A DNA stretch of 64,000 nucleotides from positions 25,015-89,014 of the forward strand of contig DLGJ01000015.1 of assembly GCA_002482645.1 (NCBI GenBank), in the 5' to 3' direction. The position numbers and the translations under genes were made by a program. Under the pieces are notes generated by a model. That model saw nothing but the letters and a program-made list of their open reading frames with translations, was not told the origin of the DNA and did no database searches. The stretch comes from Hyphomicrobiaceae bacterium UBA7697. Lineage in GTDB: Bacteria; Pseudomonadota; Alphaproteobacteria; Rhizobiales; Methyloligellaceae. This document shows, piece by piece, positions 1 through 64,000 of this stretch; the stretch's first letter is position 1, and each line of letters begins with the position of its first letter.

Positions 1-867
1 CGTCACCTTGGCTTCGTCCCGGGCATAAGCAATCCCACTGACGACATTTTGCTCCACGATTTCATCCTCATGGCAAACAAGTGTACCGATCCCCTCTCCG
101 GTGTCGGGGTCGCCGGGCAAGTCCGGCGGATCGAAGCTGGACCGCACCAGAACCGGTACGCCCCATTGCATGGCGAGTTCGACCGAGCGGGTCTGCAGGA
201 CCTTGGCCCCTTGAGACGCCATTTCTAGCATCTCTTCATAGGAAATGCGGTCGAGGCGGTGGGCCTTCGCCACCACGCGCGGGTCTGTCGTGTAGACCCC
301 GTCCACATCGGTGTAGATATCGCAACGATCCGCCTGAAGCGCCGCGGCAAGGGCGACGGCACTCGTGTCCGACCCGCCCCGGCCGAGCGTCGCGATGCGG
401 TTGTTCGGCGCGATCCCTTGGAAGCCGGCGCAAACCGCGACCTCCCCGCCCAGCATCGCCGCCTTGATCTCGTCGACCTCGATCCCGGTAATCCGGGCTT
501 TCTGATGCGCCGCGTCCGTACGGAGGGGAATCTGCCAGCCCTGCCACGAGCGAGCGCTGAGGCCCATGGATTGGAGCACCAAGGCGAGAAGCCCCGACGT
601 CACCTGCTCGCCCGACGAGACGACGGCGTCGTACTCGCGGCAGTCGTAAAGCGCGGAGGCTTCGTCTCCGGATTCGGTGCGCGTCTTGAAGCCCCAGGCC
701 TCCTCGACCCAAGCAACGAGCTGATTGGTCTGTCCTGCCATTGCCGAGACGACCACGGCGCACGCGTGTCCGGCGTCGGCCTCGCGTTTCACATGCGCGG
801 CCACGTTGCGTATCCGGTCGAGATCGGCCACCGACGTGCCGCCAAATTTCAACACAAGCAAAGACAT
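1..867 (-). CDS. lysC: Aspartate kinase (N-terminal part; runs off window edge)
   Basis: Manual translation of the minus strand from ATG 867 gives MSLLVLKFGGTSVADLDRIRNVAAHVK...VVVSAMAGQT, the KFGGTSV aspartokinase signature. Not in the ORF track because the stop is outside the window. Confidence 0.95.
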   Translation of the reverse strand, partial: MSLLVLKFGGTSVADLDRIRNVAAHVKREADAGHACAVVVSAMAGQTNQLVAWVEEAWGFKTRTESGDEASALYDCREYDAVVSSGEQVTSGLLALVLQSMGLSARSWQGWQIPLRTDAAHQKARITGIEVDEIKAAMLGGEVAVCAGFQGIAPNNRIATLGRGGSDTSAVALAAALQADRCDIYTDVDGVYTTDPRVVAKAHRLDRISYEEMLEMASQGAKVLQTRSVELAMQWGVPVLVRSSFDPPDLPGDPDTGEGIGTLVCHEDEIVEQNVVSGIAYARDEAKVT

Positions 868-1019
868 GCCTTCTCACAAGAAGAGGGCCGGCACGCATGT
901 CGCGCCGGCCGGAAATTCCGGCTCTTTCTACTGAAGAGGACCGGACGCCGCAACAAGGCTCTCCGCCTCGAATCGCGTGCAGCCTTGACAGAGACCCGCG
1001 CCCGCCCGCCAATGCGCCC

Positions 1020-1796
1020 ATGATGGCGTCCCGGATCACACCTTCGACCCTCGACGACGGGGAGGTCGCCAGATTCGCGCAGCTCGCCGATGAGTGGTGG
1101 GACGAAAAAGGGCCGTTCCGCCCGCTGCACCAGATCAATCCCGTACGGCTGACTTATATTCGCGACCGGCTTTGCGGCCACTTTGGGCGGGACGCGAACG
1201 ACCCGCCTTGCCTCGAAGGCCTCAAGGTGCTCGACATCGGCTGCGGCGGCGGTTTGGTGGCCGAACCCTTGAGCCGTCTCGGCGCCGAGGTGACGGGGAT
1301 CGACCCGGCCGCGGAAACCATCGCGGCGGCAAAGGCCCATGCGGAGGGCGCGGGCCTGGCGGTCGACTACGCGGCCGTGACCGCGGAAACCATGGTGGAC
1401 GATGGGCGCCGCTTCGACGCCGTTCTGCTGCTCGAAGTGGTCGAACACGTGCCGGATGTGCCCGCCTTTCTCAAACGGCTCGCGCCGCTCGTGGCCGATG
1501 GCGGCGTCATGATCCTTTCGACGCTGAACCGCACGCTCAAGGCCTATGCCCTTGCCATCGTCGGAGCCGAATATGTGCTGCGCTGGGTTCCGGCCGGCAC
1601 CCATCAATGGGACCGGTTCGTGACGCCCGAGGAATTGCAGTCGTCCTTGAGAGGCGCCGGCTTCGAACGAACCGACCTCACCGGCATGGTCTACGACCCT
1701 CTAGCGGACCGCTGGAGCCTATCGCGCGACACCGGCGTGAACTACTTCATGACGGCGATCAGACCCCAGCCCGAAGGACCCCGCCGTATCGCGTAG
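1020..1796 (+). CDS. ubiG: Bifunctional 2-polyprenyl-6-hydroxyphenol methylase / 3-demethylubiquinol 3-O-methyltransferase
   Basis: STLDDGEVARFAQLADEWWDEKGPFRPLHQINPVR; SAM motif VLDIGCGGG; LEVVEHVPD. Confidence 0.95.
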   Translation: MMASRITPSTLDDGEVARFAQLADEWWDEKGPFRPLHQINPVRLTYIRDRLCGHFGRDANDPPCLEGLKVLDIGCGGGLVAEPLSRLGAEVTGIDPAAETIAAAKAHAEGAGLAVDYAAVTAETMVDDGRRFDAVLLLEVVEHVPDVPAFLKRLAPLVADGGVMILSTLNRTLKAYALAIVGAEYVLRWVPAGTHQWDRFVTPEELQSSLRGAGFERTDLTGMVYDPLADRWSLSRDTGVNYFMTAIRPQPEGPRRIA

Positions 1797-1832
1797 GCGG
1801 CGCCTTTCCGGCCATGACCCCGACGGCCGCCC

Positions 1833-2798
1833 CTAGTAACCCGGAGCGCGGAACCAATTGCCACGCCGCTGCTGGCCGCGCCGGTACTGGCGTGGCGGTG
1901 AATCGTAATAGGGCTGCTGGAAGATGCGCCGGCGCTTGCGCTGCACCCGGGGATCGATCTCGTTATAGCCGTAGCGCTGATAGTTGCGGTTGTAGTAGCC
2001 CTGGTAATTCGGCCGGCGATAGTCCTGGTACGGATCGTAACGGCGCTCCGGCTGGGCGACCTTGTAGTCTCCGCCGGGCGTGGAGCCCGTCAAGACAACT
2101 TCCGTCCGCTTCAACCCCTTATCCTTCACGAGATTGAAGAACGTCTCCGCGTTCTTCGGCGACAGGCGCACACAACCGTGCGACGCGGGCGTGCCCAGCT
2201 TCTTGGTCTCGTTGGTGGCGTGGATCGCGTGCCCCTTCTTCGTGAAAAACACCGCATGCGGCATGGGTGCGTTGTCCCACTGCTTGCTGTACCAGATCTT
2301 GTTCATGGAACTCGCGGTGAAGTCGCCCGACGGCGTCGCATAGCCGGGCATGCCGGTAGACACCGGCCACCGGTATTTCTCGGCACCGTCCACGAAGACG
2401 GTCATCTCTTGCGTGGTCTTGTCGATCGTCGCGACGACGATCGGCGACTGAGGTTCGACCACCTCCGCGGCATCGTCGCTCTTCAGCATTTCTATTTCGG
2501 AATCGTCTTCGCTCGCGCTCGGGACATCCTCCGGATCCGGCCGCGACGCGCTTTTCACCGGCTTTTCAGCCGCTTCGGGCGCGTTCGCGGAGTCGCTCGA
2601 TGCCGCATCGCCGCCGGGATAGACGGGCTGCGGCTGCGCGTCGAGGCCCTTCGGAAGACTGAGATCCAAGTCAGGCGAGGTCGCGTGGACACCGGTCTCG
2701 GCGCTCGCGGGCGACGCAAGCAAAAGCACAGCCAGCCCGGCAGCCGTGAGCGGCAAGCCCAGAATCCGCGGGTGTTGCTGAAATTTTCGGCGCATCAT
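1833..2798 (-). CDS. L,D-transpeptidase family (YkuD) protein with signal peptide
   Basis: Signal peptide; WPVSTG..ATPSG..MPHAVFF..GHAIH..GTPASHGCVRL catalytic motif. Confidence 0.9.
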   Translation of the reverse strand: MMRRKFQQHPRILGLPLTAAGLAVLLLASPASAETGVHATSPDLDLSLPKGLDAQPQPVYPGGDAASSDSANAPEAAEKPVKSASRPDPEDVPSASEDDSEIEMLKSDDAAEVVEPQSPIVVATIDKTTQEMTVFVDGAEKYRWPVSTGMPGYATPSGDFTASSMNKIWYSKQWDNAPMPHAVFFTKKGHAIHATNETKKLGTPASHGCVRLSPKNAETFFNLVKDKGLKRTEVVLTGSTPGGDYKVAQPERRYDPYQDYRRPNYQGYYNRNYQRYGYNEIDPRVQRKRRRIFQQPYYDSPPRQYRRGQQRRGNWFRAPGY

Positions 2799-2958
2799 TC
2801 GTTCCCCGGTTATGCGCGATCCAACCGTCCGGCAGTCTCTAACTTACAGAGCCAAGCCGGCATTTCCACGGCACTTCGCGAAATCGTGTCCAGATATACG
2901 CGAGACACCCAAACAAGAGGTTACCCGCGCGGCCACAAAGCCGAAGCCCACCAATAGG

Positions 2959-3408
2959 TTAGTTGTGGTCGCCCGGTAGCTTTGGCAAGGGGAGCGCCGG
3001 AATTCCCTCGTCGTGCAGCGCCTTGGCCTCATCCACGGTCGCCTCGCCGTAAATGTTGCGCTCCTCGGTTTCGCCATAGTGCATTTTCCGCGCTTCTTCG
3101 GCGAATTTGTCCCCCACATCGTCGGCATTGGACTTCAGATGCTCGCGCAGACCCTTCAGGAAGGCATAGGTCTGCCCCGTGCCCATGGCAGCGCCGTGAG
3201 GCGGCGGATCGGACGGAACGTCGCGCGCGACCGGCGTCTTCCGCCCACGGAGCACGGCGGGCGCCATGGGCACCTTGCTCACCTCGGCGCTGCCGCATTC
3301 GGGGCAGCGGATCGCTTCTGCCTCGGACTGTTCGTCGAAGGAATCGCCGGACGAGAACCACGCATCGAATTCATGCCCCTCGCCGCATTTGAGCGCAAAC
3401 CGAATCAT
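2959..3408 (-). CDS. DUF1178 family protein
   Basis: MIRFALKCGEGHEFDAWFSS..CPECGS..VGDKFAEEARKMHYGE; start overlaps the nitrilase stop. Confidence 0.88.
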   Translation of the reverse strand: MIRFALKCGEGHEFDAWFSSGDSFDEQSEAEAIRCPECGSAEVSKVPMAPAVLRGRKTPVARDVPSDPPPHGAAMGTGQTYAFLKGLREHLKSNADDVGDKFAEEARKMHYGETEERNIYGEATVDEAKALHDEGIPALPLPKLPGDHN

Positions 3409-4292
3409 GATGCTTGCCTCATCGTCGCGCCGGAGGCTTCCACAATCTCGATTTCGAAGTCGCGCCCATGCTTGAGCGCGGGGATCCGCGTGCGCGCGTC
3501 GTCCACCCGGGCAAGATCGATCTCGGCAAAGACGGCGCAAGGATCCTCGCCCGCTTCCGCCAGGATCTCGCCCCAGGGAGACACGATCATCGAGTGGCCG
3601 AAGGTCGAGCGTCCGTTTTCATGCAGGCCGCCTTGCGCCGCCGCGAAGACATACGAGCCCGTCTCGATCGCACGCGCCCGGACAAGGGTGTGCCAATGCG
3701 CCGCGCCGGTCTGTTTGGTGAAGGCGGCAGGAATGGCAATCATGTTGGCGCCGGCCTGGGCCAAAGCCCGGTAGAGCGCCGGAAACCGCAAGTCGTAGCA
3801 GATCGTCATGCCGAGCCGTGCCTGTACGCCGCCAATGGCCAAAGCCGCGACGACCGCCTTGCTGCCGGGATTGTAGTAGTCAGACTCCCGGTACGATTCG
3901 CCGCCCGGCAGATCGACGTCGAACAGATGCAGCTTGTCGTAACGGGCCGCGACCGCACCGTTCGGATCGATCAGATAGGAGCGGTTCGCGATCCGCTTGC
4001 CGTCCAATTCGATGCCGAGGGACCCGAGATGCAGCCAAACGCCGAGCTCGCCGGCAAGCGCCCGGAACAGCGCCAGCGGCGCGCTCTCGGACTCCGGTCG
4101 AATCTGCTTGAGCACACGCTCGGGCTCCAGCTCCATCAACGCGGTGTTTTCCGGCGTTTGAATATATCGCGCGCCGCCCCTCGCCGCCTCGCGGATAAGG
4201 GCCTCCGCCTTGGGCAGATTGTCCGCAATGGATCGTCCGGCGCGCAGTTGCACGAGCGCGGCGCGAAACCGTCTGGCGTTGTCGGAGCTCAT
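3405..4292 (-). CDS. Carbon-nitrogen hydrolase (Nit1-like nitrilase family)
   Basis: TPEN (Glu), YDKLHLFDV (Lys), ICYDLRFP (Cys) catalytic triad. Confidence 0.92.
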   Translation of the reverse strand: MSSDNARRFRAALVQLRAGRSIADNLPKAEALIREAARGGARYIQTPENTALMELEPERVLKQIRPESESAPLALFRALAGELGVWLHLGSLGIELDGKRIANRSYLIDPNGAVAARYDKLHLFDVDLPGGESYRESDYYNPGSKAVVAALAIGGVQARLGMTICYDLRFPALYRALAQAGANMIAIPAAFTKQTGAAHWHTLVRARAIETGSYVFAAAQGGLHENGRSTFGHSMIVSPWGEILAEAGEDPCAVFAEIDLARVDDARTRIPALKHGRDFEIEIVEASGATMRQAS

Positions 4293-4344
4293 TTTGGCGC
4301 TCTCGTCTCAAATGGCGATCCGTCGAAACATTCCAGGCCGACGG

Positions 4345-4360
4345 TTACCGCGGTGTTAAC
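4345..4360. promoter_or_regulatory. CtrA-like box upstream of nitrilase
   Basis: TTAC-N7-TTAAC, one mismatch to TTAA-N7-TTAAC. Confidence 0.3.
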
Positions 4361-4384
4361 CCAAAACGCGGCGAACCGCTGTAC

Positions 4385-5248
4385 CTAGAATACCAAATCG
4401 GCGGGTTCAACGGCGCGCGCCAGCGCCAGCACGTCCACGCGGGCCGCGCCGGCACGCTTCAGGACGCGCGCGCAAGCCTCGACCGTGGCGCCCGTCGTGA
4501 TCACGTCGTCAACGACCAGAACGGACTTGCCGGCGATGATGTGCCGGCGCGGCGGCGCGACTTTGAACGCACCGGCGACATTGCGCTTGCGCTGGGCGGC
4601 GGAGAGACCGACCTGGCTCGCCGTCCGGCGGGTCCGTTGGAGTACGAAACAGTCCGCCCGGACCCCGGTCAGCGTCTCAAGCCCCTGCGCCAGCAAAGCC
4701 GACTGATTGAAGCGCCGGCCCAATAGCCGCGACCGGTAGAGCGGAACCGGAACGAGCAGGTCCGCGCCGGCCAGGAGCTCGGCGCCCGCGCGGGCCATCC
4801 ATCGTCCGAACAGGCGCAAGCCCTCCTGCCGGTCGCGATATTTGAAGCCTTGGACCAGATCGCGCATGGTCTGGGAATAGCGCGCCACGGCCCGCGCGCG
4901 GTCATAGACCGGCGGCGCGGCGATCGCCGCCGCCGACAAAGACGGCTCGCCCGTGTCGTAGGGCAGCGGCACGCCGAGGCGCGCACAAAGAGGAGGCGTG
5001 ATGAACTCGATGCCCGAGAAGCATGGGCCGCAGAGGAGGCCGTGGGAGCCGGCGGGGGCGCGGCAGACGATGCAGACAGGCGGCAGAACCAGATCGGTCG
5101 CCGCGCGCAGCGCGGTCCGCCAGACGGGTTCTCGAATCGCGCCTTCCCGCAGCGCGCCTTCCCGCAGCGCGCTTTCCGGAGTCGCGCCTTCCAGAGTCGC
5201 GCCGATGTCGCTCATCCCCATGGCACGCATCATAATGCGTTCCCGCAA
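4385..5248 (-). CDS. comF: ComF family phosphoribosyltransferase-like protein (true start probably downstream)
   Basis: DLVLPPVCIVC, Zn-finger CGPC, LVPVPL, VLVVDDVITTGAT PRPP motif. Confidence 0.9.
   Translation of the reverse strand: MRERIMMRAMGMSDIGATLEGATPESALREGALREGAIREPVWRTALRAATDLVLPPVCIVCRAPAGSHGLLCGPCFSGIEFITPPLCARLGVPLPYDTGEPSLSAAAIAAPPVYDRARAVARYSQTMRDLVQGFKYRDRQEGLRLFGRWMARAGAELLAGADLLVPVPLYRSRLLGRRFNQSALLAQGLETLTGVRADCFVLQRTRRTASQVGLSAAQRKRNVAGAFKVAPPRRHIIAGKSVLVVDDVITTGATVEACARVLKRAGAARVDVLALARAVEPADLVF
5138..5203. repeat. 15-bp tandem repeat, about 4 copies, in the comF 5' region
   Basis: cgcgccttcccgcag x2 identical plus two degenerate copies; encodes ALREGALREGAIRE. Confidence 0.85.
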
Positions 5249-5263
5249 TGCTGAGGAGACGTC

Positions 5264-6190
5264 ATGAGCGATACACCGCTACTCTTCGACCGGCGCCTCC
5301 TGCGGCAGCGGCGGGCCCGCTTCGCGGACGAGATCGCGGACCGCGAGGTTTTGATCGCCCATGTGGCGCGAGAGATCGCCGAACGCGTCGACATCATGCT
5401 CCGCCCCTTCCCGCGCGCGCTCGACCTCGGTGCCTATCGCGGCCGGCTCGGACAAGATATCGCCGCGCTCAAATCCGTGGGCGAGGTCTTCTACGCGGAA
5501 AGCGTCTACGCATATGCGGCGCGCTGCCCAGGGCCCGCCGTCGTGTGCGACGAGGATCTGATGCCTTTCGCGAACGGCGTATTCAATCTGGTGGTTTCGG
5601 GCCTCGCGCTTCATCGCGTCAACGACCTCCCCGGAAGCCTCATCCAAATCCGGCGCGCGCTGGCGCCGGACGGGTTGTTCATGGCCGCCGCGCTGGGGTC
5701 GAACGCGCTGAGCGAATTGCGGGAGTGTCTGCTCGAGGCCGAGGAGGAGATCGAGGGCGGCGCGTCTCCACGCGTCTCGCCCTTTGGCGACGTGCGCGCT
5801 TACGGCGCGCTGCTGCAACGCGCCGGGTTCGCGCTTCCGGTTACGGACGTCGAAGACGTCACGGTAATCTACCCGTCCCCGCGCGAACTGATGCGCGAAA
5901 TCAGGGCCCTCGGCGGCGGCAACGTTCTCACCGCACGGAGCAAAAAGCCCTTGTCGCGGCGCTCGCTGGCGCGCGCCGAAGAGCTTTACCGCACGCGCTA
6001 CGGCACGCCCGGCGGCAAAGTCACGGCAACGTTCCAGTTCGTTTTCATGAGCGGGTGGGCGCCGGACCCCAGCCAGCAGAAACCTTTGGCGCCGGGAAGC
6101 GCGCGCGCGCGTCTCGCCGATGCGCTCAACACCGAGGAACAATCGGGGGGCGCCAAGGCGTCCTTTCCGCATTCCAAATCGAAGACGTGA
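5264..6190 (+). CDS. SAM-dependent methyltransferase (BioC/NDUFAF5-like)
   Basis: LFDRRLLRQRR, ALDLGAYRG, NDLPGSLIQIRRALAPDGLF, GFALPVTD; conserved divergent partner of comF. Confidence 0.88.
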   Translation: MSDTPLLFDRRLLRQRRARFADEIADREVLIAHVAREIAERVDIMLRPFPRALDLGAYRGRLGQDIAALKSVGEVFYAESVYAYAARCPGPAVVCDEDLMPFANGVFNLVVSGLALHRVNDLPGSLIQIRRALAPDGLFMAAALGSNALSELRECLLEAEEEIEGGASPRVSPFGDVRAYGALLQRAGFALPVTDVEDVTVIYPSPRELMREIRALGGGNVLTARSKKPLSRRSLARAEELYRTRYGTPGGKVTATFQFVFMSGWAPDPSQQKPLAPGSARARLADALNTEEQSGGAKASFPHSKSKT

Positions 6191-6198
6191 AACAGGTC

Positions 6199-6420
6199 TT
6201 AGAGGCTGAACGCCTCGGCAAGCGTCGCCACGAGACCGCTGAAGCCAGATTGCACAGCCGACGACATAACCAGGATCGCACCGCCAATGATGGCGACGAT
6301 CAATCCATACTCGACGGATGTGACGCCGGATGCGTCCGAGGCGAACCGCCTCGGCGTGGCGGCCGGGCATGCCGGCCACTTGACCAAGAAACCGCGCCTA
6401 TCCGCGACCAAGCTTCTCAC
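6199..6420 (-). CDS. Flp family type IVb pilin (start uncertain)
   Basis: RRFASDASG-VTSVEYGLIVAIIGGAIL prepilin cleavage site and Flp motif. Confidence 0.8.
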   Translation of the reverse strand: MRSLVADRRGFLVKWPACPAATPRRFASDASGVTSVEYGLIVAIIGGAILVMSSAVQSGFSGLVATLAEAFSL

Positions 6421-6844
6421 GCAAACACCTCAGCAATCCAGGCAGCAGCTCCTGCAACGGCTCGTCGGCCGGCGGCATGGCAAAATCGATCAAAGCCGCC
6501 GGTTCGACCCAGGCAAGAATTTGCCCTTCTCGCGGGCTGACTCGTCCCTGCCAGCACCAACATCCGAATACGGGCATACAGAGATGAAAGTCGGGATAAG
6601 AATAACTTGAAAATGTTAGCGGTTTCAGATCGCCGGGGGCGATCGAGACGCCGAGCTCTTCGTCGATTTCCCGGACCAGACACAGCTCCGGCGTTTCTCC
6701 GTCTTCCAGCTTGCCTCCGGGAAACTCCCAGAGCCCGGCGAGCGGTTTCCCTTCCGGGCGTTGCGAAATGAGAACGCGCCCCTGTTCGTCGATCAAGGCG
6801 CAGGCGGCGACCAGGACGAGCGGCGTCTCCTCGCGGCCCGTCAC
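6398..6844 (-). CDS. mutT: NUDIX hydrolase, 8-oxo-dGTP diphosphatase
   Basis: GTG start overlapping the argJ stop; [27 protein letters not shown] Nudix box. Confidence 0.9.
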
Positions 6845-8079
6845 GACCGGTAATCGGCGTTGATGGCGATGTACTCCTTGGTGAGATCGCAAGTCCACAT
6901 CGTGTCGGTTCCAGTGCCGACGCCGACATCGACCGTGATCGCGATTTCGGAGCGCTTCATATAGGCGGCGCCGTCGGCCTCCGTGTAACCGGAGGCCACT
7001 TCGCCGTCCTTCGCGACCTCGATATCGCCGAACCAAATGGCCAGCTTGTCCCGGTCGGCCGCTTCGCCCGCCTTGCCCACGGCCATGACGATGCGCCCCC
7101 AATTGGGATCTTCGCCCGCGAGCGCGGTCTTCACCAGCGGAGAGTTGCAGATTGCCTTGGCGATGGTCCGGGCCGCGGCCTTGGACTCGGCGCCCTTGAC
7201 CCTCACTTCGGCGAACTTGGTCAGGCCCTCCCCGTCCTTGACGATCTGTTGGGCCAGGTCGCGCATGAGATCGAACAGGGCGGCGCGGAACCCATCGAGG
7301 CGCGCATCGTCCCCCAACGCGATGCGCGGACAACCGCGCTTCTCGGCCGCGCCTGTCGCGAACAGAAGCACCGTATCGCTGGTCGACGTATCGCTATCGA
7401 TGGTGATGGCGTTGAAGCTGTCTTCGACCAAGGGGGACAGTACGGCCTGAAGGGCGGCCGGCTCGACCGGCGCGTCGGTGAACAGGAACGACAGCATGGT
7501 CGCCATGTCCGGCGCGATCATGCCGGCGCCTTTGGCGATGCCGTTGAGCGTAACGGTCACGCCGCCGATCTCGCAGGTCCGCGTCGCGAGCTTCGGAAAC
7601 GTATCCGTCGTCATGATCGCGCGCGCGGCCATTTCGTAGCTGTCGGCTTGCGCCCGCTCGCCGAGTCCGGCCAGGAAGCCGACGAACTTCGAAGGATCGA
7701 GCGGCTCGCCGATGACCCCGGTGGAGGCGACATAGACATCCGCCTCGAGGCAATCGGCGATGCGCGACGCGGCCCGCACCGTCTCGGTCACGGCCTCGCG
7801 CCCCCGCATGCCCGTGAAGGCGTTGGCATTGCCCGAATTGACGACCAGAGCCCTGGCCATGCCGTGCGACAAATGCTCCCGGCACCATTCGACCGCCGCC
7901 GATGCCGTCTTCGACGTCGTGAAGACGCCCGCCACCGCCGTGGACGGTTCGAACAGCGCAAGCAGAAGATCGGTGCGGCCGGCATAGCGGATTCCCGCTT
8001 CACATGCCGCGAGCCGCACACCGTCCACCGGCGGCAACACCGGCGGATGTGCCGGCGCGAACGGCGAGACCTTGCTCAT
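6841..8079 (-). CDS. argJ: Bifunctional glutamate N-acetyltransferase/amino-acid acetyltransferase
   Basis: [56 protein letters not shown]. Confidence 0.97.
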
Positions 8080-8096
8080 GGCGGCGGACCGATCCG

Positions 8097-8969
8097 CTAG
8101 TGGTCTTCGTCGAACTCTTCGTCGGGAAGAGGCGGAGCCTCCCCGCGCAGAGCGGCGTCGTCCATGGACCGTTTGATATCCGGGTCGAGGATCTCGATTT
8201 TGGCCTTCTCGCGAAGTCCGGTCACGACGGTCTGTGCCTTGCGGACCACGAGCTGGCCCATGATCGGCTCCTTGACGTCCTCGAAGGCCGGCAATTTCTG
8301 GTCGCGCTTGTCTTCGACCTCGATGATATGCCAGCCGAAGCTCGTCTTCACGGGATCGGAAACCTGCCCGACATCGAGCGCGAACGCCGCGTCCTCGAAC
8401 GGTTTCAGCATTTGGCCGCGGGTGAAGTAGCCGAGATCGCCGCCTTCGGCGTTCTTGTCCTTCGACTTCTCGGCGGCGAGCGCGGCGAAGTCGGCCCCTT
8501 TCGCCAGCTGTGCCTTGATGTCCTTGGCCTCATCCTCCGTCTCGACGAGAATGTGCCGTGCCTTGATCTCCTGCTCCGGTTTCAGCTTGGAGACGTTCTC
8601 CTCGTACACCTTTTTGGCTTCCGCCTCGTCGACGGCGCCGGTGACGTTCTTGTCGAAGAAGGCATCGCGCAGCGCGCGGCGGCGATGATAGGCCACCCGC
8701 TTGTCGAACGTGTCGGTCTTGTCCAGACTTTCCTCTTCGCCGGCGCCCGCCATCAGCTCGTTCTCGATCATGAACTGCAGCAAGACCCGTTTGCGGTCGT
8801 CGGGCCGGACAGCGCCAAGCCGCGGTCCGACTTCGGAGGCGGCGAAATCGAGATCGGATTGTCTAATCTCGGTCCCGTTGACGCGCGCCACGACGGCGTC
8901 CTCGGCAAAGGCAGACGGCGCGAGAGAAATCGACGCTGCGAGAAGCAGCAAGGCTGACCACAGTTTCAC
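8097..8969 (-). CDS. Parvulin-type peptidylprolyl isomerase (PpiC/PrsA-like)
   Basis: GTG start with GAGGA RBS; signal peptide; ARHILV, GGDLGYF, FEDAAF, FGWHII. Confidence 0.92.
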
Positions 8970-9124
8970 TGGAATAATCCTCGTCTTCGGCGCGCCAGCC
9001 AATTCCTCGAACGGAAGGCGGCGCGGATTTGGGTGCTCCCCCGTGCGCCTTCATAACGTTGGCCTGTGGGCTTGCCAAGCGGGAGGATTTGACAACATTT
9101 ATATCCTTCAATATTTCTAGATGT

Positions 9125-9289
9125 ATGGATATAAATCAGGCCGTAACGGTGTTTGGCGTGCTGGCGCAGGAGTGCCGGCAGACGACGTCCCGGCCACGGG
9201 GCGAGGCCGGACGGTGTGGCGATGGAGCATTGCCGCCCGGCGCATCGTCCAGTTGCGGCCCGCGGATCGAATCGGTCCTCGCGACGTAG
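9125..9289 (+). pseudogene. Probable truncated and degenerate ArsR-family repressor remnant
   Basis: MDINQAVTVFGVLAQECR...GEAG resembles ArsR helix 1; stops after ~54 codons; directly upstream of arsC, with TTGACA at 9089 and an AT-rich operator-like stretch. Confidence 0.5.
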
Positions 9290-9316
9290 TGTTGAGATTG
9301 AAGGGAGGAAACCGAC

Positions 9317-9904
9317 ATGACGACCGCCGACCCAAAGTCCACGACGACCGGCAAGTCCACGACGACCGGCAAATCTGCAACGGCCAGCAAGGCCCCGCTA
9401 AACGTTCTTTTTCTTTGCACCGGCAACTCTGCCCGCTCGATCATGGCCGAGTGCATCATGAACCGCGAAGGCATGGGCAAATTCAAAGCCTACAGCGCCG
9501 GAAGCATGCCGGCGGGCCAGGTGAACCCGATTGCTCTCAATCTCCTGAAAAAGCTGAACTATGACGTGACGCATTTGCGATCCAAGTCCTGGGAGGAATT
9601 CGCCGCCCCGGATCCACCGGTCTTCGACTTCGTGTTTACGGTGTGTGACAATGCCGCAAGGGAGACTTGCCCCGTCTGGCCAGGGCAGCCCATGTCGGCC
9701 CATTGGGGCATGCCCGACCCGGCCGCCGCCGAAGGCAGCGACGCCGAGCGCGCCCTCGCCTTCGACGACGTCTACCGCATGCTGAACCAGCGCATTTCGA
9801 TCTTCATAAACCTCCCGTTCGAGAGTTTGAGCCGGCTCTCGCTTCAAGAACATCTGGACCGGATTGGCGCGCGGGGTGCCGCGGCTTCCAAGGAACCAGC
9901 CTAG
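9317..9904 (+). CDS. arsC: Arsenate reductase ArsC (LMW-PTP fold)
   Basis: NVLFLCTGNSARSIMAE P-loop; TVCDNAARETCPVWPG; HWGMPDPA. Confidence 0.92.
   Translation: MTTADPKSTTTGKSTTTGKSATASKAPLNVLFLCTGNSARSIMAECIMNREGMGKFKAYSAGSMPAGQVNPIALNLLKKLNYDVTHLRSKSWEEFAAPDPPVFDFVFTVCDNAARETCPVWPGQPMSAHWGMPDPAAAEGSDAERALAFDDVYRMLNQRISIFINLPFESLSRLSLQEHLDRIGARGAAASKEPA
9335..9388. repeat. 18-bp tandem duplication in the arsC 5' end
   Basis: aagtccacgacgaccggc x2 identical plus a third degenerate copy (KSTTTG repeats). Confidence 0.85.
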
Positions 9905-9933
9905 CGGCACGGGTCCCGGCCCGGCGCATCGCG

Positions 9934-9962
9934 TTGACAAGGCTCAGGCCGCCTCTTATGTC
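9934..9962 (+). promoter_or_regulatory. Putative sigma70 promoter of secA
   Basis: TTGACA-N17-TATGTC. Confidence 0.5.
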
Positions 9963-10112
9963 TCCGGCGTTGGTCCCCGGCTTTTTTCGCCGTTTCTCTG
10001 GGAGACGGGCGAATCCTCGCCGGAGGTCCCGCACTCCATCCGCCAAGGACCTCCAGGGCTTTCGCAAGAGCCCCGCGCGGCCCGGCTTACGCCATAAGAG
10101 GCTAACGGTTCG

Positions 10113-12878
10113 ATGCTTTCCTTCGGCACTCTCGCCACCAAAGTCTTCGGCTCGTCCAACGATCGCAAGCTCAAGAAATACGGGCCGGCGGTCGCGGAGA
10201 TCAACGCTCTCGAGCCGGAAGTTTCCGCGCTGTCGGACGAAGCGCTGCGCGCGCGCACCGACGAATTCCGCAAGCGGCTCGCGGACGGAGAAACGCTGGA
10301 CGATCTCCTGCCCGAAGCGTTCGCCACGGTCCGCGAGGCCGCCAAACGCACGTTGGGCCAGCGCCATTTCGATGTGCAGTTGATCGGCGGCATGGTGCTT
10401 CATGACGGCCGTATCGCCGAAATGAAGACCGGCGAAGGCAAGACCCTTGTCGCCACGCTGCCCGTCTATCTGAATGCCCTGCCCGGCAAAGGCGTTCACG
10501 TGGTCACGGTGAACGATTACCTCGCCAAGCGCGATGCGGCCTGGATGGGTCAGGTCTACGAGTTCTTGGGGCTGACGGTCGGCACGATCGAGCACGAGCT
10601 CAACGACGGAGAGCGCAAGGCGCAATATGCCTGCGACGTCACCTACGGCACGAACAACGAATACGGCTTCGACTATCTCCGCGACAACATGAAATATGTC
10701 GAGAGCGAGATGGTCCAGCGCGGGCACGCTTACGCCATCGTCGACGAAGTGGACTCGATCCTGATCGACGAAGCCCGCACGCCGCTCATCATCTCCGGTC
10801 CGCTCGACGACCGCTCCGATTTCTACAACACGATCGACGTCTTCATTCCGAAGCTGAAGGCCGCGGATTTCGAGCTCGACGAGAAGACGCGTCAGGTGAC
10901 GCTGACCGAGGAAGGCAACGAGCATATCGAACAGCTTCTGATCGAAGCCGGACTGTTGAAAGGCGACTCCCTCTACGACGTCGAGAACGTCAGCGTGGTC
11001 CACCACGTCCAGCAGGCCTTGCGCGCGCACAAGGTCTTCCAGCGCGACCGCGACTACATCGTGAAGAACGGCGAGGTCGTGCTGATCGACGAGTTCACCG
11101 GACGCATGATGTCCGGCCGGCGCTTCTCCGAAGGCCTGCACCAGGCGCTAGAGGCGAAGGAGGGCGTCGACATCCAGCCCGAGAACCAGACCTTCGCGAC
11201 CATCACCTTCCAGAACTATTTCCGGCTTTACGACAAGCTCGGCGGCATGACCGGCACGGCGGCGACGGAAGCCGAGGAGTTCATGGACATTTACGGCCTC
11301 GACGTGATCGAAGTGCCGACCAACAGGCCCATGGCCAGGGCGGACGAGGACGATGAGGTCTACCGCACGGCCAAGGAAAAATACGAGGCCATCATCGAGC
11401 TGATCCGCGATGCGCAGAAGCGCGGCCAACCGATGCTCGTCGGCACGACCTCGATCGAGAAGTCCGAAATCCTTGCCGATCTTCTGACGAAGCGCAAAGT
11501 CCCGCACAACGTGCTGAATGCGCGCTATCACGAGCAGGAGGCCCACATCGTCGCGCAGGCCGGCGTGCCGGGCGCGGTGACGATCGCCACCAACATGGCC
11601 GGCCGCGGCACCGACATCCAGCTCGGCGGCAACCCCGAAATGCGCCTCGATGGCTGGCTTGCCGAACAGCACGAAAAGGGCAAGGAGCCGGCCCCGGACG
11701 AGATCGAGAAAAAGCGCGCCGAGATCGAGGCCGACGTGGCCGAGAAGAAGAAACAGGCGCTCGAAGCGGGCGGCCTCTACGTGATCGGCACCGAACGCCA
11801 CGAAAGCCGCCGCATCGACAATCAGTTGCGCGGCCGCTCCGGCCGTCAGGGCGATCCGGGCGCCTCGCGCTTCTTCCTGTCCCTCGAGGACGATCTGATG
11901 CGCATCTTCGGCTCCGAACGCATGGACGGCATGCTTCAGGCGCTCGGCCTCAAGGAAGGCGAGGCCATCGTTCATTCTTGGATCAACAAGGCTCTGGAGA
12001 AGGCGCAAGGCAAGGTCGAAGCGCGCAACTTCGACATCCGGAAGAACCTGCTGAAGTTCGACAACGTCATGAACGATCAGCGCAAGGCGATCTTCGAGCA
12101 ACGCCGCGAGCTTCTGGCCGACACCGATCTCAACGAGACCATCGCGGAAATGCGCCGTCAGGTCGTGGACGATCTCGTGGCCGAGGCCATTCCGGAGAAG
12201 TCCTATCCGGAGCAATGGAATCTCGATGGCCTAAAGGAAAAGGTCGACGGCATTTTCGACCTCGATCTGCCCATTGCCGATTGGGCGAACGAGGAAGGAA
12301 TTGCAGAGGCGGAAATCCACGAACGGCTGCTCAAGGCGACGGACGAAGCCGCCGCCAAGAAGGCCGGACAATTCGGCGCGCAGACCATGCGCCAGCTCGA
12401 GCGCGCGATCCTTCTTCAAACGCTCGACGGTCTTTGGCGCGAGCATCTCGTGACGCTGGAACATCTGCGCCAGGTTATCGGCCTGCGCGGTTACGGTCAG
12501 CGCGATCCGCTCAACGAATTCAAGAGCGAGAGCTTCACCCTGTTCGAACAGATGCTGGCGCGCCTGCGCGAAGCGGTAACCGGACAGCTGATGCATGCGG
12601 AAATCGCCCGGGAGGCAGACGCGCCGTCCCTCGACGTGGCCGACCTGCCGCCGATGGAAGTCCATCACATCGACCCCAATACCGGAGAAGACGAGTTCGC
12701 GCTCGAGGCCGTCGACATGGGGCCTGCGCAGGGCGGCGCGGCATCCGCGCGCGCGCGCAAGGCCGCTCCGGTGGCGCTCGATCCCGCCGACCCATCGACT
12801 TGGGGCAAAGTTCAGCGCAACGCGCCCTGCCCTTGCGGCTCCGGCAAGAAATACAAGCACTGTCACGGCGCATTTTAA
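10113..12878 (+). CDS. secA: Preprotein translocase subunit SecA
   Basis: [44 protein letters not shown]-terminal [18 protein letters not shown]. Confidence 0.99.
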
Positions 12879-12953
12879 TGGAGGCCGGAACCGGCCCGCA
12901 TTCCGTGCCTGCAAGACCGAGCGCGGCGAACGCTTGAGGGGAACGCGAACGCC

Positions 12954-14726
12954 ATGACGGTGGATCAAGCGCTCGCCTTCTCCATTGTCATGGGGATGAT
13001 GGCGCTCTTCGTGTGGGGGCGCTTGCGTTACGACCTCGTGGCGCTTCTGTCGTTGCTCGCCGCGATCGCCGCCGGCATCGTTCCGCCCGAAAGAGCCTTT
13101 TCCGGATTCAGCGACGATATCGTCATCATCGTGGCGAGCGCCCTCGTCGTCAGCGCCGCTGTCGGCCGGTCCGGCGTTGTCGAGCGCGTCGTGCGCCTGT
13201 TCGGGCCCCATCTCACCACCGTATACCGGCAGATCGCCGCGCTGGTCGGGTCGGTCACGGTGATGTCGGGCTTCGTCAAGAATATCGGCGCGCTGGCGAT
13301 GCTGATGCCGGTGGCCTTCCAGGTCTCCCGCCGCACGGGCACCTCGCCCTCCTCGCTGCTGATGCCGATGTCGTTCGGCGCGCTTCTTGGCGGCACCGTG
13401 ACGCTGATCGGCACATCGCCCAACATCATCGTCAGCCGCGTGCGCGAGCAGACCGTCGGCCAGCCCTTCGAGATGTTCGACTTCCTCCCCGTGGGCGCCT
13501 CCCTTTCGATCCTCGGCTTCGCCTTCCTGTTGTTCGGCTGGCGCTTGCTGCCGAAAGACCGCAAGGGCACCGTGTCCATGGACGCGGCCTTTACGCTGGA
13601 CGGCTACACGACCGAGGTGTCGGTTCCGAAAGAGTCGCCTGCCACCAATATCACGGTGAAGGCGCTGGAAGATCTGAGCGAAGGCGATGTCGAAGTCATC
13701 ACGCTGATTCGCGGCACGAAACGGCGCTTCGATCCGGCCGGCAACAGCGTCATCAAACCGGACGACGTCTTGATCCTGCGCGGAGAGCCGTCGGCCCTGG
13801 AGCGCGTGGTGGCGCTGGAGAAGCTCACCCTCATTCCCCATGAAAACCTAAAGGACCGGGATACGCCCAGCGACGACATCGGCATCATGGAGGCGGTCGT
13901 CACGCCCGATTCCGAGCTCGTCGGCTATTCCGCCGGCCAGTTGAAGCTGCCGGACCGCCACGGCCTGGACCTCCTGGCCGTGAGCCGCACCGGACGGCGC
14001 ATCGCCAACCGCCTGCGCGCGGTGAAGCTCCGCGCGGGCGACGTGGTCGTTCTCCAGGGCAATTTGACGGCCATGCCGGAGACGCTCGGAGAACTGCACC
14101 TCTTGCCGCTCGCCGAGCGGGATCTGCGGATCGGGCGTAAAGGGAGCCTGGTGCCGCTCGCCGTGCTCGCGGTCGCCATGGGTCTCGTGGCATTCAGCAT
14201 CGTGCCCGTGGCGGTCGCCTTCTTCGGTGCCGCCGTGACGCTGCTGCTGACCCGCTCATTGTCTCTGCGGGAAGCCTACGACGTGGTCGAATGGCCGATC
14301 CTCGTGATGCTGGGCGCGCTCATACCCGTCAGCGATGCCTTGCGCACCACCGGCGGCACGGACCTCATCGCGGGATGGCTGTCGCAGACCGCCACGGCGC
14401 TTCCGGCCTACGGCGCCTTGCTCCTGCTCATGGCCGCGGCCATGGCGGTCACGCCGTTCCTCAACAACGCCGCGACGGTACTCGTCATGGCGCCGATCGC
14501 CGCCGGCTTCGCCGGCAATCTCGGCTACAACCCGGATGCCTTCCTGATGGCCGTTGCCATCGGCGCCGCCTGCGATTTCCTCACGCCCATCGGCCATCAG
14601 TGCAACACGCTGGTGATGGGGCCGGGCGGTTATCGCTTCGGCGACTATTGGCGGCTCGGGCTGCCGCTCTCCGTCCTCGTGCTCCTGGCCGGAACGCCGC
14701 TCATTCTCTATTTCTGGCCGCTGTAG
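12954..14726 (+). CDS. SLC13/DASS-family permease with TrkA-C (RCK_C) domains
   Basis: Multi-TM protein; TLIGTSPNII; two soluble RCK_C segments; FLTPIGHQCNTLVMGPGGYRFGDY. Confidence 0.9.
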   Translation: MTVDQALAFSIVMGMMALFVWGRLRYDLVALLSLLAAIAAGIVPPERAFSGFSDDIVIIVASALVVSAAVGRSGVVERVVRLFGPHLTTVYRQIAALVGSVTVMSGFVKNIGALAMLMPVAFQVSRRTGTSPSSLLMPMSFGALLGGTVTLIGTSPNIIVSRVREQTVGQPFEMFDFLPVGASLSILGFAFLLFGWRLLPKDRKGTVSMDAAFTLDGYTTEVSVPKESPATNITVKALEDLSEGDVEVITLIRGTKRRFDPAGNSVIKPDDVLILRGEPSALERVVALEKLTLIPHENLKDRDTPSDDIGIMEAVVTPDSELVGYSAGQLKLPDRHGLDLLAVSRTGRRIANRLRAVKLRAGDVVVLQGNLTAMPETLGELHLLPLAERDLRIGRKGSLVPLAVLAVAMGLVAFSIVPVAVAFFGAAVTLLLTRSLSLREAYDVVEWPILVMLGALIPVSDALRTTGGTDLIAGWLSQTATALPAYGALLLLMAAAMAVTPFLNNAATVLVMAPIAAGFAGNLGYNPDAFLMAVAIGAACDFLTPIGHQCNTLVMGPGGYRFGDYWRLGLPLSVLVLLAGTPLILYFWPL

Positions 14727-14739
14727 AGCGCGCGTCCGT

Positions 14740-15585
14740 CTATCCGTTCCCTGCGAGCGCATCGGGACATTGGGCTTCGACCGCGCTGCCGATGCTCGCC
14801 GCGTGGCCGCGCTCGAATACGTAGCGCCCGTCGCAGACGCTGACCTTCGGCGGGATCTTGTCGCGCGCGAAGAGATCGTGACCCTTCTTCAGATCCGCCC
14901 AGAAGCCCGCCCATTTGTCGCCGCTGCGCAGCCGCAGGTTCTTCTCGGTCATCCGGAACGGGAAAGCGTGGACGGGGATGCGCGCCTGGCCGTTGTCGAG
15001 CGCCGCGGTGACGAAGGCCCACAACTCGTCGACGACACCGTCGGTCACCGCATAGCAACCGATCGAGGCGCAGCCGCCATGGACCATCAGGAACGATCCG
15101 GTCCGCCCCTTGCCGCGGTCGTAGACATTCGGAAAGCCGAGATTGAAGGACAGATGCATGCGGCTGTTGGGATTGAGCGCGCCCTTGTCGACCGTATAGA
15201 AGCCCTCGGGCGCCTGGCGGTCGCCTTCCTTCAGCTTCGGCCCGAGACGCCCCGACCACATGCAGATGGGATAGGTGGCGAACCGCTCGAAGCGGCCGTC
15301 CTTTTGCACCCAAAGTTCGATCTCCGATTCCAACTTGTAGATGCGCAAATGGATCGGCATGCCGGGCTTCACGCCCGCATCGCGCATGCGCGCAGAGAAA
15401 CGCGCAAGGTCCGGCGTTCCAGGCAACGGCTTGCCTTCGCGGAAATGCGACTGGTGCTGGCGCCGGTCCCAGTTGATCGTCACGCGATCGATCAATTGCC
15501 GCCCTTCGGGCGTGAAGAGGTAATAGGCGCCGCCGGCGAGCGCCACGAACAGAACCAAACCGAATATGAAGCGCATGATCGCCAT
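14740..15585 (-). CDS. Murein L,D-transpeptidase family (YafK/DpaA-like)
   Basis: LRIYKLESEIELW, GPKLKEGDRQAPEGFY, HGGCASIGCYA. Confidence 0.88.
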   Translation of the reverse strand: MAIMRFIFGLVLFVALAGGAYYLFTPEGRQLIDRVTINWDRRQHQSHFREGKPLPGTPDLARFSARMRDAGVKPGMPIHLRIYKLESEIELWVQKDGRFERFATYPICMWSGRLGPKLKEGDRQAPEGFYTVDKGALNPNSRMHLSFNLGFPNVYDRGKGRTGSFLMVHGGCASIGCYAVTDGVVDELWAFVTAALDNGQARIPVHAFPFRMTEKNLRLRSGDKWAGFWADLKKGHDLFARDKIPPKVSVCDGRYVFERGHAASIGSAVEAQCPDALAGNG

Positions 15586-15712
15586 TCCTCGCGCCGGAGC
15601 CGGGCACCTCGCTTCCCCCACACCTGGTCCCTAACTGCGAGCGAAAGACGGCCGCAGAATGGAAGGGCGCACATACGGCCCTGGCGAAGTACCGCGCCGA
15701 ACCGGAATCGCG

Positions 15713-16717
15713 TTACCGGTCCCGCTGCGCGACCTTCTCGGCCGCACCGCGCACTACTTCCTTCCTCGGCTTCGCTTTCAAATCCGGGGTCGCCGGTCCG
15801 AGCGTCATCACGTTGTAGACAGGCGTGGCCTGGCCGAAGTGCAGGTTCATGACGCTGGCCAGCGGTTTGGCCAGGTCCGACTGCGCCACGGCGCGCTTCT
15901 CGGGCCGCGGCTTGAACGCCACCACGGGGAGCTTGCTGTGGCGCGGGCACGACCGCTTGGGATTGGGGTACTGGCCGTCGGGGAAATCGCCATTGACCAC
16001 ATAGCGTCCGCCGCACACCGCAAGCGGCGGCTCGAGACGCGTGGTCTCGAAGTAGTCGTAGCCTTCCTTCAGGTTGACCCAGAACTTGAACCAATGGCTG
16101 CCGGTCTGCTGCGCCAAATTGGCGGTCGTCATGCGGAATGGGAAGGCATGGATCTGGAACTTCTCCTGACCGCCGCCGAAGGCTTCGACGGCCAGCGCGT
16201 AGATCTCCTCGATCCCCGCGTCGGTCATGGCATAGCAGCCGCGCGACTTGCACTCGCCGTGAACCATGAGATTGGAGCCTGTGCGCCCTTCCGCGCGGTC
16301 GAAGGCGTTCGGATAACCGATGTTGAAGGACAAATGATAGTGGCTCTTCGGGTTCAGGCGCTTCGCGTCGACCACGTAGAAGCCTTCCGGCGCCTGGAGA
16401 TCGCCCTGCTTCTGCTTCGGTCCCAATCCGCCTGAAAACTTGCAAATCGGGTAGGTCTTCAGATGATGGTAATGCCCGTCGTCCTTCTTCTTCCAGACTT
16501 CGAGCTCGGCTTCGGATTTGAAGATGCGGATGAGAATGGGCTGCGACGGGGTCATGCCCTTCTCGGCCATCAGAGCACGCGTTTGGGCCGATAACGGCCT
16601 CATATGAGGGGGATAGTAGGAGGCACAGCCCGTCAGCGCGGCCGCGACGGCGACCACGCATGACATCAGAATGGCCGTGACGACCCTCGAACGAAGCATA
16701 CGGCGAGCCCTTTGCAC
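15713..16717 (-). CDS. Murein L,D-transpeptidase family (YafK/DpaA-like), lipoprotein
   Basis: LTGC lipobox; IRIFKSEAELEVW, GPKQKQGDLQAPEGFY, HGECKSRGCYA. Confidence 0.88.
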   Translation of the reverse strand: MQRARRMLRSRVVTAILMSCVVAVAAALTGCASYYPPHMRPLSAQTRALMAEKGMTPSQPILIRIFKSEAELEVWKKKDDGHYHHLKTYPICKFSGGLGPKQKQGDLQAPEGFYVVDAKRLNPKSHYHLSFNIGYPNAFDRAEGRTGSNLMVHGECKSRGCYAMTDAGIEEIYALAVEAFGGGQEKFQIHAFPFRMTTANLAQQTGSHWFKFWVNLKEGYDYFETTRLEPPLAVCGGRYVVNGDFPDGQYPNPKRSCPRHSKLPVVAFKPRPEKRAVAQSDLAKPLASVMNLHFGQATPVYNVMTLGPATPDLKAKPRKEVVRGAAEKVAQRDR

Positions 16718-16739
16718 CCCCGGCCCAGTTCAATTCAAG

Positions 16740-16758
16740 ATGGTTAACGGAGTCTTAG
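16740..16758 (-). promoter_or_regulatory. CtrA-like box with embedded GANTC site
   Basis: Minus strand reads CTAA-GACTCCG-TTAACCAT, ~25 bp upstream of the CDS. Confidence 0.5.
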
Positions 16759-16925
16759 CGCCAGCCCCGCCGGTCCGTTCCCCACGGTCCCGTCTCCCAT
16801 CCGCATTATAGGCTTATCCGGCCCCAGTTGGACGGAAAAATGGCTCAGTTCCGCGAACTGGCAGGCCGGACTCCGCTGCGAGGCGCCGGGCGGCAGATTC
16901 ATGGCCTCGGCCGGCCGCGAGTCCT

Positions 16926-17879
16926 CTAGGATTCGCGTCCCATCGCCAAGAATTTCTCGCGGCGCTCCTTGCGGATCTGATCGGGCGCATAGTCGTCGAA
17001 CCAGGCGATGGCGTTGACGATGACGTCGCCCGCCGCGCGCACGACGCTTTCGGGGTTGCGATGCGCCCCGCCGACGGGCTCCGGAATGATGCCGTCGATA
17101 ATCCCGATAGACTTCAGATCCTGGGCCGTAATCTTCATGTTGGTGGCGGCATCCTGCGCGCGTGCCGAATCCCGCCATAGGATGGACGCGGCCGCCTCGG
17201 GCGAAGCGACCGTATAAATCGAGTGCTCCAGCATGAAGATGCGGTTGGCGGTGGCCAGCGCCACGGCGCCGCCCGAGCCGCCCTCGCCGATGATCACCGA
17301 AATGATGGGGACGCCCAGCCGCATACAGCACTCCGTACTGCGGGCGATCGCTTCGGCTTGGCCGCGTTCCTCCGCGCCAATACCGGGATAGGCGCCCGCC
17401 GTATCGACGAGACTGACGACCGGAACCGAGAACCGGTCGGCCATCTCCATCAGGCGCACGGCCTTGCGATACCCTTCCGGGCGGGCCATGCCGAAATTGT
17501 GCTTGATCCGGCCCTCGGTGTCGGAGCCTTTCTCGTGGCCGATCACCATCACCGACCGGCCCGCCAGACGCCCGAGCCCCCCGATAATGGCCTCGTCTTC
17601 CGCGAAGTAACGGTCGCCGGCGAGCGGCGTGAAGTCGCGGACCAGCTCGCGGATGTAATCCTTGAAGTGGGGCCGGTCCGGATGGCGCGCGACCTGGGTC
17701 TTCTGCCAGGGCGTGAGCGACGCATACGTCTCTTCGAGCGCTTCGCGCGCCCTGCTCTCGAGCCGTTTCAACTCATCGCTGATCGGAACGGACGCATCGT
17801 CCGCGTCGAGTGCCCTGAGCTCGGCGACCTTGCTCTCGAGCTCGGCGATCGGTTTTTCGAAATCCAGATATGTGCGCAT
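16926..17879 (-). CDS. accA: Acetyl-CoA carboxylase carboxyltransferase subunit alpha
   Basis: [43 protein letters not shown]. Confidence 0.98.
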
Positions 17880-18049
17880 ACGGCTCGACTAAACCCACTG
17901 GAAAGCCGGGACATCCCCACCACGGGCCATCCTTGCGGAAAAAGCCGGACATCCATACGACAAAAGAAAAAACACAGAAAATCCGCCTCTAAGTGGCCTT
18001 GCCAAACCGGCCTGTCAACCGGAGCCCGTCGCGGCTCGGCATGTCGAAC

Positions 18050-19021
18050 CTAGCGCGGCTTCGTTAATTGGGCTTTAGCCAGCGGGTGATGCTCCTCCAC
18101 GAGCCGCCGCAGCCGCTCCTCGATGACATGGGTGTAGATCTGTGTCGTGGAAATGTCCGCATGTCCGAGCAATTGCTGGACGGTGCGCAAATCCGCGCCC
18201 CGCTCGAGCAGATGGCTGGCGAAGGCGTGGCGGAGAACATGGGGCGACACCCGCGCTGGGTCGAGGCCGGCGGCCAGCGCCAGCGCCTTGAGCTCCTGGC
18301 CGAAACGCTGACGGGTCATGTGCTGGCCGCCGTCGCCGGTCGGGAACAGATACGGCGAGCCCTTGAGCGCCGGTTCCTGCGCCAGCACCGCCAGATAGGC
18401 CGACAGCGCCGTCCTTGCGGCATTGTTGAGCGGCACGAGCCGCTCGCGGCCGCCCTTGCCCTTGACGGTCAGAACCCGGTCGTCCACCGCCAGGACATTG
18501 CGGGGGAGCGCCACCAGCTCGGACACGCGCAAACCCGAGGCATAGAGCGTCTCCAGGAGCGCGTTGAGCCGGTGGGCGCGCCGGCGCGCGGTCCCTTCCA
18601 AGGAGGTTGAGCAGGCCTCCTTGGCGGCGCCGATCAGGGCCTCGACTTCGGCCAAGGACAGGATTTTCGGCAAGGGCCGGCCGCGTTTGGGACTGTCGAT
18701 GGCGGAGGTCGGGTCGTCCTTTCGTACGCCTTCGGCCAGCAAGAACCGGAAAAACTGGCGGATGGCGGACAATTTCCGGGCACGAGACGTCGGCGCGAGC
18801 CCGTTGGCCGAAAGGGTCTCCAGATAGGCGCGCACGTCGTCCGCCGAGGCCTCCGGAGCAGTGGCCTTTCTCTTGGCCAAAAACGCGAGAAAATCGGCGA
18901 TATCGCGCGCATAGGCCGCGACCGTATGGGCTGCCGCGCCACGCTCGGCCATGAGCATGTCGAGAAACAGCGCCAATTCGGACGGCGGCGGCGGTATCGG
19001 AACGGCTTTCTGACGGGCCAC
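18050..19021 (-). CDS. xerD: Tyrosine recombinase XerD
   Basis: LYASGLRVSEL, KGKGGRERLVP, SPHVLRHAFASHLL..GADLRTVQQLLGHADISTTQIYTH; conserved accA-xerD-aroK context. Confidence 0.93.
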   Translation of the reverse strand: MARQKAVPIPPPPSELALFLDMLMAERGAAAHTVAAYARDIADFLAFLAKRKATAPEASADDVRAYLETLSANGLAPTSRARKLSAIRQFFRFLLAEGVRKDDPTSAIDSPKRGRPLPKILSLAEVEALIGAAKEACSTSLEGTARRRAHRLNALLETLYASGLRVSELVALPRNVLAVDDRVLTVKGKGGRERLVPLNNAARTALSAYLAVLAQEPALKGSPYLFPTGDGGQHMTRQRFGQELKALALAAGLDPARVSPHVLRHAFASHLLERGADLRTVQQLLGHADISTTQIYTHVIEERLRRLVEEHHPLAKAQLTKPR

Positions 19022-19077
19022 GGTCTGTCTATCCCCGTGCCACGGCGCGGGAGGCCCCGGTGCGCGGAGCGGCCGGC

Positions 19078-19293
19078 CTATTGAGCCCGATGGCTCGGAG
19101 GCAAGGCGAGGGACGGCTCCTGGGCGGTCTCCGCCGTGGGCGCGACAGCCTGCGGCTCGGCCTTGAGATGACGCAAAGCCTTGGAGATTTCCTTTGGTTC
19201 TGGCTGAAAATGTTCAGCAAGCACATAAAGGCTTCCCGCGACGACACCCGCAATCGCCCCTAAAACAGCGAGGAACCGAAACAATGTTGGCAT
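19078..19293 (-). CDS. Small membrane-anchored hypothetical protein (typical xerD-aroK neighbour)
   Basis: MPTLFRFLAVLGAIAGVVAGSLYVLA TM helix, then QPEPKEI. Confidence 0.7.
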   Translation of the reverse strand: MPTLFRFLAVLGAIAGVVAGSLYVLAEHFQPEPKEISKALRHLKAEPQAVAPTAETAQEPSLALPPSHRAQ

Positions 19294-19443
19294 CGAGGCG
19301 CCCGTGTCCCTAATTATCGACCAATCTCGAACAGGGCCGCATTATGACTCAAAACGCCACAGCGCCTTAACCCCTCGCCGATCGCATCATGGACGATTCG
19401 ACGGCACCCTGTCAGCATGCTCCCTTTTTAACCTCTTCCCGCG

Positions 19444-20040
19444 ATGACTCAACGTATTGCCGAACACAACAAGGACCGCGACCGGCAACTGGCGGAAATC
19501 CGTAAGTCACTCGGCAGCAATTCGATCGTCCTGATCGGGCTCATGGGCGCGGGCAAGACCGCCGTTGGGCGGCGGCTGGCGGCGTGCCTCGATCTGCCCT
19601 TCACGGACGCCGATTGCGAAATCGAGGCGGCCGCGGGTCAGAGCATCAAGGAGATCTTCGCCGAGCACGGCGAAGCCTATTTCCGGACCGGCGAGCGAAA
19701 GGTCATCGCCCGGCTCTTGGAGAACGGACCGCAAGTCCTGGCCACCGGAGGCGGCGCCTATATGGATCCCGACACCCGCGAAGCCATCAAGGCACACGGA
19801 ACTTCGATCTGGCTCAAAGCCAATTTGCGCGTGCTCATGAAACGTGTTGGACGCCGCGACACCCGGCCCTTGCTTCAGGTGGACAACCCCGAGACGGTCA
19901 TGAAGAAACTGATAGCCGAGCGCAATCCCATTTACGCGCGGGCGGACATCACCGTGGAGAGCCGCGAGGTGCCGCACGACGTCATGGTGAGCAATATCGT
20001 CGACGCGCTGTCGGCCCAACTGGCCGGCGGCGACGCATAG
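19444..20040 (+). CDS. aroK: Shikimate kinase
   Basis: IVLIGLMGAGKT, DADCEIE, GEAYFR, LATGGG, RPLL. Confidence 0.96.
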   Translation: MTQRIAEHNKDRDRQLAEIRKSLGSNSIVLIGLMGAGKTAVGRRLAACLDLPFTDADCEIEAAAGQSIKEIFAEHGEAYFRTGERKVIARLLENGPQVLATGGGAYMDPDTREAIKAHGTSIWLKANLRVLMKRVGRRDTRPLLQVDNPETVMKKLIAERNPIYARADITVESREVPHDVMVSNIVDALSAQLAGGDA

Positions 20041-20057
20041 CGAGAAGCAGGTAGACC

Positions 20058-21212
20058 GTGGAGCAGACACAGACAGGAACCGGCCCCGCAGGCGGAACCG
20101 AAACGCAAATCGACGTGGCGCTTGCCGCCCGCGGCTATCCGGTCGTTATCGGCGAGAATCTCATCGCCGGCGCCGGACCGCGCTTGAAGGCGGCGCTGCC
20201 GGGTGCGCGCTTCGCGGTGGTCAGCGATGCCAACGTGGCGGCGCTGCACTTGACTCCGCTCAAGACCAGTCTCGAAGCCGAAGGCATCTTCCTCGGCTCC
20301 GCCGTGGTCGCGCCGGGAGAAGCGAGCAAGAGTTTTCCGGTTCTCGCCAGACTGAGCGAGACGCTTTTGGAGCTCGGCGTGGAACGCGGCGATTGCGTGA
20401 TCGCCTTCGGCGGTGGCGTGGTGGGCGACCTCGCGGGCTTTGCGGCCTCGATCTTGCGGCGCGGCGTTCGCGTGGTGCAAATACCGACGACGCTTCTGGC
20501 GCAGGTCGACTCGGCCATCGGCGGCAAGACCGGCATCGACACGAAACAGGGCAAGAACCTGATCGGCACGTTCCACCAGCCGAGCCTCGTCCTCTCCGAC
20601 ATTTCCGTATTGTCGACCTTGAGCGACCGGGAATTCCGCGCCGGCTACGCGGAGGTCGCCAAATACGGCCTCCTGGGAGATGAGCCCTTCTTTGCCTGGC
20701 TCGAACGGAGCTGGCCCGAAATCCTCGCGGGCGACACCGGCAAACGCCGGCACGCGGTGGAGACGAGCGCCAGCGCCAAGGCCAGGATCGTCATGGAGGA
20801 CGAACTCGAACTCTCCGGCACCCGTGCCCTGCTCAATCTCGGCCATACGTTCGGTCATGCCCTGGAGGCCTTCGCAGGCTATTCCGACCGCCTGCTGCAT
20901 GGCGAGGCCATTTCCATCGGCATGCGGCAAGCGTTCACCTATTCCGTCGAGCGCGGCCTCTGTTCGCCGGCCGATGCGGATCGCGCCGAAGCTCATTTCC
21001 AATCGGTGGGGCTGCCCACCGGGATCGGCGCGATTCCCGGCGACAAACCGACGCCCGGAGAAATTCTGCGCCTGATGGCCCAAGACAAGAAAGTCAAAGG
21101 CGGCAAGATGGTCCTGGTGCTGGCGCGCGGGATCGGAGAGGCGTTCGTCGAGAACGGCGTCTCCATGGACCAATTGACCGACTTCCTGCAACGGGAGTGC
21201 GCACGGCAATGA
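20058..21212 (+). CDS. aroB: 3-dehydroquinate synthase
   Basis: GGGVVGDLAGF, PTTLLAQVDSAIGGKTG, LNLGHTFGHALE, LLHGEA. Confidence 0.97.
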   Translation: MEQTQTGTGPAGGTETQIDVALAARGYPVVIGENLIAGAGPRLKAALPGARFAVVSDANVAALHLTPLKTSLEAEGIFLGSAVVAPGEASKSFPVLARLSETLLELGVERGDCVIAFGGGVVGDLAGFAASILRRGVRVVQIPTTLLAQVDSAIGGKTGIDTKQGKNLIGTFHQPSLVLSDISVLSTLSDREFRAGYAEVAKYGLLGDEPFFAWLERSWPEILAGDTGKRRHAVETSASAKARIVMEDELELSGTRALLNLGHTFGHALEAFAGYSDRLLHGEAISIGMRQAFTYSVERGLCSPADADRAEAHFQSVGLPTGIGAIPGDKPTPGEILRLMAQDKKVKGGKMVLVLARGIGEAFVENGVSMDQLTDFLQRECARQ

Positions 21213-22540
21213 CCCTGGCCTTGGGACTGACGCTTGGCGCGATCGTCGGCCTGCTGATCGTCTCGGCGTTCTTCTCCGGCTCCGAGACGGCGCTGACGGC
21301 GGCGAGCCGGGCCCGGATGCACGCGCTCGAGGACGACGGCAGCGCGCGAGCGGGTCTCGTCAACCGCCTCTTGGACTCCCGCGAGCGGCTGATCGGCGCG
21401 CTGCTACTCGGGAACAACCTGGTCAACATCGCCGCCTCGGCGCTCACCACGAGCCTGTTCCTGTCCGTCTTCGGCGACGCGGGCGTGGCCTACGCCACAC
21501 TCGTCATGACCGCCGTCGTGGTCGTGTTCGCCGAGGTTCTGCCGAAGACCTACGCGATCCTGAACGCCGACCGCATGGCGCTGGCCGTCGCGCCGGTGCT
21601 GAAAGTCCTGGTCGCGCTGCTCGCGCCGGTGACGGCCGCTCTGCAATTTCTCGTGCGCCACACGCTGCGGCTGTTCGGGGCCAATATCGACGACGACGCG
21701 GAGGTCTTGTCCGCGCACGAGGAGATTCGCGGCGCGATCGAGCTGCACCACAAGGAAGGCGGCGTGGTGAAGGGCGACCGCGACATGCTCGGCGGCGTCC
21801 TCGACCTGCGCGATCTCGACGTATCCGACATCATGGTGCACCGGACCAAGATGGTCGCCATAGATGCGAATCTCAGTCCCGGGGAGATCATCGACCAGGC
21901 GCTCCAAAGCTCGCACACCCGCATCCCGCTGTGGAAGGGCGAACGCGAGGAGATCGTCGGCATCCTGCATGCCAGAACGCTGTTGCAGGCCTTGCGCGAC
22001 TCCAAGGGGGACGTCGGCAAGATCGACGTGATGGCGCTCGCCACCAAGCCCTGGTTCGTCCCCGACACCACGACGCTGAAGGCGCAGCTCGCGGCGTTTC
22101 TAAAGCGCAAGAACCATTTCGCCATCGTCGTCGACGAGTACGGCGAGGTGATGGGCCTCCTGACGCTCGAAGACATCATCGAGGAGATCGTCGGCGACAT
22201 TACCGACGAGACCGACGTGGCCGCGACGGACGCCCAGCCGCAATCCGACGGGTCGCTGATCGTCGAAGGGCTCGTGCCGATTCGCGACGTGAACCGGCTC
22301 ATGGATTGGGATCTTCCGGACGAGGAAGCCACCACCATCGCCGGCCTGGTGATCCACGAGGCTCAGACCATCCCCAATCCCGGCCAGACCTTCAACTTTC
22401 ACGATTTCCGCTTCGAGGTTCTGCGGCGGCAGCGCAACCGCATCACGCGCCTGCGCGTCGTTCCCTTGAAGAGCGCGAACCGGAACGGCGAAGACTCCGG
22501 CACGGCAGGCGCGAGCGCCGCCGCGAAGACAGCGTCCTAG
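21209..22540 (+). CDS. HlyC/CorC family (CNNM) transporter, CBS and CorC domains
   Basis: SAFFSGSETA, LLLGNNLVNI, VFAEVLPK, VVDEYGEVMGLLTLEDIIEEIVGDI. Confidence 0.93.
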   Translation: MTLALGLTLGAIVGLLIVSAFFSGSETALTAASRARMHALEDDGSARAGLVNRLLDSRERLIGALLLGNNLVNIAASALTTSLFLSVFGDAGVAYATLVMTAVVVVFAEVLPKTYAILNADRMALAVAPVLKVLVALLAPVTAALQFLVRHTLRLFGANIDDDAEVLSAHEEIRGAIELHHKEGGVVKGDRDMLGGVLDLRDLDVSDIMVHRTKMVAIDANLSPGEIIDQALQSSHTRIPLWKGEREEIVGILHARTLLQALRDSKGDVGKIDVMALATKPWFVPDTTTLKAQLAAFLKRKNHFAIVVDEYGEVMGLLTLEDIIEEIVGDITDETDVAATDAQPQSDGSLIVEGLVPIRDVNRLMDWDLPDEEATTIAGLVIHEAQTIPNPGQTFNFHDFRFEVLRRQRNRITRLRVVPLKSANRNGEDSGTAGASAAAKTAS

Positions 22541-22546
22541 AGGGCC

Positions 22547-22828
22547 TCAACCGGCTTTGGCCGCCTCCTCGGGAGTCAGCGCCGTGACGGCGAGCGCATG
22601 GATTTTTCCGGACAACTCGTCCGCCAGCACCGCATTGACCATGCGATGCCGTTCGAGGCGCGACTTGCCGGCGAAAGCGGACGAAACCACCCGGATGGCG
22701 AAATGGCTCTGGCCCGTACCGGGCGAGCTGGCATGACCCGCATGGTGGTGGGACTCGTTGACCACTTGAATGGCGTCCGGCGTGAACGCGGCGGTCAGTT
22801 TCTCACGGATGGTCTGTTCGGCACTCAT
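22547..22828 (-). CDS. bolA: BolA family protein
   Basis: NESHHHAGH, SHFAIRVVS, RHRMVN, IHAL. Confidence 0.93.
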   Translation of the reverse strand: MSAEQTIREKLTAAFTPDAIQVVNESHHHAGHASSPGTGQSHFAIRVVSSAFAGKSRLERHRMVNAVLADELSGKIHALAVTALTPEEAAKAG

Positions 22829-22995
22829 TCGTCTCGGCGCTCTTAATCCGGTGGAAGCAATCCTGATGGAGGATGGGTTTCGTGCGGGCCAGCACTACGG
22901 AATGGCCGGCGGCGCATAATCCGCCAGAGTATCGCCAATATCGTCGTCGAGCCATCCTTGTTGTGCTCGATAACGATTCCCATAATGCCGGTTCC

Positions 22996-23619
22996 ATGAA
23001 ACTCGACTCGAAACTCTTCGACCACCTGCGCGTCAAACCGGACGAGAACCGCTTGCTGCGCGACTCCGCGCCCAAATGCGAGTGGGAAGGGTGCGATCAA
23101 CCCGGCCTGTACCCGGCACCGAAAGGGCGCGGGCAGGAAGGCCAGTACCATCGCTTCTGCCTCGACCACGTGCGCGAATACAACAAGGGCTACAACTATT
23201 TCTCCGGCGTGCCGGACGAGGACGTGATCGCCCAGCAGAAGGCCGACCAGACCGGCAACCGCCCGACCTGGTTCGTGGGCGTCAACGCCTACGGAAAAGG
23301 ACGGCGGCGCGGCGGGGCGCGGCGCACCGGCCACGGCTACAAATTCGAGACCGCGGATCCGTTCGGCTTGTTTGGCGGAAACGGCCCCGCGGGCGAACCG
23401 CCGGGACAGGCCCGGCGCCCCTTGAAGCGGCTCGAACGCAAGGCGCTCCGCCACCTCAATCTGGAGGACAACGCCACGAAGCAGGACATCAAGGCGCGCT
23501 TCAAGGAGCTCGTGAAACGGCTCCATCCCGACCACAACAATGGCGACAGGTCCTCGGAGGACAAGTTGCGTGAAGTGATCCAAGCCTATAACTATCTAAG
23601 GCAAGCGGGGCTCGCATGA
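22996..23619 (+). CDS. J-domain (DnaJ-like) protein, C-terminal J domain
   Basis: MKLDSKLFDHLRVK, FCLDHVREYNKGYNYF, LVKRLHPDHN HPD motif; bolA-J-cobS synteny. Confidence 0.9.
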   Translation: MKLDSKLFDHLRVKPDENRLLRDSAPKCEWEGCDQPGLYPAPKGRGQEGQYHRFCLDHVREYNKGYNYFSGVPDEDVIAQQKADQTGNRPTWFVGVNAYGKGRRRGGARRTGHGYKFETADPFGLFGGNGPAGEPPGQARRPLKRLERKALRHLNLEDNATKQDIKARFKELVKRLHPDHNNGDRSSEDKLREVIQAYNYLRQAGLA

Positions 23620-23722
23620 CGCGCGCCGCCATTCCCACGCAAAATTAGGGTTTCGCAAGGGATTTGGCGCCGCTGTGGAGACATGATGCGCGCCCATCAC
23701 CGACAAAGGCTCATCATCGATC

Positions 23723-24712
23723 ATGACACTTGAAACAGCGACGAACGGCCCCGGCCTGCCGGATATGACCGTCTCCGTGCGCCAGGTCTTCGGCATAGAC
23801 TCCGATCTCGAAGTGCCGGCCTATTCCCAGTCCGACGAGCACGTTCCGGACGTCGACCCGGACTATCTGTTCAACCGCGACGTGACGCTCGCGATCCTCG
23901 CCGGATTCAAACACAACCGGCGGGTGATGATTCAGGGCTATCACGGCACGGGCAAATCGACGCATATCGAGCAGGTGGCGGCGCGCCTCAACTGGCCGTG
24001 CATCCGCGTCAATCTCGACAGCCATGTCAGCCGCATCGACCTCGTCGGCAAGGACGCCATCGTCATCAAGGACGGCCAGCAGGTGACCGAGTTCCGCGAG
24101 GGAATTCTCCCCTACGCGCTGCAGTCCAACACCGCGCTGTGCTTCGACGAGTACGACGCCGGGCGTCCCGACGTGATGTTCGTGATCCAGCGCGTCCTGG
24201 AAGTTTCGGGAAAGCTGACCTTGCTCGACCAATCCAAGGTCATCCGGCCGCACCCGGCCTTCCGCCTGTTCGCGACCACGAACACGATCGGCCTCGGCGA
24301 CACGAGCGGCCTCTATCACGGCACGCAGCAGATCAACCAGGGCCAGATGGACCGCTGGTCGATCGTCGCCACGTTGAATTACCTGCCGCACGACGACGAA
24401 GTCGAGATCGTCCTGGCGAAGGTGAAGTCGTTCAATACCGAAGAGGGCCGCAAGACGATCTCGAATATGGTCCGCGTGGCGGAGCTCACCCGCAACGCCT
24501 TCATGAATGGCGACCTGTCCACGGTGATGAGTCCCCGGACCGTGATCACCTGGGCCGAGAACGCCGAGATTTTCGCCGATGTGGGTACGGCCTTCGCTCT
24601 GTCCTTCCTAAACAAGTGCGACGAGCTCGAACGCGGCATGATCGCCGAGTTCTATCAGCGCTGCTTTGGCGAGGACCTGCCCGAGTCCACCGCCAATGTG
24701 GCGTTGAGCTGA
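23723..24712 (+). CDS. cobS: Cobaltochelatase subunit CobS (AAA+)
   Basis: [38 protein letters not shown]. Confidence 0.96.
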
Positions 24713-24755
24713 GCCGGAACCGCTTGTGTAATTTCCGCTCTGGGAGTCCGTCCTG

Positions 24756-26657
24756 ATGTCTGGACCGAAACGGAAAGAGGCTCCCCTCGATCCGTTCAAA
24801 CGCGCGGTGACGCTGGCGACGCGGGCGATCGCCGCCGATGGCGGCATCGAGGTCGTGTTCTCCAACGAACCGCCCGGCCTTTCCGGCAAGACGGCGCGCG
24901 TGCCGGAGCCGCCCCGCGTGCCGACGCGCGAAGAGCTCGCGGCCATCCGCGGACACGCCGACGCGGCCGCGCTCGCGATTTCCTGCAGCGACGAGGGACT
25001 CAATCGGGCGCTGGCGCCGCCGGGCGGCGAAGCCAGGGCCGTGTTCGATGCTTTGGAACAAGCCCGTGTCGAGGCGATCGGCGCCATTCGCATGGACGGC
25101 GTCGCCCAGAACCTGACGGCCCGCACCGAGCAGCGTTACGCACGTAGCCGCATCACCGAGGAGACCGAGCGTTCCGAAGCGCCGATCTCCGATGCGCTGG
25201 CGCTCATGATCCGGGAACGGTTGACCGGCGAAGCGCCGCCGGCCCGCGCAAAGCCGCTCGTGAATCTCTGGCGTCCCTGGGTCGAGGAGCGCGCCAAGAC
25301 GCTGCTCGACCGGATGCAGGGCACGCTGTTCGATCAGGAAGCCTTCGGCAAACTCGCCCGCGATCTCCTGACGGCCCTCGACATGGCCGACCAGCTCGAC
25401 CAGGGCGACCAGGACGAAGAGTCGTCCCAGGACGGCGAAGACGAGCCCGAGACGTCGGAGGACGACGAGAATCAGGCGGAAATGCAGACCGGCTCGGAAC
25501 TTGCCCAAGAGGCGCGAACCGAGCCTGACGACACGTCCGAAGACACGATGGACGACCAGGAGGACGGCGCCACCGACCAGCTCGACGAAGACGACGAGGC
25601 GGCCGATCTCCCGCGCCGCGGGGATCCCTGGCGCCCCAACCTGTCCATCCTCGATGACCCGGCCGCGTTCGGCTACAAGATCTTCACCGAGGAGTTCGAC
25701 GAGATCGTTACCGCCGAGGAACTGTGCGACGCCGACGAACTCGACCGGCTGCGCTCATTCCTCGACAAGCAGCTCGTGGCGCTTCAGGGCGCGGTCGCGC
25801 GGCTGGCCAACCGGCTGCAACGCCGCCTGCTGGCGCAGCAGGATCGCGGCTGGGATTTCGATCTCGACGAGGGCACGCTCGATGCCGCGCGCCTGACGCG
25901 CGTCATCATCGACCCCATGCATCCGCTGACTTTCAAGCAGGAGCGCGACACCGAGTTCCGCGACACGGTCGTCACGTTGCTGCTCGACAATTCCGGCTCG
26001 ATGCGCGGGCGTCCGATCATGGTCGCCGCCTGTTGCGCCGACATTCTGGCGCGCACCTTGGAACGGTGCGGCGTCAAGGTGGAAATTTTGGGTTTCACCA
26101 CCCGGGCCTGGAAGGGCGGGCATGCGCGCGAAGCCTGGCTGAAGGCCATGAAGCCGCCGTTCCCCGGCCGGCTGAACGATCTCCGGCACATCGTCTACAA
26201 ATCGGCCGACATGCCTTGGCGGCGCGCCCGGCGCAATCTCGGCCTGATGATGCGCGAAGGGCTTTTGAAGGAGAATATCGACGGCGAGGCGCTGGCCTGG
26301 GCCCATAAGCGTCTTCTGGCCCGGCCCGAACAGCGGCGCATCCTGATGATGATCTCCGACGGCGCGCCCGTGGACGATTCGACGTTGTCGGTCAACTCCG
26401 GCGCTTATCTCGAGAAGCATTTGCGCCAGGTGATCGACGAGATCGAGACGCGCTCGCCGGTCGAGCTGCTGGCCATCGGCATCGGCCACGACGTGACGCG
26501 CTACTATCGCCGCGCCGTCACCATAACCGACGCGGAGGAATTGGCCGGGGCGATGACCGACAAGCTCGCCGAGCTCTTCGACGACGACCTCGCCGCGCGC
26601 GCGCTGCAGCGCGCGAACCCCTCGGCGGCGCGCGCAAAACGCCGGACATTGCACTAG
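24756..26657 (+). CDS. cobT: Cobaltochelatase subunit CobT (vWA)
   Basis: Acidic linker; [12 protein letters not shown]; [11 protein letters not shown]; [13 protein letters not shown]. Confidence 0.96.
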
Positions 26658-27704
26658 GTGTTCCCGATATCGCGCAAGGCCACGGCGGCTCTGGCGGTCG
26701 TCCTGACCGGCGCTGCCGTTCTCTACTTCGACATGCCCGCCCTAGTCGCCAAACCGGCCATGCCCCTGGACGGTCCGGTGTCCACGCACGTCTCCGTCGT
26801 CCCGCTGTCCTTCGATCGCGACGATGCCACCCGGACGAAGTTCGGCAAGCTCACCTATCGCGGCGGTCTCAATATCTTCGCGCGCTCTCCCCATTTCGGC
26901 GGCTATTCGGCCATGGCCCTCGACGCGTCGGGCACGACCCTGCTCGCGCTCTCCGACGCGGGCTCCTGGATGCGGGCGACCCTCGACTATGATGGGCTCC
27001 GCCTGACGGGACTATCAGACGTGACTCTCGGACCCATTCTCGACACCGGCGGCAAGCCGTTGCGGTCCGCGAGCCGGCAGGACGCGGAAGGCATGGCGCT
27101 CCTGTCGGGCGATACACGGGAGGGCACGGCGCTCGTCTCCTTCGAGCGCGACCACCGCATCATGCGCTACCCCTTTACGGCGGAGCGCTTCGGCCCGCCC
27201 GACGGCGCTATTCCCCTGCCAAAGACCGCACGCGGCATGAGCGCGAATATGGGGCTGGAGGCCCTCGCCACCATCAAGGCCGGCCGGATGAAGGGCACCA
27301 TCGTCGCCGTTCCGGAGCGCTTGAAGGACCGGAACGGCAATCTCATGGGCTGGCTCATCGGCGGCCCCGCCCCCGGTACGATCACGATCAGGCGGCTCGG
27401 CGGCTTCGACCTGACCGCCGCGGCCGGATTGCCCGGCGGCGGACTTCTGCTGCTGGAACGCCGCTTCCGCTACTCGGAAGGGGTGAAGATGCGCATCCGC
27501 CGGATCGCGGCGTCCGATCTACGCCCCGGCAAACCGATCGTCGGCGAGGTCCTGCTCGAAGCCAGCGACATCATGAACATCGACAATATGGAAGCGATCG
27601 CCGTGCACCGCGCGCACGGGGGCGAGACCGTCCTGACGGTCATGTCGGACGACAATTTCAGCGCCTTTCAGCGCTCGTTGATCATGCAGTTCACCCTGCC
27701 CTAA
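26658..27704 (+). CDS. Esterase-like activity of phytase family protein
   Basis: FGGYSAM, DAEG, VSFE, DNMEAI, SDDNFS; usual cobT neighbour. Confidence 0.82.
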   Translation: MFPISRKATAALAVVLTGAAVLYFDMPALVAKPAMPLDGPVSTHVSVVPLSFDRDDATRTKFGKLTYRGGLNIFARSPHFGGYSAMALDASGTTLLALSDAGSWMRATLDYDGLRLTGLSDVTLGPILDTGGKPLRSASRQDAEGMALLSGDTREGTALVSFERDHRIMRYPFTAERFGPPDGAIPLPKTARGMSANMGLEALATIKAGRMKGTIVAVPERLKDRNGNLMGWLIGGPAPGTITIRRLGGFDLTAAAGLPGGGLLLLERRFRYSEGVKMRIRRIAASDLRPGKPIVGEVLLEASDIMNIDNMEAIAVHRAHGGETVLTVMSDDNFSAFQRSLIMQFTLP

Positions 27705-27725
27705 GCGGGCGGGAGCGGCGCGGCC

Positions 27726-28025
27726 CTAGGAGGCGGCGGCCCGCGCTTCGGTCGCCTTGGCGATCTCCCGCTTCAGACGCCGGGCCTTGAGGGAGAGCTC
27801 GTCCTCGCCTGCCTTGAGCAGATACGCATCCAGCCCGCCACGATGCTCGACCGTGCGCAGCGCGCTCGCCGAAACCGTGAAGCGGACGGTCTTCTTCAGA
27901 ACATCGCTCTGAAGCGTGACATTGCTCAGATTCGGCAAGAAGCGGCGCCGCGTGCGGCGCTTGGCATGGCTCACATTGTTGCCGGTGAGCACGGCTTTGC
28001 CGGACAGCTCGCAGCGACGGGCCAT
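27726..28025 (-). CDS. rpmB: 50S ribosomal protein L28
   Basis: [33 protein letters not shown]. Confidence 0.97.
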
Positions 28026-28107
28026 GGTCCTTGTCCTTCCAACGAAAATCTTGTGAATACCTCGTGCGGCTCGTGTCGTTTCACGAGCGCAAGGCTCAAG
28101 GCCGGGA

Positions 28108-28136
28108 CATATACGGGGATGGCGCAATGCGGTCAA
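28108..28136 (-). promoter_or_regulatory. Putative sigma70 promoter of rpmB
   Basis: Minus strand TTGACC-N17-TATATG. Confidence 0.55.
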
Positions 28137-28246
28137 GGCGCAGAAGGCATTTCGCCTCTGTTGGCCCAATTGACGAATCCATCTAATCCTGGACAGTGGC
28201 CTTGCGAAATCAAAATAGCGGGGAACACCGGGAAAGGCTGCGATAG

Positions 28247-29281
28247 ATGCGGGTCGCACGACATGTCATGAGCTTGGGTGCGCCCGCCGCGCTGACCCTG
28301 GGCATTGCGGCCTTGGCTCTGATTTCGCTGGACTTTTGGCCGGACGGGGACGCTGGCAGCGCACGGGCCGAGATACAGGCCGACCCGGACATGCGCGGCG
28401 AGGTCCCTGACGAGGGTCCCCCGCCCTTCCCGATCGAAGGCCTCTACAAGGATCGCCCGGAGGACAGCGAGCCCTCGCCCACCATGCCGACCACGCCCTC
28501 GGCGGCCCCGCCGGTCGACACCTCGGCCAGCTTCGTCGCCGTCTACAATGTCAGCCTCGGCCGCTTCAATCTGGGCAATTTCAGCATTTCCGGCACGGTC
28601 CGCGACGGCCAGTACAATTTGCGCGGCGCCGGGACCTTCTCCGTGCTCAAGGGCTGGGTCTTCAATTGGCAGGGCTCCCTCGGCGGCGCCGGCGCGGCGA
28701 CCACCGCCGGCCCGAACCCGACGACCTATTCGTTCAGCCAGACGGACGGAAAATACAGCGAACGCCTGCGCATCTCCTTTGGCGACGGCTTCGTGCAGTC
28801 CGTCAGGATTTGGCCGAAGCCGCGCCCCTATCCCGGTGAGATCAAGGTCACGAAAGAACAGGTGCAGCATGTGGTGGATCCGCTGAGCGGCGCCTTTCTC
28901 ACGGCCCGCTCCGCGAACCCCCATGGCGATCTCAGCGTCTGCGACCAAGTGATCCCGATCTTCGACGGACGCTCGCGCTACGATCTCGTGTTGACGCCGA
29001 AGAAGCGCGTGATGGTGCAGAACCGGGGTGCCGGCAGCTACACCGGCCCGGCCGCGGTGTGCCGGGTGAAGTTCGTACCCATCTCCGGCTATCCGCGCGG
29101 CGATCCCGGCATCGAGCAACTGCGCCAAGCCAACGGCATCGAAGCCTGGATGGTGCCGCTCCAGGGAACGGACATGTATGTGCCCTACCGCATCGTGATC
29201 CCGGCCTTCGGCGGCTACACGGCGGTCGCCGTGATGACGTCCTTGCGCGTCGGCCGCGCCGGACGGGCCGAAGCGCGCTGA
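28247..29281 (+). CDS. DUF3108 domain-containing protein
   Basis: N-terminal TM/signal; [29 protein letters not shown]. Confidence 0.8.
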
Positions 29282-29318
29282 GCCACGCCGTGGTCCCGGT
29301 AGGGACGCTGGACCCCAC

Positions 29319-29918
29319 TGGTTAACGCGGCCCCTCCAAACCACAACATCTCGTAGGGAACGGCCCGCGAAGATTTACGAACCCCTGATTCGTCGCCGCT
29401 CTGTTCACGGTGTGGGCTTGCACCGATTGCGCCCCGTGCCGGCACGAAAACGAGATGTAGTGCCCCGCTTGGCGGTGTGAGTGTGCGCCCCGAACTCGTC
29501 ATGCCCGGACTCGATCCGGGCATCCGCGAAATGCCTCCCTACCGCCCTCAAAGACGTGGATGGCCGGGCCGAGCCCGGCCATGACGGGGGAACGGGCGAG
29601 TCTGCAGTTGCCGATTTACTTGGCCCACGCTCCTACGCCGTCATGCCGGGACTTGATCCGGGCATCCACTTGGGCCTCTCGATCTCGCTCAGGCCCTCGG
29701 CTTCACGTAAACCGCCCCAATGGACCCACGGGACAAGCCGAGGGTGACGAAGAGAGCGGCGTGCCGCGGCCCTTGGTTAACGCGGCACCCCAAAACCACA
29801 ACATGTCGTGGGGAACGGCTCGCGAAAATTAACGATCCCCTGATTCGCCCCTCGTCTGTTCCCGTTGCGATCCCGCGCCACGCGGCCATACGCCGGAAAC
29901 GATGCTAGATGTAGCGCG
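29319..29918. repeat. Two ~145-bp direct repeats (29319-29463 and 29774-29918)
   Basis: First 88 nt align ungapped at 74/88 identity; both end in AGATGTAG at near-identical offset. Confidence 0.9.
29497..29749. repeat. Four CGTC-tagged REP-like palindromes forming two inverted doublets
   Basis: 29497-29525 cgtcatgcccggactcgatccgggcatcc; 29558-29586 inverted; 29639-29667; 29722-29749 inverted and degenerate. Confidence 0.85.
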
Positions 29919-30083
29919 GGCGGCCCAAAACGCTTACATCCACTCTCAGCCGGGCATGCGCGCAATCGCCGTTCCATTTTGGGACGGAACATAATTCGAA
30001 TACGCTGGAGTCAGCGATTCGGACGGGTTTCGTTCTGGTCCCGTTCACGCCGAAGCAACGAGTCGCGTTAAGAATTTCGCTGA

Positions 30084-33000
30084 ATGTCCAAAGCCTTATC
30101 CACACAATCCACAGGCGCGCAGACGATCGGCGCGCACGGACCGCCCAATCGCGGACGCGGCGTCACCGCCGTGCTGGGCCCCACCAATACGGGCAAGACC
30201 CATCTCGCCATCGAGCGCATGCTCGCTCACGACGTCGGCGTGATCGGCCTTCCTTTGCGGCTCCTCGCGCGCGAGGTCTACGAGAAGGTGGTCGCCAAGG
30301 TGGGCGCGGGCCAGGTCGCGCTGATCACCGGCGAAGAGAAGATCAAGCCCCCGCGCGCCCGCTTCTACGTTTGCACCGTGGAAGCGATGCCGCGCGAGCT
30401 GGAGGCCGACTTCGTCGCCATCGACGAAATCCAGCTCGCCGCCGACGCCGAGCGCGGCCATGTCTTCACCAACCGGCTGTTCCATGCGCGCGGCCTGAGC
30501 GAGACGTTGCTGCTCGGCGCCGCGACCATGCGCGAGGCGATCCGGGAGCTGCTGCCCGGCGCCAATCTCGTGTCGCGCCCGCGCATGTCGAACCTCACCT
30601 ATGCGGGCGAGAAGAAGATCACGCGGCTGCCCCGGCGTTCGGCCATCGTCGCCTTCTCCGCGAACGATGTGTACGCCATCGCCGAGCTCGTGCGCCGTCA
30701 GCGCGGCGGCGCGGCCGTGGTGCTCGGCGCGCTGTCTCCGCGCACGCGCAACGCGCAAGTCGCTCTCTACCAGAACGGCGACGTGGACTTCTTGGTCGCG
30801 ACCGACGCGATCGGCATGGGCCTCAATCTCGATCTCGATCACGTCGCCTTCGCGGGGGTGCGCAAGTTCGACGGCCACACCCATCGCAACCTCACCCCGT
30901 CGGAGCTCGGCCAGATCGCCGGACGCGCCGGGCGCCACATGAACGACGGCACGTTCGGGGTAACGGGACAAGTCGGCCCGTTCGACGCGGAGTCGATCGA
31001 GCGTCTCGAAACCCACGCCTTCGATCAGGTCGGCGTCCTGCAATGGCGCAGCCGCACATTGGACACCGCCTCCATCGGCGCCCTCAAGGAGAGCTTGCGC
31101 GAAACGCCGGTCCATCCCCGCCTCATCCGCTCGCGCATGGTCGACGACGTCATCGCGCTGGAGAACGTCACCCGCGACGAGGCCCTTTGCGACATGGCGC
31201 GCTCGCCGGCTTCGGTCGGGCTGCTGTGGGACATGTGCCAGATCCCCGACTACCAGCGCGTCTCGCCCACGGACCACGCCGACCTCGTCGGCACGCTGTT
31301 CGGGTTCGTCATGAGCGAGGAGGGCAGGATTCCCGAGGACTGGTTCTCCCGGCAAGTGGGACAGGCGGATCGAACCGAAGGCGACCTCGATACGTTGTCG
31401 AATCGTCTAGCGCAAATTCGCACCTGGACATTTGTGTCCCACCGCGCTCAATGGCTGGACGATCCGGAGCACTGGCAAGAACGTACCAGATCGATCGAGG
31501 ACAAATTGTCCGACGCGCTTCACGAACGCCTGACGCAACGCTTCGTCGACCGGCGAACCAGCGTGCTCATGCGGCGCCTGCGCGACAAGGAGGAAATGAT
31601 GGCCGAAATCGGCGAAGACGGTCAGATCCTAGTGGAGAACCACTATGTGGGCCGTCTGGACGGATTCCGCTTCACGCCCGATTCCTCGGGCGACGGCATT
31701 CATGGAAAGGCCGCGCGCAATGCGGCCACGCAGGTTTTGGCGAGCGAGCTCGCCTCGCGCAGCGATGCGCTGTCGTCCGCGACCGACGACACCATTGCCC
31801 TGTCGGGAAGCGGGCGCGTGTTGTGGCAGGGTTGCGAAGTCGGACGGCTGGTTCCAGGCGAGACGGCCCTGAAGCCTCGCATCGAGTTGTTCGCCGACGA
31901 GAATCTGAGCGCGCCGGACCGGGAACGCGTCGCTATGCGCCTGGATGCCTGGCTCGCCGCCCATCTGGATGCGAAGCTCAAGCCGCTCATGGCTCTGAGC
32001 GCGGCCGAGGACTTGACCGGGCTCGCGCGCGGGCTCGCCTTCCGCATCACCGAGAATCTCGGCGTCCTCCGGCGCGAGGGCGCCGCCGACGACATCAAGG
32101 CGCTCGACCAGTCCGACCGCGCCCAGCTGCGGAAATACGGCGTCCGTTTCGGCGCCTTCAATCTCTACTTCCCCGCTCTGTTGAAGCCCGCCGCGGCGGA
32201 GCTCCTGCTCCTGCTTTGGGCGCTGCACGGGGGCCGGGAATACGGGATCGACGTGGACGCCATGCCGGAACGGCCGCAGCAGGGCCTGACTTCGGTGCCC
32301 GCGGACCAGGCCTTGCCCGAGCCCTATTGGCGCGCGGCGGGGTTCCATGTCGCCGGCAATCGCGCCGTCCGGATCGACATGCTGGAACGGCTGTCCGACC
32401 TGATCCGGGCACGGGTGACGTGGCGTCAGGCGCCGGAAGCACCGGCCCCGGAAGCGTCCGCTCCAGAGGCTCCGGCTCCAGAAGCCACCGCCGTAGTGTC
32501 TCCGGCTGTCGAGGCCTTGACGTCCGAAGCGGAGGGCGCCGAAGTCCCCGCGGCACCGTCGCCAGAGCCTGCCGGAGAACCGGCCGGCGCAAGGACCGCC
32601 TCGGCCGATGGCGGAGGGGCCGGAACGGATACTGCACCCGCGCCAGCAGCGGCCACCAGTCCCAAGCCGCCTGCGGGACCGTCGGGCGCCACGGGAGACG
32701 GCGGCTTCCGCGTCGTGCCTGAACTGATGTCGATGGTCGGATGCTCGGGCGAAGAATTTGCCTCGATCCTGCGCGGACTCGGGTTCCGCTTGGAGCGGCG
32801 TCGGATCGAAAATGCCGGTGCGGCGATGGGCGGGGACCTCGCGACAACGGCCGAACCGGCCGCGACCGAGGGCACGGATACCGGCGAGGGAGCGGCGCAA
32901 GCGGGCGCCGGTGACGAACAGCAAGCGCAAGCGGGTGCCGAGCCCGTCTTCGACGAAATCTGGCGTCCGGCCAAGCGCCGCACCCAACGGCAGCAACAGC

Positions 33001-33290
33001 ACGGCCGTGGACGTCAAGCCGGACGCGGCAAAGAGGCGGGCGGCGAGGGCGAACGCCCGCAGCGGCAGGCCAAGCATCACCGGAAGGGGCAGCAGGGCAA
33101 GCCGCCCCGGAAGCCGCACAAAGGCGAACGGCACGACAAGGGCGAACGGCACGCAAAGGGCCGGGACCGCAACGACGAGGGCAATCGCGCACCCAAGCGG
33201 GAACAACTCAAGCCGGAGCATTCGCCCTTCGCGGCCCTGATGGAGCTCCGCGACAGCCTCGCCGCGCGCGGCCGCTCGGGACAGAGCTGA
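30084..33290 (+). CDS. SUV3-like SF2 helicase (MgpS-type helicase-related protein)
   Basis: LGPTNTGKT Walker A, IDEIQ, ATDAIGMGLNL, QIAGRAGR; low-complexity C-terminus. Confidence 0.92.
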   Translation: MSKALSTQSTGAQTIGAHGPPNRGRGVTAVLGPTNTGKTHLAIERMLAHDVGVIGLPLRLLAREVYEKVVAKVGAGQVALITGEEKIKPPRARFYVCTVEAMPRELEADFVAIDEIQLAADAERGHVFTNRLFHARGLSETLLLGAATMREAIRELLPGANLVSRPRMSNLTYAGEKKITRLPRRSAIVAFSANDVYAIAELVRRQRGGAAVVLGALSPRTRNAQVALYQNGDVDFLVATDAIGMGLNLDLDHVAFAGVRKFDGHTHRNLTPSELGQIAGRAGRHMNDGTFGVTGQVGPFDAESIERLETHAFDQVGVLQWRSRTLDTASIGALKESLRETPVHPRLIRSRMVDDVIALENVTRDEALCDMARSPASVGLLWDMCQIPDYQRVSPTDHADLVGTLFGFVMSEEGRIPEDWFSRQVGQADRTEGDLDTLSNRLAQIRTWTFVSHRAQWLDDPEHWQERTRSIEDKLSDALHERLTQRFVDRRTSVLMRRLRDKEEMMAEIGEDGQILVENHYVGRLDGFRFTPDSSGDGIHGKAARNAATQVLASELASRSDALSSATDDTIALSGSGRVLWQGCEVGRLVPGETALKPRIELFADENLSAPDRERVAMRLDAWLAAHLDAKLKPLMALSAAEDLTGLARGLAFRITENLGVLRREGAADDIKALDQSDRAQLRKYGVRFGAFNLYFPALLKPAAAELLLLLWALHGGREYGIDVDAMPERPQQGLTSVPADQALPEPYWRAAGFHVAGNRAVRIDMLERLSDLIRARVTWRQAPEAPAPEASAPEAPAPEATAVVSPAVEALTSEAEGAEVPAAPSPEPAGEPAGARTASADGGGAGTDTAPAPAAATSPKPPAGPSGATGDGGFRVVPELMSMVGCSGEEFASILRGLGFRLERRRIENAGAAMGGDLATTAEPAATEGTDTGEGAAQAGAGDEQQAQAGAEPVFDEIWRPAKRRTQRQQQHGRGRQAGRGKEAGGEGERPQRQAKHHRKGQQGKPPRKPHKGERHDKGERHAKGRDRNDEGNRAPKREQLKPEHSPFAALMELRDSLAARGRSGQS

Positions 33291-33302
33291 CCGGCCGCTC
33301 GC

Positions 33303-33668
33303 GTGACCGGCCAACGGCTCGATAAATGGCTCTGGTGCGCGCGGCTGGCCAAGACACGCTCGGCCGCGACGCGGCTGATCGCCGACGGCAAAGTGCGGAT
33401 CAACGGCGAGCGGGTGCGCAAAGCCAGCCGGATCGTTCAACCTGGAGACGTCGTTACGGCGACGCCGCCGGGGAGGCTCGTGGTGTGGCGGGTGCGCGAT
33501 AGCGCGGAGCGGCGCGGTCCGGCGCCGCTGGCGCAAACGCTTTATGAGGATTTGACGCCGCCCGTGGAGGAAGCGGCTGACGAAGCGCAAACGGAGATGC
33601 GCGCCGGAAAACGGCCCACGAAACGGGACCGGCGCCGTATCGAGACATTTCGCGCAATTTGGAGCTGA
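33303..33668 (+). CDS. RNA-binding S4 domain protein (Hsp15/HslR-like)
   Basis: QRLDKWLWCARLAKTRS, GKRPTKRDRR. Confidence 0.92.
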   Translation: MTGQRLDKWLWCARLAKTRSAATRLIADGKVRINGERVRKASRIVQPGDVVTATPPGRLVVWRVRDSAERRGPAPLAQTLYEDLTPPVEEAADEAQTEMRAGKRPTKRDRRRIETFRAIWS

Positions 33669-33896
33669 CGCCGGGGCGCCTTGGGGGCTCTTCGGCGGGC
33701 AATGGAAATTCCGCCTCGAATTGCGCCCGGACGCCGCAAATCCATCCTAAAATTCCGCATCGGCCGGGTTCCGGCGCGGCTTGTGCTGCCGACACTATTG
33801 TTATAGGCAGGGCTCCTTCCCTCCCCCGGGCTCACCGAACAGCCCGAACAGGGCTTTCGAAACTGGGCTGGGACAGCCCGATAGCGTGTGGGATCG

Positions 33897-34235
33897 ATGA
33901 CTTACGTCGTCACTGAAGTTTGCATTAAGTGCAAATATACGGACTGTGTTGAGGTCTGCCCCGTGGATTGCTTCTACGAGGGCGACAACATGCTCGTCAT
34001 TCACCCCGACGAGTGCATTGATTGCGGCGTTTGCGAGCCGGAATGTCCGGTGGATGCCATCAAGCCCGATACCGAGCCGGACCTCGACAAATGGCTCGAT
34101 GTGAACCGGCAATACTCCGAAGTGTGGCCGAACATCACGACCAAGAAGCCGGCCCCCGACGACGCCGACAGCTTCCAGGCCGAGCCGGACAAGTTCGAGA
34201 AATACTTCTCGGCGGATCCGGGCGAAGGCGACTAG
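33897..34235 (+). CDS. fdxA: 7Fe ferredoxin FdxA
   Basis: [41 protein letters not shown]. Confidence 0.96.
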
Positions 34236-34623
34236 GGCCGGTTTCGGGTCTTTCGGGGCGGCTCTGGAGCGGCCCTCCCGTTAACCTTTCGGTCAAAATG
34301 CCGCATTCGCCGTTGCAAAATGGCCGCCGCCTTCAATCCAGGCGGCTTCCGAAATACCGAAATTTGTGATATGGTGTCTTTGACATGGCGCAGACTGCCG
34401 GCGCGTGAGGCACCAAGAGAGGCGAGCCGGTTGGGCGCGCTTTTTTTCTGAGCTTCGAAGAGGTGTAGGCGATCGGGGACCCCTGATCGAACGCTTCTGT
34501 ATTGTCCGCGAAGGCCGCCCCCCGGCGGCGCCAGCGTTCCGATCGCTGGCCGATTTTGACGCGGACACGCTCACGCATCTCTGTCTTGGCGCCCCCACGA
34601 TTTTTCAACAGCGAGGCGAGCAT

Positions 34624-35193
34624 ATGGCCGATAAGAAGAGACCCCAGCAGAGAAACGGTTTTCGGACGAACGAATTCATAGTCTACCCTGCGCACGGCGT
34701 GGGCCGCATTGTGAGCATTGAGGAGCAGGAGATCGCCGGCGCGAAGCTCGAGCTCTTCGTCATCAATTTCGACAAGGATAAGATGACGCTTCGCGTTCCC
34801 ACCACGAAGCTCGAAAGCGTCGGCATGCGCAAGTTGTCCGACGACAAGATCGTGAAGAAGGCTCTGACCACGCTGAAGGGCAAGGCCCGCGTGAAGCGCA
34901 CCATGTGGTCGCGCCGCGCCCAGGAATACGAAGCCAAGATCAATTCCGGCGATCTCATCTCCATCGCCGAAGTGGTCCGCGATCTGTATCGCTCCGAAGC
35001 GCAGCCCGAGCAGTCCTACTCCGAGCGCCAGCTCTACGAAGCCGCGCTGGATCGCATGGCGCGCGAGCTTGCCGCCGTGGAGAAACTGGACGAGGACAGC
35101 GCGATCGCCAAGATCGACGACATCCTCGCCAAGTCGGCGCGCAGCGCCAAGGCCGCCGCCGAGGCCGAGACGGCCGGGAAAGCCGCCGCCTAA
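34624..35193 (+). CDS. carD: CarD family transcriptional regulator
   Basis: VYPAHGVG, WSRRAQEYEAKINSGD, SYSERQLY. Confidence 0.96.
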   Translation: MADKKRPQQRNGFRTNEFIVYPAHGVGRIVSIEEQEIAGAKLELFVINFDKDKMTLRVPTTKLESVGMRKLSDDKIVKKALTTLKGKARVKRTMWSRRAQEYEAKINSGDLISIAEVVRDLYRSEAQPEQSYSERQLYEAALDRMARELAAVEKLDEDSAIAKIDDILAKSARSAKAAAEAETAGKAAA

Positions 35194-35218
35194 AGCGGCT
35201 CCGAGCTATGCAGTTTCG

Positions 35219-35246
35219 AAAGGCCGGGCCTCTTGCCCGGCCTTTT
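35219..35246. terminator. Bidirectional intrinsic terminator after carD
   Basis: aaaggccgggc-ctctt-gcccggcctttt. Confidence 0.85.
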
Positions 35247-35291
35247 CGTTTGGCGAGAGCCGCATCCCCTTCTTTCCGGTGCCGGACGGAA

Positions 35292-36113
35292 TCAGCCGGC
35301 GCCGGGTGAAGCACCCAAGACCTCGATCTCTTCGGGATGGGAAATCCTGATCATTGGCCCATTCCACCATTCGACCCAGCCACGAACGCGAATCCGCTTG
35401 CCCGGCAGCGCCGCGAGATCGAGCCCTGCCGCTTCCAGGGCAGGCAAGCGCTTGCGCGGAATCGCGACCGTGAAGTCGCTCCGCCAGTCCTCCACGAAGT
35501 TGATATAGACCAGCGTCTTTCCCTCGCCGACCCCGTGCACCGTCCCCTCTACGAGCTGGTAGCTGTGCCGCAGATAGCCAAGGGCCTTGGGGTTGTTCGC
35601 GTCGCGCACCTGGTAGGTCAGCGACCGCCACAGCCCTCGCCTGCCGTCGCGCGCCTCGCGCTCGGCCGCGACAAGCGGCGCGAGACACGCCCCGAGATCG
35701 GGCAGGGCCGCGACGCGCGCCAGCCCCTCCTCGACGAGTTTCGCCTGCAGCCAGACGAGGCTGCCATCGTGCTCGACATAGACCTGCGCCAGCACATGCC
35801 CGTGCCGGTCCTCCTTGCGCGCATCGAAGCGCAGCTCGGCCGTGGACCCGGTAGCGATCTTGGCAAGCGCCTCCTCGGCGAGCACCGCGAAGGGCCAGGG
35901 CTCGGGACCGTCCCAGTCCCGCGGGGCAGCGGGCGCCTGAACCCCGAGAAGCCGCACCGCGCGGCCGTCTTCGAGCCGCACCGTCTCGCCGTCGATGGCA
36001 TCGGCTATGGCGACCGTTTCCCCAGGCGGCAAATCGCAGCCGTGGGGCAGCGCCAAGCTCCGTGGCGAGCCCATCGCAAGTCCGGCAAGGATCGCAGCTA
36101 CAAAGAGGCGCAT
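35292..36113 (-). CDS. Thermonuclease (SNase) family protein, exported
   Basis: Signal peptide; IDGETVRL, VRLLGVQAP, DRHGHVLA, LVEEGLARV, AREARDGRRGLW. Confidence 0.88.
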   Translation of the reverse strand: MRLFVAAILAGLAMGSPRSLALPHGCDLPPGETVAIADAIDGETVRLEDGRAVRLLGVQAPAAPRDWDGPEPWPFAVLAEEALAKIATGSTAELRFDARKEDRHGHVLAQVYVEHDGSLVWLQAKLVEEGLARVAALPDLGACLAPLVAAEREARDGRRGLWRSLTYQVRDANNPKALGYLRHSYQLVEGTVHGVGEGKTLVYINFVEDWRSDFTVAIPRKRLPALEAAGLDLAALPGKRIRVRGWVEWWNGPMIRISHPEEIEVLGASPGAG

Positions 36114-36173
36114 CGGTCATTCTAGGAACGCGTGGTGCGCCGGAACAAGGCGATAGAGTGCGGGCGCCGGCCC

Positions 36174-37583
36174 TCAGCCGACGCGGACGAAGCCGGCGAG
36201 GCCCGTCTTCTGGTGTTCGATCACATGGCAATGGAAGGCCCAGTCGCCGGGATTGTCGGCGACGAGCCCGATATCGATCGTCTCGCTCCGGTTGAGGACG
36301 ACCGTGTCGGTCCAGTTCGAAGGCAGCGTGCGCTTGTTCGACCGCAACGGGCGGAACACCAGCCCATGTAGATGGATCGGATGCATATTCGGACTCTCGT
36401 TGCGAAGGCGCAGCACATAGCTGCGCCCGAGCTTGAGATCCGCGACCGGCTCCGTGCCCTTCGCCGCGTCTCCAGGCCAAGGCTTCCGGTCGATGGACCA
36501 AAACGTGTAGCCAAAGGACCCGCAGAAGCCGTTGTTCGGCTTCAGACCGTCCGGGGACCAACCGAACACCAGTTCGATGATCTCGCTCGATGCCTCGTCG
36601 AAATGGGCCAAGCGATTGGGCTGCAGCGGCCTAAGCTCATCGAGAGTACGGCCGAGATTGGAACCGGTCGCGCGAAGCGTGGCGAGGGCCTGGGTGCGCA
36701 TCGGGGTTCGATAGGTCACCACAACGTCCCGGCCTGCGGTGTCCGGCATCCGCAAGGCCACGTCCAGTCTCTGGCCCGGCGCCACCGTGATAGGCGCCTC
36801 GGCTGTCGGCCACGGGAGTTCCTCGCGCAACGGATGCCCGTCTGCGGCAACGATGCGCCCCTCCGCGCCGTCGATCGTCAATGTGTAGATCCGCGTCGTG
36901 TCGGTCGCCGCGATGCGAAGCCGGACGAGCGAGCCGGCCGGATGCTCGTAGACCGGGTTCTGCTCCCAATTCGCGGTCATCACTGTGCCGAGCGTTCCGC
37001 CCCGCGCGGCCGACCGGGCCGAGAACAGCTTCATGAATTGATCGTCCTTGCCGATCCGGAAGTCATGAAGGTTCAGGACCGTCTCGCCGTCGAAGCCCGG
37101 ATCGTCCGTCTCGGCGACGACGATGATCCCGGTGAGACCGCGCGCCATCTGCTCCATGGTCTGGCAATGGGGATGATACCAATAGGTTCCGGCGTCCTTG
37201 GGCGTATAGCTGTAGCGCCAAGTCTCGCCTTGCTGGATCGGCCATTGGGTGAGGTAGGGCACGCCGTCCATCTCGTTCGGCACGCGGATGCCGTGCCAGT
37301 GCATCGTCGATGCCTCCTCGAGCGCATTGGTCACGTCGATCGAAAACGGCACACCCTCCCGCATGCGAAGGACCGGCGGCGGCGCATCGGGAAACACGCT
37401 CACCATGTTCTCGGTCACGGCGTCGCGAAGACGGTAGCGCGCGGCCTGGATGCGGAGTTCGGACGGCGGCGCCTCCGCCGCACGCGCGAACGCGGCAAAA
37501 CCCGATGACAGAGCAAGACCCGATGGCAGAGCAAGACCCGCGGCTCCCGCCCCCGCCAGGGCGAGAAAGCCGCGGCGGTCCAT
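36174..37583 (-). CDS. Multicopper oxidase, Tat-exported
   Basis: MDRRGFL twin-arginine; MHWHG, WYHPH, HPIHLHG, FHCHVIEHQKTGL. Confidence 0.95.
   Translation of the reverse strand: MDRRGFLALAGAGAAGLALPSGLALSSGFAAFARAAEAPPSELRIQAARYRLRDAVTENMVSVFPDAPPPVLRMREGVPFSIDVTNALEEASTMHWHGIRVPNEMDGVPYLTQWPIQQGETWRYSYTPKDAGTYWYHPHCQTMEQMARGLTGIIVVAETDDPGFDGETVLNLHDFRIGKDDQFMKLFSARSAARGGTLGTVMTANWEQNPVYEHPAGSLVRLRIAATDTTRIYTLTIDGAEGRIVAADGHPLREELPWPTAEAPITVAPGQRLDVALRMPDTAGRDVVVTYRTPMRTQALATLRATGSNLGRTLDELRPLQPNRLAHFDEASSEIIELVFGWSPDGLKPNNGFCGSFGYTFWSIDRKPWPGDAAKGTEPVADLKLGRSYVLRLRNESPNMHPIHLHGLVFRPLRSNKRTLPSNWTDTVVLNRSETIDIGLVADNPGDWAFHCHVIEHQKTGLAGFVRVG
37501..37540. repeat. 18-bp tandem duplication in the MCO signal peptide
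   Basis: cccgatgacagagcaaga / cccgatggcagagcaaga. Confidence 0.8.
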
Positions 37584-37775
37584 CCGAAACGGCGCTTTCA
37601 TTAGAATATTTCCAATGTTTTCAAACGACTATAGCCCTACGAGGCGTATAACCTTGGTATTTCTATGTTGCGCGGCAGACCTTGAGCTGCGTCATACGGT
37701 CGGCATGGGGCGCATCCAGCCCACGGCAAACGGGCTGGCGCTCAACCAGGCGCCAGTGTAGCAACGTAAAGCAAC

Positions 37776-37852
37776 GGCCCCGTAGCTCAGCAGGATAGAG
37801 CATCAGATTCCTAATCTGAGGGTCGCAGGTTCGAATCCTGCCGGGGTCACCA
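37776..37852 (+). tRNA. tRNA-Arg (CCT)
   Basis: 77-nt cloverleaf; anticodon stem TCAGA-TTCCTAA-TCTGA; T-loop GTTCGAATC; encoded CCA. Confidence 0.97.
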
Positions 37853-38050
37853 ACTAAAGCACTGTCCAGCCCGAAGACCCGGAACCAGTGCCCGCTGCCA
37901 CTACCGCATCGGCAAAGACACGACCGGCCGGCTCGAGCACCGGACATGTCAACGCCAGCCGGGACGGAAGACCACCTCGTCGTACCGGCCGGCAGGAAGC
38001 GAAGCATGACTCCGAAACGTCGAAGCAACGTGCGCTCCTGGCATGGGACA

Positions 38051-38347
38051 CTAGTGCCGCTTTTGCTCTTCCAGCCTCCTGTCCGCCATCTCTTTGAGAG
38101 TACCGAGCATTTTGCCCAGGCTCTTCGTCAGGTCGACGGCGGCGGCCGGCGACAAGGCGAGCCGCGTGGTCACATGGACAGTCGCGGAAGCCGCGCCCGC
38201 TTCTCGCGTGCCGAGAGGAAGAACGCGCGCCACTCCAAAGGTCAGACTGACGCAAGCGCCGTCGAAGGCCGCACCAACGAGCTTGTTGACGTAGCTCTCC
38301 TTGACCGATGGATCGTCTAAGATTTGAGCCGTCTGCCGTTCAGTCAC
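38051..38347 (-). CDS. Small hypothetical protein (DUF3467-like pattern)
   Basis: GTG start with GGAGG RBS; YVN..LTF..RLALSP.AA..L..SL pattern. Confidence 0.7.
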   Translation of the reverse strand: MTERQTAQILDDPSVKESYVNKLVGAAFDGACVSLTFGVARVLPLGTREAGAASATVHVTTRLALSPAAAVDLTKSLGKMLGTLKEMADRRLEEQKRH

Positions 38348-38407
38348 GATCGTAACCTCCCAGATTGTTCAAAGTCTCTGTCTCCCCCAACCGCGACGCT
38401 CTCACCG

Positions 38408-38995
38408 TCAAGATCCACCGCGTGCCGGAACGCTCGCTTGCAAGCGTGGGAGGAAGTCCCAAAGGTCCCGGTTGAGATCACGCAGACTGCGGATCGCCGC
38501 CGACATTTCATCGATGCGGGCCTTGTCGACCTTACGGGTCTCCCCGAACTTGAACCGGCCCCGCCGTTCCACGATGCGCAAGGACTGCGTGTGCGTGATG
38601 TCGCCCTGCTCGTTGAGCATGAACATCGCGTGATTGAACTCGTTGCGCAGCCGCGTGGCGGCCGAAAAACGGTCGATCAAATCGTCAAGCTCCTGGCGAA
38701 CTTCCGTCTGAGAAATTCGGATGAGCGCCAAGCGCTGTATCAGGTCGAGCCTCGCCCGCGTGGTGTTGAGCGTCGAAAACACGATGGCGGCCGACACCTC
38801 GTCCGTATCGAGCAGAAGCATCAGCACATAGATGAACATGCTTTCGTTGTTGGACCAGCTGAAGGAGAGGTTCCCGATCAGCGCAAGAAGCATCGTCCGG
38901 CGGTCGGCGGACTCGAACGCGGCCGTCTCGATTGATTTGAAGTCCGGTTTAGGCGGCAGCTTTGAATTCATGGGGAGGACTCGCTTTTGATCCAT
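38408..38995 (-). CDS. Alpha-helical hypothetical protein with Rx4H (HEPN-like) motif
   Basis: LIGNLSFSWSNNES..RLRNEFNHAMF; host-like codon usage; start at 38995 or 38971. Confidence 0.7.
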   Translation of the reverse strand: MDQKRVLPMNSKLPPKPDFKSIETAAFESADRRTMLLALIGNLSFSWSNNESMFIYVLMLLLDTDEVSAAIVFSTLNTTRARLDLIQRLALIRISQTEVRQELDDLIDRFSAATRLRNEFNHAMFMLNEQGDITHTQSLRIVERRGRFKFGETRKVDKARIDEMSAAIRSLRDLNRDLWDFLPRLQASVPARGGS

Positions 38996-39056
38996 GAACG
39001 CGCGAAAATGCCGGTCCAACGCCAGTATCGATCCCCTTCCGACAAGGGGTAGTGCC

Positions 39057-39554
39057 ATGTTTGGACTTTTGAAAGTCCGCCGCGCACGCAAGGTCGCCGT
39101 TGCCTTGATCTCTCCTTTCGTCGAGGAGAGTCAGACTCGATTCTCCTCGCAGCTGACAGAACACGCATGGCTTGACCCGTACATGGTCGGCTTCATGAGC
39201 ATGCTGATATCACTGGCCGCCGAATACACGGCGGGACGCCTCGATTCTGAAAGCGCGGGCCTCGTCCAGCTTGAAGCGTGGCAGGAGGTGACAGGTTTTC
39301 CGAGCCACCTGATCGGAGAAGAAATCTGCCTGCTCAGCAGCGGACAGGACCGGAAATTCCGTCATGGCTGTCTCAACGCCAGTCGCTTCATGGAAGAGCT
39401 AACACGTCCCGTGCATAGCCATCCCGATCAGCTTCCGCCCGGCTACCGGACCCACGGCCTCAACTACGACCGCTCCGCAGCGATGGCGCTTTGGTCGGAA
39501 CTTTTTGATGGCCACATCGGGGCGCTCGATGGCGATCTGGGTTTGCCGCGGTAG
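39057..39554 (+). CDS. Hypothetical protein
   Basis: ATG with AAGGGG RBS; protein-like composition (WLDPYMVGFMSMLISLAAE). Confidence 0.7.
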   Translation: MFGLLKVRRARKVAVALISPFVEESQTRFSSQLTEHAWLDPYMVGFMSMLISLAAEYTAGRLDSESAGLVQLEAWQEVTGFPSHLIGEEICLLSSGQDRKFRHGCLNASRFMEELTRPVHSHPDQLPPGYRTHGLNYDRSAAMALWSELFDGHIGALDGDLGLPR

Positions 39555-40088
39555 GACACTTGCTTCCCACCCGATGCTTGCCGCCGCGACCGCTCTTGGA
39601 AGGCGCAACCATCTTTGGTTTCGTCAGTGGACGCAGTGGAAACCCAGAACCCCCTGACGATACATGGGTCGTCGTTTGGGTTCATTGGTGCTGTGGATGT
39701 CGTGGGGTGCACCGGCGGCGCAATCTCGGAAAAAGCAGCGAGAAACTCCGCAATCAGCTGCTGGCTACCATTCTCGCTTACGACACTCAGAAAATATTCT
39801 AGCTGAAGTTCACGCGGCGTTCGGCCCGCCATATCCAATGGGCGTGACATTTGACGCAACTCCCTACCCAACTGTACGCCATGACGACCATCAATGCTTA
39901 CGCTTCCGACCCAATGCTGCAATCTTAAGCAACTCCCAAGCCTATCGCTAGCCTTTTAATTTTTTGTGACGAATGTGTGGCGATTCCAAATAAAGTCCGT
40001 GTACGTTCGCTGCAAAGATGGCAAAGCTGGTACTTCTCGAAGGCGGCTTGAAGGCAGCGAAGGAATTCGATCCCCTTATGGGTTGGAT

Positions 40089-40514
40089 TTACCGGCCGCG
40101 ACGCTGTAGGCGGAGCTTTTGCTCCCAAACGCGCAATCGCAAAAGCATTGCGGTGCCGGTTTTGGCGGTTACGCCCAATATCTTTGCCGCTTTATAGGAG
40201 CTCAGGGACGGCCCCAGCGCACGGCTGAGCATGATGAGCTGCAGCCATTTGTGCATAGGGACCTTGCTGTCCTGAAAGATCGTTCCGAGCTTGACCGTGA
40301 AGGGGCGCCGGCAGTCATAGCACTTATACGTATGGATGCGGGTGCTCTCCCCGGTCAGACGCCCTATGCGGCGGCTGCCTCCGCAATGGGGACAGACCGG
40401 ACCGTCCGGCCAGATTTGTCGCTCGACAAATTCGTAGGCCGCCTCTTCGTCACGAAACGTGCCGAAGTCCAGTGTCTCTCGCCGCTTCATGAGTGTGCCA
40501 GACGCCAGCGACAT
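40089..40514 (-). CDS. IS1595-family transposase N-terminal Zn-ribbon/HTH only (no DDE domain)
   Basis: FRDEEAAYEFVERQIWPDGPVCPHCG..YKCYDCRRPFTVKLGTIFQDSKVPMHKW..SSYKAAKILGVTAKT. Confidence 0.8.
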   Translation of the reverse strand: MSLASGTLMKRRETLDFGTFRDEEAAYEFVERQIWPDGPVCPHCGGSRRIGRLTGESTRIHTYKCYDCRRPFTVKLGTIFQDSKVPMHKWLQLIMLSRALGPSLSSYKAAKILGVTAKTGTAMLLRLRVWEQKLRLQRRGR

Positions 40515-41113
40515 CGCTCGCGATCCTCTAGCCGAGCCACCCGATGGACACGCCCGTAAGCTGTTCCTTCCAACAGACGTTGCCGTGAGCTACGACGCCC
40601 CCGGAATTCTACAGCAGGCCCATTTTGGGCTCAACAGTAGAGTTGGGTACGCGTTGTATACATCGTGGTACGCTTAGTATTATTTTCACCCTTGGCGTTT
40701 GCGTTAGAGGTTTAGCGTAAACAACAAACCTGCTACGTCTTGAGTACGTATTATACAATATCCTATAACATATGCTGCATTACACCATAAGAACTGGGTA
40801 CATATTATGTGCCCTTTGGTATGTATAAGAATATTGCGAAAATTTCTGTGCCTCTTCCTAATATAGGGACCTTGATCGGACCACGTTCCGGTCAAGAAGC
40901 CAGTGGAAGGAGGCGGATACCCAGAGGACTCGTCCCGCTACCACAAGCGGCAGATTGACGGTGCGTCTTGGCGTAAGCGAGCCGTTCCGCGATCGGGGCC
41001 GCAGATGATGATGAACCGAAACTGGATGTCATCGCATATGCGTTCCTCGCCGACGCAGAAGATCAGCGAGATTCTCAGCCGCGATGCGTCCCTGTAAGGC
41101 CAAGGAGACCATC

Positions 41114-41989
41114 ATGGGCTTACGTGACTACGACCCCAGACATAAAAACGACCCTGATCAGGACCAGGATCAGAAGCAAGATCAGGATCAGAAGCAAGAT
41201 CAGGACCAGAAGCAAGATCAGCTTCAGGGCCAGGCACAAGGCCAAGCTCAGGGCCAGGCTCAGCTAGCGGTCCAGGCTCTCTACCAGGAAAGCGACAACA
41301 AGAACGACAACGATAACGACAACAAGAACGAGAATGAGAACAAGAACGAGGTAGAGAACAAGCTCGACAACGAGGTCGAGAACAAACTCGACAACGCGGT
41401 TGAGAACAAGGTCGATAACGAGGTCGACAACAAGGTCAGCAACGAAATCAAGAACGAAGTCGAGAACAAGGTCGACGTGGATGTCGACATTGACATCGAC
41501 CTCGATCTCGACAGCCTGCCGACCGACGACGACCTGATCGATATCGAGAACTTCAATGCGCAGGACAACGAAGGCATCGTCCAAGCTCTCGCCAACGACG
41601 TATGGCAAGATGTCGCCGGCCCGGGCAACGACAACGCCTTCAATATCCAGCAAGTCAACTCGCTCGTCGACAACGACACGCTGGATCGCGCTGAAGTCAA
41701 GTATGACGCCGACGAAGTCGACGGCAAGATGGACGACAAGTTCGACGATGGAAACATCGGCGCAGGTTCGTTCATTCAGCAAGCCTTTGCCGATGGCGGC
41801 GAAGCCAAGATGGACGACGCCATGGCCGAGACCGAGATCGGCAACATCAGCGGTACCGGCAACGCGACCGCCGATGCGATCGTTAATCAGGAAGCGTTCA
41901 CCCAGAACATCGTTCAGGGTGCCAACATCCAGTTCAACTCAAATGAGATCTCGGTTGTTGGTGACGACGCGACTGATGCGATCCTTTAA
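41114..41989 (+). CDS. Acidic Q/N/D-rich repetitive protein, candidate T1SS substrate (major subunit)
   Basis: AAGGAGA RBS; QDQDQK repeats, QGQA repeats, NKxxNExE octads, VDVDVDIDIDLDLD; no signal peptide; no RTX nonamers. Confidence 0.85.
   Translation: MGLRDYDPRHKNDPDQDQDQKQDQDQKQDQDQKQDQLQGQAQGQAQGQAQLAVQALYQESDNKNDNDNDNKNENENKNEVENKLDNEVENKLDNAVENKVDNEVDNKVSNEIKNEVENKVDVDVDIDIDLDLDSLPTDDDLIDIENFNAQDNEGIVQALANDVWQDVAGPGNDNAFNIQQVNSLVDNDTLDRAEVKYDADEVDGKMDDKFDDGNIGAGSFIQQAFADGGEAKMDDAMAETEIGNISGTGNATADAIVNQEAFTQNIVQGANIQFNSNEISVVGDDATDAIL
41153..41270. repeat. 18-bp and 12-bp tandem repeats encoding QDQDQK and QGQA
   Basis: gatcagaagcaagatcag units, then cagggccaggca-like units. Confidence 0.85.
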
Positions 41990-42000
41990 CCCAGCCAAAA

Positions 42001-42027
42001 AGCCCGCGCGGACCCTCCGCGCGGGCT
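42001..42027 (+). terminator. Strong hairpin after the repeat-protein gene (terminator or mRNA stabiliser)
   Basis: agcccgcgcgg-accct-ccgcgcgggct followed by gctctttct. Confidence 0.75.
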
Positions 42028-42117
42028 GCTCTTTCTCAAATAAGAACGAAATTAGCAGGGAGACTTGGATAGAGGCGCCAAGAGCTGGACCAAGAGAAGT
42101 TTGGCGTGGAGGCATCG

Positions 42118-44124
42118 ATGGGCACCGGAGTTGCCGAGATCATCCGTCTGTTCGCAGGGCACTTCCACCTCAGCAATGAGTCGGGGCGCATGCGCCAGAG
42201 CTACGATGAGTTCATGGCCCATCGGGAACGCGACGATTTCGACCCAGGCAAGCATTCCCCCGCTCACAAATCGCCAAATCTAGACGAATTCGATACCGCG
42301 TCCCGATTCGTCGACCCGCAGTCCCCGGCACCCGGCCTGATCGGCTATGGTCCGGCGTCGGCAACCCCATTCCATTCAGGGCCGCGCCCTCCGGACATCA
42401 ATCCGATTGTCGACGAAAAGCTTCCGGACGACCTTCCACCACCGGGCGCTCCCTTCCTGCTCGTTGCTCCCAGCCTGCTGCAGATCGTAACCGTCATTTC
42501 AAACGTACCGGACGAAGCCGCGATCCATGTCACATACGATACAGGCGGCGATCAGCACCTGATCCAAGTCCAACAGCTTAATGTCATGTGGGACAATGAC
42601 ATTGCGATCTCCGAAGCGTGGTCGGTGGAGGCTCTCCAAGCACTGCAGTTTCGAGATATCGCGGAGACGCTTCAGGAACTCCATGACGAGGCGACGGCCG
42701 CGGTCCCTCCCGAGTTTTCCGATCTCGCCTTCAACACGGCGTCGCTCATATCGTTTGCCCGCGAATACGACGCCGCATGGGAAGCCTCGGGCGAAACCAC
42801 CAGAAGCGACGTCGAGCCTGGCGTCTACCTAAATGGCGAGCTTCAACCCGAAGGCACCGAGTTGCCCGTATTTCCGGTCGCGATCGGCTCCGAGGAGGAG
42901 TCTGAAAATCCATACCCGACGGACGTTCCCGCGCAGATCGTAACGGCAGGCTCCAACCTCGCCGCAAATGTCGCGGGCATCTTCGATATCAATCATGCGA
43001 TCGGCACCCTCGTCGTCGTCGGCGATTACTTTCGGACCGACGCTATCGTCCAGCTCAATCTCTATGTCGACGACGACGACATCACATACGCTGGCGATGG
43101 CATTTTCCAGATCGAGGGTGGCGGCAACGAGGCCTTCAACATCGCGACCTTTCTCGACACGGACGCAGGAGTTCCAAGCTTTGCGGGAAGTAATATTTTT
43201 CCCGGAATCGACTGGCACGTCGATGTGCTTGACGGCGACTTGTATGACGTCAGCGTTGTAACGCAGAAGAACTGGCTATACGACAACGACATTTCCGTTC
43301 AGGACGCCTACTTGGCCAACTATCAGCTCTTGATGGGGGCCAACGAGCAAGGCAACTTCGCCGAAATAATAACGATAGACGGAGACTACGATCTGGTCAT
43401 CGTCCTCGGCGACTACCACGAGATCAACTTTATCTATCAGAAGAACGTCCTGCTCGATCCCGACACACTCAAGGTGCTCGGCTACGACGCCTCCTTCCCG
43501 GAAGGCGACGGTCTGTCGGATCCATCCATAACGGCCGGCGCGAACTGGCTTCAGAACGAAGCGTTGATCGAGCAATGGGGAACGCAGGCCTATCAAGCGC
43601 TCACACCGGAATGGGAGGCCTTGATTGCGCAGCTTAAAAGTGGCGATACCGAACTGGATCCTTCGGCAGGAATCGGCATTCCGAACTTCAACGACCCCGA
43701 GTTCAACATCCTGTTGATTACGGGCAATGTCTACGACGTCAACGCCATCGAGCAGGAAAACGTCGTTGCCGATGCCGATGTCGCGCTTCAAGTGTTGCCC
43801 GCCGCGGCCGCGGCCGCCGATCCGGTCATGCAGGTGGCATCCACCGGCGAGAACGCACTCGGGAACTTCGCCACCATCGTCCACACCGGCCCTGCAGCGG
43901 ACTACTACATCGGCGGCGACCTCTATGAGGACGAGCTGCTCATCCAAACCGAATTGGTCGCGACCGATGACGACACGGTAAAGGAGTCGGATCCGGACGT
44001 CTTGGCGAACGAGCTCGTTGCCTTTGCCTCGCTCCCCGAGGGAGACGGTCAGGATGAGGACGCCGTTGCGGTCCCCGTTCACGACTCCGGCCATGCTGAC
44101 GTACTCGGCAATGTCCTCACCTAG
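42118..44124 (+). CDS. Acidic repeat protein, candidate T1SS substrate (minor subunit)
   Basis: GGAGG RBS; five alternating QxNxxxDxD and GxNxxxNxA motifs; no signal peptide or RTX nonamers; directly upstream of the T1SS genes. Confidence 0.85.
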   Translation: MGTGVAEIIRLFAGHFHLSNESGRMRQSYDEFMAHRERDDFDPGKHSPAHKSPNLDEFDTASRFVDPQSPAPGLIGYGPASATPFHSGPRPPDINPIVDEKLPDDLPPPGAPFLLVAPSLLQIVTVISNVPDEAAIHVTYDTGGDQHLIQVQQLNVMWDNDIAISEAWSVEALQALQFRDIAETLQELHDEATAAVPPEFSDLAFNTASLISFAREYDAAWEASGETTRSDVEPGVYLNGELQPEGTELPVFPVAIGSEEESENPYPTDVPAQIVTAGSNLAANVAGIFDINHAIGTLVVVGDYFRTDAIVQLNLYVDDDDITYAGDGIFQIEGGGNEAFNIATFLDTDAGVPSFAGSNIFPGIDWHVDVLDGDLYDVSVVTQKNWLYDNDISVQDAYLANYQLLMGANEQGNFAEIITIDGDYDLVIVLGDYHEINFIYQKNVLLDPDTLKVLGYDASFPEGDGLSDPSITAGANWLQNEALIEQWGTQAYQALTPEWEALIAQLKSGDTELDPSAGIGIPNFNDPEFNILLITGNVYDVNAIEQENVVADADVALQVLPAAAAAADPVMQVASTGENALGNFATIVHTGPAADYYIGGDLYEDELLIQTELVATDDDTVKESDPDVLANELVAFASLPEGDGQDEDAVAVPVHDSGHADVLGNVLT

Positions 44125-44150
44125 AATACGATCAGGGGCGCACCTCCAAC

Positions 44151-46169
44151 ATGGCCGACAATAACCGAAATCCGCTTCACAACGGCAGGACGAACGGAGC
44201 CGGCGCCGACAGCCCCAACGGTTCCGGTTCCGTGTCCACCGAAGCCGGAGAGGAAGCCGCAAGCAGATCGAACCACGGCAGCGGCACGGCGCTCGGCAAT
44301 ATCTTTGACGGCATCAAGAACGGCGCGCGCGCCAATGGTGCCAACGGTCATGGTGCCAACGGTCACGGCGCAAATGGAAGCGCTCCGATCGGCGGACGCG
44401 TCTCCAGTTTGGATTTCCGGGGAGTCCTCACCAAGGGCCTCGCCAGTTGCCGGCGCAACCTCGCGACCGTCGCCGTGTTCTCCTTCGTCGTGAACCTGCT
44501 TGTGCTGTCCATTCCGATTTATCTCTTCAACATCTCCGACCGCGTACTCACGAGCCAAAGCATGGACACGCTCGTCATGCTGACGATCGTCGTCGTCGGG
44601 GCGATCGGCGCGCATGTCCTGCTGGACCTGGCGCGGAGGACCATCCTCATGCGCGTCGCGGTCGATCTGGAGAGCAATCTCGGCGCGCCGGTCTTGAGCG
44701 CGGCGGCCCGATCGTCGCAAAACGGTTCCAGCCGCGAGTTTCAAATTCTGTCGGAACTCCAACACTTGCGTAGCTTCATAACCGGACCGGTGCTCCTCAC
44801 CATGCTCGACATGCCGGTGGTGCCGATCTATCTCGTCGTGGTCTTTCTCGTTCATCCCCACCTCGGTTTCATCGTGCTGGCGACCGGCACCGTGCTGCTG
44901 ATACTTGCGCTCCTGAACCAGAAGCTCACGGCCGTACATTTCGGTCGCGCGAACGCCTTCGGCACACGGGCCAACCTGCAAGCGGACGCCATGGCGCGGA
45001 ACGCGCAGGTGATGAACGCCATGGGCATGGTGCCGGAAGGCGTCTTGATATGGGGCGGCGAGACGGCGGAGTCCTTGAAGTCTCAGGTGTCCGCGCAGGA
45101 TCGCAACATCTGGCTGACAGCCCTGTCCAAGTTCGTCCGGCTCTGTACGCAGATCGCGATCCTCGGCTGGGGCGCTTACCTCGCGACGCACGGGCATTTG
45201 ACCGGCGGCATGATCATCGCGGCGTCGATCGTCGGCAGCCGCGCGCTCTCGCCGATCGAAGGCACGATCGAAGGCTGGCGCAGTTTCGTTCAGGCACGGT
45301 CCGCCTTCGCCCGGGTGAAAAAACTGCTGCAATCCTCGCCGTTGAACTTCGATAGGCTGCGCCTGCCGCGCCCCAAGGGCCATCTCATGGTGGATCGCAT
45401 CCTCTACGTGCCGCAGCCCGCGAAGAAGGTCATCCTGAACGGTGTTTCGTTCGAACTGCAACCCGGCGAGTCTCTTGGAATTGTCGGCGCGTCCGGAACC
45501 GGAAAGTCGACCTTGGGAAAGATGCTCGTCGGCTCGATCTTTCCCACGGCGGGTAACGTCCGCCTCGACATGATGGATCTACGCAACTGGGATCCGCGGC
45601 AACTCGGCGAGAACGTCGGGTATCTGCCGCAAGACGTCCAACTTTTCCCCGCGTCCATAAAAGAAAACATCGCCCGCATGCGTAGAGACGCGAGCGATGA
45701 ATCCATCTTCGATGCCGCGGAGATGGCGGACGTTCACAGCATGGTATCGGAGTTCGCTCAAGGGTACGAAACGCAAGTTTCCATGGATGGAACGCCGCTT
45801 TCGGGCGGCCAGAAACAGCGTATCGGTCTTGCCCGCGCCTTCTTCGGAGATCCGCAACTCGTCGTACTGGACGAGCCGAACTCCAATCTCGATCCGCCGG
45901 GAGAACGTGCGCTGGCGCGCGCTCTGGGGCTGGCGAAGGAGAAGCAGATCACGGTGATCGCGATCACCCAGCGGCCGTCGCTGCTGAGAAGCGTCGACAA
46001 GATCCTGATCCTCAACAAAGGAACGGTTCAGGCGCTCGGCGATCGCGCCGATATCATTCCGCTGCTCACGGCGCGCAAGGAGCTCGCAACGCAAAAGGCC
46101 GCCGCCAATGGCGGCGAGGCGGACTATCAGGCCGAGGAACTAGACGACCTGGACCGCCAAGGCGATTAG
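44151..46169 (+). CDS. Type I secretion system permease/ATPase (PrtD/AprD-like)
   Basis: DRVLTSQS, TM region, GASGTGKST, LSGGQKQRIGLARA, LDEPNSNLD. Confidence 0.95.
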   Translation: MADNNRNPLHNGRTNGAGADSPNGSGSVSTEAGEEAASRSNHGSGTALGNIFDGIKNGARANGANGHGANGHGANGSAPIGGRVSSLDFRGVLTKGLASCRRNLATVAVFSFVVNLLVLSIPIYLFNISDRVLTSQSMDTLVMLTIVVVGAIGAHVLLDLARRTILMRVAVDLESNLGAPVLSAAARSSQNGSSREFQILSELQHLRSFITGPVLLTMLDMPVVPIYLVVVFLVHPHLGFIVLATGTVLLILALLNQKLTAVHFGRANAFGTRANLQADAMARNAQVMNAMGMVPEGVLIWGGETAESLKSQVSAQDRNIWLTALSKFVRLCTQIAILGWGAYLATHGHLTGGMIIAASIVGSRALSPIEGTIEGWRSFVQARSAFARVKKLLQSSPLNFDRLRLPRPKGHLMVDRILYVPQPAKKVILNGVSFELQPGESLGIVGASGTGKSTLGKMLVGSIFPTAGNVRLDMMDLRNWDPRQLGENVGYLPQDVQLFPASIKENIARMRRDASDESIFDAAEMADVHSMVSEFAQGYETQVSMDGTPLSGGQKQRIGLARAFFGDPQLVVLDEPNSNLDPPGERALARALGLAKEKQITVIAITQRPSLLRSVDKILILNKGTVQALGDRADIIPLLTARKELATQKAAANGGEADYQAEELDDLDRQGD

Positions 46170-46179
46170 GAGTGCTGAG

Positions 46180-47520
46180 ATGAGTCAGGGACCGGCTCCC
46201 CAAGAATGGCATGCGGGCATTCCCCGTTCGACGCGCACCGCGACGATATTTGGCTTTTTGGTCATGGCCGCATTCTTGCTCGGCTTTGGGTCGTGGGCAT
46301 CCACGGCCCCCATCGCCGGCGCGATCATTGCCGGCGGTTCCTTCGTCGCAACCGGTGAAAACAAGATCATTCAGCATCTGGAAGGCGGCGTAATCAAAGA
46401 GATCCGCGTTCGCGAAGGCGACGTCGTCGAGAAGGGCGATGTTCTCATTGACCTGGACGAAAGGGAGCCGCGGACGGAGTTGCGCCGCTTGGAATTGCGC
46501 AAGGCCCGCGCCGTGGCCCAGGAAGCACGCCTGACCGCGGAAATGAACGAACAGGATGATGTGACGTTCCCGCGAGAACTCGCCGGTCGCGAATTCGATC
46601 CGGACATCTCGGAAATACTGGAACGCGAACGCCAAGCCCTGACGGCAAGACGCAATGCCGTCAAAACCGAAATCGCAACGCTCATGGAAGGCGTCGACGC
46701 CTTGGATCAACGGGTCGAAGGCGGAAAGCTCCAACTCGCCGCGGTCCAGCAGCAGTTGGCCTATGTTGAGGAAGAACTCGATGGAAAGCGGACCTTGCTC
46801 AAGAAGGGGCTCATCCGCAAACCGGAAGTTCTGTCGTTGGAGCGCGCCAAAGCGAACCTCTCGGGTGAGATCGGCAGGCTCAATGGAGAGATTGGCGACG
46901 CACGCGAAAGAATCGCACGCATCATGGAGCAGGTGACCGGCGTCCGAAACAATACCGTCAAGGCCGCGGTGGAGGAGATGCACAAAGTCTCCGCCGAACT
47001 CAAGGACGTACGCGAACTCATAAACGCGGCGAAGGCCGTCGTCGAGCGGGTCAGCATCACCGCGCCGGTCAAGGGTATCGTCGTGAAGCTCCAATACCAC
47101 ACGCCCGGCGGCGTCATCGAGCCGGGCAAGCCGATCATGGAAATACTTCCCGTTCAAGCGGAGCTGCTGATCGAGGCGCAAGTCAGACCCCGGGACATCG
47201 ACGTCGTCAAACGCGGCCAGCACGCCATGGTTCGGCTCTCCGCTCTCAATCGTCGTATCACGCCAATGATCCCCGGCGAGGTCGTGTACGTCTCCGCGGA
47301 TTCCTTGGTGTCGGGGAAGCAGGAAGCACAGCAAAGTCCCAGCGACGTCTATATCGCACGCATCAGGTTGAATCTGATCGAGGCATCGAAACTGCCGGAC
47401 TTCGCGCCCACACCCGGAATGCCAGTCGAGGTCTATATCAAGACCGCAGACCGGACCTTCCTCGAATATCTCTTCAAGCCTATCGAGGATAGCATGTCTC
47501 GAGCGTTCCGTGAGTTGTGA
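46180..47520 (+). CDS. HlyD family type I secretion membrane fusion protein (PrtE-like)
   Basis: N-terminal TM; KIIQHLEGGVIKEIRVREGDVV; ITAPVKGIV; TPGMPVEVYIKT. Confidence 0.95.
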   Translation: MSQGPAPQEWHAGIPRSTRTATIFGFLVMAAFLLGFGSWASTAPIAGAIIAGGSFVATGENKIIQHLEGGVIKEIRVREGDVVEKGDVLIDLDEREPRTELRRLELRKARAVAQEARLTAEMNEQDDVTFPRELAGREFDPDISEILERERQALTARRNAVKTEIATLMEGVDALDQRVEGGKLQLAAVQQQLAYVEEELDGKRTLLKKGLIRKPEVLSLERAKANLSGEIGRLNGEIGDARERIARIMEQVTGVRNNTVKAAVEEMHKVSAELKDVRELINAAKAVVERVSITAPVKGIVVKLQYHTPGGVIEPGKPIMEILPVQAELLIEAQVRPRDIDVVKRGQHAMVRLSALNRRITPMIPGEVVYVSADSLVSGKQEAQQSPSDVYIARIRLNLIEASKLPDFAPTPGMPVEVYIKTADRTFLEYLFKPIEDSMSRAFREL

Positions 47521-47555
47521 CGCGTTGACGTTCTCGCGGCGCCGGCGCCGGCCGT

Positions 47556-49064
47556 TCAATGGACGAGCGTGATCGGCCCGTTCTGTAAGCGCGTCGCGGT
47601 GTGGTACGCCGAGGTGGCCTCTCCGGTTTTACCCAGAGCCAGCAGAACCTGCGCGAGCCGCGAGTACACCTCCGCGTCCGACGGTTTTCGCTGGAGAGCT
47701 TGACGGTACGTCTTTGCCGCGTCCTCGAAGCGCGTCTGCGCCTCGTAGGCAAGTCCAAGCCGAAGCCAGGCGTTGTGCGCGTCCGGCTTGATGGACACAA
47801 GTTTCCGGAACATTTGGGTTGCACCGCGATAGTCGCCCTTGCGCATCAAGAGCTGCCCGCAACCATACAGCGCCGCCGGAGATCGAGGCGTCACCTTGAG
47901 CACCTGACGATAGCCGCGCTCGGCGCCGGCGAGCTTGTTCGCCTTATGGAGCTGTATCGTTTTCTGAAGGACGCGTGAAATGCAGCGAGGATCGAGCTTG
48001 CCGCCGAGATTCTGATTCCCTGGCGCCGTGATGACGAGATTGCTGAGCAACGCTTCGTCGACGCCGAACATGTATTTGTACTCTTCGTTCCCGCGCAGAA
48101 AATCGTACGTAACGATGCCGTTCCCGATGGCATGCCGCAGACTGTAGGCATGGAGCGCGACACCCGGCGGCACCGGGCTACGTACCGTTTCGTCGCGGCC
48201 GGCCATGAAGAACAGAAACGCTTTCTTCTGACGGTCGACCAGGGTGGCGAGCGCACCGAGCGGCTTGTCTCCTTGCCACATGACGGGGAGAAAAAGGGCG
48301 CCGCCGTCGAAGCATGCCCTGAACATGCCTCGGTTCGTGCGCACCAATCTGTGCAGCCGGTCCCCTTTGCGCTGCGCCCATTTGGTGCGCCAGAAATTCA
48401 TAAGGATGTCGAGGTCGCGATCGATCGTGTCCTCGTTGGCGACCGTAATGCGGTACTCCTGTCCATCGTCGATCTTCCGCAGAAAGCGGCGCATCTTTTG
48501 TCGTGTGTTCGAGCCAAGCCCTGCAAGATACGCGTCCCAATTTTGCGGCAGGCCGACATACGGACAAACGAGATTGTTGACGTTGTCCAGCTTGTTGACG
48601 GCGGGAATCTCAATCCGGCGAAAGTCGCTCGAGGGCAAACTTCGCAAGAGGCGTTCCAGCCTGCCGGGAGACGACCGGAAGAACTCCAGCATCAACACGG
48701 ACCAGTTGGCCCGGCGAAGAAAGCGGCCGAAGGCGGATACCGTTTGTCCTTCGTATTCGGGACGCGTGATGAGGCCGGAATAGTCGGACAATCCCCGGCC
48801 GGCGAGCGAAATCTCGTTGTAGAAACCTCCCTCCCGCCTGCGCATTTTTGTGCGCAGTCTCAGAGGAAAGAACGCCACATAGCCGGAAGACCGGCCGGGC
48901 GCGGCGGCGAGAATGAACCATTGAGACCTGTCGCCATCGAGCCAGCGTGAGATCCAGGTCCACGACAAGAAGAACTGCGCCTCGGGATCGCTCGCATACA
49001 CGGCGTCCCAATTTTCCCTGATATCAAGCAACTCTTGGCGCGTCTCGATGATGTCAATGCGCAT
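47556..49064 (-). CDS. GNAT family (CelD/BcsL-like, Acetyltransf_6) protein with C-terminal TPRs
   Basis: FFLSWTW, DYSGLI, CPYVGLPQNWDAYL, YDFLRGNEEYK, then TPR-like helices. Confidence 0.85.
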   Translation of the reverse strand: MRIDIIETRQELLDIRENWDAVYASDPEAQFFLSWTWISRWLDGDRSQWFILAAAPGRSSGYVAFFPLRLRTKMRRREGGFYNEISLAGRGLSDYSGLITRPEYEGQTVSAFGRFLRRANWSVLMLEFFRSSPGRLERLLRSLPSSDFRRIEIPAVNKLDNVNNLVCPYVGLPQNWDAYLAGLGSNTRQKMRRFLRKIDDGQEYRITVANEDTIDRDLDILMNFWRTKWAQRKGDRLHRLVRTNRGMFRACFDGGALFLPVMWQGDKPLGALATLVDRQKKAFLFFMAGRDETVRSPVPPGVALHAYSLRHAIGNGIVTYDFLRGNEEYKYMFGVDEALLSNLVITAPGNQNLGGKLDPRCISRVLQKTIQLHKANKLAGAERGYRQVLKVTPRSPAALYGCGQLLMRKGDYRGATQMFRKLVSIKPDAHNAWLRLGLAYEAQTRFEDAAKTYRQALQRKPSDAEVYSRLAQVLLALGKTGEATSAYHTATRLQNGPITLVH

Positions 49065-49338
49065 AGGGTACGCCTTATATCATATAACAAACTACTTAAA
49101 GAGTACTATAATATGGCTTTCGTGTATATATTTTTCTAAATGAAATATCGTCTAAGTAACTTTACGCCTCAAATGCGACGAAAAACTTGCCCAGTAGCGC
49201 CTTGAGTGATAGGTTGCTTTCGGTGCGCGAGAGCCCCGCCGCTTCGGAAGGGGACCCGCCCCACAGCTACTGTCATGCCGAAGGACGTTCGCGCACCGCT
49301 GTTGGCTCGGATTCACCCGACGCCGAGGGAGGCCCAAA

Positions 49339-50430
49339 TTGTTTGGGTGGTCGATCTCCGCAGGGCTGACCCCATCTCATCGGCCGCGAACGGCAACGTA
49401 TGAGGGCTTCATTACTTGCAGCGAATGCGATGCGCCGTGGGCGGAGCAACTCGCCCGGCATCTCGAGCGCTACTACGCGATCTGCCCGGCCGTGGGGAAA
49501 CGGCATTTCTTCCGGGCCCCCGCCGTCGAAAACGCGGACTACGCACTGCCACAGACCACGATCAACGCCTTGGAGGCGTCCCGGTCTCTTATCGTGATTT
49601 GCTCGCCGGCGGCGGCTAGAAGTCACCACGTCAACGAAGAGATCCGGGCTTTCAAGACACACCATCCGAGCCGGCCCGTCTTCCCTCTCATTGTCGATGG
49701 CAAGCCTGGCGATGAAGACGGAGAGTGCTTTCCCCCATTGCTGAGATTCGAGTTGGATGACGATGGCCGTATCGCGAAAGGGCCCATCGACGTCGAAGCG
49801 ACCGATGCCCGTCAGGGCACGCGCGAACATGAGCGTGCCGCGGCGCGGATAGCATCCGATCTGTTGGGTTTGTCCTCGGACAGGAGAGCCCGGCGGGAGC
49901 CGCGCCGAAAAACGCGAGCGTCGGATCACCGCCTCGGGTTCTTGATGAACCTCTCCATCGTTGTGGGCTTTGCCATCATCGTCGTTTGGAATGGACTGAC
50001 GACCAACGAGGCGTTTCTCGACCGGACATTGTATCTCGTCAGCACCAGCCTTGGGGCCACGGCGCGGCAGGCGATCGCCTACGGCACGCCGCAAACGGCC
50101 GTCGTCAACGTCCTCGAGTATGGCGAGTCCATGCTCTCGGATGTCATGAAGCGTGGCCCTCTGACACCTCAAACGGAATACCGAAGAGCGACGGTCCTGC
50201 TCCAATTGGCTGGCGTCTATAGAGACCTCGGAGACAAGGAAAAGGCGCTGGCCCTCGCCGACGACGCCCAGCACCTCTTGTTTTCGTTGCGCAATGTCGA
50301 GGCGGCGAATGCCAAATTCGAACGCCGCCTGGAGATCGCCGAAGAAGATCTGGCGACGATCCGAGCAGAGCAGGATCTTTCGGTTGATCGTCCAGAGGAG
50401 GGGCCGCCGCTCTCCAAATTGCCCCGATGA
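49339..50430 (+). CDS. TIR-domain protein with TM helix and short TPR-like tail (divergent)
   Basis: TTG start with GAGGGAGG RBS; YEGFITCS, LIVICSPAAARSHHVNEEI, VFPLIVDG.P, ECFPP; TM LGFLMNLSIVVGFAIIVVW. Confidence 0.75.
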   Translation: MFGWSISAGLTPSHRPRTATYEGFITCSECDAPWAEQLARHLERYYAICPAVGKRHFFRAPAVENADYALPQTTINALEASRSLIVICSPAAARSHHVNEEIRAFKTHHPSRPVFPLIVDGKPGDEDGECFPPLLRFELDDDGRIAKGPIDVEATDARQGTREHERAAARIASDLLGLSSDRRARREPRRKTRASDHRLGFLMNLSIVVGFAIIVVWNGLTTNEAFLDRTLYLVSTSLGATARQAIAYGTPQTAVVNVLEYGESMLSDVMKRGPLTPQTEYRRATVLLQLAGVYRDLGDKEKALALADDAQHLLFSLRNVEAANAKFERRLEIAEEDLATIRAEQDLSVDRPEEGPPLSKLPR

Positions 50431-50770
50431 GACTTGATGAGACTTGGAGACGATCACCCTCGCTAAGCGCCCAATCTGGGTACGCAAAGTATAACTTCAG
50501 TTCTCTTGAGAACAATAAGGAAGCCCCGTTCGGGGGAAAGACGGGGCCTCCTCAATTCCCATGGGTCGTGATGGGAGGGAAACCATCACTTCAAATATTG
50601 TAGCACACTCACCTATAGGATTGGAACAGATATTCAGTAATCGCTGGAAGCTTGGACCTTTCCATGCCCGGTTTGTCCGGATCTTTGTTTGTTCGTTGCG
50701 ACAAGGCCGTTCAAGATTTTTTGCTGAAGGTGAAGCCACCGTTTTGAACGTCCGCTTCGTGACCCGTCGC

Positions 50771-50799
50771 TCGCAGGCTCGAATTCTGCCGGGATCGCC
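50771..50799 (+). repeat. Degenerate copy of the tRNA-Arg 3' end (candidate attR)
   Basis: tcgcaggctcgaattctgccgggatcgcc versus tRNA 37823-37851 tcgcaggttcgaatcctgccggggtcacc, 25/29. Confidence 0.8.
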
Positions 50800-51135
50800 C
50801 CTCGGATCAGCATGTCCGTCCGCGCCCGGTGCCGCCCCGCACATGCGCCAGCGACCCTAAAGCCTGGATACGACGCCGTGCCTCGTTGGGGTGGAGGGCA
50901 GACATTCTCATCCGTATCCGCGTCATCCGTATCGGCCCCATCGGTGTCCGCCCGTCCCGGCTTTGACCCAGAACGGACAAATCTATCGGCCAGAGTCGTC
51001 AGGGTCTGCATGGTCTAGACATAGGCCGGGTGCTATGGGATTGGCCGCCCACGGCCCGTTCCGCCCCTTGCGGTCCTCCAGACATTTGTTGGTTTCGGCC
51101 GCGGCCACTATCGCGCTCATCAACGAGAGAGTTTC

Positions 51136-52221
51136 ATGTCCCTCATCCGCCCTTCCCTGTTCACCAACAAGCTCGTCAACGCGATGTTCTCGGCCGCATT
51201 GGCGTTGTCTGTGGTGTGCGCTCCGGCATACGGCCATGCATGCACCCGCATCGTTTATCTCGGCGCCGGCAGCACCGTACTCACCGCGCGATCCATGGAC
51301 TGGAAGTCCGATGTCGCCACCAATCTCTGGATCTTCCCGCGCGGCATGGCGCGCAAGGGCCAGGCGGGCGAAAATTCGATCGCGTGGACCTCGAAATACG
51401 GCAGCGTCATCGCGTCCGGGTACGATATTTCCACGACCGACGGAATGAACGAGAAGGGACTTGTGGCCAACGTCCTGTGGCTCGTCGAGTCCGAGTACCC
51501 GCCCGCCACCAGCGACAAGCCCGGTCTGACCATCGCCGCCTGGGCTCAGTATGTGCTCGACAACTTCGCCACCGTGGCCGAGGCGGTCGAGGTGCTGGAG
51601 ACCGAGCCTTTCGTGGTTGTCACCGATGCGGTACCCGGCGAGGAGCGGCTCGCCACGCTACACTTGTCGATTTCGGACGCCACGGGCGACAGCGCCATTA
51701 TCGAATATATCGACGGCAAACAGGTGATCCATCACGACAGGTCGTATCAGGTGATGACCAATTCGCCCGCCTTCGACAAGCAGCTTACCCTTGACGATTA
51801 TTGGAAACAGATCGGCGGCACGGTCTTTCTGCCAGGAACCAACCGGGCGGCGGACCGGTTCGCCCGTGCCTCGTTCTACGTCAACGCGATTCCGAAATTT
51901 GACGATCCGAATCTCGCGGTTGCCGGAGTGCTCTCGGTCATCCGCAACGTCTCGGTCCCGTTCGGTATCTCGACCCCGGATCACCCGAACATTTCATCGA
52001 CACGCTGGCGTACTGTCGCCGATCAGGAACGTAAGGTCTATTTCTTCGAATCCGCGCTTACGCCGAACACGTTCTGGGTCGATCTGAAGAAAGTCGATTT
52101 CTCCGCCGAGACCGGCAAGGTGATGAAGCTCGATCTCGGACCGAACCAGAGCAAGACCTATTCGGGCGATGCGACGGCGAAATTCGAGGCGGCAACGCCG
52201 TTCAAGTTCCTCGGGAAGTAA
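51136..52221 (+). CDS. Linear amide C-N hydrolase (choloylglycine hydrolase/penicillin V acylase family), exported
   Basis: Signal peptide then CTR nucleophile; ARSMDW; DGMNEKGL; MTNSP; RFARA. Confidence 0.92.
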   Translation: MSLIRPSLFTNKLVNAMFSAALALSVVCAPAYGHACTRIVYLGAGSTVLTARSMDWKSDVATNLWIFPRGMARKGQAGENSIAWTSKYGSVIASGYDISTTDGMNEKGLVANVLWLVESEYPPATSDKPGLTIAAWAQYVLDNFATVAEAVEVLETEPFVVVTDAVPGEERLATLHLSISDATGDSAIIEYIDGKQVIHHDRSYQVMTNSPAFDKQLTLDDYWKQIGGTVFLPGTNRAADRFARASFYVNAIPKFDDPNLAVAGVLSVIRNVSVPFGISTPDHPNISSTRWRTVADQERKVYFFESALTPNTFWVDLKKVDFSAETGKVMKLDLGPNQSKTYSGDATAKFEAATPFKFLGK

Positions 52222-53977
52222 CGCTCGCAGCCGCCTCGCTCCGCGCGGAGCCTTTCCCGCATCCCCCTCGCGGCTGTCCGTCTCGGGCTTCGTACGGGCC
52301 CAAAACCTCGCCGGCCGAATCTCTGGCGAGATAGGTGGTTTGCGATGGGAAGGCAAACGCAGCGCCGGCCTCGTCGATAATCTCGGCGATCGCCAAGAAG
52401 AGTTCTTCCTGAATCGCGAGAAACGCCGCGTGTGCCGTCGTATCGAGATAGGCGTAGACCTCGACCTTGATCGACCAGTCCCCGAAGCCGACGACATGCA
52501 CGCGCGGAGGGGCGATATCCTGCCTCACTTTCGCATGAGAGAAGAGGAGATCGCGGATGCTGTTGCAGACGGAACGCAACTGCTCTGTGGTCGTCTCGTA
52601 TCGCAGGTCCAAGACGTGCAAAAACAGCATCTGATCGCGCAGCGCATAGTTCGTCACCTGCGTCTTGGCGAACATCGCATTGGGCACCGAAGTCACGGTG
52701 CGATCGGTGCCGCGGATCCGCGTCGATCTCAGCCCGATATACTCGACCGTACCCTTGATGCCGGCATAGTCGCAAAAATCGCCCACACGAACGGGACGGT
52801 CCGCATAGAGATTGAGCCCGCCGAGCAGATTCTCCAAGCTGTTCTGAGCTGCCAGAGCGACGGCCAGACCGCCCACGCCGAGACCGGCCAGAACTCCGAG
52901 AACGGGCAGCCCCAGTTGTTGGGCGCCATAGGCGGCGATGATCGCCACAGCCAGGATCCCAAGAACGCGGCCGAGCAGCCTGAGAAGATTGGCGTCCAGG
53001 CTCTGGTCGGGAATCTGGGGCGACGTGACCACCCATTCCACAACAATCGAGATGAAGAGCCACGCAACCCACGCAGCGGCCACGTAGAAAGCGATTTGCA
53101 GCACAACGTCGACCACGTCGGCGAAGGCGCCGAGAACCATGATTTGCTCGGTAATCAGCAACCCGGCGCCAAAGATCGCGATCAACATGGCAACCGGCAG
53201 CACGAGGCGGCGCAGATAAGTCGCCAGCGGCCGTGAGCCCGCCCTCGGCTTCGTGAGCTGTCTGAGCAGAAGCATCGCGGCCACAAGACAGAGAAAGACG
53301 CCGGCCGCGGCGATGATCTTCCAAAGCGGTGTATCGAGGACGGGCCTTTTCAACGCGCGCGGCAAGGAGCGGGTAAGCTCCGGAGGAATCATCCAGCCGT
53401 GGAACTGAAGTTGCGCTTCGCGCCAGTTGGGCACCTCGGAAGGCATCTTCAAGGGAAGATTCTTCGTCAGATCGTAGAACTCTCCAGCCCTGGCTACCGT
53501 GTCCGCGTTGAAGAGGAATTGCCCCTGCGCCGGTCCCTCCATCACGCGGCTAATCGTGATTTCGGTGCCGGGGATGGTCCAGCTTGCAGGCGCCTCCCCA
53601 TCGGGAAAGTCGTCGGCGTCGGGGATCGTGTCCAGCGGGGGAAGCTCGATGCGGCGCAACGTATCGACGAGGAACACGACCGCATCGCCACCAATTTCGC
53701 GCCTTGCACTGGGGCGCACGTGGCTTAGATCGAGCGTTCTGAGCGCTTTGCGCATCAGCGCCTCCGCCTCGGCCTGCGCCTTGGGGCCCGGCTCGGAACG
53801 CAGCTTGATCGCGGCGGACTCGAGCGCATGGGTGACATCGAGAAACGTCTCCATCGTCGCCCGGGGGCTCGACGTATCGATCGCAAAAAGAGGGTTGGAT
53901 GTCTCCGCCCAAGCTCCGCTTGTGAGAAAGGACAATGCGCCGAATAAGGCAAGCCAATGCCAGTGTCTTCCAACCAA
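52202..53977 (-). CDS. MscS family mechanosensitive channel with periplasmic N-domain
   Basis: IDTSSPRATM; GLGVGGLAVALAAQNSLENL; DRPVRVGD; IGLRSTRIR; AFAFPSQT. Confidence 0.9.
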   Translation of the reverse strand: MVGRHWHWLALFGALSFLTSGAWAETSNPLFAIDTSSPRATMETFLDVTHALESAAIKLRSEPGPKAQAEAEALMRKALRTLDLSHVRPSARREIGGDAVVFLVDTLRRIELPPLDTIPDADDFPDGEAPASWTIPGTEITISRVMEGPAQGQFLFNADTVARAGEFYDLTKNLPLKMPSEVPNWREAQLQFHGWMIPPELTRSLPRALKRPVLDTPLWKIIAAAGVFLCLVAAMLLLRQLTKPRAGSRPLATYLRRLVLPVAMLIAIFGAGLLITEQIMVLGAFADVVDVVLQIAFYVAAAWVAWLFISIVVEWVVTSPQIPDQSLDANLLRLLGRVLGILAVAIIAAYGAQQLGLPVLGVLAGLGVGGLAVALAAQNSLENLLGGLNLYADRPVRVGDFCDYAGIKGTVEYIGLRSTRIRGTDRTVTSVPNAMFAKTQVTNYALRDQMLFLHVLDLRYETTTEQLRSVCNSIRDLLFSHAKVRQDIAPPRVHVVGFGDWSIKVEVYAYLDTTAHAAFLAIQEELFLAIAEIIDEAGAAFAFPSQTTYLARDSAGEVLGPYEARDGQPRGGCGKGSARSEAAASVTSRGT

Positions 53978-54468
53978 ACTCGATTTCCTTTCCTGTTCCG
54001 TGCCCTGCGCACGCTGCGGCCCTCATCGGAGCTTTCCGGTCCCGTCAGTGTATCGTTGCTGACCGGAAAACATAAAACGCCGGCAACGCCAAAACGTTGG
54101 GGCCGAACGCCGAGCGACCGCATGCGGAAAGAGTGCCAAGACGGCCCGGCAAACGCCACTGGGACACATGACCCCAGTGGAACACACGACCCAAGGACGG
54201 CAGAGAACCGCTTGCGGTTGCGGGGGGTGGTGGCTCCGGCATTGTGCGAGCGAAGACCGTGCGTCAGATCCACGGCATCGACGCACCGGGCACGGCCGTC
54301 ATACGCCGGCCGCCCGTCTCCCTCCCCTTCAAAAGAAAAGGCCCGACCGCCAAGATGGACGGCCGAGCAAGGGGAGGAGACATTACGGCGAAGGATCGCT
54401 TCGAGTTCTTACACTGTCGACTGAAGCGATCCCTCACTCCGTAATTACAAACGAAGTCTTGTTCGTGC

Positions 54469-55335
54469 TTATTTAACGCCTATGGGGATAATGATGTTCG
54501 TCCAGAACGCGGTTTCTTTAGCCCCATAGTTCTCTTCGTAGACGTCTTGGGTCAGCTTGCCCTGTAACGTCAGTGGACCGAAGTTGTATCCAACAAGTCC
54601 ACCCACGGCGACCTGACTCTGTTTGAAGCCACGCCCCGCCGAGTCGAGATCGGACGACGCATAACCAACCGGTCCGACGCTCCACTTGCCGAACGACTTC
54701 AGCAGATGCCAATCGAGGATGTAATAGTCCGGCGCATGATCGGCCCAGCCGGCCCCGACGGGCGTACCGAAGATGTTGTTCACCAAAACGGAAATGCCGT
54801 TGTGATCGTAGCTAAGCCCGAACCTGTTCTCGATTGCGCCGTAGTCGAACGCGACTTCGCCGTCCTGAGGAATATAGCCGCTGAACCGGTAGCCGAAGCG
54901 TAGTCCCTCAATCCCCGTCGCCCAGGATATCTGCGCTCCGAAATATGTATTGTACATTCCGATCCTATAGGGACCGGGATTGCTCGAGACTTCGAAAAGC
55001 GTCGGAGCAACCACGAAGGACAAGGGGCCCCCAGCCAGTTCCCACGGGCTTTGGTAGTACATGAAGAAGACATTGGCATTGGAGCGAATGTCCATGTTCT
55101 GCGGATCTCTGTAGGCGGAGAGATGTTGGTTCACATAGTAAAAACCAACCGGGAGATCCGCATACACTGGGATACCGGGGGTGAACCCGGGGGCGCTCAT
55201 GCCCCCGGCTTGCACCTTGTCCACGCGAACGAGGTTTCCCAGCACCAGCGTTGCCACCAGAATTGAGCAAGCAACGCACACCTTACGCGCCAGACTTTTG
55301 CCTTTAGCGCACACTTTTACTGTTTTGTTCTGCAT
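54469..55335 (-). CDS. Outer-membrane beta-barrel, SphA / MetA-pathway-of-phenol-degradation family
   Basis: Signal peptide; PGFTPGIP..LPVGFY; alternating beta strands; WSVGPVGY; last gene of the catabolic operon. Confidence 0.7.
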   Translation of the reverse strand: MQNKTVKVCAKGKSLARKVCVACSILVATLVLGNLVRVDKVQAGGMSAPGFTPGIPVYADLPVGFYYVNQHLSAYRDPQNMDIRSNANVFFMYYQSPWELAGGPLSFVVAPTLFEVSSNPGPYRIGMYNTYFGAQISWATGIEGLRFGYRFSGYIPQDGEVAFDYGAIENRFGLSYDHNGISVLVNNIFGTPVGAGWADHAPDYYILDWHLLKSFGKWSVGPVGYASSDLDSAGRGFKQSQVAVGGLVGYNFGPLTLQGKLTQDVYEENYGAKETAFWTNIIIPIGVK

Positions 55336-55361
55336 AGTTTTCAGTCCCCCTCAAAATATTG

Positions 55362-56687
55362 CTACGCCGGAACGCGACTGGATCGAGGCGAAAGCAACCC
55401 AAACAGTAGAAAACTGCTGATGACTGTGGCTGGGGCTGAAAACAGCTTGGTCTCTGGGATCATCAACAAGACTATCCCGATAATAACCGCAGAGATCCAC
55501 GCAATCATTCCCGGAGCGTAGTACGCCGGATATTGATCGTCGGGCTTGGCACCCTCGGTTCCGTCGTAGTCTTCGAGAAGAATATAGGCCAGCGTTACAC
55601 CAACCCACGCCACGACGAAGATTCCTTGATATGCCAGCGCGATGAGCAGGAACTGGAAGATATCCGCAAGCATAAGAAGGTAGACGACGATGCCCACGAT
55701 GATGGCCCACAGCCATTTCGGCCAATGGAGCTTCAGGGTCAGCCGGAAGAACGACTGAGTGTTCACGGTCGAGAGATAGAAGTTCGTGGTATTGATGCGC
55801 GTTTGGCTAATCCACACGAAGAGCATTCCGACCCAGCCCGTCATGAGGATCAGCGCCTTCACGACCGACACCTCGCTCAGCTCCCCTTCGACGGGGATCG
55901 TGTGAACCAGGAAAACGCCAGCCAAGCCGTTTACGAGGAAGGTGAAGACGTAGAACGGCAGGCCAAAGTTGAATATCGCGTGGTAGTTCTCGTCGCTTTT
56001 TCTCCCGAACTTCGCGAAATCGAACGTACACATCATCATCCACCAAACACCCATGAATGCGATGAACACGTTGATCCAGCCGTAGGGAGGCGCGCCGCCT
56101 TCCGGCTCGGACGTAAGCCAAGCGTCATTGTAGCCATACTGTGAAATGGCAAATATAACGATCCCGGCTAGTCCAAGGACATAGAGAGGAAGAAGATAAC
56201 CGTTGAAGCGATCGAGCCAATTCTGAACGCTGCCCAAGATCAACGGAACGCTATACAGGCACACGACGAACGCCGCGACGGCAAAGCTCACCGATGGCCA
56301 GTAAAACGTCGCCGCAGCGGCAACAACGGAACCCTCGAAGACCGCGTAATAGATGCTGCAGATAGCGTAAACAAAGGTCGCAATCGCAGATCCTGCTCGG
56401 CCGAATAACAATCGTGAAAAGAGCGAAACCGATAGGCCCGACTTAATTGCATATCTAACGATCGGTCCATTGATCAACGAGTATACAATAGCGCTGAGGA
56501 TAAGACCGATGATCGTATTGGCAGTTCCGTATGCTTGCGAAAGAACTGCCGAAATAATCATCCAAAACATGGCACTGCAGACCGCCCAGAAGGCCATCGT
56601 CAGGGCCAGGCGTGACATTCGTCCTTCAGGACTTACAGGCTTTTCCGAAAAGTCTAATTCTCCAGTAACGTCAATATTGCTGGACAT
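55362..56687 (-). CDS. Purine-cytosine permease (NCS1-like) transporter
   Basis: About 12 TM helices; GLSVSLFSRLLFG, YYAVFEG, FDFAKFG, QTRINTTNFY. Confidence 0.85.
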   Translation of the reverse strand: MSSNIDVTGELDFSEKPVSPEGRMSRLALTMAFWAVCSAMFWMIISAVLSQAYGTANTIIGLILSAIVYSLINGPIVRYAIKSGLSVSLFSRLLFGRAGSAIATFVYAICSIYYAVFEGSVVAAAATFYWPSVSFAVAAFVVCLYSVPLILGSVQNWLDRFNGYLLPLYVLGLAGIVIFAISQYGYNDAWLTSEPEGGAPPYGWINVFIAFMGVWWMMMCTFDFAKFGRKSDENYHAIFNFGLPFYVFTFLVNGLAGVFLVHTIPVEGELSEVSVVKALILMTGWVGMLFVWISQTRINTTNFYLSTVNTQSFFRLTLKLHWPKWLWAIIVGIVVYLLMLADIFQFLLIALAYQGIFVVAWVGVTLAYILLEDYDGTEGAKPDDQYPAYYAPGMIAWISAVIIGIVLLMIPETKLFSAPATVISSFLLFGLLSPRSSRVPA

Positions 56688-56793
56688 TTTCCGCTCCCGG
56701 TTCGAGATCTATATCTTGATCATTTTTTTGTTTGGTTATTAGGAGCAAGCCCAATCGAGGGCTTGCTCCTATTTATACTTGGCAATACTTGCG

Positions 56794-58803
56794 CTAGGCG
56801 ACCCGCAGTGTTGCTGGTGCCATGTCCTCGGCTGCACCCCAGTACGGCACCGTCCGGCGCTTCAGCATGTCCCGGAAGTCGGCTGTGGTATTGGCCAGGA
56901 GCTCGCCCGATCCCCAATCGACGATCACGCCGTATTGACGGATGAGGTCGAACATATCGAGCTTCTTTTCACGGTAGAGAGCCGCGATCTTCTCCGGATC
57001 TTCGTCCAGCCAAGCAACGCGCTCAGAAGCAATACGTTGACGTTCTGCGATCGTTGCTTGTTCGTCGACTTTATACTCGTTCAATTCCGGATCGATCTCG
57101 ATCACGACCACGCCATAGTCTTTCTTGGCGCGTTCCACGGAGACATATCCGTCGATGACGTCGTCCAGGACCTGATTGACGTCTCGCTTGAGAGGATCGC
57201 CGAGCCCGCCACCGCCGGCGGAGGGCCGCTGCACGGTGTCGCCCTGCTGGAGCGGAACGCCAGAGAAGAGCGAGCCGAGGTAGCGTTCCCCTTCCCGTCC
57301 CTGGTTGATCCACACGCCATGCGGGATCGACGGCAGACCGCCCCACAGACCCCACGTGATGGAGCGCTCGCGGTCGCAACAATAGGAGACGACGGTGCGT
57401 TCGCAGGCGTAGAGGGTGCCGCCCTTTTGGACACCCAGGCCACCACGGAACTCGCCGGGTCCACCCGAATCCACCATGAGCTCGTGGCAGGTCGTCAGAA
57501 CGGGCGAAAGCCGCTCCTGACCTTCGAACGGCTGCGTTCCGAGCTGGACGCCGAACACCGGTCCGGTTGCCGCCCAGCCGTCACGGCCGTTACGAGCGCC
57601 CCAGCCGCCGACCATCCAGTCGTACCACATGAAGTACGGCTTGCCTTCGTGCCGGGTATCGCGCCCGCCGATCAGCAGGTAGTCCAGATTGAACGTACAG
57701 GCCATCGCGCGCTCGGGGAGGATTTCCGCCCAGAGTTCGAAGACCGCGTTCATGATCTTTTCGAACGGTCCAGAGGCAAAGCCCGCGACAGGCGTGGGCC
57801 ATTCCGCGTTGACCACCGAACCGATCGGTCCCGGATCCACGGTCACGACCCGGTAGAATCCCGAGTTCATCGGAATATCGGGCGACTGCATCTTCGTTCC
57901 CGCGACCACGGCCGCAAACGCGCCGCCGTAGCAACAGTTCAGGAAGGAACCGACGGTCTTGGGGTGCGATCCCGTGAGATCGTAATGGACCCGATCCCCG
58001 TCGATCGTCATCTTGACCTTGATCGGCACAAGACCTTCGTCTCCGTCGGGATCGACGTCTTCGTAGTCGGTGGTCTCCCAGGTTCCGTTGGGAAGCTCCG
58101 AAATTCTCTGCCGGGTCATGTCCTCGACGTAGTCTTGAACCTCGGCGAAGGACTTCTTGATGACATCGACGCCGTACTTGTCGCAGAGCCGCTGAATCTC
58201 ACGCTCCGCAAGACGGCACGCTTCCGACTGCGCCTGAAGATCGCCAATGATGTCATTGGGGGCACGCGTGTTGTGCGCGATCAGTTCGGCGACATCCGAA
58301 AGGTAGGTTCCCTTGCTGTAGACGCGAACGGGCGTGATCCGCAGACCTTCGGCCATATGATCGAGGGCGTTCACGTTGAACGACCCCGGTACCGCGCCGC
58401 CGACATCGGCCCAGTGGCCGTTTGCTTGAGCAAACCCAAGCAACTCCCCTTTGTAAAACATCGGTGCAAAGAGGCGCGTGTCGTTAAAGTGAGTTCCACC
58501 TTGGTAAACGTCGTTAATAACGAACACGTCTCCAGGATGTACGTCGTCTTTAAACTTCTTGATGACCGCCTTGGCCGTCAAATGAAGCGTTCCGACATGC
58601 GCGGCGATGTCACCGCTACCCTGCATAATTGTGTCTCCATTCGGATCACAAAGAGCAGATGAGAAGTCTCTCGAATAAATAACGAACGAGTAGCAAGTTC
58701 TAAGAATTTGTTCGGCCATCTGGTCAACGATGTTGACGTAGGCATTCTTAAGAACTTCAAACGTAACCGGATCAAGAGTGCGGCGATCTGTTTTCTGCTG
58801 CAT
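56794..58803 (-). CDS. Hydantoinase B/oxoprolinase family subunit
   Basis: LDPVTFEVL, SRDFSSAL, PGDVFVINDVYQGGTHFND, HWADVGG, DSGGPGEFRGG, GGGGLGDP. Confidence 0.93.
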   Translation of the reverse strand: MQQKTDRRTLDPVTFEVLKNAYVNIVDQMAEQILRTCYSFVIYSRDFSSALCDPNGDTIMQGSGDIAAHVGTLHLTAKAVIKKFKDDVHPGDVFVINDVYQGGTHFNDTRLFAPMFYKGELLGFAQANGHWADVGGAVPGSFNVNALDHMAEGLRITPVRVYSKGTYLSDVAELIAHNTRAPNDIIGDLQAQSEACRLAEREIQRLCDKYGVDVIKKSFAEVQDYVEDMTRQRISELPNGTWETTDYEDVDPDGDEGLVPIKVKMTIDGDRVHYDLTGSHPKTVGSFLNCCYGGAFAAVVAGTKMQSPDIPMNSGFYRVVTVDPGPIGSVVNAEWPTPVAGFASGPFEKIMNAVFELWAEILPERAMACTFNLDYLLIGGRDTRHEGKPYFMWYDWMVGGWGARNGRDGWAATGPVFGVQLGTQPFEGQERLSPVLTTCHELMVDSGGPGEFRGGLGVQKGGTLYACERTVVSYCCDRERSITWGLWGGLPSIPHGVWINQGREGERYLGSLFSGVPLQQGDTVQRPSAGGGGLGDPLKRDVNQVLDDVIDGYVSVERAKKDYGVVVIEIDPELNEYKVDEQATIAERQRIASERVAWLDEDPEKIAALYREKKLDMFDLIRQYGVIVDWGSGELLANTTADFRDMLKRRTVPYWGAAEDMAPATLRVA

Positions 58804-58850
58804 CTTATTCTCCAACTTTTGAATTTTACATTGAAGGACGGGCGCGTTGG

Positions 58851-60905
58851 CTACGAACGCTGCGGCACCTGCATTTTGATGATCAGATATTGGTCCACCT
58901 CGGCGGTAATCCCCGGTGGCACAACGATCGTCGAGTCGAGCTGCTCGATAACGGCCGGACCCTGGACCTGGGCTCCTGCGTGCAGGCTGGCCCGATCGTA
59001 GATCGGCGTTTCGATTCGCTGCTCTTCTTCGTCAAACCGCACCGGCCGGGTACCGATCGGAGCCGGAGGCTCTTTCGGACCGAGCGGGTGCTTTGCAAGC
59101 TCCGCCTTTCGGTTCAGCCCAGTGGCACGAACTTGGATGCGGCAGATTTCGACGGGGGCGTCCGGACGCGAGTAGTTGTGCTCGCGGCCATGCTCCTGAT
59201 GGAACTTTCGAACCGCCTCCTTGAGATCGGAGATGTCGGATTCGACGGGAATCGACATCGAGCGCCACTGACCCAAGTAACGCATGTCGATAAACCGCTC
59301 GAACATCATACGGTCCGGCGCGATATCTTCATGCGCCAGCCGCTCCCGGCCCTCTTCTTCCATGGCGCGGAATTTGGCGTTCAGGTCGCCGAGATCGGCG
59401 CCATCGACCTTTGCGACGTACATCTGCGTCAGGTCGTGCGTGATATCCACCAGGAGACACCCGAGGGCCGACGTCACACCCGGGTTCGGCGGAACCAGAA
59501 CGACCGGAATGTGCAGATCCCTGGCCAGAGCCACGCCGTGCAGAGCACCCGCGCCGCCGAAGGCAACGAGAGCGAAGTCGCGCGGATCGTATCCCTTACG
59601 CAGCGACACCAAACGCACCGCGTCGGCCATGTTTGCGTTGGCGACCTTGAGAATGGCCAACGCGGCATCCTCGTTGGTCAAACCGAACGGCTGACCGATG
59701 ACGCGCTCGATGGCCTTCTCGGCGAGGTCGACATTCAGCTCGACCCGGCCGCCGGCAAGCTTGCGCCCCAGACGTCCGAGATAGACGTTCGCGTCACAGT
59801 TCGTGGGTTCCGTGCCGCCCCGGTCGTAGCACACAGGACCCGGCTCGGAGCCTGCGGACTGCGGCCCGTTGCGAAGCGCGCCAGCCGCGTCACGCCATGC
59901 CAGCGAACCGCCGCCGGCACCGATGGTGAGAACCTCGATGCTCGGGAAGCGAATAGGATAGCCATACTCCACGTGCCAATCGTTGGTGATATGGAGCTCG
60001 CCATCCGAACACAGACTGATGTCCGTGCTGGTGCCGCCCATATCCAGGCTGATGGAGTTCTTGTAGCCGGCGAGTTCCGCGATGAAGCGGCTCGCAATGG
60101 CGCCTGCGGCAATTCCCGATGCGGCAAGACGGGCGGCAAATTGCGTCGCCCCTTTTGCGGTCATCACGCCGCCGCCGGAGTGGAGCAGAAGCACCTCTCC
60201 TTTGTAGCCACCGGTCTTCATCCGGCCTTCAAGTTCCGCGCCGTAATCGCCAGCGACAGGCGACAGAACCGTATTGGCGACGGTCGTATTGAAACGCTCG
60301 TGCTCGAAGATTTCCGGCATAATCTCGCTGGAAAGCGAAACTTTAATATTCGGGATTTCTTCGAGAAGAATATCCCTCATTTTTTCTTCATTCTTTGAAT
60401 TTACGAATGAATTAACGAAGCAAATAGCGACGTTGGTGATATTCCGCTTCTTGATGATGCGGGCCAGCTCGCGAGCTTCTTTCTCGTCGACCTCTTCAAT
60501 GACCTTGCCGGCATAATCGACACGCTCGCTGACGGACAAACGATCGCGCCGTGCGAGATACGGCGGCGCCATTTCCTTATAGGTGTCCCAAAGATCGTCG
60601 CGCGTTCCGCGGCGAATCTCGATCACGTCGCGAAAGCCTTTGGTGGTGACCATCAGCGCCGGCGGGAATCGGCGCGTGATCAACGCATTCGTGGCGAGCG
60701 TCGTGCCATGCGAGAAAAGGGCGATGTCGTTCAGGGCGACATCGGCCGCATCGATACCGTTAAGCACCCCGTCAATAGGGTCCACCGTTGTCGGTGTCTT
60801 GGCGACGTGGATCTCGCCCGAGTCCTCGTTGAGAACGCAAACGTCAGTAAAGGTGCCACCAACGTCACAGGCAACGCGAACCGACTGCCCAGCTGAGGTA
60901 TTCAT
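58851..60905 (-). CDS. Hydantoinase A/oxoprolinase family subunit (ATP-binding)
   Basis: DVGGTFTD, HGTTLATNAL, DMGGTSTD, IGAGGGS, GPQSAGSEPGP, AFGGAGALH; GGAGGA RBS. Confidence 0.93.
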   Translation of the reverse strand: MNTSAGQSVRVACDVGGTFTDVCVLNEDSGEIHVAKTPTTVDPIDGVLNGIDAADVALNDIALFSHGTTLATNALITRRFPPALMVTTKGFRDVIEIRRGTRDDLWDTYKEMAPPYLARRDRLSVSERVDYAGKVIEEVDEKEARELARIIKKRNITNVAICFVNSFVNSKNEEKMRDILLEEIPNIKVSLSSEIMPEIFEHERFNTTVANTVLSPVAGDYGAELEGRMKTGGYKGEVLLLHSGGGVMTAKGATQFAARLAASGIAAGAIASRFIAELAGYKNSISLDMGGTSTDISLCSDGELHITNDWHVEYGYPIRFPSIEVLTIGAGGGSLAWRDAAGALRNGPQSAGSEPGPVCYDRGGTEPTNCDANVYLGRLGRKLAGGRVELNVDLAEKAIERVIGQPFGLTNEDAALAILKVANANMADAVRLVSLRKGYDPRDFALVAFGGAGALHGVALARDLHIPVVLVPPNPGVTSALGCLLVDITHDLTQMYVAKVDGADLGDLNAKFRAMEEEGRERLAHEDIAPDRMMFERFIDMRYLGQWRSMSIPVESDISDLKEAVRKFHQEHGREHNYSRPDAPVEICRIQVRATGLNRKAELAKHPLGPKEPPAPIGTRPVRFDEEEQRIETPIYDRASLHAGAQVQGPAVIEQLDSTIVVPPGITAEVDQYLIIKMQVPQRS

Positions 60906-61056
60906 CCGATTCCTCCGAATTTTGACATGGTCCAGGCGCGGCCGTCGACGCACGTCGACAGCATCCTGGCGAGACGGAGCTCGCGCGGGCAGACACACCT
61001 GGGGCTACAGCAGACGAGATATCTGCTTGCGACCGTTTGAATTATTGGGATTGTCC

Positions 61057-61079
61057 AAAAGGCGAACGGCTTCGTCCGC
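61057..61079 (-). terminator. Leader attenuator (intrinsic terminator) upstream of the hydantoinase operon
   Basis: Minus strand GCGGACG-AAGC-CGUUCGC-CUUUU. Confidence 0.7.
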
Positions 61080-61102
61080 AGCGGATTAGCGTACCCGCAC
61101 CA

Positions 61103-61159
61103 CTACCTTACGCATTGGCGGGTAGCTGATCACAAAAACATCGCATCTTTGCGACGATG
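61103..61159 (-). promoter_or_regulatory. Candidate ANTAR (AmiR) dual-hairpin RNA element
   Basis: P1 CAUCG-UCGC-AAAGAU-GCGA-UG with A1/G4 hexaloop; P2 CUACC...AAUGCG...GGUAG. Confidence 0.6.
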
Positions 61160-61163
61160 GCCG

Positions 61164-61192
61164 ACATTATTAGGATAGAGAGGATGAGTCAA
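61164..61192 (-). promoter_or_regulatory. Putative sigma70 promoter of the hydantoinase operon
   Basis: Minus strand TTGACT-N17-TAATGT, placing the start site at the base of P1. Confidence 0.65.
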
Positions 61193-61520
61193 GCATGACT
61201 TCAGCATTCGCGTGAAATCGTTGCGAAAGTGCTTGCGTATACCATAATGGCACAAGCAATTATCGAGATAGCGATTGCCCAAATACAACCCGCGGAAAGC
61301 AATCAAACCCTTGAAAACATCGCCATTACCCAGATTGGGCCATTTTCGACGTTGCACCGCACAACGCCCCCGGTGCGCCCCTTGAGCCCCGCACCGGCCA
61401 CGCGCAATTCATGGCAAGACTCGAGCCGACGCGAAGGGAACACAGGTCCGTCCGAGACCGGCCGCCTGCCGGTCTCTGGACTTGCGGCAAGCGACCCAAG
61501 CTAACGGGCGACAACCGGTC

Positions 61521-62177
61521 TCAGACAGATTTGTCCTTCGGCAGAAGATGAAGCATCTCGTTCGCGTTGACGACCGCGGACGCGATCGCCTCGATCGTCG
61601 TCCTCTTGTTCATCGCTTGCTCGCGGAGCGCGTTGTACGCGGCATCCTCGGGTATGCTCCTGATGGCCATCAAGATGGACTTTGCCTTGTCGATATCCCG
61701 CTGCGCCCGCAGCTTTTCCGCAAGGCGCGCCGCCCTCAGCCTTAATCGCGCCTCGCGGCGATGATTATTGACACTTAACAGGATCGTGGCCAGAACGCCG
61801 AAGGTCTGGAGCGGCAACCCGATGACTGCTTGAACCCGCAAGCGGAGCATCTTCTCCACCACAATCGGATTCTCATAGTCGACCACGGCAATCAAGACTG
61901 CCGAAGGATCGTCCGCATCCCAATTCAACTCGATATTGTCCTCAACGAGAGGACCTGCCGAGATTAAAACGACGTCCACATTGTCTTGAATGTTTACGGG
62001 CAGCGGCCAGCAGCGTCTTACGAGACAACCAATTCTGTTCAAGTGCTGCGAAAGCTCTTCGTTCTCTCGATTTTCGGGCTGCAACAACAACACCCGGAGC
62101 CGGCACAAGTCCTTTACGACGATGGGATCGAATCGATCATCATAGGATATGTCGAGTAAGCAATCCATCTCAACCAA
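61521..62177 (-). CDS. AmiR-like ANTAR antiterminator (pseudo-receiver plus ANTAR)
   Basis: RIGCLVRRCWP, VVDYENP, DIDKAKSILM..AYNALREQAM; resembles P. aeruginosa AmiR. Confidence 0.88.
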   Translation of the reverse strand: MVEMDCLLDISYDDRFDPIVVKDLCRLRVLLLQPENRENEELSQHLNRIGCLVRRCWPLPVNIQDNVDVVLISAGPLVEDNIELNWDADDPSAVLIAVVDYENPIVVEKMLRLRVQAVIGLPLQTFGVLATILLSVNNHRREARLRLRAARLAEKLRAQRDIDKAKSILMAIRSIPEDAAYNALREQAMNKRTTIEAIASAVVNANEMLHLLPKDKSV

Positions 62178-62239
62178 TCCTTGTCCCTCGATCGGGCTCT
62201 CTCAATGGTTGCCACGGGCCCGGCAACCCAATGGCTGTC

Positions 62240-63385
62240 CTATAGCGGCAGCGCATTCATCTCAGAGTGCAGATGTCTATGAAACGAACTCACAAGATAC
62301 GGATCCGGTACAACGCGATCCATGATTGCCACGATTTCGAACTGTCCATCGTCGCGGGCACGGCCAATCTTCGGCCAAAGATTGGCGTGGCCGTTCGACG
62401 GATCAATTCGGACTTTCCCCTGCGGGGCTAGGAACTCTCTTCCCAATATCGCCTTACGAAGAACGTCCGGTTCGTCGGTTTCCACTTCGCGAAGCGCATC
62501 GGCAACGAGACCCACCTGAAAATAGGCCGCCTCCCAGCACATGTTGGTTATGACGGGCTGGCCTTTCCATTTCTCGTATTTTTGGAGACACGTCCTGTTC
62601 TCGGCGCTCAAATGCGTCTGAAAATACGTTGCCGACGTGATGTGACCCGCCCCGACGTCGTGCCCCATCACCGCAATGTCGGCCTCGCTTGTGGTCAGGC
62701 TCGCGATGGGCATGGTCCTCGCCGACAGGCCCGCGTCCGCGTAGGCTTGATAGAACTTGATGATGCTATCTCCTACGAAATTACAGAAGATAACGTCCGG
62801 CTGTTTAGCCTTGATATTCTTAACTAATTCGACGAACTCGTAGTTCTTCGCACTGAGTTTCAGATATTGCCGCCCGACGATTTCACCGCCGTCTCTCAAA
62901 ACCATTTCGGTCATGATGCGATCGGATTCGCGCGGCCAAATGTAGTCGGACCCCACCATATAAAAGCGGTTTCTCGACGACTCTAAGAGATATTCCCCCA
63001 GCGGGTAGCTAATTTGATTGGCGACCGCCCCGCAATAAATCGCGTTGCGCGAATATTCGAAGCCTTCGTATTGGGCCGGATAGCACAGCAGTCCATTTTG
63101 CCGCTCCACCGCGCGAAGAGCGGCCTTTCGCGAACTGGACATGTAGCATCCGAATATGATCTTCACGCCAAATTCGATGAGGAGTTTGTTGGCGAGGTCG
63201 TAATACGCATCCGGGTGGCTGCCCGGGTCCAGGAGAAACGGGACGATCTCCCGCCCATTAATGCCTCCGGCGGCGTTGACCTGCTCGATGGCAAACAGCG
63301 TCGCATCCGACATGCCACGCTCTGTCGCGGATGTAACGCCGGTTTGGGAGAATAGGATTCCGACCTTGATAGGCGCACCCGCCAT
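62240..63385 (-). CDS. AmiC-like cytoplasmic amide sensor (PBP1 fold)
   Basis: VGILFSQTG, FGCYMSSSRKA, CYPAQYEGFEYS, GSDYIWPRES; no signal peptide; adjacent to the AmiR-like gene. Confidence 0.88.
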   Translation of the reverse strand: MAGAPIKVGILFSQTGVTSATERGMSDATLFAIEQVNAAGGINGREIVPFLLDPGSHPDAYYDLANKLLIEFGVKIIFGCYMSSSRKAALRAVERQNGLLCYPAQYEGFEYSRNAIYCGAVANQISYPLGEYLLESSRNRFYMVGSDYIWPRESDRIMTEMVLRDGGEIVGRQYLKLSAKNYEFVELVKNIKAKQPDVIFCNFVGDSIIKFYQAYADAGLSARTMPIASLTTSEADIAVMGHDVGAGHITSATYFQTHLSAENRTCLQKYEKWKGQPVITNMCWEAAYFQVGLVADALREVETDEPDVLRKAILGREFLAPQGKVRIDPSNGHANLWPKIGRARDDGQFEIVAIMDRVVPDPYLVSSFHRHLHSEMNALPL

Positions 63386-63686
63386 TTTGTCACTCGCCAA
63401 TGGTTTATTTCGTTCGGCGGTTGGGGTGATCCTCCCCATCGGAACGAAGCCATTCACGGGACGAGACCCAGCGACGCAACGCTCCGTAGCCACAGTTCAA
63501 TCGCAATAGTGGCGAGCGGCTTGTAGCTCGTCAACGAACTTCGAGACATTTTATCCCGGCACGATTCCCGGACATCGCTCGGGCGCCGCATGGCGCGGGT
63601 TCGAGCCGATCCTTTCCAACGCATTGATTTTGACGCCCTGCTGCCGTCACATGCCGCTTCGGAGCGAGCAACACATTGAAGGCGTG

Positions 63687-64000
63687 ATGGCGAACGGGAC
63701 AGTGGACCGCGAGGCCCGGAAGCGGCAGTTCGCCCAGGAACGGATGATCGCGCCCGTCCGCCGCGAATTGCGCACGGCGTCATGGCTCTCGGTCGCGGCC
63801 GGACTCGTCTGGCCGCTCCAGGCCGCGCTGATCGCCTGGGTCATCTCGGCCTGGGTGGATGGTACCGGAACCCCGGAGCGAACCCTGCCCGCGATCGGGG
63901 CCTTCGTCGTCCTGGGCATCGTCCGCGCCGGAATGGAGCGCATTGCGGGCGGCATTCTTTTCCGCGCCGCGGACCGGACCATCGCCCGTGAACGGGAAAC
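63687..64000 (+). CDS. cydD: Thiol reductant ABC exporter subunit CydD (5' part; runs off window)
   Basis: Manual translation MANGTVDREARK..WLSVAAGLVWPLQAALIAW..LGIVRAGMERIAGGILFRAA resembles the CydD N-terminal TM region. Confidence 0.6.
   Translation, partial: MANGTVDREARKRQFAQERMIAPVRRELRTASWLSVAAGLVWPLQAALIAWVISAWVDGTGTPERTLPAIGAFVVLGIVRAGMERIAGGILFRAADRTIARERE

What the first reader, a model, noticed from the sequence alone, without database searches (positions are those of the whole stretch)
41114..49064. Candidate T1SS-exported two-subunit fibre / functional-amyloid system
Seen: four co-oriented genes, namely repeat protein A (291 aa), a strong hairpin, repeat protein B (668 aa), a PrtD-like ABC and a PrtE-like MFP, plus a convergent GNAT-TPR gene. 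A and B lack Sec/Tat signals and RTX GGxGxD nonamers, yet they share motifs. A carries QVNSLVDND and GANIQFN, matching B's repeated QxNxxxDxD and GxNxxxNxA. Known: curli (CsgA/CsgB) and Fap (FapC/FapB) use a major subunit plus a motif-sharing nucleator built on Asn/Gln ladders, but export them by Sec plus dedicated channels. Inference: this is a T1SS-based, possibly Ca2+-dependent analogue that I cannot match to a characterised system.
Basis: partly seen in the sequence, partly recalled or inferred. Interest (0 to 1): 0.9.

Follow-up and report, generated by a model that had tools for sequence, protein, structure and literature searches.

The report
Unnamed two-cargo type I secretion cassette
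This is a real gene cassette, conserved in many Alphaproteobacteria but uncharacterised, in which a PrtD/HlyD type I secretion pump sits beside two very acidic repeat proteins of unknown families that are probably exported to the cell surface; the proposed amyloid-fibre function is possible but not shown.

Summary
A (41114-41989), a terminator hairpin, B (42118-44124), a PrtD-type ABC and a HlyD adaptor are co-oriented, with a convergent GNAT-TPR gene. A and B have no Sec-like N-terminus, no Cys and no RTX nonamers; both have pI 4.05. Q.N...D.D occurs 5 times in B and once in A, as does G.N...N.

New here:
- A-B-ABC-MFP is colinear in 69 of 79 related loci (Bradyrhizobium, Afipia, Nitrobacter, Reyranella, Methylobacterium, Blastochloris and others). 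A long-A variant occurs in Paracoccus and Ensifer.
- A 190-aa protein with a HEPN-like motif is found upstream in 74 loci, and GNAT-TPR in 44.
- The B family has 814 clusters (50% identity), with no Pfam, NCBIfam or PDB relative.
- The cassette is patchy: 3 of 25 species in the genus, beside tRNA-Arg.
- The A-B hairpin is conserved in 61 of 62 loci, and metatranscriptome contigs cover A about tenfold deeper than B.
- A has 59 alternate positions running Q, then N, then V/I/L.

Verdict: type I secretion cargo is well supported. Co-assembly is plausible, and amyloid is unproven.

The parts
37776..37852 (+). tRNA-Arg(CCT) flanking the cassette; a likely island insertion point
   Evidence: ARAGORN. 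The cassette is found in only 3 of 25 species genomes of the genus and 2 of 401 genomes sampled across the class.
38408..39091 (-). U227: conserved cytoplasmic protein of about 190 aa (likely start at 38971). It has invariant WSNNES, TLNTTRAR.DL and RN(E/D)xxH, which is a HEPN-like Rx4H motif.
   Evidence: A homologue lies next to A in 74 of 79 loci, at median 57% identity. Alignment A4. Weak matches to HEPN_Cthe2314 (E 0.005, 2 of 25 members) and Csx1 (E 0.014). More than 1000 relatives, nearly all named hypothetical.
38994..39554 (+). U186: small unknown protein divergent from U227 (likely start at 39057)
   Evidence: Homologue adjacent to U227 in 44 loci, at median 37% identity. No family hit and no transmembrane segment.
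40089..40514 (-). Zn-ribbon (IS1595-type) ORF divergent from A; probably a domesticated DNA-binding regulator
   Evidence: Pfam Zn_ribbon_IS1595, E 1.6e-12. A homologue sits at the same position in 19-20 loci of distant genera such as Reyranella, Bosea, Stappia and Salinarimonas.
40560..41113 (+). AT-rich promoter and leader region upstream of A
   Evidence: GC falls to 0.51-0.55 here, and there is a promoter-like site at 40779-40808. In Bradyrhizobium, a transcript contig starts about 127 nt upstream of the A start codon.
41114..41989 (+). Protein A, 291 aa, pI 4.05, no Cys. Residues 16-132 have strict two-residue periodicity, with one face running Q, then N, then N/V, then V/I/L and the other face charged. 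The conserved C-terminal domain carries one Q.N...D.D hairpin (171-190) and a terminal AFTQNIV.GANIQFN half-module.
   Evidence: In-frame 12-, 18- and 24-bp tandem repeats in the DNA. Relatives found in 111 species genomes.
42001..42037 (+). Intrinsic terminator/attenuator hairpin between A and B
   Evidence: 12-bp stem plus T-rich tail, z = -4.7. A hairpin of -24 to -36 kcal/mol is found in 61 of 62 homologous A-B spacers with differing sequences.
42118..44124 (+). Protein B, 668 aa, pI 4.05, no Cys. It has a conserved N-terminal helix, a disordered stretch, an orphan Q-hairpin (136-163), a helical insert (170-224), five beta modules (G.N...N.A.I ... GDY ... Q.N...D.D) and a disordered acidic tail ending D....VLT.
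   Evidence: 814 family clusters of uniform length.
44151..46169 (+). Type I secretion ABC permease/ATPase of PrtD type. It has no C39 or CLD domain and carries a low-complexity N-terminal extension of about 95 aa.
   Evidence: TIGR01842, 686 bits. PDB 5L22, E 2.4e-109. Median 72% identity across loci.
46180..47520 (+). HlyD/AprE-type periplasmic adaptor (MFP) with an N-terminal transmembrane helix
   Evidence: TIGR01843, 385 bits. LipC 5NEN, E 4.7e-46. Hydropathy peak at residues 20-38.
47556..49064 (-). Cytoplasmic GNAT (Acetyltransf_6, FemAB/CelD-like) fused to TPR repeats. It is convergent here but lies directly downstream on the same strand in most other loci.
   Evidence: Pfam. Present in 44 of 79 loci, and directly after the MFP on the same strand in 34.

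Best explanation
This is a horizontally mobile accessory cassette. Its core is a PrtD/HlyD type I secretion system, which uses a TolC encoded elsewhere in the genome.

The system exports two dedicated, very acidic, Cys-free, non-RTX beta-repeat proteins. A is made in excess from a monocistronic transcript that mostly stops at the conserved hairpin. B, the pump genes and, in most genomes, the GNAT-TPR gene are expressed by read-through at a lower level.

Both proteins are predicted to stay unfolded or soluble in the cytoplasm, leave C-terminus first, and fold outside the cell. B becomes a five-module beta-repeat body whose invariant Gln/Asn/Gly/Asp residues cluster. A becomes a small C-terminal domain that carries one Q-hairpin and one terminal G-half of the same module, preceded by a long, rapidly evolving tract of Q/N/aliphatic residues with two-residue periodicity.

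The most likely role is a cell-surface or matrix structure (adhesive layer, fibre or gel) in which the abundant A associates with the minor B through the shared module halves, probably helped by Ca2+ binding to the many carboxylates. U227, U186 and the Zn-ribbon, LuxR or Crp genes upstream are taken to be regulators. GNAT-TPR is taken to be a cytoplasmic modifier or holder of the cargo.

Shown: the gene content, the synteny, the motifs, the transcript bias and the predicted fold of B. Inferred: secretion, extracellular association, the role of Ca2+, and the roles of the accessory genes.
For: - The type I secretion components are identified above curated cut-offs and match the PrtD and LipC structures. 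A TolC is encoded in the genome at 330 bits.
- A-B-ABC-MFP is colinear in 69 of 79 loci from many genera. The same order is seen in Paracoccus and Ensifer.
- The cargo properties fit: pI about 4, median 0 Cys, no signal peptide, no transmembrane segment.
- B's C-terminal 40 residues are disordered and end in an acidic-plus-hydrophobic motif in 65 of 66 homologues.
- The attenuator hairpin is conserved in 61 of 62 loci.
- In three metatranscriptomes (X27-X29), contigs cover A at depth 17-90 and B at 0-5. One 894-nt contig runs from the 5' leader to about 10 nt before the A stop codon.
- A module HMM built from B hits every A protein in two fixed places.
- The invariant Q/N/G positions co-vary, and beta3 of one module pairs in register with beta1 of the next.
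- The two-residue periodicity is a family trait: median run 34 against 8 when shuffled.
- Published precedents exist for type I secretion cargo that stays on the surface as aggregates or as an acidic dipeptide-repeat adhesin: Cdz (PMC5380434) and BapA (PMC5588039).
Against: - There is no experimental evidence of secretion, surface location or assembly for any member.
- A's extreme C-terminus is variable and often lacks the hydrophobic tail that B has, so A's secretion signal is not evident.
- The A/B similarity is weak statistically (E 0.059; 5.8 bits).
- B's model looks like a self-contained folded monomer, and no structural likeness to known fibre subunits was found.
- Like-charged faces in A would oppose in-register stacking unless counter-ions bind.
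- GNAT-TPR is missing within 10 kb in about 40% of loci.
- Contig depth is a poor measure of expression.
Confidence: 0.5

Rival explanations
1. A and B form true functional amyloid, or a strand-complemented fibre. B, with its orphan N-terminal Q-hairpin, primes assembly. A subunits then polymerise head to tail, each donating its C-terminal G-half to the Q-hairpin of the previous subunit, and/or stacking their Q/N/aliphatic period-2 tracts as a Ca2+-bridged cross-beta spine.
For: - Major/minor expression pattern.
- A carries the two module halves in swapped order and ends in an incomplete module. B begins its beta domain with an orphan half.
- 59 alternate positions run Q, then N, then V/I/L.
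- The invariant Q/N residues cluster.
- All of Foldseek's top-ranked hits, though non-significant, are beta-solenoids, including CsgA and FapC.
Against: - B is predicted to be a stable monomeric fold.
- The charged face of A is strongly net negative.
- The N-terminal tract is replaced by other low-complexity sequence in some members (Microvirga, Hyphomicrobium), so the Q/N zipper is not essential to the family.
- No multimer model or experiment exists.
Confidence: 0.17
2. The cassette is a bacteriocin-like or contact-dependent antagonism system, functionally like Caulobacter Cdz. A and/or B act on neighbouring cells, and U227 and U186 protect the producer.
For: - The distribution is sporadic and island-like, next to a tRNA.
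- The layout is two cargo genes plus type I secretion genes plus small conserved accessory genes, as in cdzABCDI (PMC5380434).
- U227 has a HEPN-like Rx4H motif, which is common in conflict systems.
- A TIR-domain gene lies next door in this genome.
Against: - The cargo proteins are large, acidic and lack glycine zippers.
- The ABC has no C39 peptidase domain.
- No membrane immunity protein is present: U227 and U186 have no transmembrane segment.
- U227 is more conserved than A or B (57% against 43% and 33%), the opposite of what is usual for immunity proteins.
- No toxin domain was detected.
Confidence: 0.13
3. A and B are independent soluble exoproteins that do not assemble. Examples would be a Ca2+ or other metal-binding scavenger or buffer (A), and a secreted binding protein or enzyme with a new beta-repeat fold (B).
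For: - Both have an extreme carboxylate content: 72 D+E in 291 aa for A and 115 in 668 aa for B.
- B is predicted to be a well-folded monomer with a helical insert that could form a site.
- PrtD-type systems export soluble proteins such as proteases, lipases and HasA. This rests on established knowledge, plus the best PDB matches.
Against: - No catalytic or known binding domain was found.
- The strict co-occurrence of A and B, with shared module halves, argues for a joint function.
- The low-complexity tract evolves too fast for a specific binding site.
Confidence: 0.15
4. Only B is exported. A stays in the cytoplasm as an abundant acidic holdase, or as a factor that keeps B unfolded or targets it to the pump.
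For: B has a conserved PrtD-like C-terminal tail in 65 of 66 homologues, whereas A's extreme C-terminus is variable. A is made in excess of B.
Against: - The most conserved part of A is its C-terminal 45 residues, which is where type I secretion signals lie.
- A is Cys-free and extremely acidic, like exported cargo.
- Solo A paralogues occur without B (L011, L020, L049).
- The low-complexity, length-polymorphic tract is typical of surface-exposed proteins.
Confidence: 0.05

Closest known systems
PrtD/PrtE, LipB/LipC and HasD/HasE class of type I secretion systems (ABC without a C39 or CLD domain)
   Same: The ABC and MFP are clear members: TIGR01842 and TIGR01843 score above their cut-offs, and the best PDB matches are Aquifex PrtD 5L22 and Serratia LipC 5NEN. 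The cargo genes lie directly upstream of the pump genes with a terminator in between. TolC is encoded elsewhere in the genome.
   Different: The cargo has no RTX GGxGxD nonamers, no protease, lipase or hemophore domain, and belongs to no named family. There are two cargo proteins that share a new repeat module. Conserved accessory genes (U227, U186, GNAT-TPR) accompany the system.
Caulobacter crescentus Cdz system (cdzAB type I secretion genes, CdzC/CdzD and CdzI; PMC5380434)
   Same: It is an alphaproteobacterial type I secretion system with two adjacent cargo genes whose products stay on the producer surface as insoluble, amyloid-like aggregates. Its distribution is sporadic and island-like.
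   Different: CdzC and CdzD are 84-86 aa glycine-zipper peptides with N-terminal signals. Immunity comes from a three-transmembrane-segment protein. A and B are 291 and 668 aa, acidic and rich in Q, N and D. No membrane immunity gene is present and no killing has been shown.
Paracoccus denitrificans BapA and bapBCD (PMC5588039)
   Same: BapA is a type I secretion-dependent, extremely acidic surface protein whose bulk is a strict dipeptide-period repeat (Asp-Ala, 891 times) between divergent termini. It is needed for Ca2+-stimulated biofilm. A likewise has a long period-2 acidic tract ahead of a conserved C-terminal domain.
   Different: BapA is 2211 aa and annotated as RTX-family. It is a single cargo, and its operon includes the outer-membrane component. 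I did not test sequence relatedness to A. A's periodic face is Q/N/aliphatic rather than Ala.
Curli (CsgA/CsgB) and Fap (FapC/FapB) functional amyloids
   Same: They have a major subunit plus a motif-sharing minor subunit, conserved Gln/Asn/Gly positions in repeated strand-turn-strand units, and beta-solenoid-like local geometry. CsgA and FapC are Foldseek's top, though non-significant, hits.
RTX adhesins and S-layer proteins exported by type I secretion (LapA, RsaA and similar)
   Same: They are acidic, Cys-poor repeat proteins secreted C-terminus first, thought to fold outside the cell with Ca2+, and they act at the cell surface.
   Different: There is no RTX beta-roll motif (the regex and the HemolysinCabind model are both negative), no retention module, and the proteins are much smaller.

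Membership tests
Type I secretion system, PrtD/AprD/LipB class | ABC permease/ATPase of the PrtD subfamily, without an N-terminal C39 peptidase or CLD | tested here: met
   TIGR01842 at 686 bits against a cut-off of 510. HlyB and LssB models score below their cut-offs. Pfam finds only ABC_membrane and ABC_tran. PDB 5L22 PrtD matches at E 2.4e-109 over residues 91-643.
Type I secretion system, PrtD/AprD/LipB class | HlyD-family periplasmic adaptor encoded next to the ABC | tested here: met
   TIGR01843 at 385 bits against a cut-off of 209. LipC 5NEN matches at E 4.7e-46. An N-terminal transmembrane helix is present.
Type I secretion system, PrtD/AprD/LipB class | TolC-type outer-membrane channel available | tested here: met
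   TIGR01844 at 330 bits (cut-off 225) on contig C14 of the same genome; it is not in the cassette.
Type I secretion system, PrtD/AprD/LipB class | Cargo with an uncleaved C-terminal secretion signal that is actually exported by the system | not testable with these tools
   Only indirect evidence is available. B has a disordered tail with a conserved acidic-plus-hydrophobic end in 65 of 66 homologues. A has a conserved C-terminal 45 aa but a variable last few residues.
RTX proteins | Tandem GGxGxDxUx nonamers (HemolysinCabind) | tested here: not met
   The regex GG.G.D gives 0 matches in A and B. There is no Pfam hit, even at E 10.
Curli (CsgA/CsgB) | Curlin repeat units (S-X5-Q-X-G-X-G-N-X-A-X3-Q; Pfam Curlin_rpt) | tested here: not met
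Curli (CsgA/CsgB) | Sec signal peptides and a CsgG/CsgE/CsgF export channel | tested here: not met
   A and B have no hydrophobic N-terminus. The neighbouring genes are type I secretion genes, not csgEFG.
Fap amyloid (FapC/FapB) | Fap repeats and a FapF outer-membrane channel operon | tested here: not met
Cdz contact-dependent bacteriocins | [quoted passage not shown] | tested here: not met
   A is 291 aa and B is 668 aa, and no GxxxG zipper tract is apparent in either sequence. No accessory protein has a transmembrane segment. Features taken from PMC5380434.
Functional amyloid in general | Cross-beta fibres that bind ThT or Congo red and resist SDS | not testable with these tools
   Sequence periodicity and motif sharing are compatible with this but prove nothing.
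HEPN superfamily (for U227) | All-alpha fold with a conserved Rx4-6H motif | tested here: inconclusive
   RN(E/D)xxH is invariant in 25 of 25 sequences. Profile hits are only weak: HEPN_Cthe2314 at E 0.005 in 2 of 25 members, and Csx1 at E 0.014. No PDB relative was found, and no structure was predicted.

The most novel reading that the evidence does not exclude
The cassette encodes a third, previously unrecognised route to bacterial extracellular protein fibres. A type I secretion system exports a minor primer protein (B) and a major subunit (A). These polymerise outside the cell by completing each other's half beta-modules, and/or by Ca2+-bridged stacking of A's Gln/Asn/aliphatic period-2 tract. 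Low cytoplasmic Ca2+ would keep them harmless before export.
Probability: 0.17. Interest if true: 0.9.

Novelty: new variant of a known kind. Interest (0 to 1): 0.62.

Why it matters
Type I secretion is understood mainly through RTX toxins, proteases, lipases, giant adhesins and small bacteriocins. This cassette is different. It has up to eight conserved genes, and six of them (A, B, U227, U186, the Zn-ribbon protein and the GNAT-TPR fusion as used here) have no characterised relative. It nevertheless occurs in common soil, rhizosphere, wastewater and marine Alphaproteobacteria: Bradyrhizobium, Afipia, Nitrobacter, Methylobacterium, Paracoccus, Ensifer and Methyloceanibacter. It is also transcribed strongly in rhizosphere metatranscriptomes.

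Working out its function would add a new class of non-RTX type I secretion cargo and a new beta-repeat fold. It could also reveal a new self-assembling surface material. The experiments are straightforward in tractable laboratory strains.

Tried and rejected
- **Family searches.** Pfam, NCBIfam and PADLOC scans of A, B, U227 and U186 gave nothing usable, even at E 10. PDB sequence searches with profiles of A, B and U227 also found nothing.
- **Direct-coupling analysis of B modules.** Same-position couplings between modules were rejected as evidence of parallel stacking, because the control using non-adjacent modules (n and n+2) shows them as strongly or more so. The analysis also cannot tell hairpins from solenoid arches.
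- **Expression in this organism.** No RNA runs exist for it; only DNA metagenomes hold the sequence. Expression evidence was therefore taken from a Bradyrhizobium homologue.
- **Literature.** Searches for a characterised homologue found only analogues.
- **Rejected readings:**
  - RTX protein: no nonamers.
  - Curli or Fap membership: the defining features are not met.
  - Cdz membership: cargo size, lack of glycine zippers and lack of a membrane immunity protein.
  - The Zn-ribbon ORF as IS debris: it is conserved in position in 19-20 loci.
  - Rhicadhesin, the unidentified 14-kDa Ca2+-dependent adhesin of Rhizobiaceae (recalled from memory): the size is wrong and the distribution is patchy.

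Full report
**1. What is there**

- Gene A lies at 41114-41989 and encodes 291 aa.
- A GC-rich hairpin lies at 42001-42027. It has 12 bp with 10 GC pairs and a T-rich tail, an MFE of -32 kcal/mol for the 76-nt stretch folded, and z = -4.7.
- Gene B lies at 42118-44124 and encodes 668 aa.
- An ABC permease/ATPase at 44151-46169 scores 686 bits on TIGR01842 (type_I_sec_PrtD, cut-off 510). It aligns end to end with Aquifex PrtD (PDB 5L22, E 2.4e-109).
- A HlyD-family adaptor at 46180-47520 scores 385 bits on TIGR01843. Its best solved relative is LipC (5NEN).
- A convergent gene at 47556-49064 encodes an Acetyltransf_6 GNAT domain fused to TPR repeats.
- A TolC (TIGR01844, 330 bits) is encoded elsewhere in the same 3.15-Mb genome.
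- The ABC has no C39 or CLD domain, so this is the PrtD/LipB/HasD class of type I secretion.

**2. The cargo proteins**

A and B have no Pfam, NCBIfam or PADLOC match, even at E 10, and no sequence relative in the PDB.

Both have pI 4.05 and no cysteine. Neither has a GG.G.D nonamer or a hydrophobic N-terminus. The family medians are the same: pI about 4.05-4.08 and 0 Cys.

The motif claim is exact.
- Q.N...D.D lies at B residues 153, 312, 383, 441 and 546 (with a degenerate sixth copy at 610) and at A residue 180.
- G.N...N lies at B 278, 335, 407, 474 and 577 and at A 269.
- These residues are invariant or nearly so in 74 B homologues.

The likeness between A and B is confined to these motifs.
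- hhalign aligns only B 144-163 with A 171-190, at E 0.059.
- A 58-position HMM built from B's modules hits all 79 A proteins in the same two places. The first half of the module (Q..V..G.N...N.A.I) matches the extreme C-terminus of A. The Q.N...D.D strand matches the centre of A.
- The median score is 5.8 bits, against -1.7 for shuffled A sequences.

So A carries two halves of B's module in swapped order and ends in an incomplete module. B starts its beta domain with an orphan Q-hairpin at 136-163.

**3. Protein A's N-terminal tract**

From residue 16 to 132, every second residue forms this series: eighteen Q, then A, Q, L, Q and S, then nine N, then alternating V/L/I and N, then V V V I I L L.

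The intervening residues are D, E and K, with G and A in the (GQ/AQ) stretch.

The longest such run has a family median of 34 positions, against 8 (maximum 15) in shuffled sequences.

The DNA shows in-frame 12-, 18- and 24-bp tandem repeats. Metatranscriptome contigs of a Bradyrhizobium homologue carry in-frame 6- and 9-bp insertions in A (table 4). The tract is therefore length-polymorphic.

In some genera the tract is replaced by other low-complexity sequence: NG/NL runs in Reyranella, Bosea and Methylorubrum, ETEIEDSYN repeats in Microvirga, and Gly/His runs in Hyphomicrobium. Paracoccus and Ensifer versions carry an extra Gly-rich insert of about 300 aa.

The invariant parts are V.V.V.L.L.D, DD.IDI, GN.FNI.QVN...D.D and, most strongly, AFTQNIV.G.NIQFN.

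**4. Protein B's fold**

With 11 sequences AlphaFold gave pLDDT 47. With 74 sequences it gave pLDDT 72 and pTM 0.70.
- Residues 132-627 score 80-97 for most of their length.
- Residues 1-131 and 628-668 score below 50.
- The core consists of an initial hairpin, a helical insert (170-224) and five modules. Each module has four strands of about 11, 6, 14 and 6 residues.

I ran a mean-field direct-coupling analysis on 1098 module instances from 207 B proteins. It links the invariant Q2, G7, N9, N13, G31 and Q41 positions.

On adjacent-module pairs, the analysis gives a coherent antiparallel register between strand 3 of one module and strand 1 of the next: pairs 39-17, 43-11, 45-11, 49-9 and 51-6. 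One of these, 45-11, also appears in the non-adjacent control.

Same-position couplings were discounted because the control with non-adjacent modules shows them too.

These data fit a tightly packed repeat body with a buried Gln/Asn/Gly cluster. They cannot distinguish hairpins from solenoid arches. B therefore looks like a folded protein of a new repeat architecture, not like an amyloid peptide.

**5. The cassette is conserved and wider than the finding**

A degenerate-pattern scan of one genome per species found A relatives in 111 species, and 80 loci were fetched. I ran tblastn with the window's proteins against these loci.
- A, B, ABC and MFP are colinear on one strand in 69 of 79 loci.
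- GNAT-TPR is within 10 kb in 44 loci, and directly after the MFP on the same strand in 34. Examples are Blastochloris and Bradyrhizobium.
- The ORF at 38408-39091 (U227) is next to A in 74 loci.
- Its divergent partner (U186, 38994-39554) is present in 44 loci.
- The IS1595-type Zn-ribbon ORF (40089-40514) is in the same position in 19-20 loci from distant genera. It is therefore part of the cassette, not transposon debris.

Median identities to the window proteins:

| Protein | Median identity |
|---|---|
| ABC | 72% |
| U227 | 57% |
| MFP | 56% |
| Zn-ribbon | 49% |
| GNAT | 44% |
| A | 43% |
| U186 | 37% |
| B | 33% |

U227 has invariant WSNNES, TLNTTRAR.DL and RN(E/D)xxH. It gives weak hits to HEPN models, and it has more than 1000 relatives, nearly all unnamed.

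Other loci have a LuxR-type or Crp-type regulator upstream instead of, or in addition to, the Zn-ribbon gene.

A profile of B finds 814 clusters at 50% identity, 562 of them at E 1e-30 or better. The 150 best listed are nearly all 620-730 aa or shorter fragments, matched end to end with no extra domains.

Full-length B relatives, with a long A, U227 and the pump genes, lie on megaplasmids or chromids of Ensifer adhaerens and Paracoccus. B relatives are also found on replicons of Shinella and Sulfitobacter.

**6. Distribution**

The cassette is patchy.
- 2 of 401 genomes in an even sample of the class carry it, counting this one.
- 3 of 25 species genomes of the same genus carry it. In one of those, B is split by a frameshift.

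In this genome it lies directly after tRNA-Arg(CCT) at 37776-37852. It behaves as an accessory, horizontally moved module.

**7. Expression logic**

A strong hairpin (-24 to -36 kcal/mol within 45 nt) is present in 61 of 62 A-B spacers, which have a median length of 132 nt. The sequences differ, which indicates selection for the structure.

No RNA data exist for this organism.

On the Bradyrhizobium locus L023, contigs from three rhizosphere or plant metatranscriptomes (X27-X29) cover A at depth 17-90 and B at 0-5. One 894-nt contig runs from 127 nt upstream of the A start to about 10 nt before its stop codon. The fourth run laid, a wastewater metatranscriptome (X24), covers A and B at similar depth.

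Contig depth is a crude measure, but it agrees with the hairpin. A is the abundant monocistronic product, and B and the pump are read-through products.

**8. Interpretation**

The best-supported reading is a dedicated type I secretion system with two cognate non-RTX cargo proteins that act together at the cell surface or in the matrix.

Cargo status rests on four things: conserved adjacency, composition, the lack of other export signals, and B's disordered tail. That tail has an acidic residue within the last 12 positions in 66 of 66 homologues, and at least two hydrophobic residues within the last 5 in 65 of 66. A's last residues are variable, which is a weakness.

Joint action rests on strict co-occurrence and the shared half-modules.

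Ca2+ involvement is an inference from the carboxylate load and from the logic of type I secretion folding. No binding motif was tested.

The specific fibre model is compatible with all the data, but nothing tests it. In that model B primes assembly, and A polymerises by half-module completion or by period-2 stacking. I give it about 0.17.

Two published systems show that type I secretion cargo can behave this way.
- Caulobacter CdzC/D form surface aggregates (PMC5380434).
- Paracoccus BapA, with (Asp-Ala) repeated 891 times, is a Ca2+-stimulated biofilm adhesin (PMC5588039).

The cassette is a member of neither. The defining features of Cdz were tested and are not met; sequence relatedness of A to BapA was not tested.

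Rivals:
- An antagonism system. The sporadic distribution and the HEPN-like neighbour favour it. Against it: there is no toxin domain and no membrane immunity protein, and U227 is too conserved.
- Independent soluble exoproteins.
- A as a cytoplasmic holdase for B.

**9. Novelty**

The secretion machine is ordinary. The cargo families, the module, the period-2 tract and the accessory genes are uncharacterised, despite hundreds of family clusters. I rate this a new variant of a known kind, with interest 0.62.

Noticed in passing
window 38408-39091 (-): U227, the cassette's most conserved accessory protein, has an invariant RN(E/D)xxH (HEPN-like Rx4H) motif along with WSNNES and TLNTTRAR.DL. The family has more than 1000 members, nearly all unnamed. 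One possibility, given the conserved A-B terminator, is an RNA-binding or RNase regulator.
   Followed up: partly
window 40089-40514 (-): An IS1595-type Zn-ribbon ORF with no transposase domain is conserved at the same position, divergent from A, in 19-20 loci of distant genera. It looks like a domesticated regulator rather than IS debris.
   Followed up: partly
window 37776-37852 and 37800-50800: tRNA-Arg(CCT) lies directly upstream of the cassette. The cassette is present in only 3 of 25 species of the genus, which fits a genomic island.
   Followed up: partly
window 49339-50430 (+): A TIR-domain protein (TIR_2, E 4.8e-8) with a strong hydrophobic segment near residue 199 lies just beyond the GNAT-TPR gene. 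It is not conserved next to the cassette in other genomes.
   Followed up: no
window 51136-52221 (+): A choloylglycine hydrolase / linear amide C-N hydrolase family gene (CBAH, E 1e-46).
   Followed up: no
window 44151-44435 (ABC residues 1-95): The PrtD-type ABC has a low-complexity N-terminal extension of about 95 aa (GANGHGANGHGANG) before the first transmembrane helix. Homologues in other loci also have long, variable N-termini; for example, the L003 ABC has a Pro/Gly-rich extension of about 200 aa.
   Followed up: no
G420:C2:76616-78468 (same genus): In one congeneric genome the B gene is split into two overlapping frames (residues 47-180 and 179-641), so it is apparently a frameshifted pseudogene.
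   Followed up: no
L023:9967 and L023:10349 (Bradyrhizobium A gene): Metatranscriptome contigs carry in-frame 6-bp (GAGAAC) and 9-bp insertions in A, so the low-complexity parts are length-polymorphic in natural populations.
   Followed up: no
L091:7035-8870, L093:9117-10940, L092:7066-8853: Paracoccus and Ensifer adhaerens carry an A variant of about 600 aa. It has the same (DQ/GQ)n N-terminus and AFNQ.IV.GAN C-terminus, plus an insert of about 300 aa rich in Gly, Ala, Ser and Asp.
   Followed up: partly
L011, L020, L049: Some genomes have solo A paralogues with no B or pump genes within the fetched flank. One metagenome-assembled genome (OH_CDB_172) has three A loci.
   Followed up: no

Follow-up and report, generated by a model that had tools for sequence, protein, structure and literature searches.

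A conserved, unannotated protein with a phase-locked dipeptide tract and its putative type I secretion cassette in alphaproteobacteria

Described systems and the cassette around gene A

Type I secretion substrates are known chiefly through the RTX proteins (HlyA, CyaA, the AprA/PrtA proteases and RsaA; HlyB/PrtD-HlyD), and such substrates often fold on extracellular Ca2+, as is established for RTX proteins. Among long regular repeats, the octapeptide repeat of T4 gp5 keeps an inside/outside dyad phase along a long rod with its aliphatics inward, and TPR superhelices of the O-GlcNAc transferase (OGT) type grip extended, unfolded peptides. At the sequence level, the C-terminal 20-60 residues of type I substrates are rich in D, L, T, V, I and F, poor in R, K, E and P, and end hydrophobically (PMC8861453).

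The window analysed here, a whole stretch of 64,000 nucleotides, holds a gene (A, 41114-41989, + strand; single copy in the genome) for an acidic, Cys-free protein of 291 aa without Sec signal, which by its sequence and neighbourhood is very probably a type I secretion substrate. As in RTX systems, A adjoins a dedicated PrtD-type ABC permease/ATPase (44151-46169, + strand; TIGR01842, 685.8 bits, cutoff 510) and an HlyD-family periplasmic adaptor (46180-47520, + strand; TIGR01843, 384.7 bits, cutoff 209; Pfam HlyD_3). The likeness extends to the protein, which combines acidity, absence of Cys and of a Sec signal, and an acidic/hydrophobic C-terminus with a repeat region that should remain unfolded within the cell and gain order outside it. 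Its very acidic, Cys-free nature, noted in the first-pass annotation, is borne out by 72 D+E against 20 K+R, a net charge of -52 and 0 Cys. The N-terminus (MGLRDYDPRHKNDPDQ) is hydrophilic, with neither a Sec nor a Tat signal, and in composition 11 of the last 20 residues (41927-41986) are D, L, T, V, I or F, with no R, K or P and the end -DAIL, a composition resembling the bias reported for type I substrates; across the A family, C-termini are acidic yet variable. The start codon at 41114 is favoured over 41084, because an AAGGAG site lies upstream and homologues share an M-[GS]-x-x-x-Y-D-P start. Unlike RTX proteins, A lacks GGxGxDxUx nonapeptides: GGxGxD is absent from A, and neither PF00353 nor any other Pfam family was matched by A, B or 82 homologues, even at E<=1. 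In their place A has a dipeptide unit held in one phase for ~120 residues, and its acidity varies across the family.

Staphylococcal Clf/Sdr Ser-Asp stalks (SdgA/SdgB) also set a long dipeptide repeat beside a functional domain, with a dedicated enzyme modifying one dyad residue (putative in A), and a shaft or spacer role is plausible. However, those stalks are Gram-positive, Sec-exported, LPXTG-anchored and Ser-glycosylated, and their repeat is uniform, strain-variable in number and devoid of a Q-N-V gradient or hydrophobic end, whereas A has Q/N/V-x dyads, ends in -DAIL without LPXTG and belongs to an alphaproteobacterium.

The genomic context, a type I secretion operon with a GNAT-TPR gene, had not been drawn on in the first-pass annotation, yet it proved more informative than anything else. 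The cassette runs A, repeat protein B, PrtD-type exporter and HlyD adaptor, with A first, in at least 80 alphaproteobacterial genomes, and the order A-B-ABC-MFP is kept in ~75 of 80 loci; carriers include Bradyrhizobium, Afipia, Nitrobacter, Bosea, Methylobacterium, Reyranella, Blastochloris, Stappia and others. A small uncharacterised gene is almost always included and a gene for a cytoplasmic GNAT (Acetyltransf_6)-TPR protein often. The cassette-specific gene with the highest conservation, u185 (38408-38968, - strand; ~186 aa), shows 48-65% identity in nearly all loci, variant clusters included, and matched no family in family-library searches. Besides, a second conserved protein, u186 (38994-39554, + strand), shows 30-49% identity in many loci, and a stand-alone Zn_ribbon_IS1595 protein (40089-40514, - strand, divergent from A; Pfam E=1.6e-12) occupies this position in some of the loci. 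Upstream is a tRNA-Arg(CCT) gene (37776-37852, + strand) whose 3' end recurs at 50771-50799, so that the pair brackets the whole cassette; its distribution is patchy and its position that of a tRNA-linked island.

Searches of Pfam, NCBIfam, PADLOC and PDB sequences produced no usable match to A, B, u185, u186 or the multi-module relatives, the sole library matches being low-complexity noise (e.g., Utp14, EBNA2, PARP; all E>0.01), and no published description of A was found in the literature, with peptide motifs included as queries. A reading of A as a RiPP precursor was rejected (the neighbouring ABC exporter has no peptidase domain, and A has 291 aa), as was anti-phage defence (0 PADLOC matches). 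No biomineralisation genes were found near A.

The dipeptide tract and the C-terminal module

Residues 16-132 of A (41159-41509, + strand) form a phase-locked dipeptide tract that comprises a Q-x block (41159-41263), an in-phase linker (41264-41296), an N-x block (41297-41347), N-x-V-x octads (41351-41467) and a V/I/L-D block (41471-41509), all on the + strand. Its even residues are 18 Q, then A, Q, L, Q and S, nine N, V or L alternating with N, and finally VVVIILL. The translation given in the first-pass annotation (QDQDQKQDQDQK, QGQAQGQAQ, NKNDNDNDNKNENENKNE, the NKLDNEVE/NKVDNEVD octads and VDVDVDIDIDLDLD) is exact, and the alternation it described proved stronger than claimed, with a single phase over 117 residues, no slips, and a score of 54 against 14.9 +/- 3.3 (maximum 29) in 10,000 shuffles. 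The grading from Q through N to hydrophobic residues is equally visible at the even positions (Q, N, N/V, V/I/L), in an order kept in ~75 homologues, and the statement that the other positions are charged applies to ~47 of 59 partner positions and fails in the QG/QA block and the linker, which are uncharged. Tandem expansion in units of 18, 12 and 24 bp, also claimed, was recovered by Tandem Repeats Finder at 41156-41475 (18-bp unit, 3.2 copies with 97% matches; 24-bp unit, 5.5 copies; and 12-bp units). Owing to the repeats, both strands carry long ORFs. A classic amphipathic beta pattern (VDVDVDIDIDLDLD) closes the tract; the V-D block has only 14 residues, Asp being every second one, and in this block and the octads Asp is regularly spaced at i, i+2.

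The single phase is kept by ~75 homologues over spans of 85-180 residues, typically 110-150 aa, and the repeat region is retained in all these relatives in the same order (Q, N, N/V, V). Indels between species comprise 2, 4 or 8 residues only, all even. On the conserved Q/N/V face, core positions have a median of 100% Q/N/V/I/L/T/S/A. Purifying selection acts on the tract (dN/dS-like ratio 0.13-0.26 at pS 0.52-0.58), whose residues are kept despite high synonymous divergence. The partner face is variable, with G/L/A in Nitrobacter, Bosea, Methylobacterium and Reyranella, and since the acidic share lies anywhere between 0.03 and 0.61 and entire genera carry NGNLNGNGN where others have NKNDNE, the earlier proposal of an acidic face binding Ca2+ or mineral does not describe a family trait, and such a role is unlikely as a conserved function. 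The suggestion that copy number may vary between strains was not upheld either: in four metagenomes from four studies the gene differed by 1-5 SNPs and 0 indels.

The first-pass interpretation is supported in part, but its beta-ribbon or solenoid was not borne out. Alternation with one conserved face fits a beta-type structure, but AlphaFold2 monomer models showed no strands and no confident fold for either A1 (with 16 sequences; mean pLDDT 37.7) or A2 (with 82 sequences; mean pLDDT 50.1), and the ribbon or solenoid is therefore a conjecture from the sequence pattern. As in Q/N cross-beta systems (curli CsgA, yeast prion domains, Perutz polar zippers), A has Gln/Asn at every second position, which makes side-chain hydrogen-bond ladders between strands possible, and A is probably extracellular. 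Unlike CsgA, it has no curlin repeat (PF07012), no strand-turn-strand units with Gly/turn positions, no csgEFG-like genes and no Sec signal, and its high charge and strict alternation set it apart from yeast prion domains; a curli-like amyloid was rejected on the absence of a Pfam match and of a signal peptide and on the type I secretion genes next to it. The even-numbered repeat (8) with its kept dyad phase recalls T4 gp5 by analogy only; A lacks a Gly kink position and any sequence similarity to the triple-stranded beta-helix.

Beyond the tract lies a C-terminal module (41513-41986, + strand; residues 134-291) with columns invariant in A1 and A2 and the motifs IQQVNSLVDND (41645-41677, + strand) and AFTQNIVQGANIQFNSNEI (41894-41950, + strand). 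The module (~150 aa) is matched by 301 representative clusters. Some proteins of the same cassette type have 4-12 modules in tandem and no tract, and in related cassettes the tract is exchanged for extra modules or for other repeats, which employ the beta-formers T, V and I. Gene B (42118-44124, + strand; 668 aa as called in public collections, with a possible GTG start at 42106) encodes another acidic protein without Sec signal (0 Cys; D+E 116 vs K+R 19), in which both module motifs recur five times each, as five pairs of hxQxNxhxDxD and GxNxxxNxaxI. The A module, newly recognised here as repeatable, belongs to an uncharacterised domain family, and five compact related units seemingly compose B. 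Domain homology between A and B is not claimed, since only these two short motifs are shared (BLASTP E=0.018; hhalign probability 11%). Overall, with orthologues in at least 98 genomes that preserve both the order and the non-repetitive C-terminal domain, A is confirmed as a genuine, conserved protein that had lacked annotation.

Leader, transcripts and the GNAT-TPR gene

Gene A is preceded by a conserved 5' leader (41041-41113, + strand), newly described here and found at ~70 of 73 homologous loci. It contains a hairpin (CTCGC at 41046-41050 with GCGAG at 41066-41070, + strand) whose loop carries a near-invariant GACGYAGAAGAU, and an anti-SD stretch (41083-41092, + strand) able to pair with 41101-41110, that is, the Shine-Dalgarno site and the bases up to the ATG; by its sequence, then, the leader can sequester this site. 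The structure was defined by hand and tested by pair counts: 83% of cells pair, compared with 26-44% for slid partners, and both sides vary in 10 of 15 pairs. RNAalifold predicted no structure from the gappy leader alignment, and Rfam contained no match for the leader.

Between A and B, a GC-rich hairpin of 12 bp with a T-rich run after it (42001-42027, + strand) is likely a partial terminator. In metatranscriptome contigs of close relatives, that is, of organisms other than this one, summed depth was 5-50 on A and 0-6 on B and the transporter genes, contig depth being a poor measure of expression; one such contig reads from A through into B. For the organism itself, a search for RNA-seq data returned none; run X34, labelled as transcriptome, contains a contig of 108 kb and was therefore considered genomic and disregarded.

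Downstream, on the - strand, the GNAT (Acetyltransf_6)-TPR gene (47556-49064) encodes a cytoplasmic protein of 502 aa, a candidate modifier of the lysines of A, in which no signal peptide was found. Its GNAT domain (residues 185-330) matches PF13480 with 74.7 bits against a cutoff of 22 (E=1.1e-20), and TPR matches are present as well. No solved relative of the GNAT half was found by sequence; PDB matches of the TPR half include OGT, which likewise fuses an enzyme domain to a TPR superhelix, although the catalytic domain here is GNAT (PF13480).

The tract lysines track this gene, a link newly described here. Loci with the GNAT gene have 6-13 tract Lys and loci without it 0-5, mostly 0, and a Nitrobacter locus with only a TPR remnant has none; where the gene is missing from the locus it is missing genome-wide, which is the case for many lineages. 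On the transporter tree both traits change seven times each, and 7 of 7 independent pairs are concordant (sign test p=0.016), with the cutoff of >=6 tract Lys picked after the data had been seen. Arg practically never occurs in the tract. Divergent A-types of Microvirga and Hyphomicrobium have Lys and no GNAT gene. Moreover, lineages without GNAT lose acidic partner residues besides Lys, so the enzyme may track a charged morph of the tract and not Lys itself. From these sequence patterns, action of the GNAT-TPR protein on the lysines of A appears to us evenly balanced between yes and no. The co-variation suggests a functional analogy with HlyC and HlyA, where a cytoplasmic acyltransferase is likewise linked to internal lysines, even though the partner of A is a PF13480 GNAT with TPRs and has no match to the HlyC family (PF02794).

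Proposed mechanism, alternatives and significance

Our preferred explanation as a whole, plausible yet tentative, is that A is exported by type I secretion and carries an extended shaft with modified lysines. In a dedicated cassette (A, B, PrtD-type exporter, HlyD adaptor), A would be the first product, small and highly transcribed, with the conserved leader gating its translation by sequestering the Shine-Dalgarno site. The protein, synthesised in the cytoplasm with no signal peptide and kept unfolded there by its polar, charged tract, would be modified before export by the GNAT-TPR enzyme at lysines of the non-conserved face, much as HlyC acts on RTX toxins, and would leave the cell C-terminus first. 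Given the five compact related units that apparently compose B, docking of A to B, or of A molecules to one another, is the probable role of the module. The 117-residue tract would serve as the shaft, its conserved face probably pairing with like faces in beta conformation outside the cell, where the V/I/L-Asp end beside the module would nucleate pairing; that the tract forms such extracellular beta assemblies is possible, judging from its pattern, and we put it forward with reserve. What the data show directly is the anatomy of A, its conservation and synteny, the co-variation of Lys with the GNAT gene and transcription in relatives; export, beta pairing, Lys modification and the action of the leader are deduced from these.

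A permanently disordered, hydrated polar/acidic spacer or brush, which keeps the module off the cell in the manner of Clf/Sdr Ser-Asp or procyclin EP repeats, is an unlikely alternative that nevertheless deserves weight. The alternation would then be mainly a by-product of 6n-bp slippage and the GNAT-TPR enzyme would merely protect or tune the tract, and this would agree with the low AlphaFold2 confidence and lack of secondary structure, the dominance of disorder-promoting N, Q, D, E, K and G, and the DNA tandem units of 12, 18 and 24 bp; the replacement of the tract by modules or other repeats in related cassettes also suggests that length or hydrophilicity matters. Yet a pure spacer should accept odd indels and changes on both faces, whereas ~75 homologues keep one face, hold its phase across block boundaries and a non-repetitive linker, and preserve residues despite high synonymous divergence, and both the amphipathic end of the tract and the T, V and I of the replacement repeats point to beta structure. 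A Ca2+-binding acidic beta face, or one on which carbonate or another mineral nucleates, is improbable: the charge of -52, the i, i+2 spacing of Asp in the V-D block and octads, and the frequent folding of type I substrates on extracellular Ca2+ would suit it, but the acidic share falls to 0.03 in a family with G/L/A partners in four genera, no RTX or EF-hand motif was found and no biomineralisation genes lie nearby.

We consider it very improbable that A, by itself or together with B, serves as a secreted antagonist, i.e., a bacteriocin or pore-former that acylation would activate as it does RTX toxins. In that case its amphipathic V-D strands would form a membrane-inserting beta hairpin, and the small conserved genes would confer immunity. 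The cassette does follow the logic of hlyCABD (acyltransferase-like gene, substrates, ABC exporter, adaptor), its distribution is patchy on a tRNA-linked island, and small, conserved, uncharacterised genes adjoin it; nonetheless, 14 residues with alternate Asp would be unfavourable in a membrane, similarity to toxin or defence families is absent, the excess of A transcripts over those of the export genes fits a structural product better, and many lineages have no acyltransferase-like gene. That A is a non-functional low-complexity ORF born of tandem DNA repeats is hardly credible, the long ORFs opened on both strands by the repeats being outweighed by the orthologues with conserved order and C-terminal domain, by purifying selection, a ribosome-binding site and the conserved leader, and by RNA contigs of relatives that cover A; this reading is refuted by conservation.

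With regard to the preferred reading of A as an exported, Lys-modified shaft, its most specific form is that the tract is a new extracellular 'polar-zipper shaft' of ~120 residues (~40 nm fully extended), with Gln/Asn/Val ladders formed only after export, Lys modified in the cytoplasm by a TPR-tethered GNAT and a riboregulatory leader of its own. This full combination is somewhat unlikely; if true, it would define a class of type I substrates that are not RTX proteins and depend on modification.

The cassette was without annotation, and all six of its specific proteins are uncharacterised: A, B, u185, u186, the Zn-ribbon protein and, in this role, the GNAT-TPR protein. If the proposal is true, A would provide a second design for proteins that are fit for export and acquire order only once outside, with a dipeptide tract replacing Ca2+-binding nonapeptides, and the link between Lys and the GNAT-TPR gene would widen the pre-export modification of type I substrates beyond HlyC. 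Additionally, the tract would be a natural, evolutionarily tuned, beta-prone sequence of alternating polar and charged residues, of interest to protein-material design. The cassette may also lie behind surface or matrix traits of alphaproteobacteria from soil and wastewater.

Alternating tract of protein A

Gene A (41114-41989, + strand, 291 codons) has an AAGGAG site 5' of its start and a strong hairpin 3' of its stop, and its translation contains all of the blocks named in the first-pass annotation. The 18-, 12- and 24-bp tandem expansions described there were found by Tandem Repeats Finder (18 bp, 3.2 copies with 97% matches; 12 bp; 24 bp, 5.5 copies), and the protein is very acidic and free of cysteine as claimed, with 72 acidic and 20 basic residues. 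When odd and even residues were set out on separate lines to read the phase, the even residues between 16 and 132 proved to be Q eighteen times, then A, Q, L, Q and S, then N nine times, followed by V or L alternating with N and lastly V, V, V, I, I, L and L. The strict alternation was borne out and is stronger than proposed: a single phase holds for 117 residues, unbroken even across the non-repetitive linker LAVQALYQESD, and the alternation score is 54 vs 14.9 +/- 3.3 (maximum 29) in 10,000 same-residue shuffles. The antisense ORFs that span the repeat region, 41264-41782 (- strand, 172 aa) and 41281-41775 (- strand, 164 aa), are by-products of the repeat DNA and not genes.

Searches of Pfam, NCBIfam, PADLOC and PDB gave no match to protein A. 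A word-indexed search returned 23 relatives, all 'hypothetical', with Methyloceanibacter and Blastochloris among them, and scanning by sequence pattern, with each species represented by one genome, returned 98, 80 of which were fetched as the set used for locus comparison. Genera with relatives include Bradyrhizobium, Afipia, Nitrobacter, Tardiphaga, Bosea, Methylobacterium/Methylorubrum, Microvirga, Reyranella, Stappia, Roseibium, Hyphomicrobium, Blastochloris and Pseudorhodoplanes. When a profile was searched against 1.84 billion representative proteins, 301 clusters matched at E<=1e-3, 163 of them at E<=1e-10.

A common architecture unites about 75 distinct homologues: after a short basic or His-rich start come a Q-x block, a linker that keeps the phase, an N-x block, octads of the form N-x-V-x, a V-x block and, last, a C-terminal domain. 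The tract has a median length of 118 residues (range 88-158), in-phase runs of 110-150 residues are typical, and 85-98% of the Q and N of the N-terminal half lie in one phase. The core face (the even positions in the window's protein) consists of Q/N/V/I/L/T/S/A at a median of 100%, whereas the partner face ranges from 0.03 to 0.61 in acidic share and from 0.04 to 0.64 in G/A/L share, so that it is the Q/N/V face that selection keeps. NGNLNGNGN occurs in Nitrobacter, Bosea, Methylobacterium and Reyranella at the place of the window's NKNDNDNDN. On this comparison the acidic face is lineage-specific, and the earlier idea that it binds Ca2+ or mineral is left unsupported. When three Methyloceanibacter species are compared, their tracts differ by indels of 2, 4 or 8 residues only; synonymous divergence in the tract is high (pS 0.52-0.58) and the non-synonymous/synonymous ratio is 0.13-0.26, so it is at the protein level, and not by recent DNA homogenisation, that the pattern is maintained. 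The expected variation of copy number between strains did not appear either, since gene A in four metagenomes from four studies shows 1-5 SNPs and no indel.

Whether the tract pairs as beta structure or is disordered was weighed from both sequence and models. AlphaFold2 gave a mean pLDDT of 37.7 with 16 family sequences and of 50.1 with 82 (pTM 0.23; best region residues 120-200, about 55-71), and the 82-sequence model contained no strands. The models thus support no monomer fold of A, an outcome to be expected whether A is disordered or orders only in an assembly. Disorder would agree with the composition of the tract, with its high charge in the window's lineage and with its replaceability in related cassettes, while beta pairing would agree with the strict two-residue periodicity and single conserved face, the exclusively even-numbered indels, the use of the beta-formers T, V and I as substitutes in divergent relatives and the C-terminal end of the tract, VDVDVDIDIDLDLD, a textbook amphipathic strand. 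The beta-ribbon first proposed for A stays plausible, though unproven.

A probable export cassette and its variants

Gene B (42118-44124, + strand), 3' of A, encodes an acidic, Cys-free protein of 668/672 aa with 116 D+E vs 19 K+R and no family match, whose N-terminal region is Pro-rich. It is followed by genes for a PrtD-type type I secretion ABC permease/ATPase (44151-46169, + strand; TIGR01842, 685.8 bits) and a HlyD-family adaptor, or MFP (46180-47520, + strand; TIGR01843, 384.7 bits), and then, on the strand opposite to A, by GNAT-TPR (47556-49064, - strand), an Acetyltransf_6 GNAT fused to TPR repeats (502 aa). Upstream of A lie a stand-alone Zn_ribbon_IS1595 protein (40089-40514, - strand) and two unknown ORFs, u185 (38408-38968, - strand) and u186 (38994-39554, + strand), which had no family or PDB match and may encode a regulator, chaperone or immunity factor. 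In tblastn searches of the window proteins against all loci, the order A-B-ABC-MFP was kept in about 75 of 80; nearly all also carried u185 (48-65% identity), about 55 had GNAT-TPR, many had u186, and a subset had the Zn-ribbon gene. The intergenic region between A and the Zn-ribbon gene (40515-40900) holds several copies of a motif containing GGGTAC/GGTACG, conserved in three Methyloceanibacter species, which may be operator sites.

The last 20 residues of A (IQFNSNEISVVGDDATDAIL) include 11 from D, L, T, V, I and F but lack R, K and P altogether, a composition matching the C-terminal bias described for type I substrates (PMC8861453). C-termini across the A family are acidic, the final residue in most being hydrophobic or Gly, and B has a strongly conserved C-terminus, D-x-[MIL]-[GA]-[SN]-V-[LM]-[HT]. 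These C-termini are consistent with export, which, taken by itself, we regard as highly probable for A. The cassette is alike in gene logic to RTX-type systems but lacks their defining nonapeptides and any PF00353 match. Curli-like and Sdr-type identities of A were rejected, and literature searches, including peptide-motif queries, found no description of the cassette.

The last ~150 residues of A form a module with the invariant motifs N[IL][DQ]Q[VI]N..[VL]D.D and AF[TN]Q.I..G.N.Q.N. Several proteins of 657-1605 aa in the representative-protein search carry 4-12 tandem copies of it without the dipeptide tract, indicating a real, repeatable, uncharacterised domain. One of 1578 aa belongs to the same cassette type and is followed by B-like, ABC (73% identity), MFP and u185-like genes, and a u185 homologue precedes another multi-module gene; A-type genes with 4-11 tandem modules and no dipeptide tract occupy related cassettes at L092:1863-6599 and L091:3435-5408. 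A Hyphomicrobium locus (L072) encodes a form with two modules and DLDVDIK-type dyads, and Microvirga loci (L071, L076) have TKT/DND repeats. In Rhizobium ruizarguesonis, a distant cassette combines a B homologue (29% identity), ABC, MFP, a u185-like gene and GNAT-TPR with an A-type protein bearing TDTDTK/TITDTDTK dyads and recognisable C-terminal motifs. The N-terminal extension of A-type proteins is interchangeable between dyad tract, T-dyads and module string, which suggests that it serves as a shaft or gives length. B contains hxQxNxhxDxD and GxNxxxNxaxI five times each in strict alternation, with one each in A (shuffles ~0.01); the profile-profile comparison of the A module with B was weak (probability 11%), so that a B built of compact A-like modules is kept as a lead only.

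The Rhizobium cassette (L005, 1164-6568), like the multi-module variants, includes u185, and adjoins a cellulose-synthase-like glycosyltransferase, two epimerases, a GH26-like gene and DUF995, and two GH39 genes lie 3' of the cassette in Blastochloris tepida (L002). There are hints that the cassette is linked to an exopolysaccharide.

Occurrence is patchy: 2 of 401 sampled genomes at class level, 21 of 401 (16 of 150 genera) at order level and 3 of about 25 species in the window's own genus. The entire cassette is flanked by tRNA-Arg(CCT) (37776-37852) and, 13 kb downstream, a 25/29 copy of the tRNA 3' end (50771-50799), the sole such match within the window, and GC between them is 58.7% vs 64.9% upstream. 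No integrase was seen. The tRNA bracket, lower GC and patchiness together fit acquisition of the cassette as an island.

Expression and leader of gene A

A 12-bp GC-rich hairpin with a T-run separates A from B. In four metatranscriptomes (two soil studies, one ice study), contigs from relatives that match gene A at 85-96% identity had a summed depth of 5-50 vs 0-6 for B and the transporter genes, contig depth being a weak measure, and one 750-nt contig runs from A into B. These observations suggest that of the two it is A that is made in abundance, B being produced by read-through.

The leader upstream of A (41041-41113), common to about 70 of 73 loci from many genera, had no Rfam match and comprises two elements: a hairpin with the nearly invariant GACGYAGAAGAU in its loop, and an anti-SD stretch (consensus CGAUGCUCC) whose complement is the SD together with the nucleotides that lead on to the start codon. 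Across 71 sequences, 83% of cells pair vs 26-44% with partners slid; both sides changed in 10 of 15 pairs, and the observed values were reached by 0-5 of 500 shuffles. The leader looks like a translational riboregulator and is a candidate new cis-regulatory RNA.

Tract lysines and the GNAT-TPR enzyme

The most informative new result is the association between tract lysines and GNAT-TPR. Loci with the gene have 6-13 tract Lys vs 0-5, mostly 0, in loci without it, and one Nitrobacter locus retains only a TPR remnant and has 0 Lys. Whole-genome searches showed that the gene is absent genome-wide where the locus lacks it, and otherwise single-copy inside the cassette. A maximum-likelihood tree built from the ABC and MFP proteins of 57 loci calls for at least 7 changes in each trait, and, with a Lys threshold chosen post hoc after the data were seen, 7 of 7 phylogenetically independent pairs agree in direction (sign test, p=0.016), with contrasts within Reyranella, Nitrobacter and Bradyrhizobium. 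The tract makes virtually no use of Arg, its lysines sit most often in the contexts NKV, NKN and QKQ, and the Lys content of B is nearly equal in both kinds of loci.

The enzyme has no signal peptide, and its TPR half resembles TPRs that bind extended peptides. The simplest reading is that it modifies the tract lysines in the cytoplasm before export, which would parallel HlyC and RTX toxins, although GNAT-TPR lies outside the HlyC family and a HlyC identity was rejected. Lineages without the gene have lost acidic partner residues along with Lys, so the enzyme may instead accompany the whole charged morph, and divergent Microvirga and Hyphomicrobium A-types are counter-examples, having Lys without GNAT-TPR.

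Under the best-supported mechanism, A would be a 'module plus shaft' protein that leaves the cell by type I secretion; its tract lysines would be modified prior to export, and its conserved Q/N/V face would mediate pairing outside the cell. We hold this whole chain tentatively, with slightly less confidence than doubt. Altogether, A is placed in a putative non-RTX family of type I secretion substrates, distinguished by its novel dipeptide tract and probably served by a modifying enzyme of its own.

Follow-up and report, generated by a model that had tools for sequence, protein, structure and literature searches.

An unnamed family of acidic repeat proteins encoded beside a PrtD-type type I secretion system in Alphaproteobacteria

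Background

Which proteins leave the cell through a PrtD-type type I secretion system (T1SS) when the genome offers no RTX protein for export? Orphan systems of this kind have been a puzzle in rhizobial genetics since 2008, the examples being toaDE and tobDE, two AprD/PrtD-type (PrsD-like) T1SS of Rhizobium leguminosarum 3841 for which no secreted substrate was found (PMC2275737). The same question is raised by a 64,000-nucleotide stretch of DNA from Hyphomicrobiaceae bacterium UBA7697 (hereafter, the window), where the genes of two proteins, A and B, precede that of a PrtD-type transporter. A preliminary description of protein B had proposed that it carries a strictly ordered repeat and folds into a beta-solenoid serving as a nucleator, tip or anchor subunit. 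Here we report what motif statistics, profile searches, structure prediction and a comparison of related loci say about protein B and its neighbours.

Results

The protein B reading frame extends back to a GTG at 42106, from which residues are numbered throughout. Its true start is the ATG at 42118, since a GGAGG lies 5 nt upstream and the homologues begin with MGTG or MATG at the equivalent position, so that the coordinates first given for the gene (42118-44124) were exact. The product has a pI of 4.05, with 116 Asp plus Glu versus 19 Lys plus Arg, is free of Cys and, as judged by composition and hydropathy, bears neither a signal peptide nor a transmembrane segment. Its conserved N-terminal peptide, in which E11, F16, G18 and R30 are invariant, was modelled at low confidence (pLDDT ~25), and the Pro-rich N-terminal linker claimed for the protein is real (Table 1). 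At the opposite end, the tail carries a conserved LANELVAF motif and finishes in D-h-h-G-x-h-h-T (DVLGNVLT), and we consider it a candidate for an uncleaved T1SS secretion signal.

Table 1. Features of the protein B gene and of the surrounding module (positions in the window)
Feature	Position	Strand	Details and basis
Small protein without family assignment, conserved module member	38408..39091	-	34% identical to a 163-aa Rhizobium protein
IS1595-type Zn-ribbon protein without transposase domain	40089..40514	-	Pfam; same place in L008 and L009, 69% identity
Protein A, invariable upstream partner of B	41084..41989	+	Variable low-complexity acidic N-terminal region and conserved C-terminal domain
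Hairpin right after the A stop codon	42001..42027	+	12 bp (10 GC), ~-27 kcal/mol; spacer fold
Protein B gene	42118..44124	+	668 aa from ATG; ORF open from GTG at 42106
N-terminal peptide, TEIIxLFAGHFHLxxExxRxRxxYDEF	42118..42225	+	Family-wide conservation
Pro-rich spacer, residues 41-136	42226..42513	+	19.8% Pro, disordered, poorly conserved
Repetitive all-beta core, residues 137-625	42514..43980	+	AF2 model, block HMMs
Block Y0 (IHVTYDTGGDQHLIQVQQLNVMWDNDI), N-terminal half-unit	42529..42609	+	G-to-Q spacing 9; motif positions
Helical insertion between Y0 and X1, residues 174-228	42625..42789	+	DSSP, both models
Unit 1: X1 (GSNLAANVAGI) and Y1 (VVVGDYFRTDAIVQLNLYVDDD)	42937..43083	+	Motifs, block HMMs
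Unit 2: X2 (GGNEAFNIATF) and Y2 (VLDGDLYDVSVVTQKNWLYDND)	43108..43296	+	Motifs, block HMMs
Unit 3: X3 (GANEQGNFAEI) and Y3 (IVLGDYHEINFIYQKNVLLDPD)	43324..43470	+	Motifs, block HMMs
Unit 4: X4 (GANWLQNEALI), helical insertion (residues 501-522) and Y4 (LITGNVYDVNAIEQENVVADAD)	43525..43785	+	Motifs, HMMs, model
Unit 5: X5 (GENALGNFATI) and Y5 (YIGGDLYEDELLIQTELVATDDD)	43834..43977	+	Motifs, block HMMs
C-terminal tail, disordered and acidic	43981..44121	+	Model, composition
PrtD-type T1SS ABC permease/ATPase	44151..46169	+	TIGR01842, 686 bits (cut-off 510)
HlyD-family T1SS periplasmic adaptor	46180..47520	+	TIGR01843, 385 bits (cut-off 209)
GNAT (Acetyltransf_6, CelD/FemAB-like) and TPR protein	47556..49064	-	Pfam; conserved in L001, L003, L010, L012 and others

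All the peptides quoted for the repeat in the preliminary description were found, and its strict five-fold order was borne out. Protein B contains five QxNxxxDxD motifs (starting at residues 157, 316, 387, 445 and 550), five GxNxxxNxA motifs (282, 339, 411, 478 and 581) and six G(D/N)x(Y/F/H) motifs (306, 377, 435, 540 and 604, plus GDQH at 148), which alternate without exception. In 20,000 composition-preserving shuffles each pattern averaged 0.015-0.033 occurrences, with a maximum of two, versus the five observed, which gives a chance expectation of ~0.02 each. The elements and their order thus stand as described, but the unit has two parts and not three, because G(D/N)xY and QxNxxxDxD are contiguous at a fixed spacing (10 residues from G to Q, or 9 in the first copy) and form one block. 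This block, Y (consensus hhhVxGDxYDxNxIxQxNhhxDxD), is present in six copies rather than the five and a fragment that had been counted, the GDQH at 148 having been overlooked. Block X (TGxNxxxNxAxIxD) occurs five times, and the layout reads Y0-X1-Y1-X2-Y2-X3-Y3-X4-Y4-X5-Y5, the repeat-block HMMs recovering five X, five strong Y and one weak Y. The units are 57-103 aa long and the blocks 19-39% identical among themselves; DNA tandem repeats are absent from the gene, and a recent duplication was accordingly discarded. The motif residues are invariant in 14 homologues, down to 28% identity, and invariant or at least 90% conserved in 126. With the same block HMMs, the repeat was not found in other proteins of this genome.

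On sequence grounds, protein B is a member of a large, unnamed family of acidic repeat proteins. At 50% identity the family comprises at least 745 clusters, of which 512 reach E <= 1e-30; the architecture is constant, and nearly all lengths fall within 630-710 aa. The members found were from Alphaproteobacteria only, mostly Hyphomicrobiales, and their distribution is patchy: within the genus 3 of 10 genomes have the module, and within the order 19 of 150 genera do. At E <= 0.1 protein B matched no Pfam family, and hence not Curlin_rpt, and ten diverse relatives matched none at E <= 0.01; an NCBIfam scan of the same eleven proteins yielded nothing (best E 0.086, irrelevant), and sequence and profile searches of the PDB found no match. 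The repeat does not map to a known RTX, haemolysin or autotransporter family, as there is neither a Pfam match nor a GGxGxD motif. An RTX assignment was rejected for lack of that motif, and hence of the RTX nonapeptide repeat, and of a HemolysinCabind match, and an autotransporter assignment for lack of any Pfam match at E <= 0.1. No published work on the family was found in the literature.

The repeat stack is also what structure prediction recovers. The AF2 model of the core, built from an input alignment of 126 homologues, reached a pLDDT of 93.6 and a pTM of 0.92, and the five models agreed (pLDDT 91.9-93.6). It is all-beta and repetitive, with the same five-strand pattern in each unit, and the ordered part of the protein consists of the repeat stack in its entirety. 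The top Foldseek neighbours were predominantly parallel beta-solenoids or beta-helices, none of them significant. CsgA and FapC ranked first in both searches, at E values (0.016-0.09) and TM scores (<= 0.13) short of significance; for CsgA, 8c50_A gave E 0.016 (TM 0.05/0.06) and 8enq_A E 4.5. Among the pectate-lyase-like beta-helices, tapirin and pectin methylesterase were the best matches, at E 0.07-1 and TM <= 0.08, and the weak neighbours also included pectinases, the AlgE4 A-module and RbmB. The repetitive all-beta core and the kind of neighbours support the proposed beta-solenoid. The preliminary idea thus withstood both outcomes named as fatal to it, a repeat of a known RTX, hemolysin or autotransporter family and a predicted structure lacking a repetitive fold. 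Since the conserved residues of the blocks fall on alternate positions, this periodicity together with the neighbours suggests in-register parallel stacking. It is known that AF2 over-predicts confident solenoids for perfect repeats (PMC11795689), but this concern is lessened here by the low identity of the blocks (19-39%) and the depth of the alignment, and we discarded a perfect-repeat artefact. Protein B probably folds as a stacked beta structure without a solved counterpart, and a confident model to which nothing in the PDB is structurally close suggests that the solenoid geometry is new. The likeness of GxNxxxNxAxI to the curli core, also pointed out earlier, stands as a resemblance but does not extend to a Curlin_rpt match or to a significant Foldseek match with CsgA. 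With units of 57-103 aa versus ~22 aa, a curlin assignment was rejected, as was a pectate-lyase-like one (best Foldseek E 0.07, TM <= 0.08; no Pfam and no PDB profile match).

Downstream of the protein B gene lie the two components of the secretion system. The transporter, which carries a low-complexity N-terminal extension of ~95 aa, is the sole one over the TIGR01842 cut-off in a genome that is 100% complete, and a single TolC is encoded away from the module. HemolysinCabind (PF00353) proteins were absent genome-wide in a search whose positive controls worked. This is the only such T1SS and there is no RTX protein, which leaves proteins A and B as the evident cargo. Protein B keeps its arrangement with transporter and adaptor in every locus with enough flanking DNA, and the order of A, B, ABC, MFP, small protein and GNAT-TPR is preserved from Methyloceanibacter to Rhizobium. 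The Devosia loci have the first five but gave no match for GNAT-TPR. A tRNA-Arg island of lower GC content harbours the module. In Rhizobium the neighbours of the module are a GT2 cellulose-synthase-like gene, GH26, DUF995 and two epimerase genes. These polysaccharide genes are missing on the Methyloceanibacter island.

Protein A ends in DAIL and its gene contains DNA tandem repeats; the A-like proteins read out ranged from 287 to 470 aa, so that size is variable in A and fixed in B. The hairpin in the A-B spacer is a candidate attenuator between the two genes. Comparably strong GC hairpins were present in 6 of the 9 related loci tested (L001, L003, L006, L008, L009 and L016), and weaker ones in L020, L033 and L037. 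As its gene is downstream of the hairpin, B is probably the less abundant product. The possibility that A carries the repeat of B was rejected: the block HMMs found no significant match in A (E 4.6 for the Y-block HMM), and the resemblance of one short Y-type block of A to the Y0 half-unit (unit 0) in hhalign, with E 1.3e-3 and a probability of only 18%, is a hint only.

Discussion

We file protein B as a probable non-RTX T1SS repeat passenger. The reading that we prefer, to which we give a probability of roughly 55%, is that B is exported by the adjoining T1SS and folds outside the cell into an extracellular structural element that works together with A. Protein B would remain unfolded in the cytoplasm and be threaded out C-terminus first through the PrtD-type ABC transporter, the HlyD adaptor and the TolC encoded elsewhere. 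Once outside, it would stack 5.5 repeat units to a fixed size. Within a unit, the long X strand (G-x-N-x-x-x-N-x-A-x-I) would pack on the long Y strand (Y-x-x-x-x-I-x-Q-x-N-h-h), and one face would be lined, in the manner of Asn/Gln ladders, by the Asn, Gln, Ala and Ile conserved at every second position. The conserved GD and DxD at the turns may bind Ca2+; protein B has no Ca2+-binding motif of known type. The N-terminal peptide and the Pro-rich spacer of ~100 residues would exit last and could tether B to the cell surface, and the folded protein would partner the co-exported, length-variable and presumably more abundant protein A. The role put forward for B in the preliminary description, as nucleator, tip or anchor, is plausible within this scheme. 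It would be compatible, indirectly, with the constant length of B beside a length-variable A, the recurrent hairpin between the two genes, the Y-type block of A and the conserved N-terminal peptide of B with the Pro-rich stretch behind it.

Several known systems share part of these traits. Like the RTX passengers (the PrtD/AprD proteases, NodO and RsaA), B is encoded beside a PrtD-type ABC transporter and an HlyD adaptor, is acidic and Cys-free, lacks an N-terminal signal peptide and ends in a disordered C-terminal tail; the Gly and Asp conserved at its repeat turns suggest extracellular folding. Unlike them, it has neither the GGxGxDxUx nonapeptide nor a HemolysinCabind match, and its unit of 57-103 residues with two long strands contrasts with the 9-residue turn of the RTX beta-roll. 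Like curli CsgA and CsgB, it appears to be built of strand-turn-strand units in which every other position, occupied by Gln, Asn, Ala and Gly, faces inwards, and it would belong to a pair made up of a major and a minor partner. However, B units are two to four times longer than the ~22-aa Curlin_rpt (S-x5-Q-x-G-x-G-N-x-A-x3-Q), the module has no CsgE/F/G-like genes, and curli are exported by Sec plus CsgG, whereas B probably uses the T1SS. Pseudomonas FapC and FapB resemble B in their large imperfect repeats, variable linkers and wide rung per repeat, FapC being the second-ranked Foldseek neighbour (E 0.07-0.4, not significant), but they have no sequence relationship to B and leave the cell by way of Sec and the FapF porin. 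The ice-binding adhesin of Marinomonas primoryensis (RIV) and the LapA-type adhesins are acidic and T1SS-exported, with a Ca2+-type solenoid; B, which is acidic too, would share the export route and the kind of solenoid, and the conserved N-terminal element and long flexible spacer of B, as a putative tether, recall the LapA-type retention arrangement. In contrast to LapA-type adhesins, B is not giant and lacks both a folded retention domain and LapG/LapD partners; RIV (3p4g) was 21st in the Foldseek list, at E 5.7. As to the orphan rhizobial systems, Rhizobium species carry the B module, and a link to toaDE or tobDE is at present a lead only.

PlyA and PlyB of Rhizobium and the AlgE epimerases of Azotobacter act on exopolysaccharide after type I secretion, and B could likewise be a secreted polysaccharide-active beta-helix enzyme or lectin (a glycanase, lyase, epimerase or binder). 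Its fixed size would suit an enzyme, and the polysaccharide genes beside the Rhizobium module, the CelD-like Acetyltransf_6 protein within it and the pectinases, AlgE4 A-module, tapirins and RbmB among the weak structural neighbours are consistent with this role. However, canonical pectate-lyase-type beta-helices normally match one another readily in Foldseek, and the best beta-helix match of B stayed at E >= 0.07 and TM <= 0.08. Moreover, neither B nor its ten relatives matched Beta_helix, Pectate_lyase or NosD in Pfam, conservation marks the periodic core and turn positions of all units rather than a single localised site, and the Methyloceanibacter island has no polysaccharide genes, all of which makes this role unlikely. 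A curli- or Fap-type functional amyloid in which B itself is the self-polymerising subunit, stacked head to tail through the open ends of its solenoid, and A an accessory would agree with the first rank of CsgA and FapC in both Foldseek searches, with the curli-like Q/N/A/I periodicity and with a stack that starts and ends with block Y (Y0 and Y5). Against this, those matches are not significant, the failure to match Pfam at E <= 0.1 includes Curlin_rpt, the two helical insertions and long disordered ends would hinder such stacking, and B, encoded after the hairpin, is probably the less abundant product; we hold this to be quite improbable.

The patchy, accessory distribution of the module, its location on a lower-GC tRNA-Arg island and the presence of two small conserved proteins without known function might bring to mind a toxin or bacteriocin system, in which B, or A plus B, would harm competitors and the small proteins confer immunity. 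Nevertheless, B has no recognisable toxin domain, RTX or pore-forming signature, its ordered part is all repeat stack and, with length and architecture constant across the 745 clusters, it lacks a polymorphic C-terminal region, so that we would give such a system very little credit. It is still harder to believe that B stays in the cytoplasm or periplasm and is linked to the transporter by gene position alone, given its strict synteny with the latter across distant genera, a composition typical of passengers and a genome with no alternative client; on the other side, no substrate could be detected in the laboratory for either orphan T1SS of R. leguminosarum 3841 (PMC2275737).

A bolder reading is that A and B constitute a T1SS-dependent templated fibre system, a further functional-amyloid-like pathway beside curli and Fap. 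B, kept on the cell surface through its N-terminal peptide and Pro-rich spacer, would be a pre-folded solenoid seed, its terminal Y-block rung would template the stacking of the abundant, length-variable A, and the GNAT-TPR protein would act as a modifier of A or B; we put this forward tentatively, as a rather doubtful proposal. Should the A-B pairing represent a seeded fibre, amyloid-like matrix proteins would have a new route of secretion in Alphaproteobacteria that live in soil, in sludge or in association with roots. Beyond that, a family of at least 745 clusters with constant architecture stands without a Pfam or NCBIfam model or a solved relative; it would supply a cargo for PrtD-type systems that have no RTX client, and its putative Asn/Gln ladders and acidic turns make protein B a testable case of non-RTX extracellular folding.

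No published mention of the Rhizobium module genes was found among gmsA/RL1661, toaDE, tobDE and the neighbouring RL tags. With regard to expression, the sequencing runs that contained a substantial share of the locus were metagenomes, probably of DNA, and the RNA matches shared 4-5% of words, which came from the low-complexity DNA of A. In keeping with the preferred reading, the habitats in which the locus was found were of the biofilm or floc type, namely bioanode, activated sludge and landfill metagenomes.

Repeat architecture and family of protein B

The open reading frame of the repeat protein B runs from a GTG at 42106 to 44124, and the gene itself starts with the ATG at 42118, which has GGAGG 5 nt upstream and whose equivalent Met begins all homologues (residue numbers here count from the GTG). 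All the peptides quoted in the preliminary description, which had claimed a five-fold repeat, were found in this frame: QxNxxxDxD at residues 157, 316, 387, 445 and 550, GxNxxxNxA at 282, 339, 411, 478 and 581, and G(D/N)x(Y/F/H) at 306, 377, 435, 540 and 604. Shuffling B 20,000 times gave each motif about 0.02 times on average and at most twice, against the five observed. The G(D/N) motif was present at the five places described, but a sixth copy, the first in order (residue 148), had been overlooked. Similarly, the three motifs of the supposed tripartite repeat are real, but G(D/N)xY and QxN...DxD are contiguous at a fixed G-to-Q spacing (10 residues; 9 in the first copy) and the unit is therefore bipartite. 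From about 600 block copies in 126 homologues we derived the consensus h-h-h-V-x-G(99%)-D-x-Y-D-x-N-x-I-x-Q(99%)-x-N(80%)-h-h-x-D(75%)-x-D(84%) for block Y and T-G(84%)-x-N(89%)-x-h-x-N(96%)-x-A(81%)-x-I-x-D for block X; since the conserved residues occupy every second position, they lie on one strand face. The blocks follow the order Y0, helical insert, X1-Y1-X2-Y2-X3-Y3-X4, helical insert, Y4-X5-Y5, with loops of different length (X-to-X distances of 57, 72, 67 and 103 residues). As the blocks share only 19-39% identity and the gene has no DNA-level tandem repeats, the repeat is ancient rather than a recent expansion. The Pro-rich N-terminal linker was also borne out (19.8% proline over residues 41-136).

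B had no match in Pfam, NCBIfam or, by sequence or profile, the PDB; ten diverse relatives had none in Pfam either, and we found no papers on the family. When 1.84 billion cluster representatives were searched with a profile, 745 proteins passed E <= 1e-3 and 512 of them E <= 1e-30; almost all are 630-710 aa long and match end to end. The repeat motif residues are kept throughout, as is the C-terminal tail LxxExxAF...D-h-h-x-x-h-h-x, and the N-terminal peptide is conserved, with E11, F16, G18 and R30 invariant. The repeat defines a genuine family that is conserved and unannotated. Its named hosts are Methyloceanibacter, Hyphomicrobiaceae, Rhodobiaceae, Phyllobacteriaceae, many Rhizobium species and Devosia; it is nearly always single-copy and accessory, and occurred in 2 of 301 genomes sampled over the class, 30 of 401 (19 of 150 genera) across the order and 3 of 10 of the genus, one with the gene in pieces, and a phylum-level genome draw gave no match outside Alphaproteobacteria. 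In the congeneric genome G431 the gene comprises three consecutive open frames, which suggests either a pseudogene with frameshifts or a faulty assembly.

Modelled at full length from 14 sequences, B gave low confidence overall (pLDDT 63), with a beta-rich core between disordered N-terminal (136 residues) and C-terminal (49 residues) regions. With 126 homologues, the core (137-625) reached pLDDT 93.6 and pTM 0.92 (five models, 91.9-93.6). Each modelled unit consists of a short strand, an 11-residue block-X strand, a 6-7-residue strand (hhhhh), the GD turn, a 14-residue strand with the rest of block Y, the DxD turn and a short strand; helical insertions occupy residues 174-228 and 501-522. This repetitive pattern upholds, at the level of prediction, the proposed beta-solenoid: we read the core as solenoid-type in local geometry, with a rung shape lacking a solved counterpart. 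The model is confident and its solenoid type apparently new. With perfect repeats, AF2 is documented to predict solenoids too confidently (PMC11795689), a concern that carries less weight for B, whose units share little identity and whose alignment is deep.

A conserved type I secretion module

The gene directly downstream of B encodes a PrtD-type T1SS ABC transporter (TIGR01842, 686 bits, cut-off 510), beside which lie an HlyD-family adaptor (MFP) gene (TIGR01843, 385 bits, cut-off 209) and, convergent with both, a gene for a GNAT (Acetyltransf_6) and TPR protein. By tblastn and HMM searches, the genes for A-like protein, B, ABC, MFP, a small protein (about 160-230 aa, without known family) and GNAT-TPR formed, in this order, one module across 38 related loci; the two Devosia loci had the other components and no GNAT-TPR match. 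Closer relatives additionally keep orf186 and an IS1595-type Zn-ribbon protein (69% identity). The latter has no transposase domain and occupies the corresponding position with respect to A and B in two distant MAGs of Hyphomicrobiales (L008, L009); its identity and position suggest a fixed module part, possibly a regulator, and not an IS remnant. Two small ORFs without family also accompany the module (see table); their annotated 5' ends run into each other from opposite strands, which places the true start of one or both further inside. In Devosia a LuxR-type response regulator is found upstream of A. Ahead of its PrtD-like part the ABC protein has about 95 aa of Gly/Asn/Ala-rich low-complexity sequence, by Pfam not a C39 or C39-like domain; the orthologues of Rhizobium (766 aa in total) and Devosia (827 aa) are extended still further.

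Features of the B locus and related loci (window coordinates unless a locus is named)
Feature	Position	Strand	Remarks
tRNA-Arg(CCT)	37776-37852		one end of the 13-kb stretch
Small ORF without family	38408-39091	-	34% identical to a 163-aa Rhizobium protein between MFP and GNAT-TPR
Small ORF without family	38994-39554	+	conserved in L003, L008, L009
IS1595-type Zn-ribbon ORF	40089-40514	-	L008 6193-6519; L009 3999-4322
Gene A	41084-41989	+	tandem repeats at 41156-41513
Hairpin	42001-42027		after A stop codon
Gene B	42118-44124	+	
ABC gene	44151-46169	+	N-terminal extension 44151-44440
TIR-domain protein	49339-50430		far end of the 13-kb stretch
Direct repeat of tRNA 3' end	50771-50799		25/29; about 13 kb downstream of the tRNA
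Rhizobium neighbour cluster	L001 1-4568, 5289-6071		Rhizobium ruizarguesonis
Split B gene	G431:C2:76479-78468		three frames

The pattern described for substrates of PrtD-type exporters is a C-terminal end in which hydrophobic residues come after an acidic one. B ends in DVLGNVLT, within a disordered, acidic and conserved stretch of 47 residues, and A in DAIL; B as a whole has a pI of 4.05 (116 acidic and 19 basic residues) and no signal peptide, transmembrane segment, Cys or GGxGxD motif. The UBA7697 genome, rated 100% complete, encodes exactly one PrtD-type ABC above the cut-off, the one beside B, one TolC elsewhere and no HemolysinCabind (RTX) protein, the search giving a signal in the positive controls Caulobacter and Synechococcus. 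This leaves the transporter with no evident clients other than A and B. The secretion context proposed for B holds: it belongs to a conserved T1SS module with two putative cargoes, and we put the probability of its export by this route at about 0.85. Two PrsD-like T1SS without substrate found, toaDE and tobDE, have been described in R. leguminosarum 3841 by Krehenbrink and Downie (PMC2275737).

An A-like gene always precedes B. A begins with a low-complexity acidic region of variable length, encoded by DNA with overlapping tandem repeats (periods of 6, 12, 18 and 24 bp, among others), and its C-terminal domain, about 150 aa long, is conserved; A-like proteins read out at 287-470 aa and B is of constant length. 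The 12-bp GC-rich hairpin after A, with comparably strong counterparts in the A-B spacer of 6 of 9 related loci tested and weaker ones in the other 3, fits attenuation, by which A would be produced in larger amounts than B. In profile-profile comparison A GNDNAFNIQQVNSLVDND aligned with B unit 0 GGDQHLIQVQQLNVMWDND (E 1.3e-3, probability only 18%), and the Y-block HMM stayed below significance on A.

Possible roles of B

The best-supported reading is that B is a non-RTX type I passenger acting structurally with A. Once exported, it would fold into a stacked beta block of fixed size, with the GD and DxD turns as candidate Ca2+ sites; the N-terminal peptide and Pro-rich spacer would be the last parts to emerge and might keep the protein attached to the cell. 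The suggested role of nucleator, tip or anchor is a possible one, compatible with the evidence. The Rhizobium module adjoins GT2 cellulose-synthase-like, GH26, DUF995 and two epimerase genes plus a GerE regulator, all absent from the UBA7697 island, and a polysaccharide-active beta-helix protein is unlikely. The GxNxxxNxAxI element does resemble the curli core, but with no Pfam match to B this is a resemblance and not family membership; a self-polymerising amyloid subunit is distinctly unlikely. We regard a toxin or bacteriocin as very unlikely, and a protein that is not secreted as highly improbable.

Genomic context

B sits on a 13-kb stretch between tRNA-Arg(CCT) and a direct repeat of the tRNA 3' end, with no integrase in between; GC drops at the tRNA, from 64.9% upstream to 58.7%. 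A TIR-domain protein is encoded at its far end. Near-identical copies of the A-B locus (41000-44200) were present in bioanode, activated-sludge, sludge, landfill and sediment metagenomes, biofilm or floc habitats throughout.
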